A stretch of DNA of 63,847 nucleotides, counting the filler, from Dugesia japonica (lineage: Eukaryota), in assembly GCA_001938525.1 (NCBI GenBank). It is 6 parts of 6 records of this genome, joined end to end, with 100 filler letters (N's around TTAATTAATTAA, not from the genome) between each part and the next. Parts side by side here need not be neighbours in the genome. Positions count along the whole stretch, not along the records: positions 9,654 to 18,805 come from MQRL01596969.1; 5 more parts are not named here. One strand, written 5' to 3'. Shown here piece after piece: positions 1 to 63,847 of this stretch; positions within the stretch are counted from its first letter, which is position 1; each line of letters starts with the position of its first letter. Under the pieces are notes generated by a model. That model was not told where the DNA came from. It saw only the letters and a list, made by a program, of their open reading frames with translations, and did not search any database. The translations under genes were made by a program, and so were the position numbers.

Positions 1-13976: not shown

Positions 13977-14320
13977 GTTATCATATTACTTATTTCTGAT
14001 GGAATCCTATTTGTTATACTGGATGGTAATATGTTTGCTACTTTTGGAATAATATCGGTTACTCCACTAGGTAACGAAGACACTACATTACCAAGTTCTG
14101 CCAATGCATTACATTTCAATGTTGGTAATATTTTTCCATTATTGGCTATAACATCTTGAGCAGTTTTCATACCAAAACTACCAATACGTTTCAGAATAGG
14201 AAGCGCAAATATACCTATTGTTCGCAACCAGCCGGGGCCTTACTGATTTCCGACAAAGTAAGGCAATTTTCCACTTGCTTGGCTTTTACTGTACAATGAT
14301 ATAATATCAAGATTAGACAT
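13977..14320 (-). pseudogene. Small amphipathic virion protein between penton and MCP (QxGxG type, adintovirus 'GasderminX'-like)
   Basis: MSNLDIISLYSKSQASGKLPYFVGNQ*GPGWLRTIGIFALPILKRIGSFG. The ATG overlaps the penton stop (TAATG at 14322-14318). Confidence 0.7.
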
Positions 14321-15418
14321 TAGTTTTTCTAAAATGTAAAGTTAAATGTCTTTTTGAATCTTTTGGAAACTTGATTAATTTTCCGTTATCATCGCAAATA
14401 TTAATTTCTATATTGTTTATAAATGTTGTTGCGATCGGTAAATACATTGGATTATCAACTATTATTTGTACTACTTCATCAGTTTCATATTTTTCTNNNN
14501 NNNNNNNNNNNNNNNNNNNNNNNNNNNNNNNNNNNNNNNNNNNNNNNNNNNNNNNNNNNNNNNNNNNNNNNNNNNNNNNNNNNNNNNNNNNNNNNNNNNN
14601 NNNNNNNNTCTAATACCTTGCAATATACCATCTTTTAATTCTGAATGTGAATATTTTTGTTTTTCGAATCCCAATGTTTTTGCCAAGACCTTATCGAATG
14701 TAACAGTTTTGATATCATTTCCTAGTGTCATTTGAAATAGATTATTTGATTTCAGACTAATTGTATAAAATAGATCAAAACAAGTTTCTGTTAAATATTT
14801 ACATAATTCTTCAATTTCTGTTATGTATAATTCATCTTTAAACTGTATAGTATTATAAATTACTTGATTATATTCTATTTTAAATTTTACATATTCCATT
14901 GGAGAATCTTCTTTATATGCTGTATACAGAATAGGAAAATATCCGGGTTCCATTTAGTTAATCTTATATGAGAATCCTAATCTATTTGCAGTTATTTCAT
15001 TTTCAAATATGGCAACATATGGATATTTACATTTAATAGTTAAATATCCATTAGGAGTTGGAATGACTTTTAATTCTTGCTCATAAAATTTTCCTTGTAT
15101 GATATTATTCTCATAATCTATTGCTGTATAGACATTATTATTATCTTGACTTAAACTCAAGGATTGTTTTTTGTGATCAATTATAACAGTTATTTCGTTT
15201 GTTATATTTTTTGTAGACATGTATTTAATTTTAGATTTGCTATATAATGGAAATGTTTGATATACAAAGGTAAAATCCAACAATGCCACCTCTTAACTAC
15301 CATCCATATAAATCGGATTTTGAAGCTCAACAATGAATTTACTAGCATTATTATTCGGATGAATAAGATGACAGGTATTACTAGGTAAAAGTGTATAGAA
15401 AATATTCGCGTTGTTCAT
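14320..15418 (-). pseudogene. Minor capsid protein (penton)
   Basis: N-terminus FYTLLPSN..HPNNNASKFIVELQNPI..GS*EVALLDF. C-terminus NPMYLPI..INNIEINICDDNGKLIKF..LTLHFRK. Internal stops. Confidence 0.88.
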
Positions 15419-15437
15419 TATTAACTAACTGTGATGC

Positions 15438-16442
15438 TTATATCCAGGTAGGTTTTTGATATCCATGCCATTTTACATAATATTGTTTTTTCCTTTTTGT
15501 TCCTTTCGATTTTATTATTTTTTTGATTCTATATGTAGTAGGAGGTGCAATGACTTGTAATTCTAGCTCATAAAACCTTTCTTGTATAATATTATTCTCA
15601 TAATCTTTAATTACGTACATGACTGGATTTTGTTTGGTATTGATTTTCGATATTTAAAGCACTTCATCACTCCAATTACTATCAAAGTTTTTAATGAATG
15701 GAGATGCGCTTATTTTTGAGATTCTAACATGGTCATCGACTTTATATTTTGGTTTCTTATTTGCTTTGCTTTGATTACGCGATAACTATAATTTTACTTC
15801 ATTATTTGAACTTAAATCAACCGGTCTTGCTCCATTTAAACCTTTATAACTTGAATGATTATAACTATTAATCGATTTTGACAACACATTTATCCAGGTT
15901 TTATTGCCACTATGCACAAAGTATTTTTTCAAAGCATCTCTTAATTTAAGATTAAATCGCTCTACATGTGCTGCTTTATACTGAGAGAATAAAGTATAAT
16001 GGTTTATGGATATATGTGATAAAAGATTTTTGACTTTAGAGTTGTAAAATTCCTTACCTAAATCAGTTTGCAAATTATCCGGATGTCCATCTTTAAACAT
16101 TGATTTAATGGCCGGTTCCATATCATTTGCGGATTTCGATTTGACGGTAATAGCTCTTGCAAATCGACTGAATACATCAATATATGTCAAAATATATTTG
16201 ATTTCTTTATTTATTTTTGAATACGGGATCATCTCTATCAAATTCATTTGACATAAATCATCAATTCCAAACGTTTTGTATGCTCTTTTCAAAATTGGTT
16301 TGTTCAAACTGTACGCCAGTTGACTCGATAACCACTTTTTTGTCTTGGTTTTGGTTTTTTGTGCTGCTTACATTAATTTTTCTACGCCACTAAAACCTGC
16401 GGGATTTTTTGCGTCTGTCCAAATCGTCTTCAGCTTGCCCAT
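15438..16442 (-). pseudogene. int: Polinton retroviral-like (rve) integrase with C-terminal chromodomain
   Basis: NPAGFSG..WLSSQLAYSLNKP, YIDVFSRF, LQTDLGKEF, KAAHVERFN, YKVDDHVRISK and YYVKWHGY. Stops present. Confidence 0.93.
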
Positions 16443-16552
16443 TACAACAATTAGATGAAAACTTTAAATCAAAATTAGGTTATGATTGTAAACTGCCCAT
16501 TGTTTATTTAGGATGAATTTATAATAACATTTTCTATAAAACCAACAATTAT

Positions 16553-16882
16553 TTATTTGAAATGAGTTAATCCCAGTGCTGCTAATGTAATTGGTAGTAA
16601 TGCTGCTATAAAGCCACCTATTTGATTATCTCGTATTACTCGTCTCATTAATTTCTTATTTTTTATATTTTCAAGTGTTAATAGTGTTCTTTAATGTTTT
16701 TTCAATACTTCTTTTCTAGCGTTGTTCACATTTACATTTCCGCGAACAATATTTATAATAATTTCAATTAAATCATCCATAACAAAGGTTGGAAATGATT
16801 TCAAAATTTGCATTCTTGCCGATTTTCACGATTTAATTAATGATCTAAAAAATATAATACTTCTTTGAATTTTTATTTTATA
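16553..16882 (-). pseudogene. Putative core protein with xxGG/F protease site (adintovirus 'cupiennin'-like)
   Basis: DDLIEIIINIVRGNV...KKLMRRVIRDNQIGGFIAALLPITLAAL. Not in the ORF track because of two stops. A homolog lies at 47996-48300. Confidence 0.72.
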
Positions 16883-16908
16883 TTTTAATATAACTTACGT
16901 GTATTTGT

Positions 16909-17112
16909 TTATAATGATTTCCATTTTCCGTTTACGTTAGTCATTTTCTTACCATACAGTTTTGAAAGTTTCTTAAAAATGTTTAACTGTTTCCTTTGTT
17001 TTCTCTTTTCACCCTTTTTCTTTTTTACAATACACTTTTTTGTTTGTTTACCTTTTTTCATTTTAGGAATACCTTTTATCTGATTAACTACAATTTTCTT
17101 AAATTTCGCCAT
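16909..17112 (-). CDS. Small Lys-rich protein, putative DNA-condensing core protein
   Basis: 67-aa MAKFKKIVVNQIKGIPKMKKGKQTKK... from the ATG at 17112, located between the ATPase and the GGF protein. Confidence 0.55.
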   Translation of the reverse strand: MAKFKKIVVNQIKGIPKMKKGKQTKKCIVKKKKGEKRKQRKQLNIFKKLSKLYGKKMTNVNGKWKSL

Positions 17113-17124
17113 TTTAAAATATAA

Positions 17125-17746
17125 TAATAACTTAGTTTGTTTATACACAGTAACACCATCAGGATTGAAAATATCGGTACTCACCCACTGGACATTGTTG
17201 TGTAAAGTCGAGAAAAGTATAACCATGTGGATTTATTGTTGCATCTTGAAATGATTCAATAAGAAATTGTCGATTATTAGGATAAGCCTGTCTTGCCAGA
17301 AAATCAACAACTGTTTGATCTCTCATATTTTTAAATAGAACCAAGTATTGTACATTTAAATTACGTGTCCTATGACTTCCATCTTGATGGAATAAATTTT
17401 GAGTAATGAATATAACAGTCACATTACAATGTCTGCTTATTTTGGTAAATAAATTATTAAAGTCCTTTTCTTTGTTTGCCTCCTAATAAAGATCATCTAC
17501 TACGATAACATCACCCGGCTTCAATCTCTTGCTCCAATAAGAATCAAATTCCTTTATAAATTTCATTTTAATGTTGCAAAATTCTGATTGTGTCAACCCA
17601 TGCTCTTCATCTGCACCTCTGTGCCAANNNNNNNNNNNNNNNNNNNNNNNNNNNNNNNNNGATTTTAGTAACTTGCATACAAATAAGGTTTTCCCACTAC
17701 CACTTGGACCAACAATTTGATAAACAGCATCATTCCTCAACTCCAT
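17125..17746 (-). pseudogene. FtsK/A32-like genome packaging ATPase
   Basis: Walker A IVGPSGSGKT, Walker B VIVVDDL, FTKISRH and IFITQNLF..RNLNVQYLVLFKN. One stop and one frameshift. Confidence 0.93.
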
Positions 17747-17872
17747 TTTATATAGATTTAATTTAAAACATTGTTTATAATACTATTTGTCTTTGTTTAA
17801 ATGAATCAAGTAATTTTATTTCTGGAAAAGATGTATATATACACACTCTCATTTATTAAAAAATCAATAATA

Positions 17873-18298
17873 ATGTTAGTTAATATTAATTACAAAGGTA
17901 AAGTGTCGCAAGATTTAACAAACAAAATGAAGTTTACTATCGGTAAACCTTCTTAATATGTTGACAAAAGTGGAAAATATACATTGATATTCTTTAAATC
18001 AGGAAATTGTGGAATAATGGGATGTAAAAAACCGTTGGAAAGGGACAAATTGCAGTATGATATAAAAGATATTTGTTTGCAATCATAAACAATTGTAATC
18101 AATTTGTATAAATTAGCAAAAACAACAAAATGCTGGTTTGAACCAGAATTGTTTCCTGCGTTACGACTTACAAAGTATGATCATGTATGTGTAAACGTAT
18201 TTTCATCAGGAAAAATTGTAATACTAGGTATAAAAATTTTACACTATCAAGGATATGATGATAATATAATTTCTGATTTATTTTATTTAATTGTTTAA
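17873..18298 (+). pseudogene. Divergent TATA-binding protein (TBP)-like gene, intronless, 141 codons with 2 in-frame stops
   Basis: Repeat 1 TLIFFKSGNCGIMGCK resembles TBP TALIFSSGKMVCTGAK. Repeat 2 WFEPELFPALRL..VCVNVFSSGKIVILGIK resembles YEPELFPGLIY..VLLIFVSGKVVLTGAK. Confidence 0.85.
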
Positions 18299-18479
18299 TT
18301 GCAAAACATGAATGCACAGTCAAGCAATATGAATGCAAGTATAACAAGGCATTTCATGTTTGATCATTACTTGTTTTTCATTGGTCGATTTTAATTGGTC
18401 GATTTGTGTTAAATAGAGAATTGTATATAAAACATTAAATATTTCATTTTAATCAGTTGTTAATTTTTAAAAAACTAAA

Positions 18480-18777
18480 ATGACCACAATTCGAATCAAA
18501 GATATCAGAAAAACGTGTATGGAATCCGCTGATTCAGATGATCAGGAGGATTTGATAAATGAAATAGGTACGTATTTTATTTTTATTTATTCATTATTTA
18601 TAATTTTATTTTCCAGATATTATCGAAATTATTTTATTACGGAAAAGAATTACGCTGAAAAAAGAAAATTATGACGCAGTTCTGGGAGAATATCACAAGG
18701 CAATATATCTCCGCGCTCATTGTGAGTGCTGCCGATGTAGATATAATCTACTAGAAAATATAATCAATATGTATTAA
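18480..18777 (+). CDS. Intact spliced 82-aa protein with acidic N-terminus and C-terminal Cys cluster
   Basis: Exons 18480-18567 and 18617-18777 with a phase-1 GT-AG intron. Ends ..LRAHCECCRCRYNLLENIINMY*. Upstream are ATTGG boxes, GTATATAAAA and TCAGT. Confidence 0.62.
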
Positions 18778-18805
18778 TAAATGTTATTTCTAAAATTACT
18801 TCTTT

Positions 18806-18905
18806 NNNNNNNNNNNNNNNNNNNNNNNNNNNNNNNNNNNNNNNNNNNNTTAATTAATTAANNNNNNNNNNNNNNNNNNNNNNNNNNNNNNNNNNNNNNN
18901 NNNNN
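18806..18905. other. Artificial contig linker
   Basis: N44-TTAATTAATTAA-N44. Confidence 0.97.
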
Positions 18906-19590
18906 TCTTTCTTTTTCTGAAGCTAATGGACATTTCCTATGAGCTAATTTTGCTGCATCATCTTTATATTGTATATCAACATTTAAAGGATAACCTAAAT
19001 TAAACTCGTTATTATGTATTTCTTTTGCTTTATTAAACATGAATGATTATGTTTGTATTGGATTTCAATTCATAAAATCAATTGCTTCTCTCCAAGCTTG
19101 TTCAAAATTATTTTAAGGTAAAAGTTGACTCATTGAATGACCGTATAAATTATTTGTATCGATATATAATAAAAAAATGGATTCTAAAAACTCTTAAAGT
19201 TTAATTGTATTTTTTCCAGACATTTTAAAATCATTTAATATATTTTGAAATTCTATTTCATCTGAATAACTATAATATTCAAAATTTCTATTAGTATATT
19301 TATTATTTGCTTTAATATATCTATCTCCTAGTGCCGTAGATATTCCTCCTCTTATTCCTCTTTCAAAGAATTCGAATAATTCCTGCATTTGTAATAAATC
19401 TAATGTAATTTCAGANTGTTTTAAACCTTTTTTCCAGGTTAAAGCGGAAGCTGAGACAAAATAAATTGGATGTAATTCATTTATAGCTCTAAATTTTTCT
19501 ATTGCATCAGCCATAATAAGTCTACTTTATTATATAGGATTGAATAATAACGGAAATTTCGACATTTAAATATTCGATAAGCGTCTTTAA
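18906..19590 (-). pseudogene. polB: pPolB fragment (diverged from the 9750-11250 copy)
   Basis: ADAIEKFR..LHPIYFVSASALTW, FFERGIRGGIS..YIKANNKY, LLYIDTNNLYGHSMSQLLP and GYPLNVDIQY. Confidence 0.9.
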
Positions 19591-20059
19591 ATTTTTTTTC
19601 TTGTCCCGTTGTTTTAGGGTTACATAGAGAAAAGTTATTCCCCCTTAACACTTTCCAGGTTAATTGACCTTTCTTTTTGTGTACTTATTAATAAAAATTT
19701 TCTCTAATTTATTTCTATTAATTTTAATTAATTTAAATAAATTTTTTAATTTCTTAATTATAACTAGCCATAATTCTTCCTTTTACTGGTCTTAATTATT
19801 TTCCGTATTATTTATAATTATTTTCGGAATTTCTTCGTAATTAATTCTAATTTAATTATTGGTAATCATATTTTTTTCTAATTAATTCAAAATTATTATT
19901 GATTGCTAGCCTATCTCATTGTTGGGGGTCCCCTTGTATTATTTCTTCTTTATATGTTTATTTATTCATAATTTTGGGATCCCTTCTTACTTTACTTCTT
20001 ATACTCGGTGTTTCACTCCAACATATATACGGAAAAGTTCCACACTTTAATGATTTTTC

Positions 20060-20400
20060 ACTTTGAATATTTTATCAGGTAAATATCTCAATGACTCCCC
20101 TCTTTAAATATTTTTAATAGATATATTTTTGATAATATAAATATCTCAAAGACTACCCTCTTTGAATATTTTATCATGTTAATTAAATTAAATTTAAATT
20201 AATTAATTTTAATTAACTAATTTTAATTAAATTATTTAAATTTTAGACTGTCCGGAGCATATATAAAAATATTAAGACTGCCAAATCTCTTGCAATAAAA
20301 ATCAATACTTTCTAGTCTCATACATGAATACCAGAACTGCCAAATCTAATACATAAATATTTAGACTGCTGAAATTTACATCTATTTTCAATAAAATATC
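20060..20400 (+). repeat. Partial copy of the subterminal repeat stack (tiers C and E)
   Basis: aatatctcaaagactaccctctttgaatattt units followed by aagactgcc units, homologous to 29350-29570 and 29920-30065. Confidence 0.7.
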
Positions 20401-21510
20401 ATTTTAATTAAAATTATCATTCTTCATTTAGAAATGTTGGGGTGGAACACCCGTTAAAAGAGAAGAAGATAAAAAAGCCGAACCAACGGAAAGGAACGGC
20501 AAGACCTTTATCAATATTGAAACATAAAAGGCAATGCATGGAATCAACAGCAAAAAAGAATAAAATCGAAGACAAACACGGAGAACCAAGCAAAGAAAAC
20601 TAGCAGATATCAATATTCCAAATTAAGAAGAATTATTAAATAATAATAAAAACCAAGAAAATCGGTATGAAAGTAATCAATTAACAGAAGAAAAATAATA
20701 ATTAATTCTAAATAAAAAAAAGAAGCGAAATTAACAAAAAATTCGTTTTACCCGAATAACTTCACTCAGGGAAATCAGAAAGAAGCAGGATAAGAAAATA
20801 CAGAAAGAAAATATCAAGATGCAGTTGGAATTACTAAGAAGAAAAACTTACCACCTTCCAGAGGGTTGCTGCAGGGTCCTCAAGATCGGACCAATAGGAG
20901 ATCTAAAAATAAAAATATAACAAAGAACAAAAGCTCACCTGATAATCCAAAAATAACTGCCAACGGAATCACAGAAAAATCCATGAAATTTCAGAGAAAT
21001 GGCACCAACGCCAATAAAAATCCGTGATTTCAAACTAAAAATAAAAAACCAATAGGAATGATGCCGGAGTGTATGAGAAAACCGTATTTAAGGAACCCTT
21101 ATTTTTGTAGAATAACTCTAACATTTTTAACAATATTTGCATTGGTAATCTACGTCAACGGAATAATTTATTAACTTAAAAACACCTACCGGATCGTGCT
21201 AAAAAAATTTCTGTGAATAGGAGAAACTGCAATAATACCTAGTCAAAGGAAATCACAAAAGGAACCCGAAAAGAAAAAAATTAATCGAGGATCGACCATT
21301 TAAATCCCCCACCAATCATTTGATACCCGAAATTCGTTTAGTACCCGTTGCAGAAGACGAAAACTTTTTAAAAAGTAAGCAGGTGTTATTTTATTTCGAT
21401 GTTAAAGTTTTATTACAATTTTGTTGTATAATTAGTTATAAATAAATCAACATTTGAAATTAATTTTCTATTTAAATTGTTAAATGATTACTTACAGAAA
21501 ACATATATAT

Positions 21511-22353
21511 TTAATTTATTTCAAGACGCGACCAGGTGGGACGATCCGAGAGGTACATAGAATTGCCTAATTCATCATCATGCCACATCCAGTAGGTAAT
21601 TCCTATCCAATACCACCGATAAATCTCCCTCATTTTCTTATATGATCGTGCATGATTTAAATTAGCTAGTGCATCGAATTCACGAAAACTCAAATAATAG
21701 GGATTATATGATAATTGTTGCTTTTTATAATAGTTTACCAAAGTGGTAAATTCCATAATTCCTATCACATAGTGGAATTCCCTTTTATTTACCAAGCAAA
21801 AATAGCCGCCAATGAAATGTTGCTTAAAATTTTAGACGTAGTTGTTATTACAAAAAACTATCAAATTAATTCTTATCAATATGTTCATAATTACGATGAC
21901 TAAGTCATAAACCCAAACACACCATTAACTACACAGCCACACATGCTGGTATGATCAATCAACCCTCTTGACGTTGCTGGGCAACACTTAATCGCGACAA
22001 TTCAAATTATCAAATTCATAGTAATTAATGACGATATTAAATTCAGTGGCTGGTGGAATTAGTCCTTGTCTATTCTCACCAGAATCTTGTATTAATATTA
22101 CTATCATTATTACTCTTGTAGTATTATTATCACCCTCATCCTTAACAATATGATTATTATTAATATTCGTGTTATCACTATTATTATTAATATTATTATT
22201 ATTCTCATCTTTAAGGTCAGTGTCGTTATTATTGCAACCGTTATTACTATTAATATTGGTATTATTGGCAGTAGTCTTATTAAAATCATTATCATTATTA
22301 TGATTGCTATTATCCTCCGTATGACAACTGTTATTATTATTATCACGATTCAT
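21511..22353 (-). pseudogene. Unknown protein, Asn-rich N-terminus and aromatic-rich C-terminus, stop-interrupted
   Basis: ORFs 21988-22353 and 21511-21795 share one frame and are separated by stops. No family recognised. Confidence 0.4.
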
Positions 22354-22912
22354 GTAGTAACATTGATAATGTTATTATTAAATCAGCACCTTCCTGCAAT
22401 CGCGATGTTGATGATGTTATCAAAGATACTGCAAAATATCAAGTGGATTTTAAAAAAAAAATTTTTGTTAAAAATTATTCTCGTAAAGGGAAATGATTGC
22501 AGTAGAGAATTTGTGAAAAAGGAAAAATTGTATATTTTCAGAGAAAAAATATAGTTCTCAGTTTTACTTTTTGATTCTAAGTTTAAACTCATTTCACCAA
22601 TTTTTNGNGTAAACGCGGGGGTTATTTAGATTGTTAAGAAATATGCTATGGGGAGTTAAGGAACCCTCCGGTTCGGAGGATGCCGAAAACTCAGCCCCTG
22701 CCGAAAACAATACTCCGAACCCTTAATGGACAATGTGTGTGAACTAATTCGTTAATAAATGAATGCTTTAGTTAGTCTAAATAAATTTTCTTCAATTATT
22801 AGTTTGAGTAGATAGGCAACTTTAAAAATCATAAAAAAAATTTTTTTTTTTAGTAACGATGTATAAATGTCAGTAATCCTGAGATAAAAGCTATTACCAT
22901 ATTTTATTTTAG

Positions 22913-23271
22913 TGCATTCCTCCTTAAATCGTTCCACCACTCCTACCAAAAAAATTTGAGACACTAGTGAGGACAGCGAACTCACTTGGGACTTATATCG
23001 TCTAGCCAAACGACGCTGGGAAGCCGACGTAGCAGCTGCCAGTAGTAAAGTCCTCCGTTATAAAAAGAAATGTGTTCTCTACAAAAACGAAGCAGAGGCC
23101 TCCCACCTACAAGAACGTACCTGGAAAAAGCAGGTGGAATCTTTTTCGGAAATTATCCGATCCAACCATGACCGAGAAAATAATCTGGTCAGTGATATCA
23201 TGCGACTCCGGGAGAGAATTCCGCTCGAACCTTTAATGATCGACAAAGGCACCCAGACGCCGCGGAGCTAG
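22913..23271 (+). pseudogene. Terminal exon encoding a helical/coiled-coil protein ending in an LC8-type KGTQT motif
   Basis: Acceptor TTTTAG at 22907-22912. Open frame of 103 codons at 22960-23271 ending ..PLMIDKGTQTPRS*, with AATAAA downstream. GC-richer than the flanks. Confidence 0.5.
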
Positions 23272-24339
23272 CTACGTTCATGCTTTATAAATAAATTCGT
23301 TAATTGTCTTATTTTGTGTAATTTGTTAAAATATCAATTTTCATTGAAGATTTTGTAAATTAGCATTAACATCGTTTATTTTAGTGCCTCACATCAATTT
23401 CCCTAACAAACAATAAAATACACACTAACGTAATCCACAATAGTCAAATGTTTTAAAATGAAAATCAGGTATCTGACAATAAATATTAAATCAAAAGTAT
23501 TAATAAATTGAGACCTCAGTATAAACCGGCAATTAATAATAATTAATTATTAAATAATTACCAAATTTTTCATGATTTTTATTTAACAATTTATTTCAGA
23601 ATATAAATTATAAACCATGATTAAAAGAAATTAACAAAATATTATTTGTAATTATCAAGATTCAGATATTTAGAATTAATTAAAAGTACAAATAATAACA
23701 TAAATTGTTTGAGAGTAGTAGATAACAGGTTCTAACACGAATTCATCGTAAAAATGTTTTTAGTTAAAATCTAACGTGTCTACATCAAACTGAGTAATTG
23801 ATTTATGAAGTTTATTCAACTTCAAATTTATTTGACAATCACAAGATAACAAAGATAATAAAATAATTAAAAGAAGCGGTGTCTATTAGTTTTGAAAATC
23901 GTTATCATTTTTTCTTTCAGTTTAATTAATACTTTACATAGTTTAATTAAATAATTTTTTTGTTTCTCGTTTTTTATAGTTTACGATAATTTAATACAAA
24001 ATAATATTTAATTAATCAATTAATTTATTGCCAAATTTTTTAAATTAATGGTTTGTTCGTTTTTGCCATATATTAATAGTAATATATATTAATAATAAAA
24101 ATATTGGTAATAATGGAGGCGTAGCACTAATGCAAATTTAGTGCAGCTAAAGTAACTAATATTAAATTGATAGAAACAATAAAATTTTTTAAATAACTGC
24201 TTACATTTGTGGACCAGACTAGTTAATGGATTAATTAATACTAATTGAATTGCAAATTCTTTTCTAAATTAAATGGGTTACTTTTTGACTTGTTTCAAGT
24301 TAGATCATTAGTACGCAAATTAGCACAACAGACAATGAC

Positions 24340-25262
24340 TAGTGTGTTACTTTTCCCGACATTTTTGACTCCTGAATCCCGGGGTTTCACTATTATTAAT
24401 TTCTACAATAAAAGATTTTGGGTTTTGTTTGTTTAAAATCAGAACAAAAATCATAAACATGTTTATTTAAATTTTTTTAGGGAGAATTTAATAAAAATAT
24501 GAATAATATATTAAATTTCATTCAATCATATCAAATCACTAAAGTTTGATTTAAATATAAAAAATTAATAACAAAACAAACAATAAAAAATTTTAATGGA
24601 TTTAATTCATTTAAATTTGATTTATTTAAGGAAAAAAAAATTAAAAATTATGGTACCTATTGACTATTGAGTACCTCACCTAGTATGGTACCTATTGTGT
24701 GTGTCCTACTTTAGTTNNNNNNNNNNNNNNNNNNNNNNNNNNNNNNNNNNNNNNNNNNNNNNNNNNNNAAAATAATAAAATATATATAAAATGAATATAT
24801 ATTTTATTCTTTTTATGAATTTCCATAAAATAAGTTTTAAGGAAACATAGTTTATTAATTAACTTGTCGGTTAAATTTAATCGTTTTTTGGAGCAAAAAT
24901 TTGACGAAGTAGAGAACACTGGTTTGCTCTTCGTAGATGTTGGTTGAATAGAATTAAGAGCATTAAATTTTTTTTCTAAATTTGGTGTCATCTTACCAGT
25001 GCCTTCAAACAACAACAATTCTTTCCTCAATATTTGGTTCAAGTTCATAGTAATAGTAGTTGGAGTAGGTACACAATTTTTTCGATTCTTCAATTGCAAT
25101 TTTTAATCTTCTTTTTAATTCTTCTTCTAGCTCTGAAGTCGAAATCGATTTCGATATAATATCACTAGTAATAACCATTTCATTTTCATCACCATTCCCG
25201 GGTTTCGGGAAATGCAAAACTAAGTAATTTCCAGGTAAATTTATATCGGGAGTAACACACTA
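24340..25262 (-). mobile_element. Internally deleted hAT DNA transposon
   Basis: 12-bp TIRs TAGTGTGTTACT (24340-24351) and AGTAACACACTA (25251-25262). 8-bp TSD ACAATGAC/ATAATGAC. Dimerisation-domain remnant IQPTSTKSKPVFS..KRLNLTDKLINKLCFLK. Confidence 0.9.
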
Positions 25263-26399
25263 ATAATGACTGGCTCACAGCAAAGGTTTTATAAATTATT
25301 GCAGTACATACATATTATAGAGGTATTAATTTAAAGTTTAAATGATTGTTAATTTCATGTAAATTTTAATTTGTATAGAAAATTAATGTAATCATTAAAC
25401 CTTCTGAAGATTTCAAAAGAGAAAAAATGTCTTAATGACACAAAAATAAATTTAATTAAAATTCACCGTTATTTTAAAAGAACTAATGTAATAATAAAGT
25501 TTTGGATCGAATTATAGTAAATTTATGANNNNNNNNNNNNNNNNNNNNNNNNNNNNNNNNNNNNNNNNNNNNNNNNNNNNNNNNNATCTTGGTAATATTG
25601 TAATCCAACATCCCTTTAAAAGAAAAGTAAATGTTAATATTTGTTAAAATTATGTCACTTAATTAATAATTTAATTATTGAAAGTACATTAAATATGAAA
25701 GTTTATCGTTTCTCAAATAATCTATCAAGAACACCAATTTAGTCAACAACCATGTAAACTAAGAATAATTGAATTTATTCAGAAAAATTTAAGAAAGCAA
25801 TAAATAACTGTGTATTTTAGATATTTACAAAATGTTACTAATGAATTATTAAATAAAAAAATATTTTTTTTCAAATTATTTACACTTTTTTTTAATCGAT
25901 TAAATTTCCAGATCATTATGAAGTTTTTAGGCTACTAGAATTTCATTTACAACGCATCATTTTTACGGGTGATATATTGTATTAGAAAGTGCTAATAAGT
26001 TAATTTTTTTGAAAAAATTTTGTTTTCTAAAACAAAAAAGAAAACTTTTATGATTTCCACTTGCATTAGAGCAAAGTTGGTGTTTTCAGATATTTATATA
26101 ATGCGTCAAGTTGAAAAATCATAATTAAATTGATTTAGCCAATTCAAAATATAAATTTTATATATTATTGTAAAATTTTAAAATTATTTTAATATAATCT
26201 AGTATAGACGAGTCTACGATTCTCACTGTAGAATTTAAAAGAGTATTTTAATCTCTGAATATTTATTAAACAAGATTAAGATTTAATTTTGTTTTTTTTA
26301 AACAAATTAAAGAATAATGGTAATTTTTATGTAAATAATTGAACACCATTTTTAAAAATATTTATTAGTTGCGATCAACTTCGACGGATCAACTTCATC

Positions 26400-26636
26400 A
26401 TCAGGCAATTAAATAAAATTAAAACAAACTATTTAATTTATAAACGTAATGTCGATTACATTTNNNNNNNNNNNNNNNNNNNNNNNNNNNNNNNNNNNNN
26501 NNNNNNNNNNNNNNNNNNNNNNNNNNNNAATATAGGCTTTACAGTTGAAGAAGAGATCAATTCAACTATTCCATTTCTTGATTTGCTTATTGAAAGAAAG
26601 AATACCTCCTTTGAAACAGATATATATTTGAAACCA
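26400..26636 (+). mobile_element. Penelope-like element RT fragment
   Basis: YKRNVDYI (cf. RYVDD), then after the gap NIGFTVEEEINSTIPFLDLLIERKNTSFETDIYLKP (cf. IKFTxE..LPFLD..T.VYRKP). Confidence 0.75.
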
Positions 26637-26890
26637 ATGATATAAAAAATTTAAAATTACAGTCACTAACAATTGTCGTAAAAATGGGAGTTTCAATAAA
26701 TATGTATACTCGAGAATAGTCAACTGTTGGTTTGTACCAGAGTTATTTCCTGCTCTAAGACTTGTAAAATATGACACTTTATGTGTAAATGTGTTCTCAA
26801 CAGGAAAATAGTGATGCTTTGTCTTTAAAATTTTAATTTTCAGGTATATGTGGATAACATTACTTCAAATTTATTTAATTTGATGGAAAA
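26636..26890 (+). pseudogene. Second copy of the TBP-like gene (C-terminal repeat), frameshifted
   Basis: DIKNLKLQSLTIVVKMGVSINMY / NCWFVPELFPALRLVKYDTLCVNVFSTGK / IVML..YVDNITSNLF, homologous to 18055-18298. Confidence 0.82.
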
Positions 26891-27049
26891 ATTTAGAGAA
26901 TTCGCAAGACAAATACAAAACTTTTACAATTCAAGTACAAAAAATATCAATTTAAATTTAGATATGTAAATTTCAAATAATTAATATATCATGTAGTGGT
27001 TTTTTATTATGCTAATATATATGCATTTCATTATTATTTCTTGTAATTT

Positions 27050-27329
27050 AAAAATAAATTCCTTAACTATTAAAGAAATACAAGAAAATTTCCTTAAACA
27101 GGTTGGTTATTTAATAATTATTTTAATTGCTATTTAAATTTAAAATTTAGGAATGCTTGTAGATTAATGCGAAGAAAGGGGGATCCTGGACGACGAAATA
27201 CAACCGTTCTTTCCGGACTTAGCAATAAATGAATATATGGCAGCTAATTTTTGCACACCTGATTGTTTCGGGTGTGCAAAGTTTAATTTTATGGTTGCCA
27301 AGGAGCAACATCAGAATGAACTTTTATGA
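27050..27329 (+). pseudogene. Small spliced CxxxCxxC gene, copy 1
   Basis: Intron 27102-27150. Exon 2 reads GMLVD*CEERGILDDE..INEYMAANFCTPDCFGCAKFNFMVA. Confidence 0.62.
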
Positions 27330-27459
27330 ACAATTATTTTTGTTACCGATGATTTATGTTTAAAAATAAAGGTTTTATTATTCAATTTTATGTTTTATTT
27401 ATTTAGTTTTTTTACTTCGTTTTTAATTAAGTGTTCTTTTTTATAATAAATTTAAAAAG

Positions 27460-27750
27460 ATTTTGTCAATTTTTCTATAAAAAACATATTAGTGGGAACT
27501 TTTCTACACACAATGATAAAAAAAATCCTAAATTCATGGAACCTTTCCATATTTAACTAATAATTCTAAATCAAAACTTATAAGAAAATATTTTTATGAT
27601 TGTATATGATTTATAAGTGTGTAGGGTTTATGATTGTGGGACACCTCCATATAAATAACTTAAAATTGCTGTATAAATACCATGTATTACAGGGTTTATG
27701 AGTATATATGATTTATGAATGTGAATCATAATCACATTTATAACATAAAA
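27460..27750 (-). repeat. Partial reverse copy of the subterminal repeat stack (tiers B and A)
   Basis: Reverse-complement similarity to 29030-29140 and to the tactcataaaccc units of 28738-28995. Confidence 0.6.
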
Positions 27751-27937
27751 TTACTGTTTAATGTTTTCTTGGTGTTATGTTTTTCTTTTACTGAAATAAA
27801 TCATTATGAAAAACCTTGTTAATTTTTAATTATAAGACATTTTGTAATATAATAACTAAAAATACTAATTAAAAGAAAGACAAAATATTAATACATTTAT
27901 TCGATAGTAACAAAAATATTCATTGTATTGATTCATT

Positions 27938-28216
27938 TCAGCCAGATGCTTCTCCAGAGGCAACCATAAAATTAAACTTTGCACACCCATTACAGTTTAG
28001 TGCGCAAAAATTGGCCGCCATATATTCATTTATTACTGAGTCCTGAAGCATTGGTTTACTTTCTTCATCTATTAATCCTCGTTCTTCACTTATATCAACA
28101 AGCATTCCTAAATTTAAAAGTTAAATTATGAATTATAAATTTTTAAATTTCAAACCTCTTTTTTAAAGATTATCTTCAGAATTTTTTAATAATTCTTTAA
28201 TATATTTTGAAATCAT
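27938..28216 (-). pseudogene. Small spliced CxxxCxxC gene, copy 2 (convergent with copy 1)
   Basis: ATG at 28216 and phase-1 intron 28108-28155. MISKYIKELLKNSEDNL*KRGMLVDISEERGLIDEE..INEYMAANFCALNCNGCAKFNFMVASGEASG*. Confidence 0.65.
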
Positions 28217-28233
28217 TATTAAAATTACAAGAA

Positions 28234-28333
28234 NNNNNNNNNNNNNNNNNNNNNNNNNNNNNNNNNNNNNNNNNNNNTTAATTAATTAANNNNNNNNNNN
28301 NNNNNNNNNNNNNNNNNNNNNNNNNNNNNNNNN
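28234..28333. other. Artificial contig linker
   Basis: N44-TTAATTAATTAA-N44. Confidence 0.97.
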
Positions 28334-28590
28334 CAAAGTTATTTAAAACATTTTCATTAAAGCAAGATGAAATATTTGAATTTACATTAGCAAATAGAAC
28401 TAAAAGTTTTAAATTTGATAAAATCTTAACAAAAACTTTAGGATTAATGAATCGCAATATACTCGAATAAAATTTAATGATAAATAACTATTATATAAAA
28501 GTAATAAAAAACCTAGAATATNAAAGTGTTATAATGAAATTTTCATCTATTGTAGTATTGTTGAACCTATAATTGTTGGAGATTTTAGAT
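28334..28590 (+). pseudogene. Penton fragment
   Basis: KLFKTFSLKQDEIFEFTLANRTKSFKFDKILTKTLG matches 14471-14953. It is followed by the conserved IFIYCSIVEPIIVGD. Confidence 0.75.
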
Positions 28591-28737
28591 ACATACATAA
28601 TCGTTATTTGTTAGTTTTTATTAGCCGTTACTCATTTCGATTAATATGATTAGATGTTATCTAAAATATTCATGAACATGATGAGAGCATGCATTGTGCG
28701 TGACGCGAGCATGTATTTTGCATGGTAATCTCTTATT

Positions 28738-30575
28738 ACATGTAAATAATATACTCATAAACCCTGAAATATAGGGTTACTATATAAATATTACTCTCAT
28801 AAGCAATATATTACACAGTTGCTATGTAAATAATGTACTCATAAAACCTATAGGGTTACTATGTAATAATACATTTATAATCCTTAAAATAAATGGTTGC
28901 TATGTAAATAATACAAGGTAACTTTGTAAATAATATACTCATAAACCATATAATACAAGTAACTATGTAAATAATATACTCATAAATCCTATACACTATA
29001 AGTTTTTTATAAACTTATTAGTTATATATGAAACAGTTCCATGAATTTATGATTTTAATGGAAAAGTTTCTATGCTTTTTATCATTTTGTGCAAAGAAAT
29101 GTTCTCATTTTAATATGTTTTATAGAAAAAATTGGATATGTTTTTATTTAGTTGCTTTTATTAAAAATTACATCACTAATGAGATGTTTTATAGAAAATT
29201 GTCACTATTAATATGTATTTATAGAAAATTGCCACTAGTAATATGTTTTTCATTAGAAACATTACATGACTAATATGTTTCTGAAAGAAAATTATCTAGC
29301 TAATATGCTTTTAAGAAAAAAAAGATTTGTTTTTTTCATCTTGTAAAAAAAAATTTTATTATGTAAATATCGCAAAGACTTCCCTCTTTGAAGTATTTTA
29401 ATATATATGTTTTATCAAATAAATATCACAAAAATTCCTCTCTTTGAAGTATTTTAATGTATATTTTTTATCATGAAAATATCACAAAGACTCCCCTCTT
29501 TGAGGTTTTTGGATAGATATGTAAATATAGATCATGTAAATATCACAAAGTCTCCACTCTTTAGTTATTTTTACTGCACTGAAAATCATGTGCCTGAGAA
29601 TTTTTATTAAAAATACAATAGGTATGCAACTCAGATGCCATTAGAATGCAACACACATATAATAAAAATCACGTGCCTCGAAGATTTTTATTAATAAATG
29701 CAATAGGTACGCAACTCAGAGGCCACAAGAATGCAACACACATACACTGAAAATCATGCGCCTGAGAATTTTTAAAAACTGAACATAGCCACCATTTTGC
29801 TTTTTTTAAAGACTCAACATAGCTGCCATTTTGAATTTTTATTGATTTCTTCAATAAATGCAATAGAAATGCAACTCATATGCAACACATATACACTGAA
29901 AATCACGTGACTATGAATTTAAGACCGACTCATACCTTGCAAAAAATCAAAACTGTCCCATACCATGCAAAATATCAAGACTGCCACATACCATGCAAAA
30001 TATAGAAACTTCTCATGCTAAATATCAAGACTGCTCCATCTCATACATAAATATAAAGTCTGCTCAAAAATAAAATTTTAATTTTCCATGCAAGAATAAA
30101 TCTTTGAATTTCCCGCTAAAATTTTTTTAAATTTCCCATAAAAAATTAACAAGACTTCCCTCTTCCCTACTCGAAAAATATGAAAACACACACTTCCCAG
30201 TCAAAAATATATCAAATACTCAAAAACACCATTACTTTCAATAAATTCATCAATTAAAGCAAAATTCAACATTTTGAACTAACAGAAAAATTTCAAATAA
30301 TTAATAAGAAATCTGATAAATAATTCTCTTTCAATACATACCACTTTCCCCCTCCTGAAAATTTTTTTAACACACTTATACTGTTTACAAAAAATCAACC
30401 AATCAAATTAAAGCCCTTTAAATAAAAAATCGATACACATTCGACATACAAAATCTTCTTCATCACATTACCCTTCCAACGAAATATCTACCATTCAAAT
30501 CCCATAACCCACTACAAAGCTACAACCTACCAAAAAACACGCCACGATAACTAATACGACTGTTCCCTGGCGTTT
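28738..30575 (+). repeat. Ordered stack of five tandem-repeat tiers plus a unique segment (putative Polinton TIR/subterminal domain)
   Basis: Approximate unit sizes: A ~38 nt (28738-28995), B ~30 nt (29100-29320), C ~52 nt (29350-29570), D ~80 nt (29575-29920), E ~24 nt (29920-30065). 29880-30575 is the reverse complement of about 43555-44330. Confidence 0.8.
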
Positions 30576-31259
30576 CTTTTATGTCTATTACTTTCTNCAA
30601 TTTTGCATAATAATCTCTTCTTCTGTTTTTATTAATATTTGCACAGATTATTAGCATTTTTTATAAGAGTTTTTCTTTGGTCAGCTCTCCATTTGCTAAG
30701 GATTTATCGACCAAATCTTCCACATTTTAAAAAAACATCTCAAGTTCTTCATCACCACCTTGATAGCTTTCAAGATTCTGTAAATCTTTTATTATGTCTC
30801 TCTTGCTCTCATAAGCTAATCTCAATCATTCTCGATATTCATCAGNNNNNNNNNNNNNNNNNNNNNNNNNNNNNNNNNNNNTTCATGAAGCATATATGTT
30901 ACCCAACGTTCCTGATCTTTCTTAGCAATGATGTTCTTTGCCTCAAAGTATATTTCACACTATTTGATAAACTTTTCTTATATTTTATTGTATATAAATT
31001 ATTTTTGAATTTAAAAAAATATATAATTTTAAATAAACATATTTTATTCACTTCATTTTATGTTTTATTCTTTTTAAAATATATTTGATTAAAAAAAAAT
31101 ACATTAAAATAAAAATCTTTTATTCATTTTATTTTATATTTTTAAAAAATCCTTAAATTTTAGTAATTTATTTTATAGTTTATTTTCTTGATATAATTTT
31201 AAATATACTTTTGATTTTACTAATTTCCGTTTTTAAAGATAAAAAATTTTAAATAATAA

Positions 31260-34200
31260 ATCTAACAGCGATAAAGACGATTAGGCAAGTATTTGAATTA
31301 CAAAACGACGATGGAAAAAATAAATAATAAAGAGGAAAATATTTTGTTATTAGATGTCGCCGAAGTGCTAATGGCGTTCAATGAAATTAAATCAAGTTTT
31401 GATAGGTTACATCAAACTTTGCTGGAGTAATTGATCGCAGATTGAGAAAAGCAGTTGATAGAATTGGAGATTAAGCCATTTAAAGTAAAGATATATGTGA
31501 AACAGCAAGTAATTTGTCATTTACGAGTACATAAAACAAATGGATGGTGCGACATTGTGAAAAGAGTCAGGTGCATGATAAATATGGTTCGAAAAACCTG
31601 TATTTTGGTCATGATAGAATAGAAGATGATTTTATAGAGCCTGTGTTGTTAAACGGACAATGGAGTAACTCTAAGATAGATTTTTATGTTAAAAGTGTAC
31701 GGGATCATACCCATGTTAATTGAGGAGCTGAGAATATCCAAAAGCATGTTAAACAGATTTAGAAGTGGGTGAGAGAAAATATGGAGTTTACATGTCACCA
31801 GAAAGTATTGAAAGCGATAGACATAAAACAGAAGCAACAAATAGAGAGCATNNNNNNNNNNNNNNNNNNNNNNNNNNNNNNNNNNNNNNNNNNNNNNNNN
31901 NNNNNNNNNNNNNNNNNNNNNNNNNNNNNNNNNNNNNNNNNNNNNNNNNNNNNNNNNNNNNNNNNNNNNNNNNNNNNNNNNNNNNNNNNNNNNNNNNNNN
32001 NNNNNNNNNNNNNNNNNNNNNNNNNNNNNNNNNNNNGAAAGAGGATTTCATGGTTTTAAGAAACAAGGAATGGCAACTGATTTGATTATTACACTTTTAC
32101 TGTCATCGTGGTAGATGGGAACAGAAGATGAAATTATCACTAGACCAAGTAGCAAATTAGCATCGCCGATAGAACCTCCAGAACATCGACAGTTATCGTT
32201 GTGTAAATATTGTTGAAGATTTGGTCACCAAGAAAGTAGGTGTTTGTGGTTAAAGATTTGTTTCAGTACTATTATTAATTGTATTTAAATGAATAAATGG
32301 TGAAGAGTGCTTTAATTAAGCTGATGTTCATACGGAACATAGAATACTCATAACACGTTTTAATACTGAAATACAGACGATATCTGGAAAAGGGTTAAAA
32401 AAAGAACCGTCAACCAATGATTTCAGTGAAAGGATAAATAGCCAAATTGCATATAAATGGATGCAACTAAACATCCCAGTTGATGATCAGCCAATCAATG
32501 CAGTAATATACAGAGAATTTTGGAGTTTATCGATCGAGGTCAAAGGCAACAGACCACAGGAAGTAAGGCTCGTACAATATAAAAAAGGAAACAGAAGATG
32601 TATATCGAGAAGAGGATTGGCAATTTATTCGCAAAGGGAAGACAAAATTGTTTAGAGTATATCGCATTTTCAGTATATATTATTGCACCGAATTTCAGAT
32701 CATGTATATAACGCGAGATTGGAAAAATCCAGTATGGTCAACTAACCAGGATGATTGTCTGAAAAGTCAAGCTTTATATGTGTCACAGTTGTGGAAAATC
32801 GGATCGAATAAAATAATTGGAGTACGTTGGGAACGACAAGCCCAGCAAATCAAAAGACTAATAGAAACATTACAATTCGGGAAATGAAGGCATGCAAATA
32901 AAGGCCTCAAAAACGGAGAAGGCGGCGGACACGTTTAAAATTACCATAAAACGAGGTAATAAACAAAATGTACGATTTGGACATTACAAAGAATTACAAG
33001 AATGGACAAACGGAGAGTTTCTACAGGAATTCGAATGGCGGGAAAGTAAACTAGAGTTAGTAAGGAAAATTAAAAAGAAGTTTGGAGTATGGGTTGATTT
33101 GGAATATATTGTAGTATTTGAGTTACCGCAGAACAAGTCCTTAAACTTTAATGCTACCGTGACAACAGTAAAATCGACAATAGTAAAAACAACGATGCAA
33201 ACGAATCCGAAGACAAAGAAAACGATGACAATGAAGAGTAGTACAAAAAAAACCAGTGTAGATAGTGAAGTGAGACGTACTACGGCAGCGGAATATGTGA
33301 AAATAACATAAAAAATGAACAAGCATGAATGCCATCAAATGAATTAAATAAACAACAAGGGGTTTTATTGATCAATAGATAAGAGAAATGGTAAGAACCG
33401 GTTCACGATGGAAATTTCCGACAAAAGCCAAATTGAAGCACGAGGTGACAACGAAGCAAAGCAAAAAAGAAACAAAAAGGAATTGGTCAACAGGACACAG
33501 CGGTGGAGAAGTGAGTGTTATTACAATAATCATGATCACAATTATAATAATATTAATTTGTAAAGTGAAACAAGGGCAGTATCTGAGACTGCGATTAGAA
33601 CCAGAATTAAGGGAGTTGACGCCAAAATATTTACATCCCCTAAGAGAATTGGTGCGATTGGAAGGTCCTAAGGGAGGAACTGAGCTGTTGTGGGATTATT
33701 AATGAGAGTGGCAAAAGGGAAGTTGTAAATAAATTACCTGAAATGTAACAATAGGTTACACTATTTAGTTTTTTGAGTTAGCTCAAAATGTAAAGTAGAT
33801 TACAGTTGATTAAATTAAAATTAAAGTTTAGAGTGATTGAATCAATTTGATTTTGCTATGGATCCCCATAGTGTTTATCGCATTATTTATTTAGTAAAAA
33901 GGGAACAGAAACGAACTACAATGAATTGACATCTAACAGTAAATTTAGATCTAGACGACATCGATAGAACAATTTTGGAGGAACCAACTCAAAGTGAGGC
34001 GCTAGTTCAATCGGATACGAGAATAGTGGAGTTAGAAAGTCAGGGGGCAGGCTTATAATTTAAATTACAGGGATTAAGCACCTAGAACCAGAGGGGCAGC
34101 GAGCATGTAGGGAATCTCTTCCGAGAAAGAGATCAGTGAAAAAGGTTCTATGTGGAAAGGAAAGAGATTATTCTGAAACAGCAACAAGGACTGAATCGTG

Positions 34201-34600
34201 CTCGAAAAAGACATCTCGATCAAGTCAAAGAGTGAAAGACGGAAGTTAAATGGCAACAGATGAAAATAAAAATGCTGGAAAATAAACGATGGTTAGCAAT
34301 AATGAAGCGCGAATTACAAATCAACGAACTCAGCAGAAGAAATTAAATTGAATACAGAGAGACAATGAGAATTTGATGAGAGAATCAAGCGTTGAGGTTT
34401 GAGAGAGAGCATAACCAGATAAAAAACTTGAATTTGGAAAATACGATGAAGCACATTCACGCGAAAATTCTAGGTTAACCGCTGAGAATCTATTTTAGTA
34501 GATTGTAAATGGCGTTTTCCCGACAAGTTGTACCATTTCATTTACCTTACTACCTGTCATAGGATAAAATAATGTATTGTAAATATAAATAAACATTTAT
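31260..34600 (+). mobile_element. Decayed accessory region, probably of a large LTR retroelement
   Basis: Purine-rich, GC-richer island with a CCHC knuckle CKYC*RFGHQESRC (32201-32242), a Thr/Lys-rich stretch, one TM helix (33388-33702) and a coiled-coil-like remnant at about 33920-34480. No pol motif seen. Confidence 0.4.
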
Positions 34601-35389
34601 CAGGAAAACCCCATTTACTGATTTTTTGAATTTAAAAAATATAATAAAATTTAAAAATAAAATAAACATTTTTTATTATTAGAAAAGGGAAACAAAATTA
34701 GAAGATTTTACTTTAAATACTTTATATAATACTGTAAATGATTTTTTTAAACTTGAAAATTTTAGTACCAAAGAAATGTGAAATTACAAAGAAAACAGCA
34801 AATAAATATTTAAATGTTTTAAAAGAAATGTATTCTCAAGTTGAAAATAAANNNNNNNNNNNNNNNNNTTTATTAAGTTTAATACTAATAAAAATTTGTG
34901 AATTAGAATGTAAAGGAGAAATAATTAATGATTTATGTAAACATTATTTTTGTCTTTAGAAAAATGGATGAGATTATTGATGATATAAAACAAAATCCTC
35001 AATTTATGAATAAATCAAAAGAAAATTATATTAAAGTTTTAAATTCTTCAGTAAAAGAACAAAATGTAATATTAAAAGATGTTTATCCTAAATTNNNATT
35101 ATTTGAAGAAGCTAAGAATGTGGCTGGAAGTACAATTTATGATTTAGCAATAGAAAACGAAACTTTAAAATTGCAAAAAAGAGATGTTAAATCTTTAATA
35201 AAAACAATTTGAAAAAGGAGTTGATACAAACACAAAATAAAAAATATAATACCAGAATAAACAGTAGTTTTTTATTAATATTTTAGTAATCGAAATCGTA
35301 ATCGAAATCGTATGGTAATTGTATGGTAATTGTATGGTAACCGTAAACGTAACCATATGGTAATAGTAATAAATTTTTTTATTAATAAA

Positions 35390-35662
35390 ATGGATAGTGA
35401 TTTTTATAAACTCCTAAAAAGTTATAATTTTATTGAAAACCCTATTTCAAGATTTTGTAAACAAAATAATGTAAATGAAAAAACAGTAACAAAATATTTA
35501 AGAGAATTTTATATTCCTTATAATCGAAAAAAATTCATTAAAATTACAGAAAGAGATGTTAATGGACAATATAAATCTTTAATAAAACGATTTGATAAAA
35601 CTTCTATTAAACCAGTCTTGAATGGTCCAATTCAAAATCAAAATTCTATTAAACCAGTTTAA
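35390..35662 (+). CDS. Small putative helix-turn-helix protein
   Basis: ISRFCKQNNVNEKTVTKYLREFYIPY fits an HTH pattern. ATG at 35390. Confidence 0.45.
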   Translation: MDSDFYKLLKSYNFIENPISRFCKQNNVNEKTVTKYLREFYIPYNRKKFIKITERDVNGQYKSLIKRFDKTSIKPVLNGPIQNQNSIKPV

Positions 35663-35783
35663 AACTAACCACCACAAAAACCTATAGTGAATTATCTGAA
35701 AATGAGTGATTTAAATTTTCTAAAAGTTGTTGAAAATACTATTTTCGGTAATGAAAAATAACTTTATTTTATTTCTAAAGAAA

Positions 35784-36275
35784 ATGGGTAGTAAAAAACA
35801 GCAAGAAGTTTTCGGTATAAATAATTTTAGTTTTGAAGAAATTAATAATGAAATTACAAATAAATATTTGGGTCTTTTAAAAGAAATNNNNNNNNNNNNN
35901 NNNNNNNNNNNNNNNNNNNNNNNNNNNNNNNNNNNNNNNNNNNNNNNNNNNNNNNNNNNNNNNNNNNNNNNNNNNNNNNNNNNNNNNNNNNNNNNNNNNN
36001 NNNNNNNNNNNNNNNNNNNNNNNNNNNNNNNNNNNNNNNNNNNNNNNNNNNNNNNNNNNNNNNNNNNNNNNNNNNNNNNNNNNNNNNNNNNNNNNNNNNN
36101 NNNNNNNNNTTTAAAACCAAAATTTATTGAACATCCATGTATAAAACTTTCATTGATAAAATGGGAAAATGATGATGTAAAATTAACAAATATGGATTGT
36201 ATAAAAATAGCTGAGGAAATAACAAAAACTACTGATAATTTATGTGAAAGGTTAACTAGAGAAAAAAATAATTAA
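35784..36275 (+). CDS. Unknown coiled-coil protein, paralog 1 (spans N gap)
   Basis: Shares KQQEVxGIN and KPKFIEHPx(I/L)KLxLIKxExDD..DCIxIA..LCERLTR with 36299-36955. Confidence 0.6.
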   Translation: MGSKKQQEVFGINNFSFEEINNEITNKYLGLLKEXXXXXXXXXXXXXXXXXXXXXXXXXXXXXXXXXXXXXXXXXXXXXXXXXXXXXXXXXXXXXXXXXXXXXXXXXXXLKPKFIEHPCIKLSLIKWENDDVKLTNMDCIKIAEEITKTTDNLCERLTREKNN

Positions 36276-36298
36276 ATTCATTTTTTAACTTTAGCAAA

Positions 36299-36955
36299 AT
36301 GGCTAGTAAAAAACAAGTTATTAGTAAACTAAAACAACAAGAAGTTTTGGGTATAAATACTTCATATAATAGTATAAATAATTTAGCAAATCTTGAAAAA
36401 TTTACTATCACACAAATTGAAAGTTTTGTTAAATGTGAAATTACTAATAAAACAGNNNNNNNNNNNNNNNNNNNNNNNNNNNNNNNNNNNNNNNNNNNNN
36501 NNNNNNNNNNNNNNNNNNNNNNNNNNNNNNNNNNNNNNNNNNNNNNNGTTTCTAAATTTTGTGAATCAGAATGTAAGAGTAAATTAATAAATCAATTTTC
36601 TAAACAAGATGAAAGAAATATTGAAATTATAAAACAGTTAGAAATTGATTACCAAAAAGAAAAGGATGAAAATAATAAATTAATGGAACGATTAAATTTA
36701 GCTCAAAAACCAAAATTTATTGAACATCCAGGTTTAAAACTTACATTGATAAAATATGAAGATGATGATGATTTAATTATTACAAATGATGATTGTATTA
36801 ATATTGCTAAAAAAATAAAAGAAAATAGTGATGATTTATGTGAAAGGTTAACAAGATTAAAAGTTCCAGAAGAATATGAAGGAGATATAAAAAGAGTTTA
36901 TGCAGCTAAAAGTGATTTACCAAATTATACAGTAAAAACTTCAAACATGAAATAA
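36299..36955 (+). CDS. Unknown coiled-coil protein, paralog 2 (spans N gap)
   Basis: Tandem paralog of 35784-36275. Confidence 0.62.
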   Translation: MASKKQVISKLKQQEVLGINTSYNSINNLANLEKFTITQIESFVKCEITNKTXXXXXXXXXXXXXXXXXXXXXXXXXXXXXXXVSKFCESECKSKLINQFSKQDERNIEIIKQLEIDYQKEKDENNKLMERLNLAQKPKFIEHPGLKLTLIKYEDDDDLIITNDDCINIAKKIKENSDDLCERLTRLKVPEEYEGDIKRVYAAKSDLPNYTVKTSNMK

Positions 36956-37002
36956 GTACCTTTAAAGTAGTNTTTTATATAATCAAATTTTTTATTTATA
37001 AA

Positions 37003-39198
37003 ATGAATAGATATAACAAAAATATTATTAGTGGGAATCAATGCGCTTTAACAGTTGATTTTAAATGTCCTGTTTGTAACAAGACATTTATAAACAACGC
37101 AGGGTTGTCGTCGCATATCCAGTCTCGAACCTGTGCAAGATCAGTACACGATTATTACACATGTAACATATGTTACAAAAGATTAGCAAGTGAAAAAGTC
37201 TTGCGACTGCATAAAATCTCCACAAATTGTGGAAGTAGTAAAGGTTCTGCAGGGATTGGTGTGATTCCGTTGTATTTTAATATCTGCGATCATAAATTCA
37301 CAAGAAAAAATCATGCTCAATCACATTTCAACAGTGATTTACACAAAGAGTGTGTTAAAAAATTGAATGAAGAAAAAGTTAAAGAATTATTTGATGAATT
37401 ACCTTGAAATGATGCAATTGAATTTGATAATAATGAAATTCGAAAGTTATTTAAACATTTGAAAAATATAAAGTATTATAATATCGAATATTTTAANNNN
37501 NNNNNNNNNNNNNNNNNNNNNNNNNNNNNNNNNNNNNNNNNNNNNNAAAATATAAAGTATTATAATATCGAATATTTTAAAGAAAGTAAAATTGAATTAA
37601 CAAGAAATATAAAAGCATTACATTGTAATTTAATAACCTGATTTAAAAAAGAAATTACTAAAATTGTTGATTTATATTTTGATTATTCGAAAAAGTTTAT
37701 ATTACGATTGAGCGTCAATTTTAATTATAATAAAGAAGATGAAGAAAGAATATTTAATTCATATTCTAGTAATGAAAGAATAACAATCAAAAGTGATGTT
37801 GAAATTAAAGTGCAAGAGTTATTAAATCAACTTCAAAGATATATGGAGGATGAAGATCAAATTGAAAGTGGATGGAATTTGAATTATATAGTTGATTTTA
37901 AAATTGAACTTTCTAAATATCAATCATTAGTTGGCTCAAGTTATGTAAAATTACCTTTTATTAAACCTGGTGTAATTAATATTACAAATAAAGATAATTG
38001 CTGTATTTTATATTCGATTTTAGCTCATAAACATTTATTTAAAGATCAACCAACTAAAGTTTCAAAATATATTCCTTATTTAGGGGAATTAAATACAACT
38101 GGAATGAAATTTCCATCAAATATTGATAATGTAAAATTACTTGAAAAATTAAATAATTTTAAAGTAAATGTTTTTGAAGTAACTGAAAAAGCTAAAATCT
38201 ATCCTATTTATATTTCACATTATGAAAGTAACCCAAAACAAAATGAAAATAANNNNNNNNNNNNNNNNNNNNNNNNNNNNNNNNNNNNNNNNNNNNNNNT
38301 AAATGTTTTTGTAAGTACTAATAATTATAAAAATAAATTGTGTTTGTGTTGTATGGATTCATATAGGAGTAAAGATTTATTAACAAAACATCAAAATGAA
38401 TGCATTAATCACGACGCAACTAAATTATATTTTGAAAATGATAAATATTATTCATTTAAAAATCATCATTTTAATAATGAATTGGCTTTTGTATTTTATG
38501 CAGATTTTGAAAGTTGGACAGATGTAAAAACTAAAAAACAAAAGCCTTTATCACTTGGAATTTATGTAGTAAGTAAATATCCACATTTAATTCAAAATGA
38601 ATACAAAGAATTCTTTGGAGAAAGTATCCATGAAGATTTCTTTCAATTTTTAGAAGAAATTAATAATAAATTAATTGATATTAAAGAAAATAAATTAATT
38701 GAACATTATACTGGAACAGATCATCCAGAATTTATTCTAAAGCAAAATTGTAGATATTGTAATAAAAATATAACTGAAAATCCTGTTTTAGATCACAATC
38801 ATTTTAATGGAAAATTTAGAGAATATGCTCATTCAAATTGTAATTTGAAAGATAAATCTATAAAGAATATATTTATTACTTTTTATTTTCATAATGCTTT
38901 AGGTTATGATAATCATTTGTTTTTTAAAGAATTATTAACAAAATATTCAACAGAAGTTAAAAGAATAATACATCATAATGATGAAGTTTATATTTCCTTT
39001 GAATTTAGACATATTAGATTTTTAGATTCAGCAAGAATGTGTCCATTTACATCAATTGATACAAGGGGTAAATTATTAAATCAATCAGGAAAATATTATC
39101 ATTTAAAATCATTTAATCTTGTTCCAAAGAAAATATCATTTCCATATGAATATGTTAAAGGAGAAAATATTAATCAAGTTATTGAATTATTAAAATCA
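37003..39198 (+). pseudogene. polB: pPolB N-terminal half with three N-terminal zinc fingers
   Basis: ORFs at 37003, 37459 and 37708 share one frame, with TGA at 37405 and 37639. Motifs ESGW..GSSYVKLP..VINITNKDNCC, FYADFES (Exo I), DHNHFNGKFREYAHSNCN, FHNALGYD, FLDS and FPYEY. Confidence 0.92.
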
Positions 39199-39298
39199 NN
39201 NNNNNNNNNNNNNNNNNNNNNNNNNNNNNNNNNNNNNNNNNNTTAATTAATTAANNNNNNNNNNNNNNNNNNNNNNNNNNNNNNNNNNNNNNNNNNNN
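39199..39298. other. Artificial contig linker
   Basis: N44-TTAATTAATTAA-N44. Confidence 0.97.
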
Positions 39299-39884
39299 CA
39301 ACTCAAGTGTTAATTTTTATGGAAACGAATAACAAAATAAAAGATTCTGAGGAAACTACTTACACTCTGAATGTGCAATTATACGGCATACAAATTGGTG
39401 TATAAAAAATGTTTTAGTGACGTAATCATAAAAAGAAATCAAGAGTAAACAAAGAAAACTTTACAAATGTATATAATCCGCCATTTTGAATTTTTAAAAC
39501 TTTTTATCGTACAATAAAGAATTTAAAACTATCTATACCTTGTTTAAAAGATTAGTATTCGACAATGTATACTTAACAAGAAAATCACATAAGAAAGAAC
39601 AAAGAATTTTTAAAATGAGTTTTTGTCACCATTTCGTTATCAAAATGTATCAAACTTGATATCATTAGAAGGGTAATGAGATGACAAATACGTATTTTAT
39701 GTTTTCAAAACAGTTTGATAAAAATGTATTGAGTTATTTGTCATTTAATCCTTAAACATGAATGAAAAATGAATAAATTAACTGACAAATTGTAAATAAA
39801 TAAAATTTATTTTAAAAAGACTGTGGAAAACAATGTCAGATTTAATAAGAAAACACACATACAAATACTTTTGTTATATTTTCA

Positions 39885-40200
39885 TAGACTTCTTAGTAAT
39901 TTTTAAAACATTTCACTGACTTCTATCTAATTTTTAAAATTTTTTGAGGACTTCTATGCAATTTTCAAATTTTTCGGTAACGTCTAAGTTATTTTTAAAT
40001 TTTTTTGTCGATCTCTTTGTAATTTTTGAAAATTGTAATGGCTTCTATGTAATTTATAAAATATTTCACTAACTTCTACGTAAAATCAATAGTATAAAAA
40101 CCTCTATGTAATTTATTAAAAATTAAGATGTACTAAATTGTATGTAATTTTTGAAATATTTTAACTTCATCTATGTAATACTATTGGAATATCTATGTAA
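39885..40200. repeat. Degenerate ~32-nt minisatellite
   Basis: Recurrent acttctatgtaattttt(t/g)aaa core. Confidence 0.65.
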
Positions 40201-40289
40201 GATAATATATAAAAGACAATTATGTGAAAAATGTATTTAAAACACGCATGTTCTTTATTAGACACTTGAAATTTTATTCAATATCTGTC

Positions 40290-40960
40290 ATTTATTTATC
40301 ATTTATTTCATCATTGGACTGTGAATCAGTTATTTCCTTACCAATCATATTCTTATTTGTACTTGAATCAGGCATCACTTCATCAAAAATATCATCATTT
40401 GGAGGCATATCAATTATTTTGTCACCAATAATCACATAATTTGGTTGTGCATCAATCATTTTCTAAGTAATAATATCATCATTTGGTTAAGTATCGTTCA
40501 CCTCTTCCTCTGTTGATGCATCTATTGAAAAATGATTTAAAAATGAAATAGTATCTTAAGCAAAATTTTCGGTTTTAAAATCAAAACTATGCATTTAAAG
40601 ATCATTTTCATAAAATTGATCTTCTCAAAAAAATAAATAAATCAATTTCCTTCCCATTAAATCATAATTTCTCCTGACATATTTTGAAATGAAACATAAT
40701 TTCTTCTGGGCATAAAATAAATATCATTATAAATTCCTGTTAGCATAAATTTGTATAATTTGTATAAATATTTCTTTTTTAAAATTATTCAAAAAAAATC
40801 AAAATAATTTAAAATAAATTTAAGTAAAATTACTTTATATATGTATATATAATTAAATTTACGTTTTCAAATAGTTTTTTCCTAGACGATTCACCTGTTT
40901 TTTTATTGTAATTCATTTTTATCTAAATAAAATAACAATAAATTAATAAAGAAAAACTTA
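40290..40960 (-). pseudogene. Spliced acidic accessory gene downstream of adenain
   Basis: Exon MNYNKKTGESSRKKLFEN bounded by TTTAG and GTAAAT, then a decayed acidic exon after CTAACAG (about 40737). Same position as the 11826-12200 gene. Confidence 0.45.
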
Positions 40961-41194
40961 AAAAATTGTTGATATTGTTTTAAAATTTAGAAATTAAATT
41001 GTGACAAAAATTAATCAGTAATACCTTTTTATTCACTAGTTTATTAAGAAACCAATAATATTGCGAGAAAATTTTAAAATACCACAACGTAACATATTGT
41101 TGCATTAACACATTATTATTCATGAACATAATAAAGACTAATTTAAAATAAATAAAAAACATTTATTAATACATATCAAAACATGTACATTTTC

Positions 41195-41520
41195 AACTAC
41201 AATGATTTTTTAACCATAACAGACAATGTTGACCACATGTCTTTGTAAACGGATATTGAATTCTAATTCTATTATATTCAATTGGTTTTGATATTCTTGA
41301 GAGATGCGAGACCAACATTTGCGGATAAAAAAACCAAGCATATCAAAAACTAATATATTTATAGGTTTATGGTAAACTGCTATCCAATGTTCTCCACCGA
41401 GATTTGATGTGTGTGTATTGAAGATTATGGCTTTATTAACTGGAAAGTATGGAAGCTTGTCTAGGGGATACACTCCTAACCATGTTGAGCCAAGCCACTT
41501 TTTCCCGATTTGATTAATCT
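41195..41520 (-). pseudogene. Adenain protease copy with 1-nt frameshift
   Basis: GVYPLDKLP..GEHWIAVY..VFD, then a frameshift in an A-run before IQYPFTKTCGQHC. Confidence 0.88.
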
Positions 41521-41857
41521 TAAAAGAACTATTAAAATAAAAAATAAATTATATAATTAAGTATGCTTCATAACATATATTGATTATACCACATATTGTT
41601 TACNNNNNNNNNNNNNNNNNNNNNNNNNNNNNNNNNNNNNNNNNNNNNNNNNNAGAAATTAAATTGTGACAAAAATTAATCAGTAATACCTTTTTATTCA
41701 CTAGTTTATTAAGAAACCAATAATATTACGAGAAAATTTTAAAATACCACAACGTAACATATTGTTGCATTAACACATTATTAGTCATGAAAATAATAAA
41801 GACTAATTTAAAATTAATAAAAAACATTTATTAATACATATCAAAACATATACATTT

Positions 41858-42185
41858 TCAACTACAATGATTTTTTAACCATAACAGACAATGTTGACCA
41901 CAAGTCTTTGTAAACGGATTTTGAATTCTAATTCTATTATATTCAATTGGTTTTGATATTCTTGAGAGATGACAGACCAACATTTGCGGATAAAAAAAAC
42001 CAAGCATATCAAAAACTAATATATTCATAGGTTTATGGTAAACGGCTATCCAATGTTCTCCACCGAGATTTGATGTGTGTATATTGAGGATTATGGCTTT
42101 ATTAACTGGAAAGTATGTAAGCTTGTCTAGGGGATACACTCCTAACCCTGTTGAGCCAAGCCACTTTTTCCCGATTTGATTAATC
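41858..42185 (-). CDS. Adenain-like (C5) cysteine protease
   Basis: Catalytic H (GEHW), D (VFD) and Q/C (IQNPFTKTCGQHC) are intact. The true start is uncertain and may be spliced. Confidence 0.88.
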
Positions 42186-42295
42186 TTTAAAGATTTATTA
42201 AAATAAAAAATAAATTATATAATTAAGTATGCTTCATAACATATATTGATTATACCACATATTGTTTACACTAATGCCTTTTAATCCAAGTTCAA

Positions 42296-43109
42296 TTAAA
42301 CCAATACCGTTTTGTTGGCGTTTATTTGAATTTCCTTTTGAATACTCCATATATTACTTCATATGCCGGTACAGACAAAGCTTTTGCAAACTTTATATCC
42401 AGTCGTAAATTACCTTGACTTTGATTTATATAAATATCCGGAGGCAATACAAATGTAAAGAATGGATACTTGCTTTTGAATTCTTCAAGTGTGAGTCCGC
42501 AATTCCTATTTTTATTAAGGTATCCCATGTTTCTAACTATAGATTGCATGTATGTCATAATATAATTTTCCTTTTCAACATCTTGAGTATATATCTCTCG
42601 ATAAGCAGTATTTTTCAATAAGGAAATGGAAGTAGCATTGAAATGTTTGAATGTTAAACTTGAACCTTTATAACCACCATTTAATTGTTCTTCCTTTGAA
42701 ATGCGATTAGAATAAAGTTAAGCAAACAACGATCACCAAATATTTGCTCTTTCTTATTAGCAAAAGCAACTATTTCCTTGTTTCGTATAGAGTAAACTGT
42801 ATTTTGCTTATTTAATCCAATTTGATGACCTGTCAATACAGAAAGATCAACTCGTACGCGTTTAACCATTAATTTTGCATTCATTATTTCATATCTAGGT
42901 TTATAAGTTTGAGATTCCAAACACATTTCTGAAGATGCTCTTTTCATTCGAAAATGACCATTAACTCCAGGAATAAGATTTTTTTGTTGATCCAAAAATT
43001 CAGATTGTATCGATCTACACAGAGACAATGATTTATTTATACTCTTTTTTATATTTGCTTCTGTTTCATATTCCATCGCAGTAAGACATATATTCTTACT
43101 ATCACCATA
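42296..43109 (-). pseudogene. Major capsid protein, C-terminal part, interrupted at about 43109
   Basis: YGDSKNICLT, QKNLIPGVN, AKLMVKRV, TFKHFNA and GNLRLDIKFAKAL..EIQINANKTVLV*, homologous to 12740-13900. Confidence 0.9.
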
Positions 43110-44330
43110 AGTAGGTAGATAGTGACGCTACTGAACATTTTTTTAGCAAAATTTGAGGGATTCCCCCTTCCGAGGTGCTCGGAAACACGTAACGATTGTG
43201 CTATGATTTTTGTGCTATGAATTTTCGGTTAGTTTTTTTGCTAAGATTCTTTCGATCAAAAAAAACTTTGATCGGATCATTTTTTTATCCTGTGGTTTTT
43301 TGTGTGTGTTTTTAAATTTTAAAATTTGTGTGTTTTTGGGTTTCTAAGGCGGTTTTTTAAAAGTAGGTTAAGTTGAGTTTATGTGTGTGGTTGTGTGTGT
43401 GAAAGAATGGTTTTGTACTCGAGGAGTAGCTGGAGATCATGGAAATAATTTTTTTGTGGTTTTTAAGATTTGTTTGTTGTTGAACAAAAATACGATCTAT
43501 ACATTGTTTAAAGGACTTATGGTGTTTGATAGATGGTTTGTGTAAGAAGGATAGTAACGCCACGGAACAGTAGTATACGTTATCGTGTTGTGTTTTTTGG
43601 TGGGTGTAGGTTTCTAGTGGGTTATTGGATTTGAATAGTAGATATGTTTTTAGAAAGATAATATGATTGAGAAGATTTTCTGTATGTGAAATGTGCTTTG
43701 ATTTTTTATTTAAATGGCTTTAATTTGTTTGGTTAATTTTTGTAAGTAGTAAAAGTGTGATAAAAATATTTCAGGAGGGGAGAGTAGTATCTGTGGAAAG
43801 AGAATTATTTATCAGTTTTTTTAATAATTATTTCAAATTTTTCTATTGGGGGTGTATCATGTCATAATATTTTGAAAACTTTATTTTGGTAAAAAATGTT
43901 GTAATTTCCTTAAATTGATGAAATTAATGAAAGTAATGGCATTTTTTGCAAGAAATTTAAAATTTTTTTTCTGAGCAGACTTCATATTTATGTATCAGAT
44001 GGAGCAGTCTTGATATTTCACATGGGGAGTTTCTATATTTAGTAACGGTGAGTTTCTATATTTAGCATGGTATGGTACAGTCTTCATATTTATCATGGGG
44101 ATTTTCTAAATTTTGCATGATATAGAGAAGTCTTGATATTTTGCATGGTATAGGCTAGTCTTGATATTTTGTATAGGCGATTCTCTATATTTAGCATGGT
44201 ATGGGGCAGACTTGATATTTTGCAAGGGATGGGGCAGTCTAGAAAAGATAGTCACGTAATTTTCAGTGTATGTGTGTTGCACATGAGTTAAATTTATTTA
44301 AAAAAATCAATGTGTGTGTTGCATTTTTAT
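43110..44330 (+). mobile_element. Candidate Polinton terminus/TIR abutting the truncated MCP gene
   Basis: Starts AGTAGGTAGATAG exactly where MCP homology stops, then continues into the reverse complement of 29880-30575. Confidence 0.6.
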
Positions 44331-45544
44331 TAAACCTTAGAATTTTTTCTAAGTATTTATTTGGAAAAATTTTTTATAGGCTTTTTAAGCAGTAGAATTT
44401 TTCAGGCTTTTTGACTGGCAATAGTTTTTAGGCATTTTTAAGCAGTAGTATATTTTCATTATGAATTTAGTTGGGAATGATTTTGGTGACGTTGAATGTG
44501 GTCCATATTTGACTAGTTTAGGTGAAATTGGTCTAATTCTTTCTCGGGATTGGTTAGTTTTGGTAATATTTGGATGATTTGGTAAATTATTTCCTCGGGT
44601 TCGTCAATTTAGGTAAATTTGAAGCGTTTCGGTAAATTATTTCTTCCGGAGTGTCCATTTGAGTTGAATTTTTACGAAAAATCATGGAAAAAGTTGAATT
44701 TGTTTAAATTTTCAAGTTTTTTAAAAATAATTTGAACTTTTGTGTTAAAATGGTGAAATTAGGTCATTTTTGTTTAAATTTCCAGATTTTTAAAATTTTT
44801 AAATAAAACTTTAATGGAAATCCAGGAGATGATCCGAAATTTTGAAAATTTTAAAAAATATTTTGTCGAAATTTGTACAACAATATATGCAGAATTCGAT
44901 GGAAATAATTATTCACAAATAAACTTTTTTTGAAAAAATTATTTCTCATCTTTACAATAAATAACTAAATCTTTTAGATAGAGAATTTTCCGCTGATTCA
45001 AAATATATAAACCTAAAATCGCTAATATTTATCCAGAATGAATTATTTAATGTTTTCTGTTGAAAATTATCAAATTTTGAAATTTGGTGCTCAATTTGTT
45101 TGCGTACATAACTCGTATGGTTTCAAATTTAGTATTGTTTTACTCAGGAGAAAAAGGTGACTATGCAAACTTAAAATATAGTCTCGGCAAAAATGCTTCA
45201 TAACGAAGATTTTCAGCAATTTTCTCAGATTTGGTAACATTTTTCGAAAATTGAAAAAGTATCTCAAAATTTGTCAAAAAGTATCTATTAAATAAATAAT
45301 TTACTGCTAATTCCAAAGATATAAATCTAAAATCGTTACACTTTATAGATAAAAAGTTATATAGAAAAATTATGTACTTAATTTTAGAGTTCAGGAGGAA
45401 ATTATGGATTTTGGAAAGAGTAAGTGTAATTTTATCATCACGGTGTCTATTCGATAGAGAATTTAAAGTTGAGTAGAAAAACATAGTTATAAACTGCATA
45501 GATAAAACGTTATAAAGAAAAATCAAAGTGAAAAAATAAATAGT

Positions 45545-45935
45545 CACTCATAAGAATCGAACCACAACTGTTGAACTGTAAAAGAACTGCTATTACCTGT
45601 GGATTATACAGTGATGAAATTATATTCAAATGTTATTATTAATACGGATACAAATCATCAAACGTTATTATTGATGAAATAAATTAAAAACAAGTACTTA
45701 TTATGGTTGCTCTCATGGATAATTATAGTCTTTAATGATGAACCATCAAATTTTGAAAAAATAAAAGGTATCTCGAATCTGAACATCAAAGTATCTATAG
45801 GATAGAAAATCTTTTATTGATTCCAAATATTATCATTTAAAATCGTCAAACTTTATAGGAGAGTGGTAAACTCCGAAAAGCGAAGTGTAAAATAAATAAT
45901 CATTCATTGGATTTGAACCCACTACTAATGAGTTA
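45545..45935 (-). repeat. Two degenerate tRNA-derived (Pol III B-box) repeats
   Basis: Minus-strand GGTTCGATTC (about 45550-45560) and GGTTCAAATCC (about 45909-45919) inside diverged tandem units. No full cloverleaf. Confidence 0.3.
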
Positions 45936-47995
45936 GAAAAGAAAGTTTAAAGTAAAAGAAAAGATTGTGGAAATTTTCACTAGTTTTAAAAACGTTTATC
46001 TAAATTTCAAAGATTTTTAAAACGTTCAAGTAAATTTAAGAATTATTTCCTTGCTCTTTTACATGGGATATTTTGATTTTAGAAAAGTTCCTGTATATTT
46101 TGACTAGTTTCAAAGGTTCTAGTAAACTTTCAACAAGATTTTTAAAGTTTGTATAATTATCAACGATTAGAAAAAAGTTCTAATAAATTTTCATCAAGTG
46201 AAAAAAAGTTCTAGTAAATGTTTAATCATGTCTTAAAAATTCATGTAAATTTCAGATAAAATTATTTGACTTCATGTAAATTTGATAATATTATCGCACT
46301 CTTTCTAGTCATCATTGGTATTAGCTTCTTCCCGTTCTTGTTCATTTTTCTAACTTAATACAATAAAACATATCAAAGAATAAAGTTAAACCTAATTTTG
46401 TTAAATAATAATAGAATAAGTATTATTTGTTTGTCAATTTGTTGTTCTATGTAATAAATATTGATAAATTATAATGTAGTAGAACCTACTTCAAAAATTT
46501 GTTTATTGAATATATCTGGCTTAATGATCTTATATTTATGGATAAAACCCATATTTTCATTGTTAAAACCAGTATTTTTATGCTAAAACCCCTGTTTTCA
46601 TTAAACCTAAATTTTCATGATAAAAGCATTATTTCCACGATAAATCTTATATTTACCATTACCAAACCATGTTCTTGTTGCTGAGATCATAAATTTATCT
46701 ATTAAAACTAATATTTTCAATGATAAGATCATTATTTTCTATGTTGAACTATTATTTTCTAACATTGTATTTAAATATTGTCTATCAAAATGAAAAAAGA
46801 AACCTATAAAATCAAAGAGCAAGCAAAGAAACCAATGATCAAGCAGAGAGCCAAGTAGTAAACAAATAAGCAAAAGGATAATCAGATGATGAAAATATAC
46901 TGAAATAGTTATATTATTTTAAATAAAAAGCATATTATATTAGGACTCACTCAATCTTATTGTCTTCTTTTAATAATATATGACACTTTTTAAAGATTAA
47001 TGAAGTGAGGTCTATGAAAATATGAAGTTAAAATATGCAATAAGACATAATAGAAAATAGAGAAAATAAAGCTAAACATAGCTAGATGTAACTAAATAAA
47101 GGTAAATCAGGAAAATATAGGGTAAATGATCGAAAATGACTAAAGTTTGGGAAATGGTGGCAAAATAAGGCAAAACTGATAAAAAGAAGATAAATTAAGC
47201 ATATTAAATGACTAAGTATAGAATAAATACAGTATAATTAGTGACTAAATTTACTCTTTTAAATATTTTCTATGTCCAAACTCATATTTTCTAATAGTAA
47301 AATTTATATTTTCTATGATTGCTCAATAATATTTCTATAGTCCATAGTTTTTTTATGATGAAACTCATATTTTCAATATTGAAACCATATAATAATGTTT
47401 ACATTATAGTCTAAAGTTGGATTCTACTGATTGATGATTTGGTGTTTAAATTATAAATAAACCCATGAACACCAAGGTGCATACAGGTTTGTCAAAGTGC
47501 CCACAAGAATACTAATGTGCAAGCAAAGATGAAAGCAAGTGGTGAAGGATTTTATTGAAAGGAATACTTATATTAAACAAGATAATACTCTTATATTTTT
47601 TCATGTTGAAACTATATTGAACTCAAAGTGTAATGGACTTATCCAATAAAATAAACCATTACTTATTAATAGTGGCTTTTCTTAACACGTAATCATTCAA
47701 TAAAACTAAAACATGTCTTTTTATTGATATTCAAAGCTTATTATATAAATATGAACAAAATATGAAGAAATAGGGTAAATGATGGGTGAAACAGATCAAC
47801 ATATAGGAAAATCGGGCAAAATTTAAGCAGTAGGACAAATGATTGGGGAATCGGGCAAATCAGGTAAAATATGGTAAAATGAAGTAAACAGTGGAAATAA
47901 TGTACAAATATCGTAAAAAACAGGATGATTAATATTTCAATGTCTATTGACAAAGTTATAAATAACTTAGTATTATTTATCTATTTAAATAAAAA

Positions 47996-48300
47996 ATGAG
48001 TTTAAAAAGAAGTAAATCATTCTTTACAACATTAATAAATTTTCTTACTATGAAGAGAATGAAAATTCTGCAAGTTTTTCTGTCATTCATTATTGATGAT
48101 TTACTTGAGATTATTGTAAATATTGTTCGTGGTAATCTAAGATTAAATGTAAAGCAAAGAAAAGCATTAAAAAAACAAGGAAATTCTTAGTTTTTAAATG
48201 CAAATACCAAGAATAAGAAAGTAATATAAAAGGTATTGTGCGAACAAAATCGTAGCTTTTTAACAATAATATTGCCAATAGCATTAGATTTATTAGGTCT
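47996..48300 (+). pseudogene. Second copy of the GGF core-like protein
   Basis: RMKILQVFLSFIIDDLLEIIVNIVRGNL matches 16553-16882. The 3' half is decayed. Confidence 0.7.
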
Positions 48301-48380
48301 AGATAGATTTTAATAAACAATGAGTCTAAAGACAGTTAGAAAAGAAGCAATATAAAAGGTTTAATTATTATTATTATTAA

Positions 48381-48433
<53 letters not shown>

Positions 48434-48778
48434 NNNNNNNNNNNNNNNNNNNNNNNNNNNNNNNNNNNNNNNNNNNNNNNNNNCATTTAAATAAATTTGA
48501 AATCTTTTTATTTCATACAAATAATTCATTTAAATAGAAATTATTTCAATAGAAAGACATTACATTATCAAGTGTATGTAATAGGTTTCCTGTGATTAAA
48601 TACCAATAAAAATTAAAATGAGTTTTGATTGGTTGATTTTAATTATATGAAACGTATATAAACTGAATTAAATTAATATATTAATTCATTAAAAAGGTCG
48701 GATTACACTGAAGAAAATTTTAACAGTCTGAAAAAGCAGCTTGTATTTTACTGACAATGAATCTTCATAGATGGAACC

Positions 48779-49150
48779 ATGTTAAATAACAAAACAGATG
48801 ATGATGAAGAAGATATGGAATCAGAAGAAATTAATATAGACGCAATAAAAATAGAGTATATTGCTGACAAATATGATGTAGAAAAAGGTAGTATTTTATT
48901 TAAATTATAATTAATTAATTATTCTTTAGATATTATTCTTGAGATGTAGGAAGAAGAATTCATAAATCTTAAGAATGAATTAGTATACTAGGCACCAGAA
49001 GTATACTGGTACAAAATGATGCAGTATACGCGGATCAATATAAATACAAAAATGAAATTATATTTGGCTGAACCATTCCATTGTACATCTATATGTGACT
49101 GTTGTTTACGATTAAAACTTAAAAGGATTGTCGAACGTTTTCTTAAATAA
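48779..49150 (+). pseudogene. Spliced acidic/Cys-cluster gene related in architecture to 18480-18777
   Basis: Phase-1 intron 48888-48929 at G|AT ATT AT. Ends FHCTSICDCCLRLKLKRIVERFLK*, with two in-frame TAG. Upstream ATTGGTTGATTTTAATT and GTATATAAA. Confidence 0.55.
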
Positions 49151-49654
49151 AACTTAGTCATAATTTTGTAGATTGGATGTTATTATAAATTATTCAATGG
49201 TTACCTTTATCTATTTAAGATTTTTATTTTTATCAATTTAACCCATTTTGAGTCCATTGTCTCTATTTTATCTACATATTCGAGCTGAGTTTAGTTATTT
49301 TAGTGTCAATTCCTGTCATTTTGTACTTTTACATTATTTTCCCTGTTTTATCCTATTTTTTCCACTCTCTTTCCCTTTTTTTTATCATATTTCTCATTAT
49401 TCACATTTATGTAATAAATTTTGAATATTAATAATGAGACTTGGTTTAATTTATTGAATGATTACGTGTTAAGACAAGCCACTAATAATAAGTTATGGTT
49501 TATTTTGTTGGATAAATCCATTATAATTTGAGTTCAATGTAGTTTCAACATGAAAACAATAAGAGTATTATCTTGTTTAATATAAGTATTCCTTTCAATA
49601 AAATCCTTCCCCACTTGTTTTCATCTTTGCTTGCTCAATAGTATCCTTCTTGGT

Positions 49655-50730
49655 GGTGCTCCTTTATTTAGGTATCGAGTTTCCTCGTCTTTATTTACTA
49701 ACCCTTCTATATGTCCTGCTTCTTCATCTGGTTCAATTGCATTGAAGTAATTGTATCTATTTCTATGTTGGATCCCGCTGTATCTGCTGCTGATCCTTTG
49801 GCATGTTCTCTCATTTTCTCTACATTCTGTTGATCTATGACCCGTTCTACCACACTGAAAGTATTTCCTTTTCGCGTAATTCTGTCTCATGTGACCAGGT
49901 TCTCCACAACCAAAACATTTCATTTCCTTTTTTAACGTACAATCTCTATTCAGATGTCCTGCTTTATGGCATATCCAACATTCACTTGTTTCATTCTGTG
50001 GGCAATGTGGTCTCGTGTGGCCCGGTCTATGACAACTTTAGCATTCTATTCTATCATTTACTCTGCTAATATCTTCTTGTTTCCGAACCGGAGATTTTAC
50101 CTGCTTCAGCGACCCTTTTTCCAATACATTAGAATAACTTCTCACTACATTGATATGTTCTTTCTCTTCCTCCAATTTATCTAGTAATATTAATGTATGT
50201 TAAATTCTTCCACTGTTTTTAATTTTTGCAGTATCACTTCTTCCCGTATTCTACTACTTCCACGAGCGTTTACCAGTATTTTCATCACCAGTCCCTTATT
50301 CGACAGTTTTTTTATTCAAAAATACTATCGACTAACAATTCTACTTTTTCGATAAATGTGTCAACTTTTAACTTGCCCTATCTAAAGACAATCAATTTCT
50401 ATAGTTTTTCTACAATGTCTTTATCTTTCTGAAATGCTAGTCTCAATCTTGACTGGAAGCCCAGTGTTTTTTTTCGCAGTGTTTAAATATTTATCAAACA
50501 ACTTTGAATCCAACACGCAAGTTACCAATTTTTCTTGTTCATTAGAGTTAGAAATCCTCCGAGTTCCCAAATACAGCTGTTTAATAAAGGATTCCAAGTC
50601 ATCCTTTTTTTCAATATTCTTTGGCAGTATCCGTTCGGTTATTCAATCGATATTAACCGCTGACACCATGTTATATTTATCTGGATTCATTTAAAAGGCT
50701 AAATATATATATATAACCAAATTAATTAAA
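49655..50730 (-). mobile_element. gag: Gypsy 5' fragment: LTR end, PBS and gag with four zinc knuckles
   Basis: ..TAACA|TGGTGTCAG at 50668 (Leu-tRNA-like PBS start). Knuckles CHRPGHTRPHC, CWICHKAGHLNRDC, CFGCGEPGH and FQCGRTGHRSTEC. Confidence 0.85.
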
Positions 50731-50994
50731 GATAATTTACAACTTGACAAAATTCCACAGTTTAATAATGAAAATTTAAAATAACAGATTCAAAGTTACA
50801 AATAAAAGTTACACTTAAAAAACAATGATTAAAATGTTTCAATGAAAAAAACTATTACGTAAATTTGATACAATAATCCACAACATCTGATAAACTTCTT
50901 TTGAGGAAATAATTATTATTTAATAATTTGGAGCCAATAGAAATTGAATTAATTCTGGATAAAGATTTTTAATATACTATTCAATAATCATTTC

Positions 50995-51091
50995 TCTTAT
51001 TAAGTATAGTTTGTAGTAATAAAATAAAAAATGTCTAACAATATGAATTCTGATTTGCAAAATAAATTTACAATTGAAGATTTACCTAACA
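50995..51091 (+). mobile_element. LTR 3' end (solo or 3' LTR) of the 7940-9510 Gypsy family
   Basis: Matches 7956-8052, and the match ends at CA, just before that element's TGG. Confidence 0.6.
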
Positions 51092-52881
51092 TTTGCTATT
51101 ATAATATTTTGATCATAATACACAACTCTCGCTATCATAAAGTTTTTACGTACACAATACTAACTATCACTAAGTATTAACGTAAAAACAGTACAATATT
51201 CAATTTAAAATGAATTAAATGGTAAACTCATCAGGAAAATAATAATGCTACAATGACTTTATGGGTATCAATGCAGTACTAAGTAGAAAAAATTAATAAT
51301 GACAAATAGCAATAAATATTGATAATTGTCGGAGCAGTAATTAAAACACGAAAAAAAATAATAACGACTAAATATGAGAATNAATAAAAATGAAAATATA
51401 TTGTTTTTATGAGCCATGATTACCACNTTTATTAAAATGATATGATAAATTAAATATGATATAATATTATAATAAAATATAATATAAGATTAAGAAAGAA
51501 TATTGTTAGCTCCCACTGATGCATTGATTCCAGAATAAAACATATGCGTGGAATTAAGGATTGGTAACTTTTTCATTTTACGCTCATTAGTATTGATCAT
51601 AGCAAAAAATGCCTTGGTTTTGGAAGGCTATGGCGATGAGTCTGATAACATCGCAATTAAAGCAGTTGAAATAGCTTTTAACAACTGTGAAAAAAANTTG
51701 GGGAGATGTTAGGTGTTAGAGTAAAGATGAAAGTGCGCGCAGAAAGAGAAAAAATACAAATAAATTGTTAAAAAATGATTGAAAATAACAATTAAGAATA
51801 TGGAAATGATAAAGATAATGTTATTATTTTGACCAATTACATTATTTTAGTGCTCAGCAAACCACACATTTTCGGGCATAGACCCATGTGATAATTATGG
51901 TCTTATGGAGCTGTGTAAGCCACTGGGTCACGGAAAATCTGGATCAAGGTCAGGTAGGATCTCCTGGTGGACTGATCCTGTGGACGTTCGTAGTCTTTAG
52001 TGTCTCGATAGGAAGATTGGGTGCGACTGGTATAGATTTGTTTCACCTTGTTCGAGTGTGTTGTTCTCCAATCCAGTAAAATGACGTTGAGTTATAAGCA
52101 GTTAACGAGCATTGTATCATATTTAATGTATAAAATAATACATATTAATTATATATCGGAATAAAANNNNNNNNNNNNNNNNNNNNNNNNNNNNNNNNNN
52201 NNNNNNNNNNNNNNNNNAAAGAATCTGATAAAAAATAAAGTGATAACTAAATGAAATTATTAAAATGGATTGGAATGGCTAAAGCGGGTAAACAGTTATT
52301 AATTAATTATTCATATATATTTAATGGGGTAAAATGCCAGCGTTCGAAATAAAAGAATAATGCTCTCACAGATAGACATTAAAATCAATACATTTTTCAG
52401 AGCAACACAAACACAAATTCACCGAAAACTAACAAATTCGTCAACAGCATAATCTTAATACATTGTAAATCAATTTACAACGGGTTCTAAACCAGATAGA
52501 CGAATTATCCGATCACAAAGTAAATCCAGATCCAAATTATTTGATGATTAAGAATTTGACCAAGCTTTCAAAGGTAGGGTTACTTATATAAATAAAAAGA
52601 AAACCAACGAAAAATAGAAAACCCATCAACTTTCAATATCAAAATCCAAAAAGGGACATCCGTTTCTATTGAAAATTTACCAAATCCTTCCAAAGATTTA
52701 GTTAATTTAACAACAGTACTATCAAAAGCAAAGAAAATCATCAACCTTTGATAAAGAGAGTCAGGAAATATCTCTCTCTACTGAAGATTTAATAATTCTC
52801 TCGGAATATTCAAACCATACAACTACAACAAACAGTAACAGCACTATTCCTAATAAAACAGGTATAGAAACAGCAGTAAAA

Positions 52882-53790
52882 ATGATATCAAGTCAAGAAA
52901 AATCGTCGGGACACTTTAAAATGAATTTCACTGACGAAAATTTCAGTGNTGATCCTGAGAAACTACCAGAATTTTTAATAATAATTTATGACGTATACTC
53001 AAAGGTTAATAATTTGACAGAAACCGAAAATATCTCCAGATTAATATCATGTATGACTGGAGCAGCTAAAAGATAATATCTCGATAAAAACAAACAACTA
53101 ATCAAATTGCCAAGCTTATGGGATAGAGCCAAAAAAATTCTCACTGATAATTTCACCAGCCAAAGAACAATAGGCCAAGAATTTAAAATATTTGCAAGTC
53201 GACTACAAAACAAAGATGAATCATATCCCACCTATGCTAGTGAACTCAAATGACTTGGTAAAATAGCATACAAAGGAGAAGTATTCGATGATCATATATT
53301 TACCATCTTTATCGATGAGATACGAAACAATGAAGTCAAAAAGTAAGTAGCAATGAATAGACAAAAATCAGTTGAGGAAGCAATTGGGTTACCTATGCTA
53401 ACCAAACTAGTCTGCAAGCGATCAGAATGAATCTTTGCCGTAGAGGAAGAAAAAAACAGCACTTAAAAATAGAACAATTTATAGCTAGAACATAAGCATT
53501 AATGAAACCATTCACATCTAGACAAGACAGAAATAATAACATGCAATCTAATTTTCGACGAAATAATAAAAAGAAAGCAATAGAAATAAGTTTAAAACAT
53601 GTAATGCAAGAGAACAAAAGGGTAACTGGGTGACCAAAATTCTAATTTCAGGAGATTCCACAACACAGAACAATATACTGCAACTATTTCGGAAAGAATG
53701 GACACTTGAAAAGAGATTGTTTCAAAGAAACAAGTGTTATTATTGCAACTAAATGAGTCACACCAGCCGAGATTACTTAAACAGTAGAGG
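52882..53790 (+). pseudogene. gag: Gag of giant Gypsy element
   Basis: LISCMTGAAKR, major homology region RLQNKDESYPTYASELK*LGKIAY, knuckles CNYFGKNGHLKRDC and CYYCN*MSHTSRDY. Confidence 0.85.
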
Positions 53791-53999
53791 TAGAAAATGG
53801 AACTCCTTCAGCATTTTGAATAATACAAAAGTGCAAAAGATAATGATGAAAAATTAAGACTTAAAACGACAGTTGACTGAGAATCAAAAAAATCAGCAAC
53901 CAAAAAGAATTAATATGGTCACGTAAGATAATTAAAACGCTCAGCAGTATGCTGAATGGCAAAAAGTAGCAGCTAGAGATCATCAAGCTCAACATGAGC

Positions 54000-54430
54000 C
54001 ACACAAAAACTTAATTAATATATTAAGATCGACATGCTACTATAACGAAACCAGCTTTAGTGAGATAGACGAATATTTCTGCTCAACAGAAGTAAATGTT
54101 ACGAAAGCTTCATAAGCGATTGATGAAATGAAGTTGTTACATATAAATTCTCCCGAATTAATAAAAATTAATTAAATAATAAAGGAAACATTTGGGGTAC
54201 GAGACTTTCTAAGCGTAGTATGCGAGTTACTGCGTGATGGAATTACAAAAGGCAAAGCACTGGTAACCATAGCGTTCCTATTTTACCAGGCTATATACAC
54301 ATTGTCAAAAGACAATCCAGCAAAGTTCCCAGACGAATGACAGATCCGCATGACAGGAATCATACAAAGAACGATTGAACCATGGATCCACCAACAGGGT
54401 ATTTGGTCAGCTTTCATTAAATCAGTGTCA
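54000..54430 (+). pseudogene. Bcl-2-family domain inside the retroelement
   Basis: One frame with stops at 54113, 54173 and 54338. BH1-like FLSVVCELLRDGITKGKALVTIAF, BH2-like IEPWIHQQGIWSAFIK, weak BH3-like KAS*AIDEM. Confidence 0.8.
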
Positions 54431-54491
54431 TCACAGAATTGCAATCAAAAGCACCTTACAACAAAAGTGAAAAAAGTGTTAAAAGCACTAT

Positions 54492-55510
54492 ATGTTCAGT
54501 GTCATGTTACCGATTTTAATTATGCTAGTGTTGTTAATATTACCTGGAACACATGGAATGGTTACGTTCGATTGCGATGAAATGGACTTCGAAGATAAAG
54601 TTTACTCCTTAATAAATACAGATGAGTGCCCTGGTGCGAAGCCAGTACAATTGTGGCCTATAAAAAAAAATTCGGTCTATCAAATATATCAAGAGTCAGA
54701 ATATTACCAAGCTATGGTAAAAGAGTGTAAAGTAACAGTAGCAACCTTTGTATTTAATTGTGGAAATAAGATTTGGTCATCAGTGATCGACACAGGATAA
54801 GAAAATAAACCAGTATTATTATCTAGACAACAATACAAGCAAGGATTTTCGTTTGGGAAGATAGACGTGAAAATAGGGAACACGGTAACAGCTAAATGGG
54901 ATTTGTAAGCAGTCAACAGTTAATCACAGTTCGATCAATATAACCAGTAGACGGACAATGTACAACGGGTTCATATACGATAAATGTAGTAGTAGCAAAA
55001 AATGTGGTGGTAATAAAAAATTACACAGTGGAATTATAAGAATTTAAAGCACTATTTGATGTAGATGATTTAACAATGAAAACAAAACCAGCGTGTAGAG
55101 CGTCAGACAAATCATGTAGTTTAGGAATATCAACACTGGTATACGATGTAGATCTAAAGGAATGTAAAATGACCTTTTTAAAGAAGGTAATATTTAACGA
55201 ATATCAAGGAAAGCGTTATCAAGAACGAAAAGAAAAGTTAGAATCGTTTACAGAGAGTAAAACGTCAGATAAAGCCACCGAGAATGACCACAAGGATCGA
55301 AAATGAAATGAGTGGACGCACCAATTGTATTGGTATCAGTTAGCGGGAAAGATTGAATCAGACTAATAAAAGATAAAACAATATCATAATGTGAAGGAAT
55401 TGTATATAAAACAAATAATAAAGGCGTACATATCTCAAAACAAAAGTTAGCAGGAGCACAGCATGTCAATGGAAACGAAGATATAAAGCTACACTTTTAT
55501 GTTAATAATA
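54492..55510 (+). pseudogene. env: Envelope glycoprotein N-terminal half, chuvirus G-like (class III)
   Basis: Signal-like hydrophobic stretch, then VTFDC..YSLINTDECP..YQIYQ..VKECKVTV..FNCG. Ends IVYKTNNKGV..EDIKLHFYVNN at the contig end. Confidence 0.75.
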
Positions 55511-55610
55511 NNNNNNNNNNNNNNNNNNNNNNNNNNNNNNNNNNNNNNNNNNNNTTAATTAATTAANNNNNNNNNNNNNNNNNNNNNNNNNNNNNNNNNN
55601 NNNNNNNNNN
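55511..55610. other. Artificial contig linker
   Basis: N44-TTAATTAATTAA-N44. Confidence 0.97.
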
Positions 55611-56197
55611 AACTCAATGATTTCTTGCTCAAGTGCCTCTATATATTGTTTCTGGAATTCATTTTTCTGCTGGCATTCTTGTATAATAGATTCGAACTCG
55701 AGAGACAGTTTATCGATGCCAGTGCGTACACCTTCTCTATTAGCCAAGCTGGTTAGGAGTTGGTTTTCTGTAGCTAATCGGTGTTTTTCGAATTGGGTAT
55801 TAAATAGTTCCGTTCTCAATAATTGAGTGTTTTCTTGTTCTATAGTTAGTTGAATTTCCAATTCTTTACGTTTAGGTTCTACGTTTCCGTAATAATTTTT
55901 CCATTCGCGAGCCTGTTTTATCGCATTTATTTTTGCTCGGTTTGCATCAATGTTGCTCTTGATATATTTTTGGTGGGATTTGCAGGATCGTTTTTTATTT
56001 TCTAGCTCTTGGTGCGCTCTTTTGACTTGACTTTCCAACTCACTATTATATTTTTGTAATTGTAAATTGAAGAGGGCATCTATTTTAGCTTCAAGTTTCC
56101 ACTTTAAGACCTCAGGTACAGTGGTAAGGGTTTGAGTTTGAACCTGTAATATTCGCATTTCGTTACGCAAATGATTTATCAAGTTTTCAGTGTTCAT
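55611..56197 (-). CDS. Long coiled-coil accessory protein (truncated by contig end)
   Basis: 195 open codons rich in E/Q/K/L with heptad character. Confidence 0.65.
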
Positions 56198-56288
56198 TTC
56201 TAAAATCAGATAGGGTGATTAATTTATTATAATACTATTTTGACAATTATAAGTATATATGCATTATTTACATATTTAAATTTATTTA

Positions 56289-56440
56289 TCATTGAAATTT
56301 TATCCCTAATGCCCTACGTTCAATTACCTTTGGGCACATAGGGCATTCGTTTAAATTTATCGCGCATCTATAACAAGTTTTGAAGTGCTCACATGGTAGA
56401 AATATGATCTCTATAGTCCCTTCGAGGCAAATGATACATT
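56289..56440 (-). pseudogene. C-terminal C3HC4 RING finger of IAP/MDM2 type
   Basis: CIICLEGTIEIIFLPCEHFKTCYRCAINLNECPMCPKVI, followed by a stop 10 codons later. Absent from the ORF track. Confidence 0.88.
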
Positions 56441-58876
56441 CATTATCTAATAATACCCATTCTTGTTCGTATTTTACTTGAGGTTCTACTAGTTTACGTG
56501 ATCTTTGATATAATTTGTATGGTGTGATTAACTCCGAACCTTTCTCGGTGACTGTTTTTTTTATCAGTTGCTTGATATTTTCCGACTTGTCTTTAAGATA
56601 TTATGCAGCCTGTTGTAGTGGATATGGTCCTGGTTGCCTATATTGTTTCCATCCCGCCATTTCCTGATTTATTATCGAATGTACCTCTCTATCTTGGGTA
56701 ATTGTTATGCTTCTTTGTCCTATCTCTTTCCCCTTTCTGTCCCACACGACCGTTTTGTGTTGCATATACCGCCATATCATAGTATGGTAAAGGTATTCGT
56801 TTTTGGGACATATTTTTGTTACCTGTTCTCCTGTATCTTTGGTTACCCATTTTTGTGCTTAAAGTTATTTTCTGAATAATACATTGCAAAGTTAACTTCT
56901 CGTGCGAGTTCGAATTCATTGTTCGCTTCGTAGACTAATGGATTTTTTTCGTGTTTTAACGTTATATCCCATATTTTTTCCATCTGCCACTTGTAGGTGT
57001 CAAACATCAATAATTTTCCTTCTATTGGTTCTTGACTTAGGAATTGTATGATGATTCTCCCTTTTACTTGATGCAGTTTAATCATAGTGCTTTTTTGACT
57101 TTTGATTACTGGTGTTAGAATTAATTGTCCGTAACTGTACAGTGTTTGGGTTCTCTGTTCCCTCCGGAGTCCCGTACGCCTTATTGTTTTGACGTGTATT
57201 TTTTTCTCCTTGATGAATATTCGGTGTTCTGTTAGGACTGGTTCGTTTACCTGGCATTCCTGCCCTCTGATCCCCTTTATGATCATTATTATGGTTGTCA
57301 GTATAATTTGCACACTAGGAATTCCATTCTGAGGTTTTACTTGTACTTGCTGCATTGCCGATGTTGGTAAAGAGAGCTCTACGAGAATTATTCTTGTGAT
57401 CCTGTACAGCACTAGTGACATAGACAGTCCTCTTCAGATATTTCCGATAATTCTCATTGTCCACCAAATCAATATGCCATAATCCCAACTTTTGTTGATT
57501 ACCGCCCATAACAAGAGAGATGTTTTGACTATTATTTCGACTATAATCTCCTTCTTGCTTCTTTGTAGTAACTCATTTTTTGATTTTCTTGGTTCCGTTT
57601 GATCTACCTCATCTGGCATTAATGTCGCTTTCATTTTATTTGCCTTCCCCGACATTATTCCGGCTACTTGTCTTTCTTTTTTCTCCATTTCGTCCCATTG
57701 ACTCTGAACTGTCTCTCTCTTCGATTCCCTTTGTTATTTAAGCCCTTCATGGGAATTTGCGATATTGATTGGTTTCGTTTTCTTCCAAGTTAATTTACTC
57801 TGGATAATTGGTATGGTCATGCTCCCTGGCAATTGGATCTCCAATGGTTCGTATACTCTAATCCAGTTCCATTGTACTAATGTATGGTGAAATAGATGAA
57901 TAGATGCTAACAATTCTTCGCTGTATACTTCGGTACAAGATAGACACAACTTTCTTAAGGTGGATTGCCGGAAAGGTGCTTCAATTGGTAATTGGATTTG
58001 TGACCCTTCACAATCTTTTTTGAACCCATTTTCCCGTCTTGATAAGCATGTCTTCTGGTCGTATATAGCCTTTAGAGTGATTTTTAGTATAATTTGCGTC
58101 TTCTTTATACATTGTGAACAATTTCCTAGCAGCTGAATTTCTGACAGTGGACATGTTATCTTTCTGATATGAACACAAATCTCCTATGTTCTAGGTGTTT
58201 GGATTCCTTGATATGTGATTGGATAGATTGTAGAGGCGCTCATAGCTTCTATCATAAGTGATCGGCGTATTTGGTTACCTGAATTGAAAGACAATGTTTT
58301 AGCCTTTTGCTTCATAACAATTTTTTTATTATTAACCAACGCCGCACTTTGCTGTATTTGCTGGGATTGAATATTACTCGGTGCATGTTTGATTCTACCT
58401 ATTTTACTTGTTTGTTTTAACCCCGAAAAATTTGGTGGGGTACTTATGATTGTACTACCATCCTTAGCTTTTTCTTGGTTAACGGCGTATCTAAAAACAT
58501 TCATCTTTAATACCCTAGTTATCTTTTGCAATTCTGTTTCTGTTTTTTCTGAATTTGCAGCAGGTAGGCCCGTTTCTTGTTTTACGTTTTTCTCTTTTTC
58601 CGATATTAATCCTTTCCCGTTTTCTTTAAACTCAGTTTTCACGCTGAGACTGTTTTCCTTTGACGTTGTTTCCCTTCTCCTCCATGGTCAGTGATTTATT
58701 AATGATTTCTTGAGTAACATCATGGCTTGTTGTGACCGTAATGGATAGCTGTGTGAAACACTTAATTCTATTCTTTTCGACTTCCGAGGCCGCCTTGGCC
58801 CTCTATGTTCCGTTGCAGTGGGCTCGGTGCTTGTGACCGGTGCAGCTTCTTCTGTCACTGCTGCCTTTTTGCACAA
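56440..58876 (-). pseudogene. Post-integrase polyprotein extension (basic linker, CxxC region, hydrophobic segments)
   Basis: ORFs starting at 58876, 58642, 57949, 57688 and 57421 are all in the integrase-core frame. One frameshift at about 56850 leads into the RING frame. Confidence 0.65.
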
Positions 58877-58879
58877 GTA

Positions 58880-60000
58880 GGCGTGGTAGATCTTTGGCTT
58901 CTCTAGTAGATTCCCTTTCTTTCAAACCTTGAGGTTAGTTTCCGTTACTTCGATTACTTCATAAGGTCCTTGCCATGGTCTTTTTAATTTTGATGTCGTA
59001 CCGACACAAATGTCTGGTAAATTGATTAATACCATGTCGCCCTTTTTAAAGGAGTGTTTTATTGCTGATTTATCGTGTAAATCCTTATAACTCTCCTGGT
59101 GGAATCCTACGTTCTCCTTGGCCTGTTTTCATATTTTCTGCATAGTTTCTTTGAAGTTTGCGGCGAAATCGGTTTCGTCTTGATATTGTGTTATTGGTGG
59201 TTGGAATTCCAAGTCAATAGGCATGTTACACTCTCTGCCATACATGAGACCGAACGGCGTGTATTTAGTAACAGGGTGCACACTCATTTGATATGCGAAC
59301 AGGCATAGCTGAATATGTTTATCTCAGTTATTTTGTTCCTTTTGGGCGTAACTAGATAACATATTGATCAAGGTTTTATTAAATCGTTCTGTTAGTCCAT
59401 CTGTTTGTGGGTGATAAGGTGAGGTTCGTAATTGATGGATTTTAAGGAAGTTTGATATTACTGCTAAGATGTTACTCATAAAGTTCTTCCCCTGATCCGT
59501 CAATATTTTCTTTGATGTACCATATCTGCTGAAGAATTTTAGCACCAAAATGTCTGCTATAGTGGTTGCTTTCTGATTCTTCATCGGAAATGCCTCTGGA
59601 AATTTGGACAGATAATCCATTATGGTAAGTATGCAGATATTTCCGCTTAGGGTTGGTGATAATGGTCCAACTACATCCATAGCAATGATTTCCATTGGCG
59701 CCGCTGGTACGGCAATGGGTTTTAATAACGCTTTTACTCTTTTCCTGTTCCTCTTCTGGCAGCACATATTTGGCATTTAGCAATCCATTCCTTCACAGAT
59801 TCTATGATATGTGGCCAGTAATATTTCTGTCTTAATTTGGATTCGATTTTCTTGTGAGACATATGTTCTCCTAGTACCCCATTGTGATATTGTACAAGTA
59901 GCTTATACCGTCTTGCCTTAGGGATAACTAACACGGTATTATCTCCATCCTGAGCTGTCAACCATCACTTGGTAAGTGCATACCGACCACCGTTCTTCTT
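58880..60000 (-). pseudogene. Gypsy integrase
   Basis: HNGVLGEH..KYYWP..KCQIC, IAMDVVGP, ILTDQG, RTSPYHPQTDGLTERFN and KLKRPWQGPY. Confidence 0.95.
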
Positions 60001-60149
60001 TAGGTGCTCCTTCATTTTAGGTTCACATTCTAGCTTCTCTAAGTTATAATTTTGCATATATTATGTGATGATTTTGATTTCTTCGTCTTCAGCTTGTGCT
60101 TGTTTTAGTCCATCAAAATTTTGATCTTCCGCTAGAATGAAGTATACCA

Positions 60150-60800
60150 CTTTTAGATTCCATTTACGTAATCGCACAAAAACACTACGCAAGTCATTGA
60201 GGTGCCCTTCAAAGGTTGGTGAGTAGATCAGTAGATCATCGATATAGGCCATACTTTGGCCTATATCGATATGCCGTGGGTTACGCAATTCATCATTCGT
60301 TGGAACGAGGCTGGCGCGTTAGTAAGCCCGAATGACATCCGGAAAAACTGGTATAAGTCTTTGCTTGTGGAAAAAGCCGTTTTCTCCCTATCTTCTGGTT
60401 TGATTTTTATTTGCCAATAACCGCTTCGCAAATCCAACGTGGTGAATATTTTAGCATTACACAGTAATTTCATTAATTCGTTGATATCTGGCAATGGATA
60501 CGTGTCTTTCTTAGTTTGAGCATTTAACCTTCTGTAATCGATACAGATTCGTTGTGTCCCATCCTTTTTATCTACTAACAACACTGGCGACTGCCATGGT
60601 GAACAGCTAGGTTCTATTACACCGATCTTCACTAATTTAGCTGTTTCTTTATTTGCAAATTCCTTTTTTACCACTGTCATGGCGTATGGTTTCTGTTTGC
60701 ATAGGGTTTCGTCTGTTAGTGGAATCGTATGCATTGTCGCTGTGCACCTACCCAACTCTTCATCATTCCATGCAAAGATATCTCTGAATTCTTCTTGCAG
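60150..60800 (-). pseudogene. Gypsy reverse transcriptase; RT thumb and RNase H deleted at about 60150
   Basis: SPWQSPVLLVDKKDGTQRICIDYRRLN, LDLRSGYWQI, FGLTNAPASFQR and AYIDD, then an abrupt jump to the pre-integrase linker (LKQAQAED). Confidence 0.95.
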
Positions 60801-61208
60801 TTGCAGTATCGCTTGTTTCTGTTCCTCCGATAAAGTTTCCGTTTCTACTTTAAACGTTCTGTCGATTTCTGGTTCAACGGCTACTTCTTCTATTACGTCC
60901 GGATCTGGTTCGATGGGAGTTAGTGTACCCATTCTGGAGTTTGGTTTGATCGTAATATATTTTTCCGTGAAGTTAACTAAACTCACTGATACTTCACCAC
61001 TTTTGTTGACCATGGTTATTCCTCCTGCTGTAGGTAACAAATCCGTCATATGGTTCGAAATAACAATCTCCTTCATAGGCGCTTTTGGTGCTGACTACAC
61101 AATATACTTGGCATCTGCTAGGTACCAAAATCTCTTCTGTAGTAAATACTTTGTGGTCCTTCACATGGGTATACCCCTCCAGTGACTGTAATCGTAATGT
61201 TGACAAGT

Positions 61209-61500
61209 TTAATATCCGTTTTTCATCAAGACTGGAAGAATTTCTGTTCCCAGTATACATTGTCCCATCATTTCTATTATGATCATATTATGTTTAATTT
61301 TGTTATCCTGATATTCGACTTCACAGGCTAATTCACCAAAAATTTTGAGGCTACTACCATTTGCCACATCTGCTGTAGTGTTAGTGGGTAATATGTTTCT
61401 GTATTCGGTTATCACAATTTCATCTATTGATAACAACGATATGGTTGCTCCTGTGTCCAATAGAGCTGTTATGGGTCGGCCATTTGATTTTAACCATAAT
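61209..61500 (-). pseudogene. Aspartic protease 2
   Basis: ITALLDTGATISLL, flap VANGSSLKIFG, CILGTEIL. Confidence 0.9.
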
Positions 61501-61809
61501 AGTTAGTACTGGTCCGCCGTTGAGACTTGTGCATACCACATCCGAAGGGTTATGACTGGTGTTCGATTGTGTTTTGTTTTTCCATCTTGGTTCTCGTTCT
61601 TGGAACTTTTTCTAATCGTCCCTTATCACGGTGGCTGTATTGGTGATTTTCTGACGATCTTGATTTGAATTGTTTTGTTTCTTTCGGCCAGTTGGCCGCT
61701 GTCGCCGCCGGTTGGGTGTTAGCTGATTCCATTGTTGTGGTCGTTTCCGTTGGGTTATTATTCGAGTTTTCTGATATCCTACCGGTGCATATTCCTGATC
61801 ATAATTTTC

Positions 61810-62115
61810 CCGTATCGTTAGTTTTCTCAAATCCAATATTCCTCCAGGACAGAGGCGTGACAAGAGGTCCAACCCCAATAGACAGTCGAATGTCACTTCG
61901 TTCATTATTTGTAGTTTATGTCAGAGCCGAGTTCCGTCGCTTTCTATTGCACATATTGCTTCTCCCACGGGGCAGATTTTTTCTCCAGAGGCAGTGATGA
62001 AAACTCCTTTAGTGATTGTTATTCTAAGTAGGCGATAGTCTTCTAATATTTTTTATGGACTAACGTCGTACTTGCTCCTGTATCAATAAGGGCTATTGCC
62101 CATCTTCTGTCGATT
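61810..62115 (-). pseudogene. Aspartic protease 1 (additional retropepsin)
   Basis: AIALIDTGASTTLV (DTG at 62084-62076), frameshift, flap ITASGEKICPVG, then DCLLGLDLL. Confidence 0.85.
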
Positions 62116-62525
62116 TTTTATCCTTTTCTGTAATAATTTTGCTTTCTGAGAAATCATCATACATACGGTTTGAGTCTCTAACTTATCANNNNNNNNNNNN
62201 NNNNNNNNNNNNNNNNNNNNNNNNNNNNNNNNNNNNNNTACGGTTTGAGTCTCTAACTTATCATCCTCCGTAAGTTGGTTATTTTGAGTGCGCAAGTTTT
62301 GTTCGATTACTCTTCGGTCCATAGTTGATACATTATTCTCTGTTAGTAGTGCCATATTCGGGGCTTGTGGTAGGCTTATATACGGATTATTGTACATGGG
62401 ATTTGGTGCCCATACTTGTTGAGGTGGTTGGTTCATGGGTTGCCAACCATGTTGCGGATAAGCGTTATAATACATTTGTGCTGGTGCTGGCGTGCTTTCT
62501 TCTCCTCCGAATTTTAACGCGTTTT

Positions 62526-63847
62526 TCAGTCGTTGCATTTTGCTGATCTTTTCGTATTGCTGCCTTTTGAATTCCACATCGTATTCCAAGGCAGTCTTAT
62601 AACTAGGTACATGAAGTGTTCCACTGCTTTCTCATCGTCGCTGCTATTACTACTTTCATCCTTGTTTTTAAATATTTCCTTAAATTGATTGAAATATGAT
62701 ATTTTCTTTTTAGCATTGCTCATTTCTTCGCATAACAATTGGAGTTGCATTAAGACTTCCTTGTCTGATCCTCTTATTTGTCCGAGCTTGCAAATGAATC
62801 TCTTTACCCTGTCAATATCCTTGGAGTGACTGTTAAGTACCATAGCTTTCACTAAAAATGGAAATATTCCCGTTACTATTTTCCAATTCACCTTCTTCTC
62901 TCTTTTGTATATATCAAAACACGCGTACAATTGAGTAATCACTACTCGTGTTACCGAAGTTATCAGCATAACTCCCAACAATCCTGCCATTGCTTGTCCA
63001 AATATGATGAATCGTCCCCACATTTTCCGCATGACGTTTTCTGTGACTTTTTGAAAGTGGTCTGTGGATAGTAATGCGTCGTAATTTACTCATCCGTCTA
63101 TGTTAGTTCCACTGGTTAATTGTACTATATTTGATAGAATTTGCATTCTTTGGACTGTGAACAGCATATATTCCCTGGTCTTCTCTAAATCTTCCCTACT
63201 ATAGATTCCTCCCTTGTTTACATCAATTGGAGTGAATTGCATACCTCCATTTAATCGTAACATGGAGAATTTTCGTGGCTCGATCCTCACTGCCATTCGT
63301 TGTGGAAATCTTATCCATGATCCATCTGTCATTATGTATTGTGGTCCAAACACATTAGAGCAGTTTATGATATTTGGCCTATAACCCAGTGGTGATATGA
63401 TTCGCGTAATTGGTTGCACTTAACGTTTTTCGTTGTTATGGATAATTTCTATCTCATTGTAGCAATTTTTTGGATTAGAAGAGAACTCCGCCTCTATGGC
63501 CTTGCATTTGTATAGGTACATAAATTCTCCTACTACTCTACCGAATTGTCCTTTTTCTAAAGGAAGTAGTGGAGTGACACTATCTGGGTTTGTAACCGCC
63601 ATTGCTAATTTTTTCTTTAATATTTCTTTATTTAATTTGCAGTCATTTTGAATAAGATCGTGGTACATACGTCTGATGGTATCTTGCATCCGATGGAACA
63701 GATTATCCATTTTGTTATTGGCGTACAGATGCAATTTGATATCCTATGACATCACGGTGGCTTGTGCTGTTTGTATTCGATGTTCCGACACGAATATTCC
63801 TTTGTAGTTCGTTTTATACACTATTTGCCCACACTTTGACATCGAAT
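62526..63847 (-). pseudogene. env: Envelope glycoprotein C-terminal half with TM anchor, chuvirus G-like
   Basis: DCKLNKEILKKKLAMAVTNP..VVGEFMYLYKC..CYNEI..PITRII..CSNVFGPQY..GGIYSREDL..WGRFIIFGQAMAGLLGVMLI. One frame with stops. Confidence 0.8.

Follow-up and report, generated by a model that had tools for sequence, protein, structure and literature searches.

Relatives of a dead TATA-binding protein gene in a Dugesia japonica Polinton may read a distinct promoter motif ahead of packaging and virion genes

The question raised by this locus is whether a Polinton can carry its own gene for a TATA-binding protein (TBP) and which promoters such a protein would serve. The stretch that was analyzed, hereafter called the window, comprises 63,847 nucleotides from Dugesia japonica (assembly GCA_001938525.1); its scaffold DNA is AT-rich with many runs of N, and a decayed Polinton lies between the gaps at 9554-9653 and 18806-18905. 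On the + strand of this element, a frame of 141 codons starts with the ATG at 17873 and ends with the TAA at 18298, broken by in-frame TAA codons at 17954 and 18086 and without frameshift. The initial annotation had described it as a frame containing the core peptides of both TBP repeats, head-to-head with the ATPase gene and decayed like the viral genes around it, and the present analysis bears out this description: both quoted peptides are present in 17873-18298, 126 bp separate the two start codons (that of the ATPase is at 17746, - strand), and the genes of the element carry stops at a comparable rate. Within tblastn alignments to intact relatives, stops number five in PolB, four in the integrase, three in the C4 gene, two each in the penton-like gene and in TBP, and one each in the ATPase and the major capsid protein (MCP), with frame changes in PolB and MCP. 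When an X is placed at both breaks, the window TBP matches the Pfam TBP family (PF00352) with 43.6 bits (cut-off 22.9, E 2.7e-11), the domain score coming from the C-lobe only; TBPs or TBP fusions make up 35 of its 36 PDB sequence matches at E<=1. A second relic of the TBP family, more decayed, frameshifted and reduced to the C-terminal lobe, is found at 26640..26843 (+) on a different contig of the scaffold; none of the core Polinton genes lies directly beside it, and a weak penton-like piece is located at 28494-28607. Downstream of the TBP gene, a short frame at 18481-18700 (+) is split by an intron-like AT-rich stretch and has no match in the first 40 rows of a blastx comparison with the frames of related loci.

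The genes accompanying the TBP frame are those of a Polinton, arranged on the - strand in the order PolB, protease, MCP, small conserved gene, penton-position gene, integrase, second small gene and ATPase. The protein-primed PolB (9763..11254), with its five stops and frame change, shares 48-58% identity with the PolB of the related locus L009, and the PolBs of relatives L056 and L088 match PF03175. The adenain-type protease fragment (12578..12739) matches the protease cluster of the loci, one member of which exceeds the PF00770 cut-off. The MCP persists as pieces (12723..13741) interrupted by N gaps, a stop and a frame change, with 52-58% identity to the MCP of L009, which scores 0.98 to a double-jelly-roll cluster (PF21738 on 65% of cluster members); searched by sequence against the PDB, the MCP gave no match. 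The C21 gene lies at 14021-14314, the gene at 14325..15412 is labelled minor capsid (penton) from its place in the gene order, and the rve integrase with its four stops (15423..16436) matches PF00665 (E 5.5e-9). The conserved C4 gene region spans 16571-16924, and a small basic frame starts with the ATG at 17112. The ATPase (17159..17746), which has one stop and an internal N run and is 70% identical to an intact relative, is a P-loop NTPase according to its motif and PDB matches; its gene-order position suggests the packaging FtsK/A32 subfamily. Element ends with terminal inverted repeats and target-site duplications were not seen in eight long loci, and the window contig stops at the two gaps named above. 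The head-to-head arrangement is the layout of the window copy, most relatives having TBP co-directional and upstream of the ATPase gene or downstream of the protease gene.

A homologue search with the window TBP retained 106 proteins of 117 candidates, most of them 144-165 aa long, and the closest is 73% identical across 99% of the window TBP length. When 50%-clusters were searched with a profile, 66 matched at E<=1e-30, and all 88 aligned members of this mini-TBP family match Pfam TBP (E<=0.01). Among 266 pattern matches in metagenome contigs, 129 were relatives, the best 80 of which were kept as loci; many of these share contig-name prefixes and are not independent. A core Polinton gene was found on 41 of the 80 loci, that is, on 4/31 shorter than 2 kb, 16/25 of 2-4 kb and 21/24 of at least 4 kb. 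Of the remainder, 32 carry only accessory frames common to the loci, and seven, all below 2 kb, have no shared neighbour. The linkage to Polinton genes that the initial annotation expected thus holds, as tested across metagenome loci of other elements. The position of the TBP gene varies among the elements, the ATPases of which share only 34-38% identity, and the median pairwise dN/dS of 0.21 (51 filter-passing pairs among 71 genes) indicates purifying selection. The mini-TBP gene is conserved across many related Polintons, and the window TBP is a dead copy of this Polinton gene for a minimal TATA-binding protein.

An intronless and broken frame beside a Polinton could also have arisen from host TBP or TRF2 as a processed pseudogene. 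This origin is practically excluded, since the window frame reaches up to 73% identity to the family over its whole length compared to 19-28% with four cellular TBPs (26% with a plant-type TBP), nests deep within the family in a tree built without animal TBP or TRF2 (194 rows, reduced from 267 by removing near-duplicates), and has relatives that lie beside Polinton genes under purifying selection. Family identity, tree, selection and linkage together rule out the recent copy of host TBP that had been named as the condition speaking against a viral gene. In the same tree, a two-lobed TBP of 176 aa, P0235, is placed between cellular TBPs and the mini-TBP family.

The loci also carry various other genes. 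Accessory genes encode a ubiquitin-conjugating enzyme, a dual-specificity phosphatase, RING fingers, an LRR protein and a KilA-N zinc-finger protein (L017:225-719, L011:4008-4316, L046:1710-2168, L052:13315-13893, L022:1918-3327 and L075:606-1739). tRNA genes are present in 3 of the 27 loci scanned (Ile, L051:3449-3523; Asp, L055:10601-10684; Cys, L065:5518-5589), that of L051 sitting between the TBP and ATPase genes. In clusters C3 and C20 (e.g., L009:1788-2135 and L021:1636-1974), conserved accessory frames follow intron-like AT-rich stretches with GT...AG ends, which, judged from their sequence, would fit nuclear transcription by Pol II.

The fold was examined on an intact relative, P0002, which is 73% identical to the window TBP and is predicted to form the two lobes of TBP (pLDDT 95.6). 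In Foldseek, the alignments of this model to TBPs cover 171-178 columns and both lobes (TM ~0.70, best E 2.7e-9); all matches listed above rank 45 are TBP entries, the first non-TBP standing at rank 45 (E 5e-3), so that the model supports the TBP fold expected from the repeats of the frame. Viral TBPs match it no better than cellular ones (best viral E 3.6e-8, 16% identity). Residues were mapped for 269 family rows on a plant-type TBP, yeast numbers being obtained by offset from P191. In this sequence alignment, three of the four intercalating phenylalanines are kept (F116 in 97% of rows, F190 and F207 each in 99%), and the column of F99 holds proline in 93%. The acidic stirrup of the C-lobe (E186 in 92%, E188 in 98%), a putative TFIIB contact, is kept, as are N69, G125, Q158, P191 and G216. 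Other positions are consistently replaced: V71 by N (79%), V122 by R (96%), T124 by M (98%), N159 by S (85%), I194 by R (81%) and L205 by N (99%), with cysteine at 202/203 in 80% and also V161T. These conserved replacements presumably lie on the DNA face of TBP. The basic helix H2 of the N-lobe is missing, columns 133-149 being mostly gaps, and the P0002 model has no long helix between strands 45-51 and 65-77. The strong remodelling of the first repeat proposed from the frame alone is therefore seen in both model and alignment as the loss of F99 and of the long N-lobe helix. In cellular TBP, this helix forms a basic patch used by TFIIA, TAF1, Mot1 and Brf1/2, and the glutamate pair contacts TFIIB (PMC7221094). 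The altered-specificity mutant TBPm3 is changed at I194, V203 and L205, and the 3′ half of the TATA box is the part touched by the N-lobe (PMC1636458, which also covers P191).

Two classes of upstream sequence were found in the elements. In the window, the motif TATAAACA occurs on the - strand at 17772..17779, 33 nt ahead of the ATPase ATG, at 17138..17145, 33 nt ahead of the ATG of the small basic frame, at 16906..16913, at the start of the C4 gene region, and at 14414..14421, upstream of the C21 gene; these four occurrences compare with 1.4 expected, and two lie exactly 33 nt before an ATG. Across the loci, ATAAAC was counted within 75 nt of the ATG after removal of near-identical upstreams, with expectations from shuffles, on the same loci on which the motif had been picked. 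It precedes the ATPase in 24/24 cases (1.5 expected), MCP in 9/10, C4 in 15/18, C2 in 15/18, PLA2 in 9/11, the penton-like gene in 10/14 and the protease in 3/4. The corresponding counts are 7/14 for the integrase, 1/6 for C21 and 1/3 for PolB, three genes that match the two classes only partly. Ahead of TBP itself, ATAAAC is found in 3/60 upstreams (2.9 expected); these contain TATA in 27/60 (11.5 expected), the initiator TCAYT (Inr) in 33/60 (14.7 expected) and CCAAT in 10/60 (1.3 expected), and TATA and Inr are spaced by 29-33 nt in 12 of 17 pairs from 80 TBP upstreams. Before the window TBP gene (+ strand), a TATA-like run (17834-17841) and an Inr-like TCATT (17849-17853) resemble this family pattern; they stand closer together than the 29-33 nt of the relatives, so that the pair is probably decayed. 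Cluster C2 (e.g., L035:83-646) is a conserved gene of about 160 aa found behind the motif in 22 loci, sometimes tandemly duplicated; its protein has no Pfam match and presumably resembles a DEDD/MAEL-type fold.

The consensus over 129 sites is YATAAACR (Y in 118, R in 122), ATAAACA being the form of 99 sites and 23 ending in G. The motif lies about 35 nt ahead of packaging and virion genes, at -31 to -50 in 71 of the 129 sites. In 16 TBP-bearing loci chosen for their length (15 of the 24 of at least 4 kb and one selected by its ATPase), it occurs 124 times in sense (21 expected) and six times in antisense (16 expected). TATAAA and CATAAA are variants of the poly(A) signal, many sites lie at or just ahead of the stop of the upstream gene, and some are within coding sequence. 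The motif could thus belong to the gene before it, as its poly(A) signal, or be a coding by-product, without any link to the TBP gene. This reading is very improbable: where gaps exceed 100 nt (22 pairs), the motif keeps close to the ATG that comes after it, at a median of 38 (SD 47), whereas its distance from the preceding stop has a median of 204 (SD 168), and it is carried by only 3 of 24 convergent 3′ ends. Furthermore, the window site at 17772..17779 has no co-directional gene upstream and so is not the poly(A) signal of a previous gene.

Five further loci were selected from genome contigs by their ATPase alone. One carries a TBP gene and has three motif sites (0.4 expected). The four others, which have no TBP match and one of which spans PolB to protease, contain two sites in total (2.5 expected); they are partial contigs, two from one assembly and three with 51-56% GC, so that a TBP gene could lie beyond their ends, and they branch off outside the elements that carry TBP, though weakly supported (65/81). 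The lack of the motif where no TBP match was found is therefore one contrast only. Other relics in the window, at 36916-43127, consist of a zinc-finger frame and a divergent PolB (25% identity to L009) on the + strand and of an MCP and a tandemly duplicated protease on the - strand; no TBP match was found among them, and YATAAACR is absent from the - strand of 39300-44500. A long inverted repeat of short tandem units (29867-30577 and 43553-44295, 70% identity, with a related copy at 20033-20400) possibly marks element ends. An isolated PolB piece at 18915-19630 (-) and a C4-gene piece at 47969-48289 (+) both derive from other copies. Decayed frames of LTR retrotransposons (protease, reverse transcriptase, integrase) extend over 54300-63847 and 2600-6800, and the frames at 54.3-55.3 kb and 62.5-63.7 kb presumably represent pieces of envelope glycoproteins, which they resemble.

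The initial annotation had proposed that such a TBP might redirect host Pol II to viral promoters, and this proposal is supported by the gene-class specificity of the upstream motif. On the basis of sequence and structural model, it is probable that intact mini-TBP is produced early under a host-type promoter, attaches to YATAAACR and, by way of host TFIIB, recruits Pol II to the genes for packaging and the virion. YATAAACR would be a core promoter element, genes with TATA/Inr/CCAAT upstreams would be expressed early and those with YATAAACR late. A host-type TATA/Inr/CCAAT promoter would drive early synthesis of mini-TBP, which would then bind the motif ahead of the packaging and virion genes, its rebuilt N-lobe facing the invariant C at position 7. 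The kept glutamate stirrup would bind host TFIIB and thereby bring in Pol II. Loss of the long N-lobe helix may free the protein from the N-lobe regulators, namely TFIIA, TAF1, Mot1 and Brf-type partners. A Pfam scan of 106 locus ORFs and of 14 frames from the window detected neither a TFIIB nor an RNA polymerase family (on partial contigs, in which spliced genes may be missed). We lean slightly towards the broader proposal that a broad animal-type Polinton lineage possesses a one-protein late switch, in which a rewired TBP of 150 residues reads YATAAACR, plugs into host TFIIB/Pol II and escapes the regulators of host TBP.

The other role named in the initial annotation is that of a decoy: mini-TBP might sequester host TFIIB or damp host transcription in another way, YATAAACR being read by host TBP/TFIID as a weak TATA variant. 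The near-invariant E186/E188 and the loss of one intercalating phenylalanine and one helix would suit such a role, and PDB entry 1qn3 is, according to its title, a crystal of wild-type TBP with a C(-25) variant of TATA. We consider the decoy unlikely, because a protein with this role alone could do without the new residues that are invariant on the DNA face in the N-lobe and the C-lobe. Furthermore, 100 late-class upstreams contain TATAAAC 65 times and CATAAAC 27 times versus five TATAAAA and eight TATAAAT, which indicates that C at position 7 is selected, and C was disfavoured in the downstream half of the box in a yeast selection with TBPm3 (PMC1636458). The four loci without TBP match, where the motif is absent, also speak against it. 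Against mini-TBP as the reader of the motif, on the other hand, stand the C(-25) crystal and the fact that the specificity shift at 194/203/205 concerns base 2 of the box, which is unchanged in YATAAACR.

The motif might also be read by another protein, either a host forkhead protein or an unannotated viral one, mini-TBP acting at other promoters or with another polymerase. The forkhead consensus is RYAAAYA, which the commonest form ATAAACA fits, and several conserved accessory genes belong to no Pfam family. However, almost a fifth of the sites (23/129) end in G and the pyrimidine ahead is fixed; moreover, the strand-specific sites take up the positions of a TATA box, unlike an enhancer-type site, and another reader appears rather improbable to us. 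The preferred reading remains that mini-TBP itself is the reader of YATAAACR.

Four RNA runs with the same species label were also analyzed. At 82% likeness, 5487 of their reads fall within 14620-18790, only 12 of which reach at least 99%, and the reads over TBP and ATPase indicate that related copies, TBP included, are transcribed. One read direction dominates the ATPase (-) and TBP (+) genes alike (e.g., 127 versus 51 and 40 versus 10 in one run), and in none of the four runs did read starts cluster at the motif. This pattern fits read-through of decayed copies better than early and late expression, and gives the model no support. Reads have loose ends at 17807 and 17869, which suggests a different stretch between ATPase and TBP in other copies.

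The closest functional parallel comes from beta- and gamma-herpesviruses, in which a viral TBP mimic (KSHV ORF24, EBV BcRF1, HCMV UL87) serves late promoters with a TATT element (PMC4893493; PMC12529657). In both systems, the virus encodes a TBP-fold protein but no RNA polymerase, and structural genes have a non-canonical TATA variant compared to host-type promoters for earlier genes, this timing being inferred in the present case. However, the herpesvirus TBP domain lies within a large protein, belongs to a six-protein complex and has been modelled as incompatible with TFIIB (PMC12529657), whereas mini-TBP is a free protein of about 150 aa that keeps the TFIIB stirrup, is associated with YATAAACR and has no partner found. 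Its structural similarity to BcRF1 is weak (E 6e-3), a search of longer proteins gave one cellular match among 7999 scored candidates, which is weak evidence for a stand-alone protein, and the Pfam families of the herpesvirus complex are absent from the 106 ORFs. By analogy, mini-TBP would work like the herpesvirus mimic without being a member of that complex.

Mini-TBP shares with cellular TBP (PF00352) the two-lobed saddle, F116/F190/F207, E186/E188, P191 and N69. It differs in being about 30 residues shorter than the core, in its N-lobe without the long second helix and F99, in the replacement of about nine DNA-face positions and in an identity of only 19-28%. Large dsDNA viruses, including Nucleocytoviricota, encode TBPs whose eroded N-lobe surface is proposed to evade host regulators (Ravarani et al. 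2020, PMC7221094). The erosion of this regulatory surface is common to mini-TBP and Nucleocytoviricota TBPs; the latter, as they are described there, have diverged at the positions that bind TFIIB and often encode a TFIIB themselves, whereas mini-TBP keeps the acidic stirrup. The elements themselves resemble adintoviruses, Polintons and Mavericks in their pPolB, rve integrase, adenain, putative FtsK-type ATPase and jelly-roll capsid, with PLA2 in some relatives (PMC8502044). TBP had been placed outside the standard Polinton gene set, which is right, except that the label already exists in one figure legend from 2021: in the available text of Starrett et al. 2021 (PMC8502044), TBP occurs only as an abbreviation in the legend of Fig. 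5, on MELD viruses and related elements, and that text gives no TBP family, distribution, promoter or mechanism. Our literature search found no paper on the mini-TBP family or its motif.

The window copy is dead, and the interest of this locus lies in the family to which it belongs. An initiation factor and a motif confined to virion and packaging genes bear on the timing of Polinton gene expression and on autonomous nuclear replication. The motif predicts where transcripts start, and a natural intact homologue is available for assays. As a natural TBP of altered specificity, mini-TBP would also show how DNA can be read when just three phenylalanines are left. If the proposed mechanism is true, mini-TBP and YATAAACR would form an orthogonal TBP-promoter pair smaller than any other known, with an origin independent of the herpesvirus system, and these elements would provide sequence-level evidence of an autonomous nuclear virus cycle.

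Follow-up and report, generated by a model that had tools for sequence, protein, structure and literature searches.

Decayed, probably Burro-type gypsy copies in Dugesia japonica and the varying number of proteases among their relatives

Introduction

The giant gypsy elements of planarians known as Burro or GYPSM1 are described, in the available part of a review, as encoding Gag, BCL2, Env, PR, dUTPase, RT, RH and IN in this order within one polyprotein equipped with apoptosis/ubiquitin modules, and decaying Burro fragments have been reported from Dugesia japonica (PMC6431247). A GAG-ENV-POL layout is given for the gB-type errantiviruses of flatworms, Smed_errantivirus_1-6, in the accessible text of a second paper (PMC13524379), and the parts available of two further papers contain nothing on domains (PMC13238120, PMC8532177). 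The layout in which Bcl-2 is followed by Env and then by the enzymes is therefore already published for planarian Burro elements.

Here we analyse a window of 63,847 nucleotides of D. japonica DNA (assembly GCA_001938525.1), composed of six contigs that are separated by five spacers of the form N44-TTAATTAATTAA-N44. The DNA of the window is AT-rich and rich in repeats. Our interest is in contig 5 (MQRL01635201.1) and contig 6 (MQRL01583147.1), which carry parts of retrovirus-like elements.

Results

The features recognized in contigs 5 and 6 are collected in Table 1. As the initial annotation had stated, Gag, a Bcl-2-like domain and the N-half of Env lie on the plus strand of contig 5, and the C-half of Env, two proteases, RT, integrase and a RING finger on the minus strand of contig 6; that the contigs are not physically joined and that the Env halves are homologous yet non-identical was also borne out. 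Because only 72 of 133 bases (about 55%) are identical where the two Env halves overlap, contigs 5 and 6 represent different subfamilies and are not halves of a single element. The proposed domain order and single polyprotein find their support in relatives with open frames (L001, P0002, P0003).

Table 1. Features of contigs 5 and 6, in coordinates of the window.
Feature	Position	Strand	Evidence or remark
Gag capsid-like domain, decayed (contig 5)	52927..53388	+	profile from relatives' Gag, iE 1.4e-7
Degenerate CCHC zinc-knuckle remnant (contig 5)	53679..53726	+	Pfam zf-CCHC E 0.051, weak
Bcl-2-like domain (contig 5)	54143..54427	+	Pfam E 3.7e-4, below curated cut-off
Hydrophobic signal or signal-anchor, 5' of Env (contig 5)	54492..54557	+	translation judged by eye
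gB/class III-type Env N-half, three frames, truncated by contig end	54558..55510	+	PF24664; collinear matches to relatives
Artificial spacer between the unrelated contigs 5 and 6	55511..55610	.	N44-TTAATTAATTAA-N44
Separate open frame, likely coiled-coil (by eye), truncated by contig end	55611..56197	-	0 stops in 195 codons
IAP-type RING finger, end of own frame	56316..56447	-	Pfam E 2.3e-11; XIAP RING E 1.6e-9 (PDB)
Long post-integrase extension	56846..58867	-	4 stops in 674 codons
Integrase: H2C2 zinc finger, core, C-terminal part	58868..59925	-	Pfam
Reverse transcriptase, frame change 5' of YIDD motif	60148..60860	-	domain match and relatives' alignments
dUTPase-like stretch, protease–RT interval	60930..61025	-	PF00692 E 0.0098, weak, below curated cut-off
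Second, RT-proximal protease, open frame, DTG present	61221..61499	-	Pfam; iE 1.7e-16
First, upstream retropepsin-type protease, two frames, DTG present	61846..62123	-	profile match
N50 scaffold gap, flanked on either side by the same 25 nt, in the Env–first protease interval (contig 6)	62189..62238	.	
Env C-half, different subfamily from contig 5	62904..63845	-	PF24664 E 3e-53

The Gag capsid-like domain of contig 5, which contains 3 stops in 173 codons, was left unnamed by Pfam alone and was identified through the profile of its relatives. The Bcl-2-like domain, which matches human BCL-2 chains in the PDB (E 3e-5), sits directly 5' of Env, a trait of Burro/GYPSM1. It retains the BH2-like WI..GIW and has lost the BH1 motif NWGR, and owing to this degeneration an anti-death role of the domain is only putative. 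The hydrophobic signal 5' of Env is found at the same position in the relatives, and the Env N-half itself matches PF24664 with E values of 1.4e-14 and 8e-5. A search of the window for a ubiquitin-like domain gave no match; relative L002 possesses one, and since many other copies depart from the contig-5 sequence at position 53994, the contig-5 copy may have lost a ubiquitin/SUMO-like domain.

Env of contig 6 is likewise of the gB/class III type, and a hydropathy scan places its membrane anchor near 63008-62952. Protease, RT and integrase follow in the order of a gypsy pol; this copy lacks the end of RT as well as RNase H, which has been lost from it, and other copies depart from its sequence at 60148. 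In the extension behind the integrase, hydropathy indicates a signal-like stretch near 57325 and no membrane anchor between this stretch and the RING. The extension had no homologue among 2699 candidates, its Atlas matches were all 0.85 or lower, and a single-sequence model (pLDDT 49) matched no fold with an E value of 0.001 or below. For the separate open frame at the end of contig 6, no Pfam match was obtained. A scan of six frames of the window, which holds partial copies only, revealed none of the BIR, ankyrin and MATH domains that Burro1 has.

Both window copies contain stops and frame changes and are dead relics. Of the 62 and 115 RNA reads of run X9 that aligned to the two halves, none reached an identity of 99%. 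The halves belong to multi-copy families, with 19,017 and 4,308 matching contigs, respectively, in one DNA run. No long direct repeat was encountered in the two stretches of the window that were searched.

Relatives in which these domains stand in open frames were found outside the window. Both window Env halves are matched collinearly by 15 of 18 relatives tested, and natural relatives L001, P0002 and P0003 have open frames. L001 encodes Env, three proteases, RT, RNase H and integrase in one open frame of 3426 codons, with a Bcl-2-like stretch 5' of Env that is recognized by alignment and has no Pfam match; P0002 matches the window Bcl-2 and both Env halves; and in these two relatives Bcl-2-like domain, Env and several proteases share one frame. 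In P0006 a Pfam Bcl-2 match is followed by Env, and in L002 the series Gag-CCHC-ubiquitin-like-Bcl-2-like precedes Env, with one stop 5' of Env. An Env situated in frame between Gag and Pol of a single polyprotein occurs in L003, P0041, P0011 and P0013, and the domain order within each of the broken, unjoined window copies fits such a position. An RT_RNaseH match accompanies Env in 5-6 of 18 proteins (P0003, P0005, P0010, P0019, P0041), and also in L001 and L003. In the Env tree, the window Env falls into a clade (100/98) of 18 rows, mostly Envs embedded in polyproteins, with 17 mostly stand-alone glycoproteins placed apart. The RT tree comprised only 9 rows, all of them linked to env, and no relative was found in a collection of viral contigs.

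The number of proteases in this group ranges from 1 to 4, and seven relatives possess 2-4 of them in open frames, one extra copy among the relatives being located after the integrase. The DTG motif is retained in all 29 protease domains. For the first protease of contig 6, the C-terminal piece was recognized with iE 1.4e-6 and the N-terminal piece, which carries the DTG, with iE 0.048. Between the two contig-6 proteases 17 of 60 residues are identical, and the duplication is therefore not recent. Most of the protease tree lacks resolution, with stars on 4 of its 27 inner branches, and the order of duplications is not recoverable from it; it supports only the pairing of window protease PR-B with that of P0001, the two copies of P0013, P0041 with L003, and one Env-proximal trio.

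Discussion

We are confident that contigs 5 and 6 each contain a decayed copy, the two being non-allelic and stemming from two different high-copy subfamilies of Burro-type Ty3/gypsy elements, whose intact relatives encode Bcl-2-like domain, Env, protease(s), RT and integrase in one frame and which likely spread as enveloped particles in their planarian host. Retroviral-type proteases act as dimers, elements normally carry one, and retroviruses rely on frameshift or splicing. In the Burro-type elements, one long precursor would thread through the ER membrane, with its Gag, ubiquitin-like and Bcl-2-like domains remaining cytosolic; the signal 5' of Env would direct the fusion ectodomain into the lumen, and the Env anchor would bring proteases, RT and integrase back to the cytosol. 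Release of the parts might then fall to signal peptidase together with the proteases that the element itself encodes, with neither splicing nor frameshift, and additional copies of the protease attached to the Env tail might favour dimerization or cut different junctions. Having 2-4 proteases that keep their motif suggests how such a one-frame, membrane-threaded precursor matures by this route. The Bcl-2-like domain and the IAP-type RING might prevent death of the host cell or divert ubiquitin, and this cargo bears on the proposal of 2019 that Burro interferes with host apoptosis and ubiquitin.

Two other views of the window have next to no probability in our judgement. That contigs 5 and 6 are two halves of the same element would agree with the homologous overlap of their Env halves and with the consistent order, but an artificial spacer separates them and we count this view as refuted by the low identity of the overlap. 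An endogenized chuvirus-like glycoprotein lying beside gypsy genes by chance could be thought of because PF24664 comprises fusion glycoproteins of viruses and because most of the 150 matches listed are stand-alone proteins of about 650 residues. The best matches, however, are long polyproteins with protease and RT in frame, the Env tree sets polyprotein Envs apart from stand-alone proteins, and we regard the open frames of L001, L003, P0003 and P0005 as refuting a chance neighbourhood.

More has to be weighed for the additional, upstream protease and the RING. The additional protease might be a quirk, peculiar to this copy or produced by the assembly, such as a mis-scaffolded repeat or a nested fragment, and not a trait of the subfamily: the N50 gap lies about 65 bases upstream of it, which is itself divided between two frames, the closest relative P0001 (RT 57% identical) has a single protease, and none of the contig pieces listed spans both proteases. 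Nevertheless, both lie on a single gap-free stretch, the depth of the protease region equals that of its neighbours in two DNA runs, and the divergence of the two proteases as well as the multiple open-frame proteases of relatives speak against a quirk, which we consider improbable. The RING could be a fragment of a host IAP or a separate accessory gene adjoining the element and not the end of the polyprotein. Its frame differs from that of the post-integrase stretch, none of the proteins or locus frames retrieved, among them five with post-integrase tails, has an IAP-type RING motif, and no longer homologue of the RING region was found among 261 candidates. Against this origin, the region occurs in several copies that have diverged (27 differences in a 230-base piece), the RING lies directly 3' of the post-integrase coding stretch, and an IAP-related BIR domain is reported for Burro elements in the available text of PMC6431247. 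We find a host or accessory origin of the RING rather unlikely, although it deserves to be taken seriously.

A more far-reaching proposal, which we put forward tentatively and would sooner doubt than accept, is that Burro-type elements repeatedly multiply their aspartic protease to 2-4 catalytically intact copies and so obtain a set of specialized or self-pairing proteases for one membrane-threaded polyprotein, that the present lineage adds a terminal IAP-type ubiquitin ligase, and that neither has been described before. A phrase search of the open-access literature returned no report of a doubled protease in gypsy, nor any of a RING and inhibitor of apoptosis in gypsy, and for GYPSM1 it yielded only the review of 2019. 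The protease number varying from 1 to 4 and the XIAP-like RING at the end of this lineage are possibly unreported, and these too may be known. The initial annotation had further assigned two apoptosis/ubiquitin modules to one element; none of the sequences examined has both Bcl-2 and RING, and this claim is not upheld. The novelty that it had made conditional on a comparison with Burro largely falls away, as the Burro/GYPSM1 layout in the accessible text of PMC6431247 is much the same. As the overall layout is already known, our finding mainly adds members.

Compared by description with Burro-1 to -4 and GYPSM1, as far as the available part of the review goes, the window shares Gag with CCHC knuckles, a BCL2-like domain directly 5' of Env (that of Burro being in frame and matching mononegavirus fusion proteins), PR, dUTPase-like stretch, RT and IN, apoptosis/ubiquitin cargo and accessory frames, whereas that text mentions neither a pair of proteases nor an IAP-type RING at the end (PMC6431247). 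BIR, ankyrin, MATH and ubiquitin-like domains were not found in the window, and its contig-6 copy has lost RNase H; Burro-1 to -4 proper exceed 30 kb and have LTRs. With Smed_errantivirus_1-6 of S. mediterranea, the window shares the gB-type Env, whose place in each contig fits a position between Gag and Pol, and, by eye, the Env motifs YQES...KEC near the start and KCG..VY.TNY.GI..S at the end of the stretch given there; those elements are intact and present in 1-215 copies, whereas the window copies are broken (PMC13524379). In the main text of that paper, as far as available, 'Bcl' and 'Burro' do not occur and 'protease' occurs once, so that this text takes up neither the cargo nor the number of proteases. 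The RING shares with the C-terminal RING of XIAP/cIAP the Cys/His pattern at the end of a frame, but has no adjoining BIR and stands in a retroelement; similarly, the Bcl-2-like domain has the BH1-BH2 region in common with the BCL-2 family, but with its BH1 NWGR replaced and within a retroelement.

Two distinct and decayed copies

The window consists of six contigs joined through artificial spacers. The domains that the initial annotation had listed for its last two, contigs 5 and 6, were borne out by Pfam searches of the six frames concerned, with X in place of stops, and of shorter pieces. That annotation had also described the two Env halves as homologous and non-identical, and 72 of the 133 bases in their overlap, which was also found by local alignment, are indeed identical. 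Because of this low identity, contigs 5 and 6 are ruled out as halves of one element. Both copies are decayed, with three stops each in Gag (173 codons), the Env C-half (392 codons) and integrase (303 codons), and several frame changes. The end of the reverse transcriptase (RT) and RNase H are absent from contig 6, where about 0.75 kb is missing as judged from the relatives P0003 and P0005. Between Env and the first protease (PR), contig 6 is interrupted by an N50 gap whose 25-base flanks are identical; it looks like a place where contigs abut and may, alternatively, be a mis-join.

Features of contigs 5 and 6 and other elements of the window
Feature	Contig	Positions	Strand	Remark
Contig 5	5	39299-55510		finding covers its end
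Contig 6	6	55611-63847		finding covers whole contig
Gag capsid	5	52927-53388	+	iE 1.4e-7, seen only with profile built from relatives
Bcl-2-like	5		+	Pfam E 3.7e-4, below cut-off; phmmer against human BCL-2 E 3e-5
Hydrophobic signal	5		+	by eye
Env N-half	5		+	PF24664 fusion glycoprotein
Env C-half	6		-	E 3e-53
Two proteases	6		-	profile of RT-proximal proteases
dUTPase	6		-	weak match
RT and integrase	6		-	
2-kb extension	6		-	no known family
RING, XIAP-like	6		-	E 1.6e-9
Separate open frame	6		-	
Endonuclease VII and adenovirus-type C5 protease		10871-11326; 37642-39198; 41213-42214	-; +; -	weak matches
Other gypsy pol fragments (RT-RNase H, RT, integrase core)		3693-4946; 9128-9505; 15789-16367	-; +; -	
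Second CCHC gag-like piece; inverted copy nearby		49336-50037; 47505-47822	-; +	84% identical
Direct repeat		40989-42269		616 bases, 97% identical, flanks an N50 gap
hAT dimerisation; C2H2 zinc-finger frame		24695-25102; 36916-37404	-; +	hAT match weak

Elsewhere in the window, the endonuclease VII and C5 protease pieces are presumably decayed Polinton/Maverick elements, and the 616-base repeat is likely an assembly overlap.

In one organism, the two halves occur as repeats in high copy number: contigs from two runs, mostly 85-95% alike to the window sequence, fell on contig 6 (19,017 and 12,261) and on the contig-5 part (4,308 and 1,851). RNA reads were few (62 and 3 for contig 6, 115 and 3 for contig 5) and none of them was at least 99% alike; related copies may be transcribed, and no read pointed to the window copies themselves.

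Domain order in relatives

A search with the Env C-half against 1.84 billion representatives gave 845 matches at E 0.001 or better, of which the best 150 were listed. Eighteen proteins were examined, picked by score and length (17 from the listed Env matches, plus P0001, which has the RT nearest to that of the window, 57%), and 15 of the 18 matched both Env halves collinearly. P0006 carries a Pfam Bcl-2 followed by Env, P0002 matches the window's Bcl-2 and both Env halves, and Env, RT and RNase H follow each other in one frame in P0003, P0005, P0010, P0019 and P0041. A metagenome scan yielded three loci out of 370 candidates. The first, L001, has an open frame of 3426 codons with ubiquitin-like, Bcl-2-like (by alignment, without a Pfam match), Env, three protease, RT, RNase H and integrase domains; L002 reads Gag-CCHC-ubiquitin-like-Bcl-2-like, one stop, then Env; and L003 reads Gag-Env-PR-RT-RNase H-IN, without Bcl-2. 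The order Gag-Bcl2-Env-PR-PR-RT-IN-...-RING proposed in the initial annotation is real in relatives, apart from its RING: an IAP-type RING motif was not found in any relative examined. Single frames such as that of L001 agree with the proposal of expression largely as one polyprotein.

The window and the 34 best matches aligning over 250 residues made up an Env tree of 35 rows, in which the window grouped with 17 other rows, mostly polyproteins (support 100/98), apart from the remaining 17, mostly stand-alone glycoproteins. P0005 is a complete Env-PR-RT-RNase H-IN polyprotein that is recorded under a bacterial metagenome-assembled genome, as a hypothetical protein; it is likely animal DNA mistakenly binned as bacterial. 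P0015 (1963 residues) has a long N-terminal cargo region, then ubiquitin-like, Bcl-2-like and Env domains.

Protease number and accessory modules

The profile of RT-proximal proteases (iE < 1e-5; P0152, which clusters with P0013, excluded) detected 29 protease domains in relatives, with DTG in 29/29 and a C-terminal hydrophobic-glycine motif in 23/29, a count that is partly circular because the profile favours such domains. Seven relatives carry two to four copies: P0011 four, L001, P0002 and P0003 three each, and P0004, P0007 and P0013 two each; one of the three in P0003 follows integrase. Among nine relatives unbroken from Env to RT, three have several proteases and six, the nearest relative P0001 among them, have one. 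Since the window's two proteases share only 17 of 60 residues, their duplication is old; the protease tree was too weak to order duplication events.

In the Bcl-2-like domain BH1 is degenerate, and BIR was absent from the six frames scanned in the window copies. The RING lies in a different frame from the post-integrase stretch of contig 6 and is a candidate polyprotein end; Bcl-2-like and RING domains occurred together in no sequence seen, in the window or in relatives. Phrase searches of open-access literature met no report of multiple proteases or of a terminal RING in such elements, and either may already be known.

After integrase, P0003, P0005, L003 and P0019 show a signal-like stretch, a domain and a membrane anchor, an arrangement that suggests a second surface protein; the contig 6 extension has a signal-like stretch near 57325 (-), and a membrane anchor was not found there. 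In L001 (2-10282, 10617-12107), extra hydrophobic segments surround likely surface domains of the polyprotein, with one set lying between proteases two and three and the other downstream of integrase; an RNase T-type exonuclease is matched by a separate frame.

Beside what was observed (domain content and order, relatives' open frames, copy number and decay), this anatomy, read with what is generally known about membrane protein topology and retropepsins, suggests how such a precursor may work. The signal before Env would take a single precursor through the ER membrane and the Env anchor would bring it back, so that Gag, all the enzymes and the ubiquitin-like and Bcl-2-like domains would lie in the cytosol. 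Proteases carried on the Env tail would form dimers and free the parts, and extra copies may make pairing easier or cleave at different junctions. Host cell death or ubiquitin might be the target of the Bcl-2-like (BH1 degenerate) and RING (no BIR) domains.

Comparison with known elements

The architecture put forward in the initial annotation is the same as that of Burro/GYPSM1, giant gypsy retroelements of planarians, in PMC6431247 (section 7). That review describes one polyprotein, about 4,900-5,100 residues long, in which Gag, ubiquitin/SUMO-like, BCL2, BIR, ankyrin, Smc and MATH domains occur together with an Env in frame between BCL2 and PR that matches mononegavirus fusion proteins, and a dUTPase between PR and RT. 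Of the nine gB-type elements of flatworms listed in PMC13524379, six are from S. mediterranea, and the order stated there for flatworms is GAG-ENV-POL; BURRO1 is abundant, active and PIWI-controlled according to PMC8532177. The host of the window's element is probably a planarian. Because BIR, ankyrin, MATH and ubiquitin-like domains, which Burro has, were not found in the window's partial copies, the element is classed as Burro-type and not as Burro-1 to -4. It works like Burro, with four tested features in common; the feature is real and its kind already known.

What the first reader, a model, noticed from the sequence alone, without database searches (positions are those of the whole stretch)
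61810..63847. Chuvirus-like class III fusogen placed upstream of pol
Seen within one contig: the env ectodomain, TM segment and a Gln/Pro-rich tail run directly into the first protease and then RT. Known: env-bearing Gypsy elements normally have env after pol (errantiviruses, with baculovirus F-like env), and chuviral glycoprotein capture is known for BEL/Pao elements. A gag-env-pol order with this fusogen in a Gypsy would be an independent acquisition.
Basis: partly seen in the sequence, partly recalled or inferred. Interest (0 to 1): 0.72.

Follow-up and report, generated by a model that had tools for sequence, protein, structure and literature searches.

The report
Decayed gag-env-pol Gypsy retroelement, known type
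This is a broken copy of a Gypsy-type jumping gene whose herpes/chuvirus-like membrane-fusion gene sits in front of its enzyme genes, an arrangement already published for flatworm, nematode and bryozoan elements; the host is likely a planarian, and the one extra is a doubled protease that several relatives share.

Summary
The anatomy is real; the novelty claim is not. On the minus strand the window ends inside a glycoprotein (PF24664, E 6e-55). It is homologous to chuvirus G and has a gB-like class III fold. After it come a TM helix, a Gln/Pro-rich linker, two retropepsin domains, a Ty3-like RT and an integrase. This copy has stops, frameshifts, a scaffold gap and no RNase H, so env does not run in frame into PR here, and gag lies outside the window. 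Relatives do carry env-PR-RT-RH-IN in one ORF, and no LTR separates env from pol, so env is not a nested insertion. The architecture is in print: planarian Burro has env in frame between gag and pol (PMC6431247), and gB-type GAG-ENV-POL Ty3/gypsy elements are described in Platyhelminthes, Nematoda and Bryozoa (PMC13524379). The window's env matches the published S. mediterranea element 2 at 14 of 17 overlapping residues. It groups with polyprotein envs, not with the one named chuvirus G. One unreported detail remains: 2 or more proteases after env in 6 of 13 relative clusters.

The parts
62904..63845 (-). Env, C-terminal half of the ectodomain of a gB/chuvirus-like class III glycoprotein plus TM; cut by the window end; 3 internal stops
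   Evidence: PF24664 E 6.1e-55; stops; fold searches
62916..63017 (-). Transmembrane helix of env (residues 277-310); a weaker hydrophobic stretch follows at residues 319-341
   Evidence: hydropathy; helix in the model
62362..62511 (-). Gln/Pro-rich low-complexity linker between the env tail and protease 1, in a different frame from env in this copy
   Evidence: composition; frames; no Pfam hit
62189..62238 (.). Scaffold gap of 50 N flanked by an identical 25-nt repeat (62164-62188 and 62239-62263); likely overlapping contig ends
   Evidence: D3; joints across it in runs X1, X2, X3
61846..62117 (-). Retropepsin domain 1 with DTG motif, split over two frames
   Evidence: protease profile hits iE 4.5e-8 and 7.4e-12; tblastn with P0154 E 9e-6; weak Pfam hits; 27% identical to PR2 over 70 aa
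61209..61487 (-). Retropepsin domain 2 with DTG motif
   Evidence: PF13975 E 5e-5, PF00077 E 2e-4; profile iE 1.6e-19
60930..61025 (-). Possible dUTPase-like spacer between PR and RT (weak)
   Evidence: PF00692 E 0.014, below the curated cut-off
60148..60572 (-). Reverse transcriptase core (frameshift before the YIDD segment). About 250 aa of RT thumb/connection and RNase H are missing at about 60148
   Evidence: RVT_1 E 9e-18; best PDB hit Ty3 RT E 1e-36; P0154 matches end at residue 1869 and resume at 2118 at adjacent bases 60148/60147
59408..59925 (-). Integrase: H2C2 zinc-binding domain and rve core
   Evidence: PF17921 E 3.6e-12; PF00665 E 1.9e-11
52936..55509 (+). Second, different decayed element of the same kind: gag-like region (52936-53325), degenerate zinc knuckle (about 53676-53723), hydrophobic signal and env N-half (54483-55509); ends at an N gap
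   Evidence: PF24664 E 1.4e-14; tblastn with relatives (the gag match is only E 0.009); signal hydropathy 2.57; 71 of 132 nt identical to the finding's env

Best explanation
This is a decayed genomic copy of a Ty3/gypsy LTR retroelement with a gB/chuvirus-like class III env placed before pol, likely from a planarian and likely of the published gag-env-pol (Burro / Smed-errantivirus) kind. Shown: the domain order env-TM-linker-PR-PR-RT-IN in the window, and single ORFs with env-PR-RT-RH-IN in relatives, some with a zinc knuckle or gag domain in front. Inferred: intact members make one gag-env-pol polyprotein. An internal hydrophobic signal before the ectodomain would send env into the ER lumen, and the TM helix would stop transfer, leaving linker, proteases, RT and IN in the cytosol. 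Signal peptidase and the element's own proteases would then release the parts. Env trimers on budding particles would mediate membrane fusion, so the element could pass between cells or into stem or germ cells. This copy is dead: it has stops, frameshifts and no RNase H.
For: Env: PF24664 E 6e-55. phmmer gave 842 hits at E<=1e-3, among them P0041 (24%, E 7e-26), whose cluster holds the Hubei chuvirus-like virus 1 glycoprotein. A family profile hits only herpesvirus gB in PDB (33 of 33 rows, best E 0.004). The model of the window env is closest to chu-like and mononegaviral G in BFVD (best E 2e-14) and to gB in PDB (best E 1.8e-3). The whole ectodomain of relative P0008 (40% identical) matches gB at E 2e-13. 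Order: 10 of 18 long or top hits scanned have env upstream of a protease in one ORF, 5 of 18 also RT-RH; so do P0154 and P0156 and, without RH, P0002. P0007 and P0042 have a CCHC motif before env; P0014 has a weak Retrotrans_gag hit (E 1.7e-4). Topology: 10 of 12 relatives have a hydrophobic segment just before the ectodomain and 12 of 12 one after it. Linkage: no long repeat or LTR in 50000-63847; contigs of diverged copies tile env to PR2 in 30 of 30 bins in all 4 runs. Kinship: the window env groups with 12 polyprotein envs against 16 stand-alone glycoproteins, support 100/100. The first residues of P0001 match the C-terminal ends of the published Smed_errantivirus_2 and _1 domain I-II sequences at 14 and 12 of 17 positions (by eye). 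Burro-like relatives exist: P0008 with a Bcl-2 hit before env, and P0156, 4844 aa, with ankyrin.
Against: Gag, LTRs and PBS of this element are not in the window, and no genome is held. The host is not identified directly: no host gene was recognised and run names are coded. The match to the published S. mediterranea elements rests on a 17-residue overlap read by eye. Fold scores are modest: TM-score 0.2 for the half-protein and no PDB match at E<=1e-3; 0.34-0.43 for P0008. The ESM Atlas gave Baculo_F (class I) clusters for relative P0003, but only at score 0.75-0.76, a lead-only level. No single listed contig spans env to RT. Processing, budding and fusion were not tested.
Confidence: 0.9

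Rival explanations
1. An independent, recent capture of a chuvirus glycoprotein by a Gypsy lineage, not covered by published cases.
For: Clear homology to chuviral G. PMC13524379 says the GAG-ENV-POL elements are not monophyletic in the pol tree, so several origins are possible.
Against: Its nearest relatives are polyprotein envs at 33-41% identity, against about 24% for chuviral G. The AU test rejects window + Hubei chuvirus-like virus 1 G as a clade (p 6.4e-5). It matches the published S. mediterranea envs. Only one named chuvirus was in the tree, and the tree is unrooted.
Confidence: 0.04
2. Chimera: env-PR1 is the end of one element and PR2-RT-IN belongs to another, joined by nesting, recombination or scaffolding.
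For: Two proteases only 27% identical; a scaffold gap between tail and PR1; lower summed depth around 61445-61739; one contig each in X1 and X2 joins 61485 to 61976, skipping 490 nt.
Against: Contigs of diverged copies overlap across PR2-linker-PR1 (61308-61625, 61567-61776, 61724-61962, 61936-62106) and across the gap. 8 of 15 long relatives have 2 or more proteases after env in one ORF. No LTR lies in between.
Confidence: 0.04
3. A BEL/Pao (Anakin-type) element, or a free chuviral endogenous viral element next to an unrelated pol.
For: BEL/Pao-linked homologues are among the hits (P0100 carries DUF5641).
Against: The RT is closest to Ty3 among solved structures (no BEL/Pao RT appeared among the 12 hits, so this is not a fair contest). 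The integrase has the H2C2 domain. Relatives carry Ty3/gypsy-type RT_RNaseH. No BEL/Pao-specific Pfam family was found in the pieces scanned. P0100 falls on the other side of the env tree.
Confidence: 0.02

Closest known systems
HSV/gB-type GAG-ENV-POL errantiviruses of Platyhelminthes (Smed_errantivirus_1-6; Chary and Hayashi 2026, PMC13524379)
   Same: Ty3/gypsy pol; gB-type class III env before pol; env overlap 14 of 17 residues identical to element 2 and 12 of 17 to element 1.
   Different: This copy is decayed, not intact. Gag and LTRs are not visible. The paper mentions protease once and does not discuss multiple proteases; its figures could not be seen.
Burro / GYPSM1 giant Gypsy elements of dugesiid planarians (PMC6431247 section 7; Grohme et al. 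2018 not held)
   Same: Env in frame between gag and pol, with hits to mononegavirus glycoproteins; dUTPase-like spacer between PR and RT (weak here); apoptosis/ubiquitin-type extras (IAP-like RING downstream here; Bcl-2 and ankyrin in relatives P0008 and P0156); decayed fragments reported in D. japonica.
   Different: The region upstream of env, where Burro has MATH and Bcl-2, is outside the window, so membership is untested. That paper likened the env to gypsy Env and did not call it class III.
Non-canonical nematode gag-env-pol metaviruses (Sacco et al. 2022; seen only as cited in PMC13524379, not held)
   Same: Env and pol in flipped order in a Ty3/gypsy element.
   Different: Other host phylum; no sequence comparison made.
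Chuvirus-G-bearing BEL/Pao elements of mosquitoes (Dezordi et al. 2020; seen only as cited)
   Same: Same glycoprotein family (PF24664).
   Different: Other retroelement superfamily; env follows pol (P0100 has DUF5641 before env); other side of the env tree.

Membership tests
Ty3/gypsy LTR retrotransposon | Order PR-RT-RH-IN | tested here: met
   PR, RT, H2C2-rve in that order; RH deleted in this copy but present at that place in relatives
Ty3/gypsy LTR retrotransposon | RT of the Ty3/gypsy clade | tested here: inconclusive
   Best PDB hits are Ty3 RT (E 1e-36), ahead of caulimoviral, foamy and retroviral RT; no tree with named BEL/Pao references was possible
Ty3/gypsy LTR retrotransposon | Flanking LTRs, PBS, TSD | not testable with these tools
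   5' end is outside the window; no genome held; no LTR pair in 50000-63847
HSV/gB-type GAG-ENV-POL errantivirus | Env with gB-like class III fold | tested here: met
   whole ectodomain of relative P0008 E 2e-13 to gB
HSV/gB-type GAG-ENV-POL errantivirus | Env upstream of pol in the same element | tested here: met
   window order; single-ORF relatives; tiling contigs
HSV/gB-type GAG-ENV-POL errantivirus | Gag upstream of env | not testable with these tools
   outside the window for this copy; seen in relatives and weakly in the second element at 52.9-55.5 kb
HSV/gB-type GAG-ENV-POL errantivirus | Intact ORFs (the paper's inclusion rule) | tested here: not met
   stops, frameshifts and RH deletion; this is a dead copy, so it could not be listed as an intact member
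HSV/gB-type GAG-ENV-POL errantivirus | Platyhelminthes C1a cysteine pattern in domains I-II | not testable with these tools
   domains I-II lie beyond the window end; only the last 17 residues overlap
Burro | Giant ORF1 with MATH/Bcl-2 before env; BIR and ankyrin domains | not testable with these tools
   upstream part missing; no BIR or ankyrin hit in the pieces scanned
Burro | dUTPase-like domain between PR and RT | tested here: inconclusive
   PF00692 E 0.014, 15.7 bits against cut-off 22
BEL/Pao with chuviral env | BEL/Pao pol domains and env after pol | tested here: not met
   env is before pol; no BEL/Pao Pfam family in the pieces scanned

The most novel reading that the evidence does not exclude
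Putting a membrane-anchored env inside the gag-pol polyprotein went together with repeated amplification of the retropepsin domain: 2 here, and 2 to 4 (5-6 in P0156) between env and RT or the ORF end in 6 of 13 relative clusters, with more after IN in two proteins, nearly all keeping the DTG motif. The copies could be specialised proteases for releasing env and accessory domains, or pair within one chain like cellular pepsin. Three full-text searches found no description.
Probability: 0.25. Interest if true: 0.45.

Novelty: new member of a known kind. Interest (0 to 1): 0.15.

Why it matters
As stated, little: it is one more dead copy of a published architecture. It adds that env-pol fusion in one ORF with a class III fusogen is common in this group, and links the 2019 Burro env to the gB-type family by inference. 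If the multiple proteases are functional and specialised, they would be an unusual solution to processing a polyprotein that crosses a membrane, testable in vitro and in a planarian model.

Tried and rejected
No genome held. Word-index protein searches were nearly blank: 1 hit each and 0 for long forms; only the full HMMER search found the family. Metagenome scan with RT gave 2 loci: L001 (1.3 kb, not examined further) and L002 (one ORF of 150 aa or more; not pursued). Viral contig scan found none. Single-sequence PDB search with the env found nothing (best E 0.18). The ESM Atlas gave only lead-level Baculo_F hits for P0003 and could not be run on the window's own env. Expression: no RNA holder listed; in one RNA run 62 of 13.6 million reads laid, all only partly, none at 99% or more, so nothing shows that this copy is transcribed. 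Summed contig depth is not a copy number. Earlier findings of the scan: none. Grohme 2018 and Sacco 2022 are not held. The first env tree (63 rows, quick search only) had long branches and misplaced one stand-alone row (P0064) among polyprotein envs; the second tree left long and near-duplicate rows out (29 rows that I picked from 137 passing the coverage filter; LG+G4, no mixture model). The region after IN (58687-56843) matched no Pfam family and no relative. A weak SpvB hit on a coiled-coil ORF (E 0.035) was treated as noise.

Full report
Observation. The finding lies on the minus strand at the right end of an AT-rich window (GC 13-40% per 2 kb) that is full of scaffold gaps and decayed mobile elements. 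Reading from the window end inward, 63845-62526 gives a 441-step frame with three internal stops (P0001). Residues 3-314 match PF24664 Monjiviricetes_fusion positions 269-579 of 653 at E 6.1e-55, so only the C-terminal half of the ectodomain is in the window. A single strong hydrophobic segment lies at residues 277-310. A Gln/Pro-rich patch (up to 40% per 30 aa) follows at about 62511-62362 in another frame. Then comes a 50-N gap whose flanks carry an identical 25-nt repeat. After the gap there is a first protease split over two frames (62117-61846), a second protease (61487-61209), a weak dUTPase-like hit, RT and an H2C2-rve integrase. About 250 aa of RT thumb and RNase H are absent at 60148. 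'Within one contig' and 'run directly' are not true of this copy, and gag cannot be seen.

Class III homology. A full HMMER search gave 842 proteins at E<=1e-3 and 25 at E<=1e-30; the best 150 were listed. One of the 10 clusters looked up holds the glycoprotein of Hubei chuvirus-like virus 1 (representative P0041, 24% identity, E 7e-26); two others hold insect genomic proteins. A profile of 89 family members hit 33 PDB sequences at E<=10, all herpesvirus gB (best E 0.004). An AlphaFold2 model of the window env (pLDDT 77, pTM 0.44) has the long central helix and beta-rich crown expected for the C-terminal half of gB (knowledge of the fold). It matches chu-like and mononegaviral glycoproteins in BFVD (best E 1.9e-14) and herpesvirus gB in PDB, though only at E 1.8e-3 and TM-score 0.2. 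The whole ectodomain of a 40%-identical natural relative, P0008 (pLDDT 82), matches gB at E 2e-13, TM 0.33-0.45 for post-fusion forms. Against this, the ESM Atlas listed Baculo_F clusters for relative P0003 at score 0.75-0.76, which the tool calls a lead only.

Env belongs to the element. No LTR-sized repeat lies in 50000-63847. The stretch belongs to an abundant repeat family: 16,825, 12,123 and 12,254 contigs of three DNA runs laid on it, mostly 90-95% alike. On 61150-62900 all 30 bins were covered in 4 of 4 runs. Among the 31 records shown, of over 11,000, pieces overlap across PR2, linker and PR1. One 649-nt contig links the env tail to the Gln/Pro patch, and joints cross the N gap in three runs. 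No listed piece spans the whole stretch, and one contig each in X1 and X2 (one sample) skips 61485-61976. In relatives the fusion is explicit. Ten of 18 long or top hits scanned carry env upstream of a protease in one ORF, five of them also RT and RNase H. P0154 and P0156 do too, and P0002 has env-TM-PR-RT. P0007 and P0042 read CCHC-env-PR-RT-RH-IN. A second, different decayed element at 52.9-55.5 kb (+) shows gag-like region, knuckle, signal and env in order, with a weak gag match.

Origin of env. In a 29-row maximum-likelihood tree (rows picked by me from 137 that passed a coverage filter), the window env and 12 polyprotein envs are split from 16 stand-alone glycoproteins at 100/100. The stand-alone side includes the chuvirus G and a BEL/Pao-linked protein. 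Holding the window env with the chuvirus G is rejected (p-AU 6.4e-5). A 63-row quick tree agreed, except for one long-branch row. The tree is unrooted and has one named chuvirus, so it argues against a recent capture from that lineage and says nothing on the ultimate donor.

What is known. PMC6431247 (2019; passages and section 7 read) reports for planarian Burro an env between Bcl-2 and PR, with hits to arthropod and fish mononegavirus glycoproteins. [quoted passage not shown] PMC13524379 (eLife 2026) I read as abstract, sections 6, 14 and 22, part 1 of 2 of sections 5 and 9, passages and supplement rows; its figures were not available. It reports that Ty3/gypsy elements of Nematoda, Bryozoa and Platyhelminthes carry HSV/gB-type env as GAG-ENV-POL. 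It lists six from S. mediterranea with 1 to 215 copies. It also found 114 arthropod gypsy elements with the chuvirus-like glycoprotein. Its domain I-II sequences end where the window's env begins, and the overlap agrees at 14 of 17 residues with Smed element 2 and 12 of 17 with element 1 (by eye). Sacco 2022 and Dezordi 2020 were seen only as citations. Burro-like relatives are among the hits: P0008 has a Bcl-2 hit before env (E 1e-3), and P0156 is 4844 aa with ankyrin. The host is therefore likely a triclad planarian; this is inferred, not shown.

Mechanism. Shown: domain order, fold class, and one-ORF env-pol in relatives. Ten of 12 relatives have a hydrophobic segment just before the ectodomain, and all 12 have one after it. 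Inferred from that and from general knowledge of membrane insertion and class III fusogens: an internal signal translocates the ectodomain and the TM stops transfer. Gag before and pol after stay cytosolic, signal peptidase and the element's proteases release the parts, and env trimers drive fusion of particles with target cells. None of this was tested, and this copy cannot do it.

The leftover. The two proteases here are 27% identical and both keep the DTG motif. Of 15 long relatives, 8 have two or more protease domains after env, 6 have one (one of them cut at the ORF end) and 1 has none. Merging near-identical pairs gives 6 of 13 clusters. That profile was built from these same proteins, but Pfam independently reports two or more stretches in 7 of the 8. 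P0156 has 7 strong domains and 1 weak one in all. Three full-text searches found no description of this for LTR elements. The library lacks most subscription papers, and published figures of Burro may show it.

Verdict. Real, correctly recognised, and of a published kind. New member of a known kind; interest 0.15.

Noticed in passing
window 61209-62117 (-); proteins P0004, P0005, P0006/P0154, P0009/P0156, P0013, P0014: Tandem or multiple retropepsin domains with DTG motifs in env-bearing Gypsy polyproteins, up to 7-8 in P0156, some after the integrase.
   Followed up: partly
window 56289-56600 (-) and 55612-56218 (-): C3HC4 RING (PF13920 E 1.5e-12; IAP-like by recalled pattern) and a coiled-coil ORF downstream of the integrase, both covered by repeat-family contigs. 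Possibly accessory ORFs of the element, as in Burro.
   Followed up: partly
window 56843-58687 (-): About 600 codons continuing the integrase frame with few stops; no Pfam hit and no match in 15 relatives.
   Followed up: partly
window 52936-55509 (+): Second decayed gag-env element of a different family, facing the first and ending at an N gap.
   Followed up: partly
window 10500-19500 (-) and 37600-43100: Polinton/Maverick-like remnants: rve integrase (E 5.5e-9), weak adenoviral-protease hit (E 0.0095), endonuclease VII-like motifs in polymerase-like ORFs, and a P-loop ATPase-like piece near 17500-17780.
   Followed up: partly
window 2600-5000 (-) and 8700-9500 (+): Further decayed Gypsy pol fragments (RT_RNaseH_2 E 1e-30; tblastn).
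   Followed up: no
window 49621-50037 (-), with a repeat at 47505-47822 / 49336-49648: Multi-zinc-knuckle gag remnant (PF00098) and a nearby 320-nt inverted repeat pair at 84% identity.
   Followed up: no
protein P0007 (HBK71150.1): An env-PR-RT-RH-IN polyprotein filed in NCBI as a Flavobacteriaceae MAG protein; likely an animal contig binned into a bacterial genome.
   Followed up: no
window 36916-37404 (+): C2H2 zinc-finger ORF beside the Polinton-like polymerase remnant.
   Followed up: no
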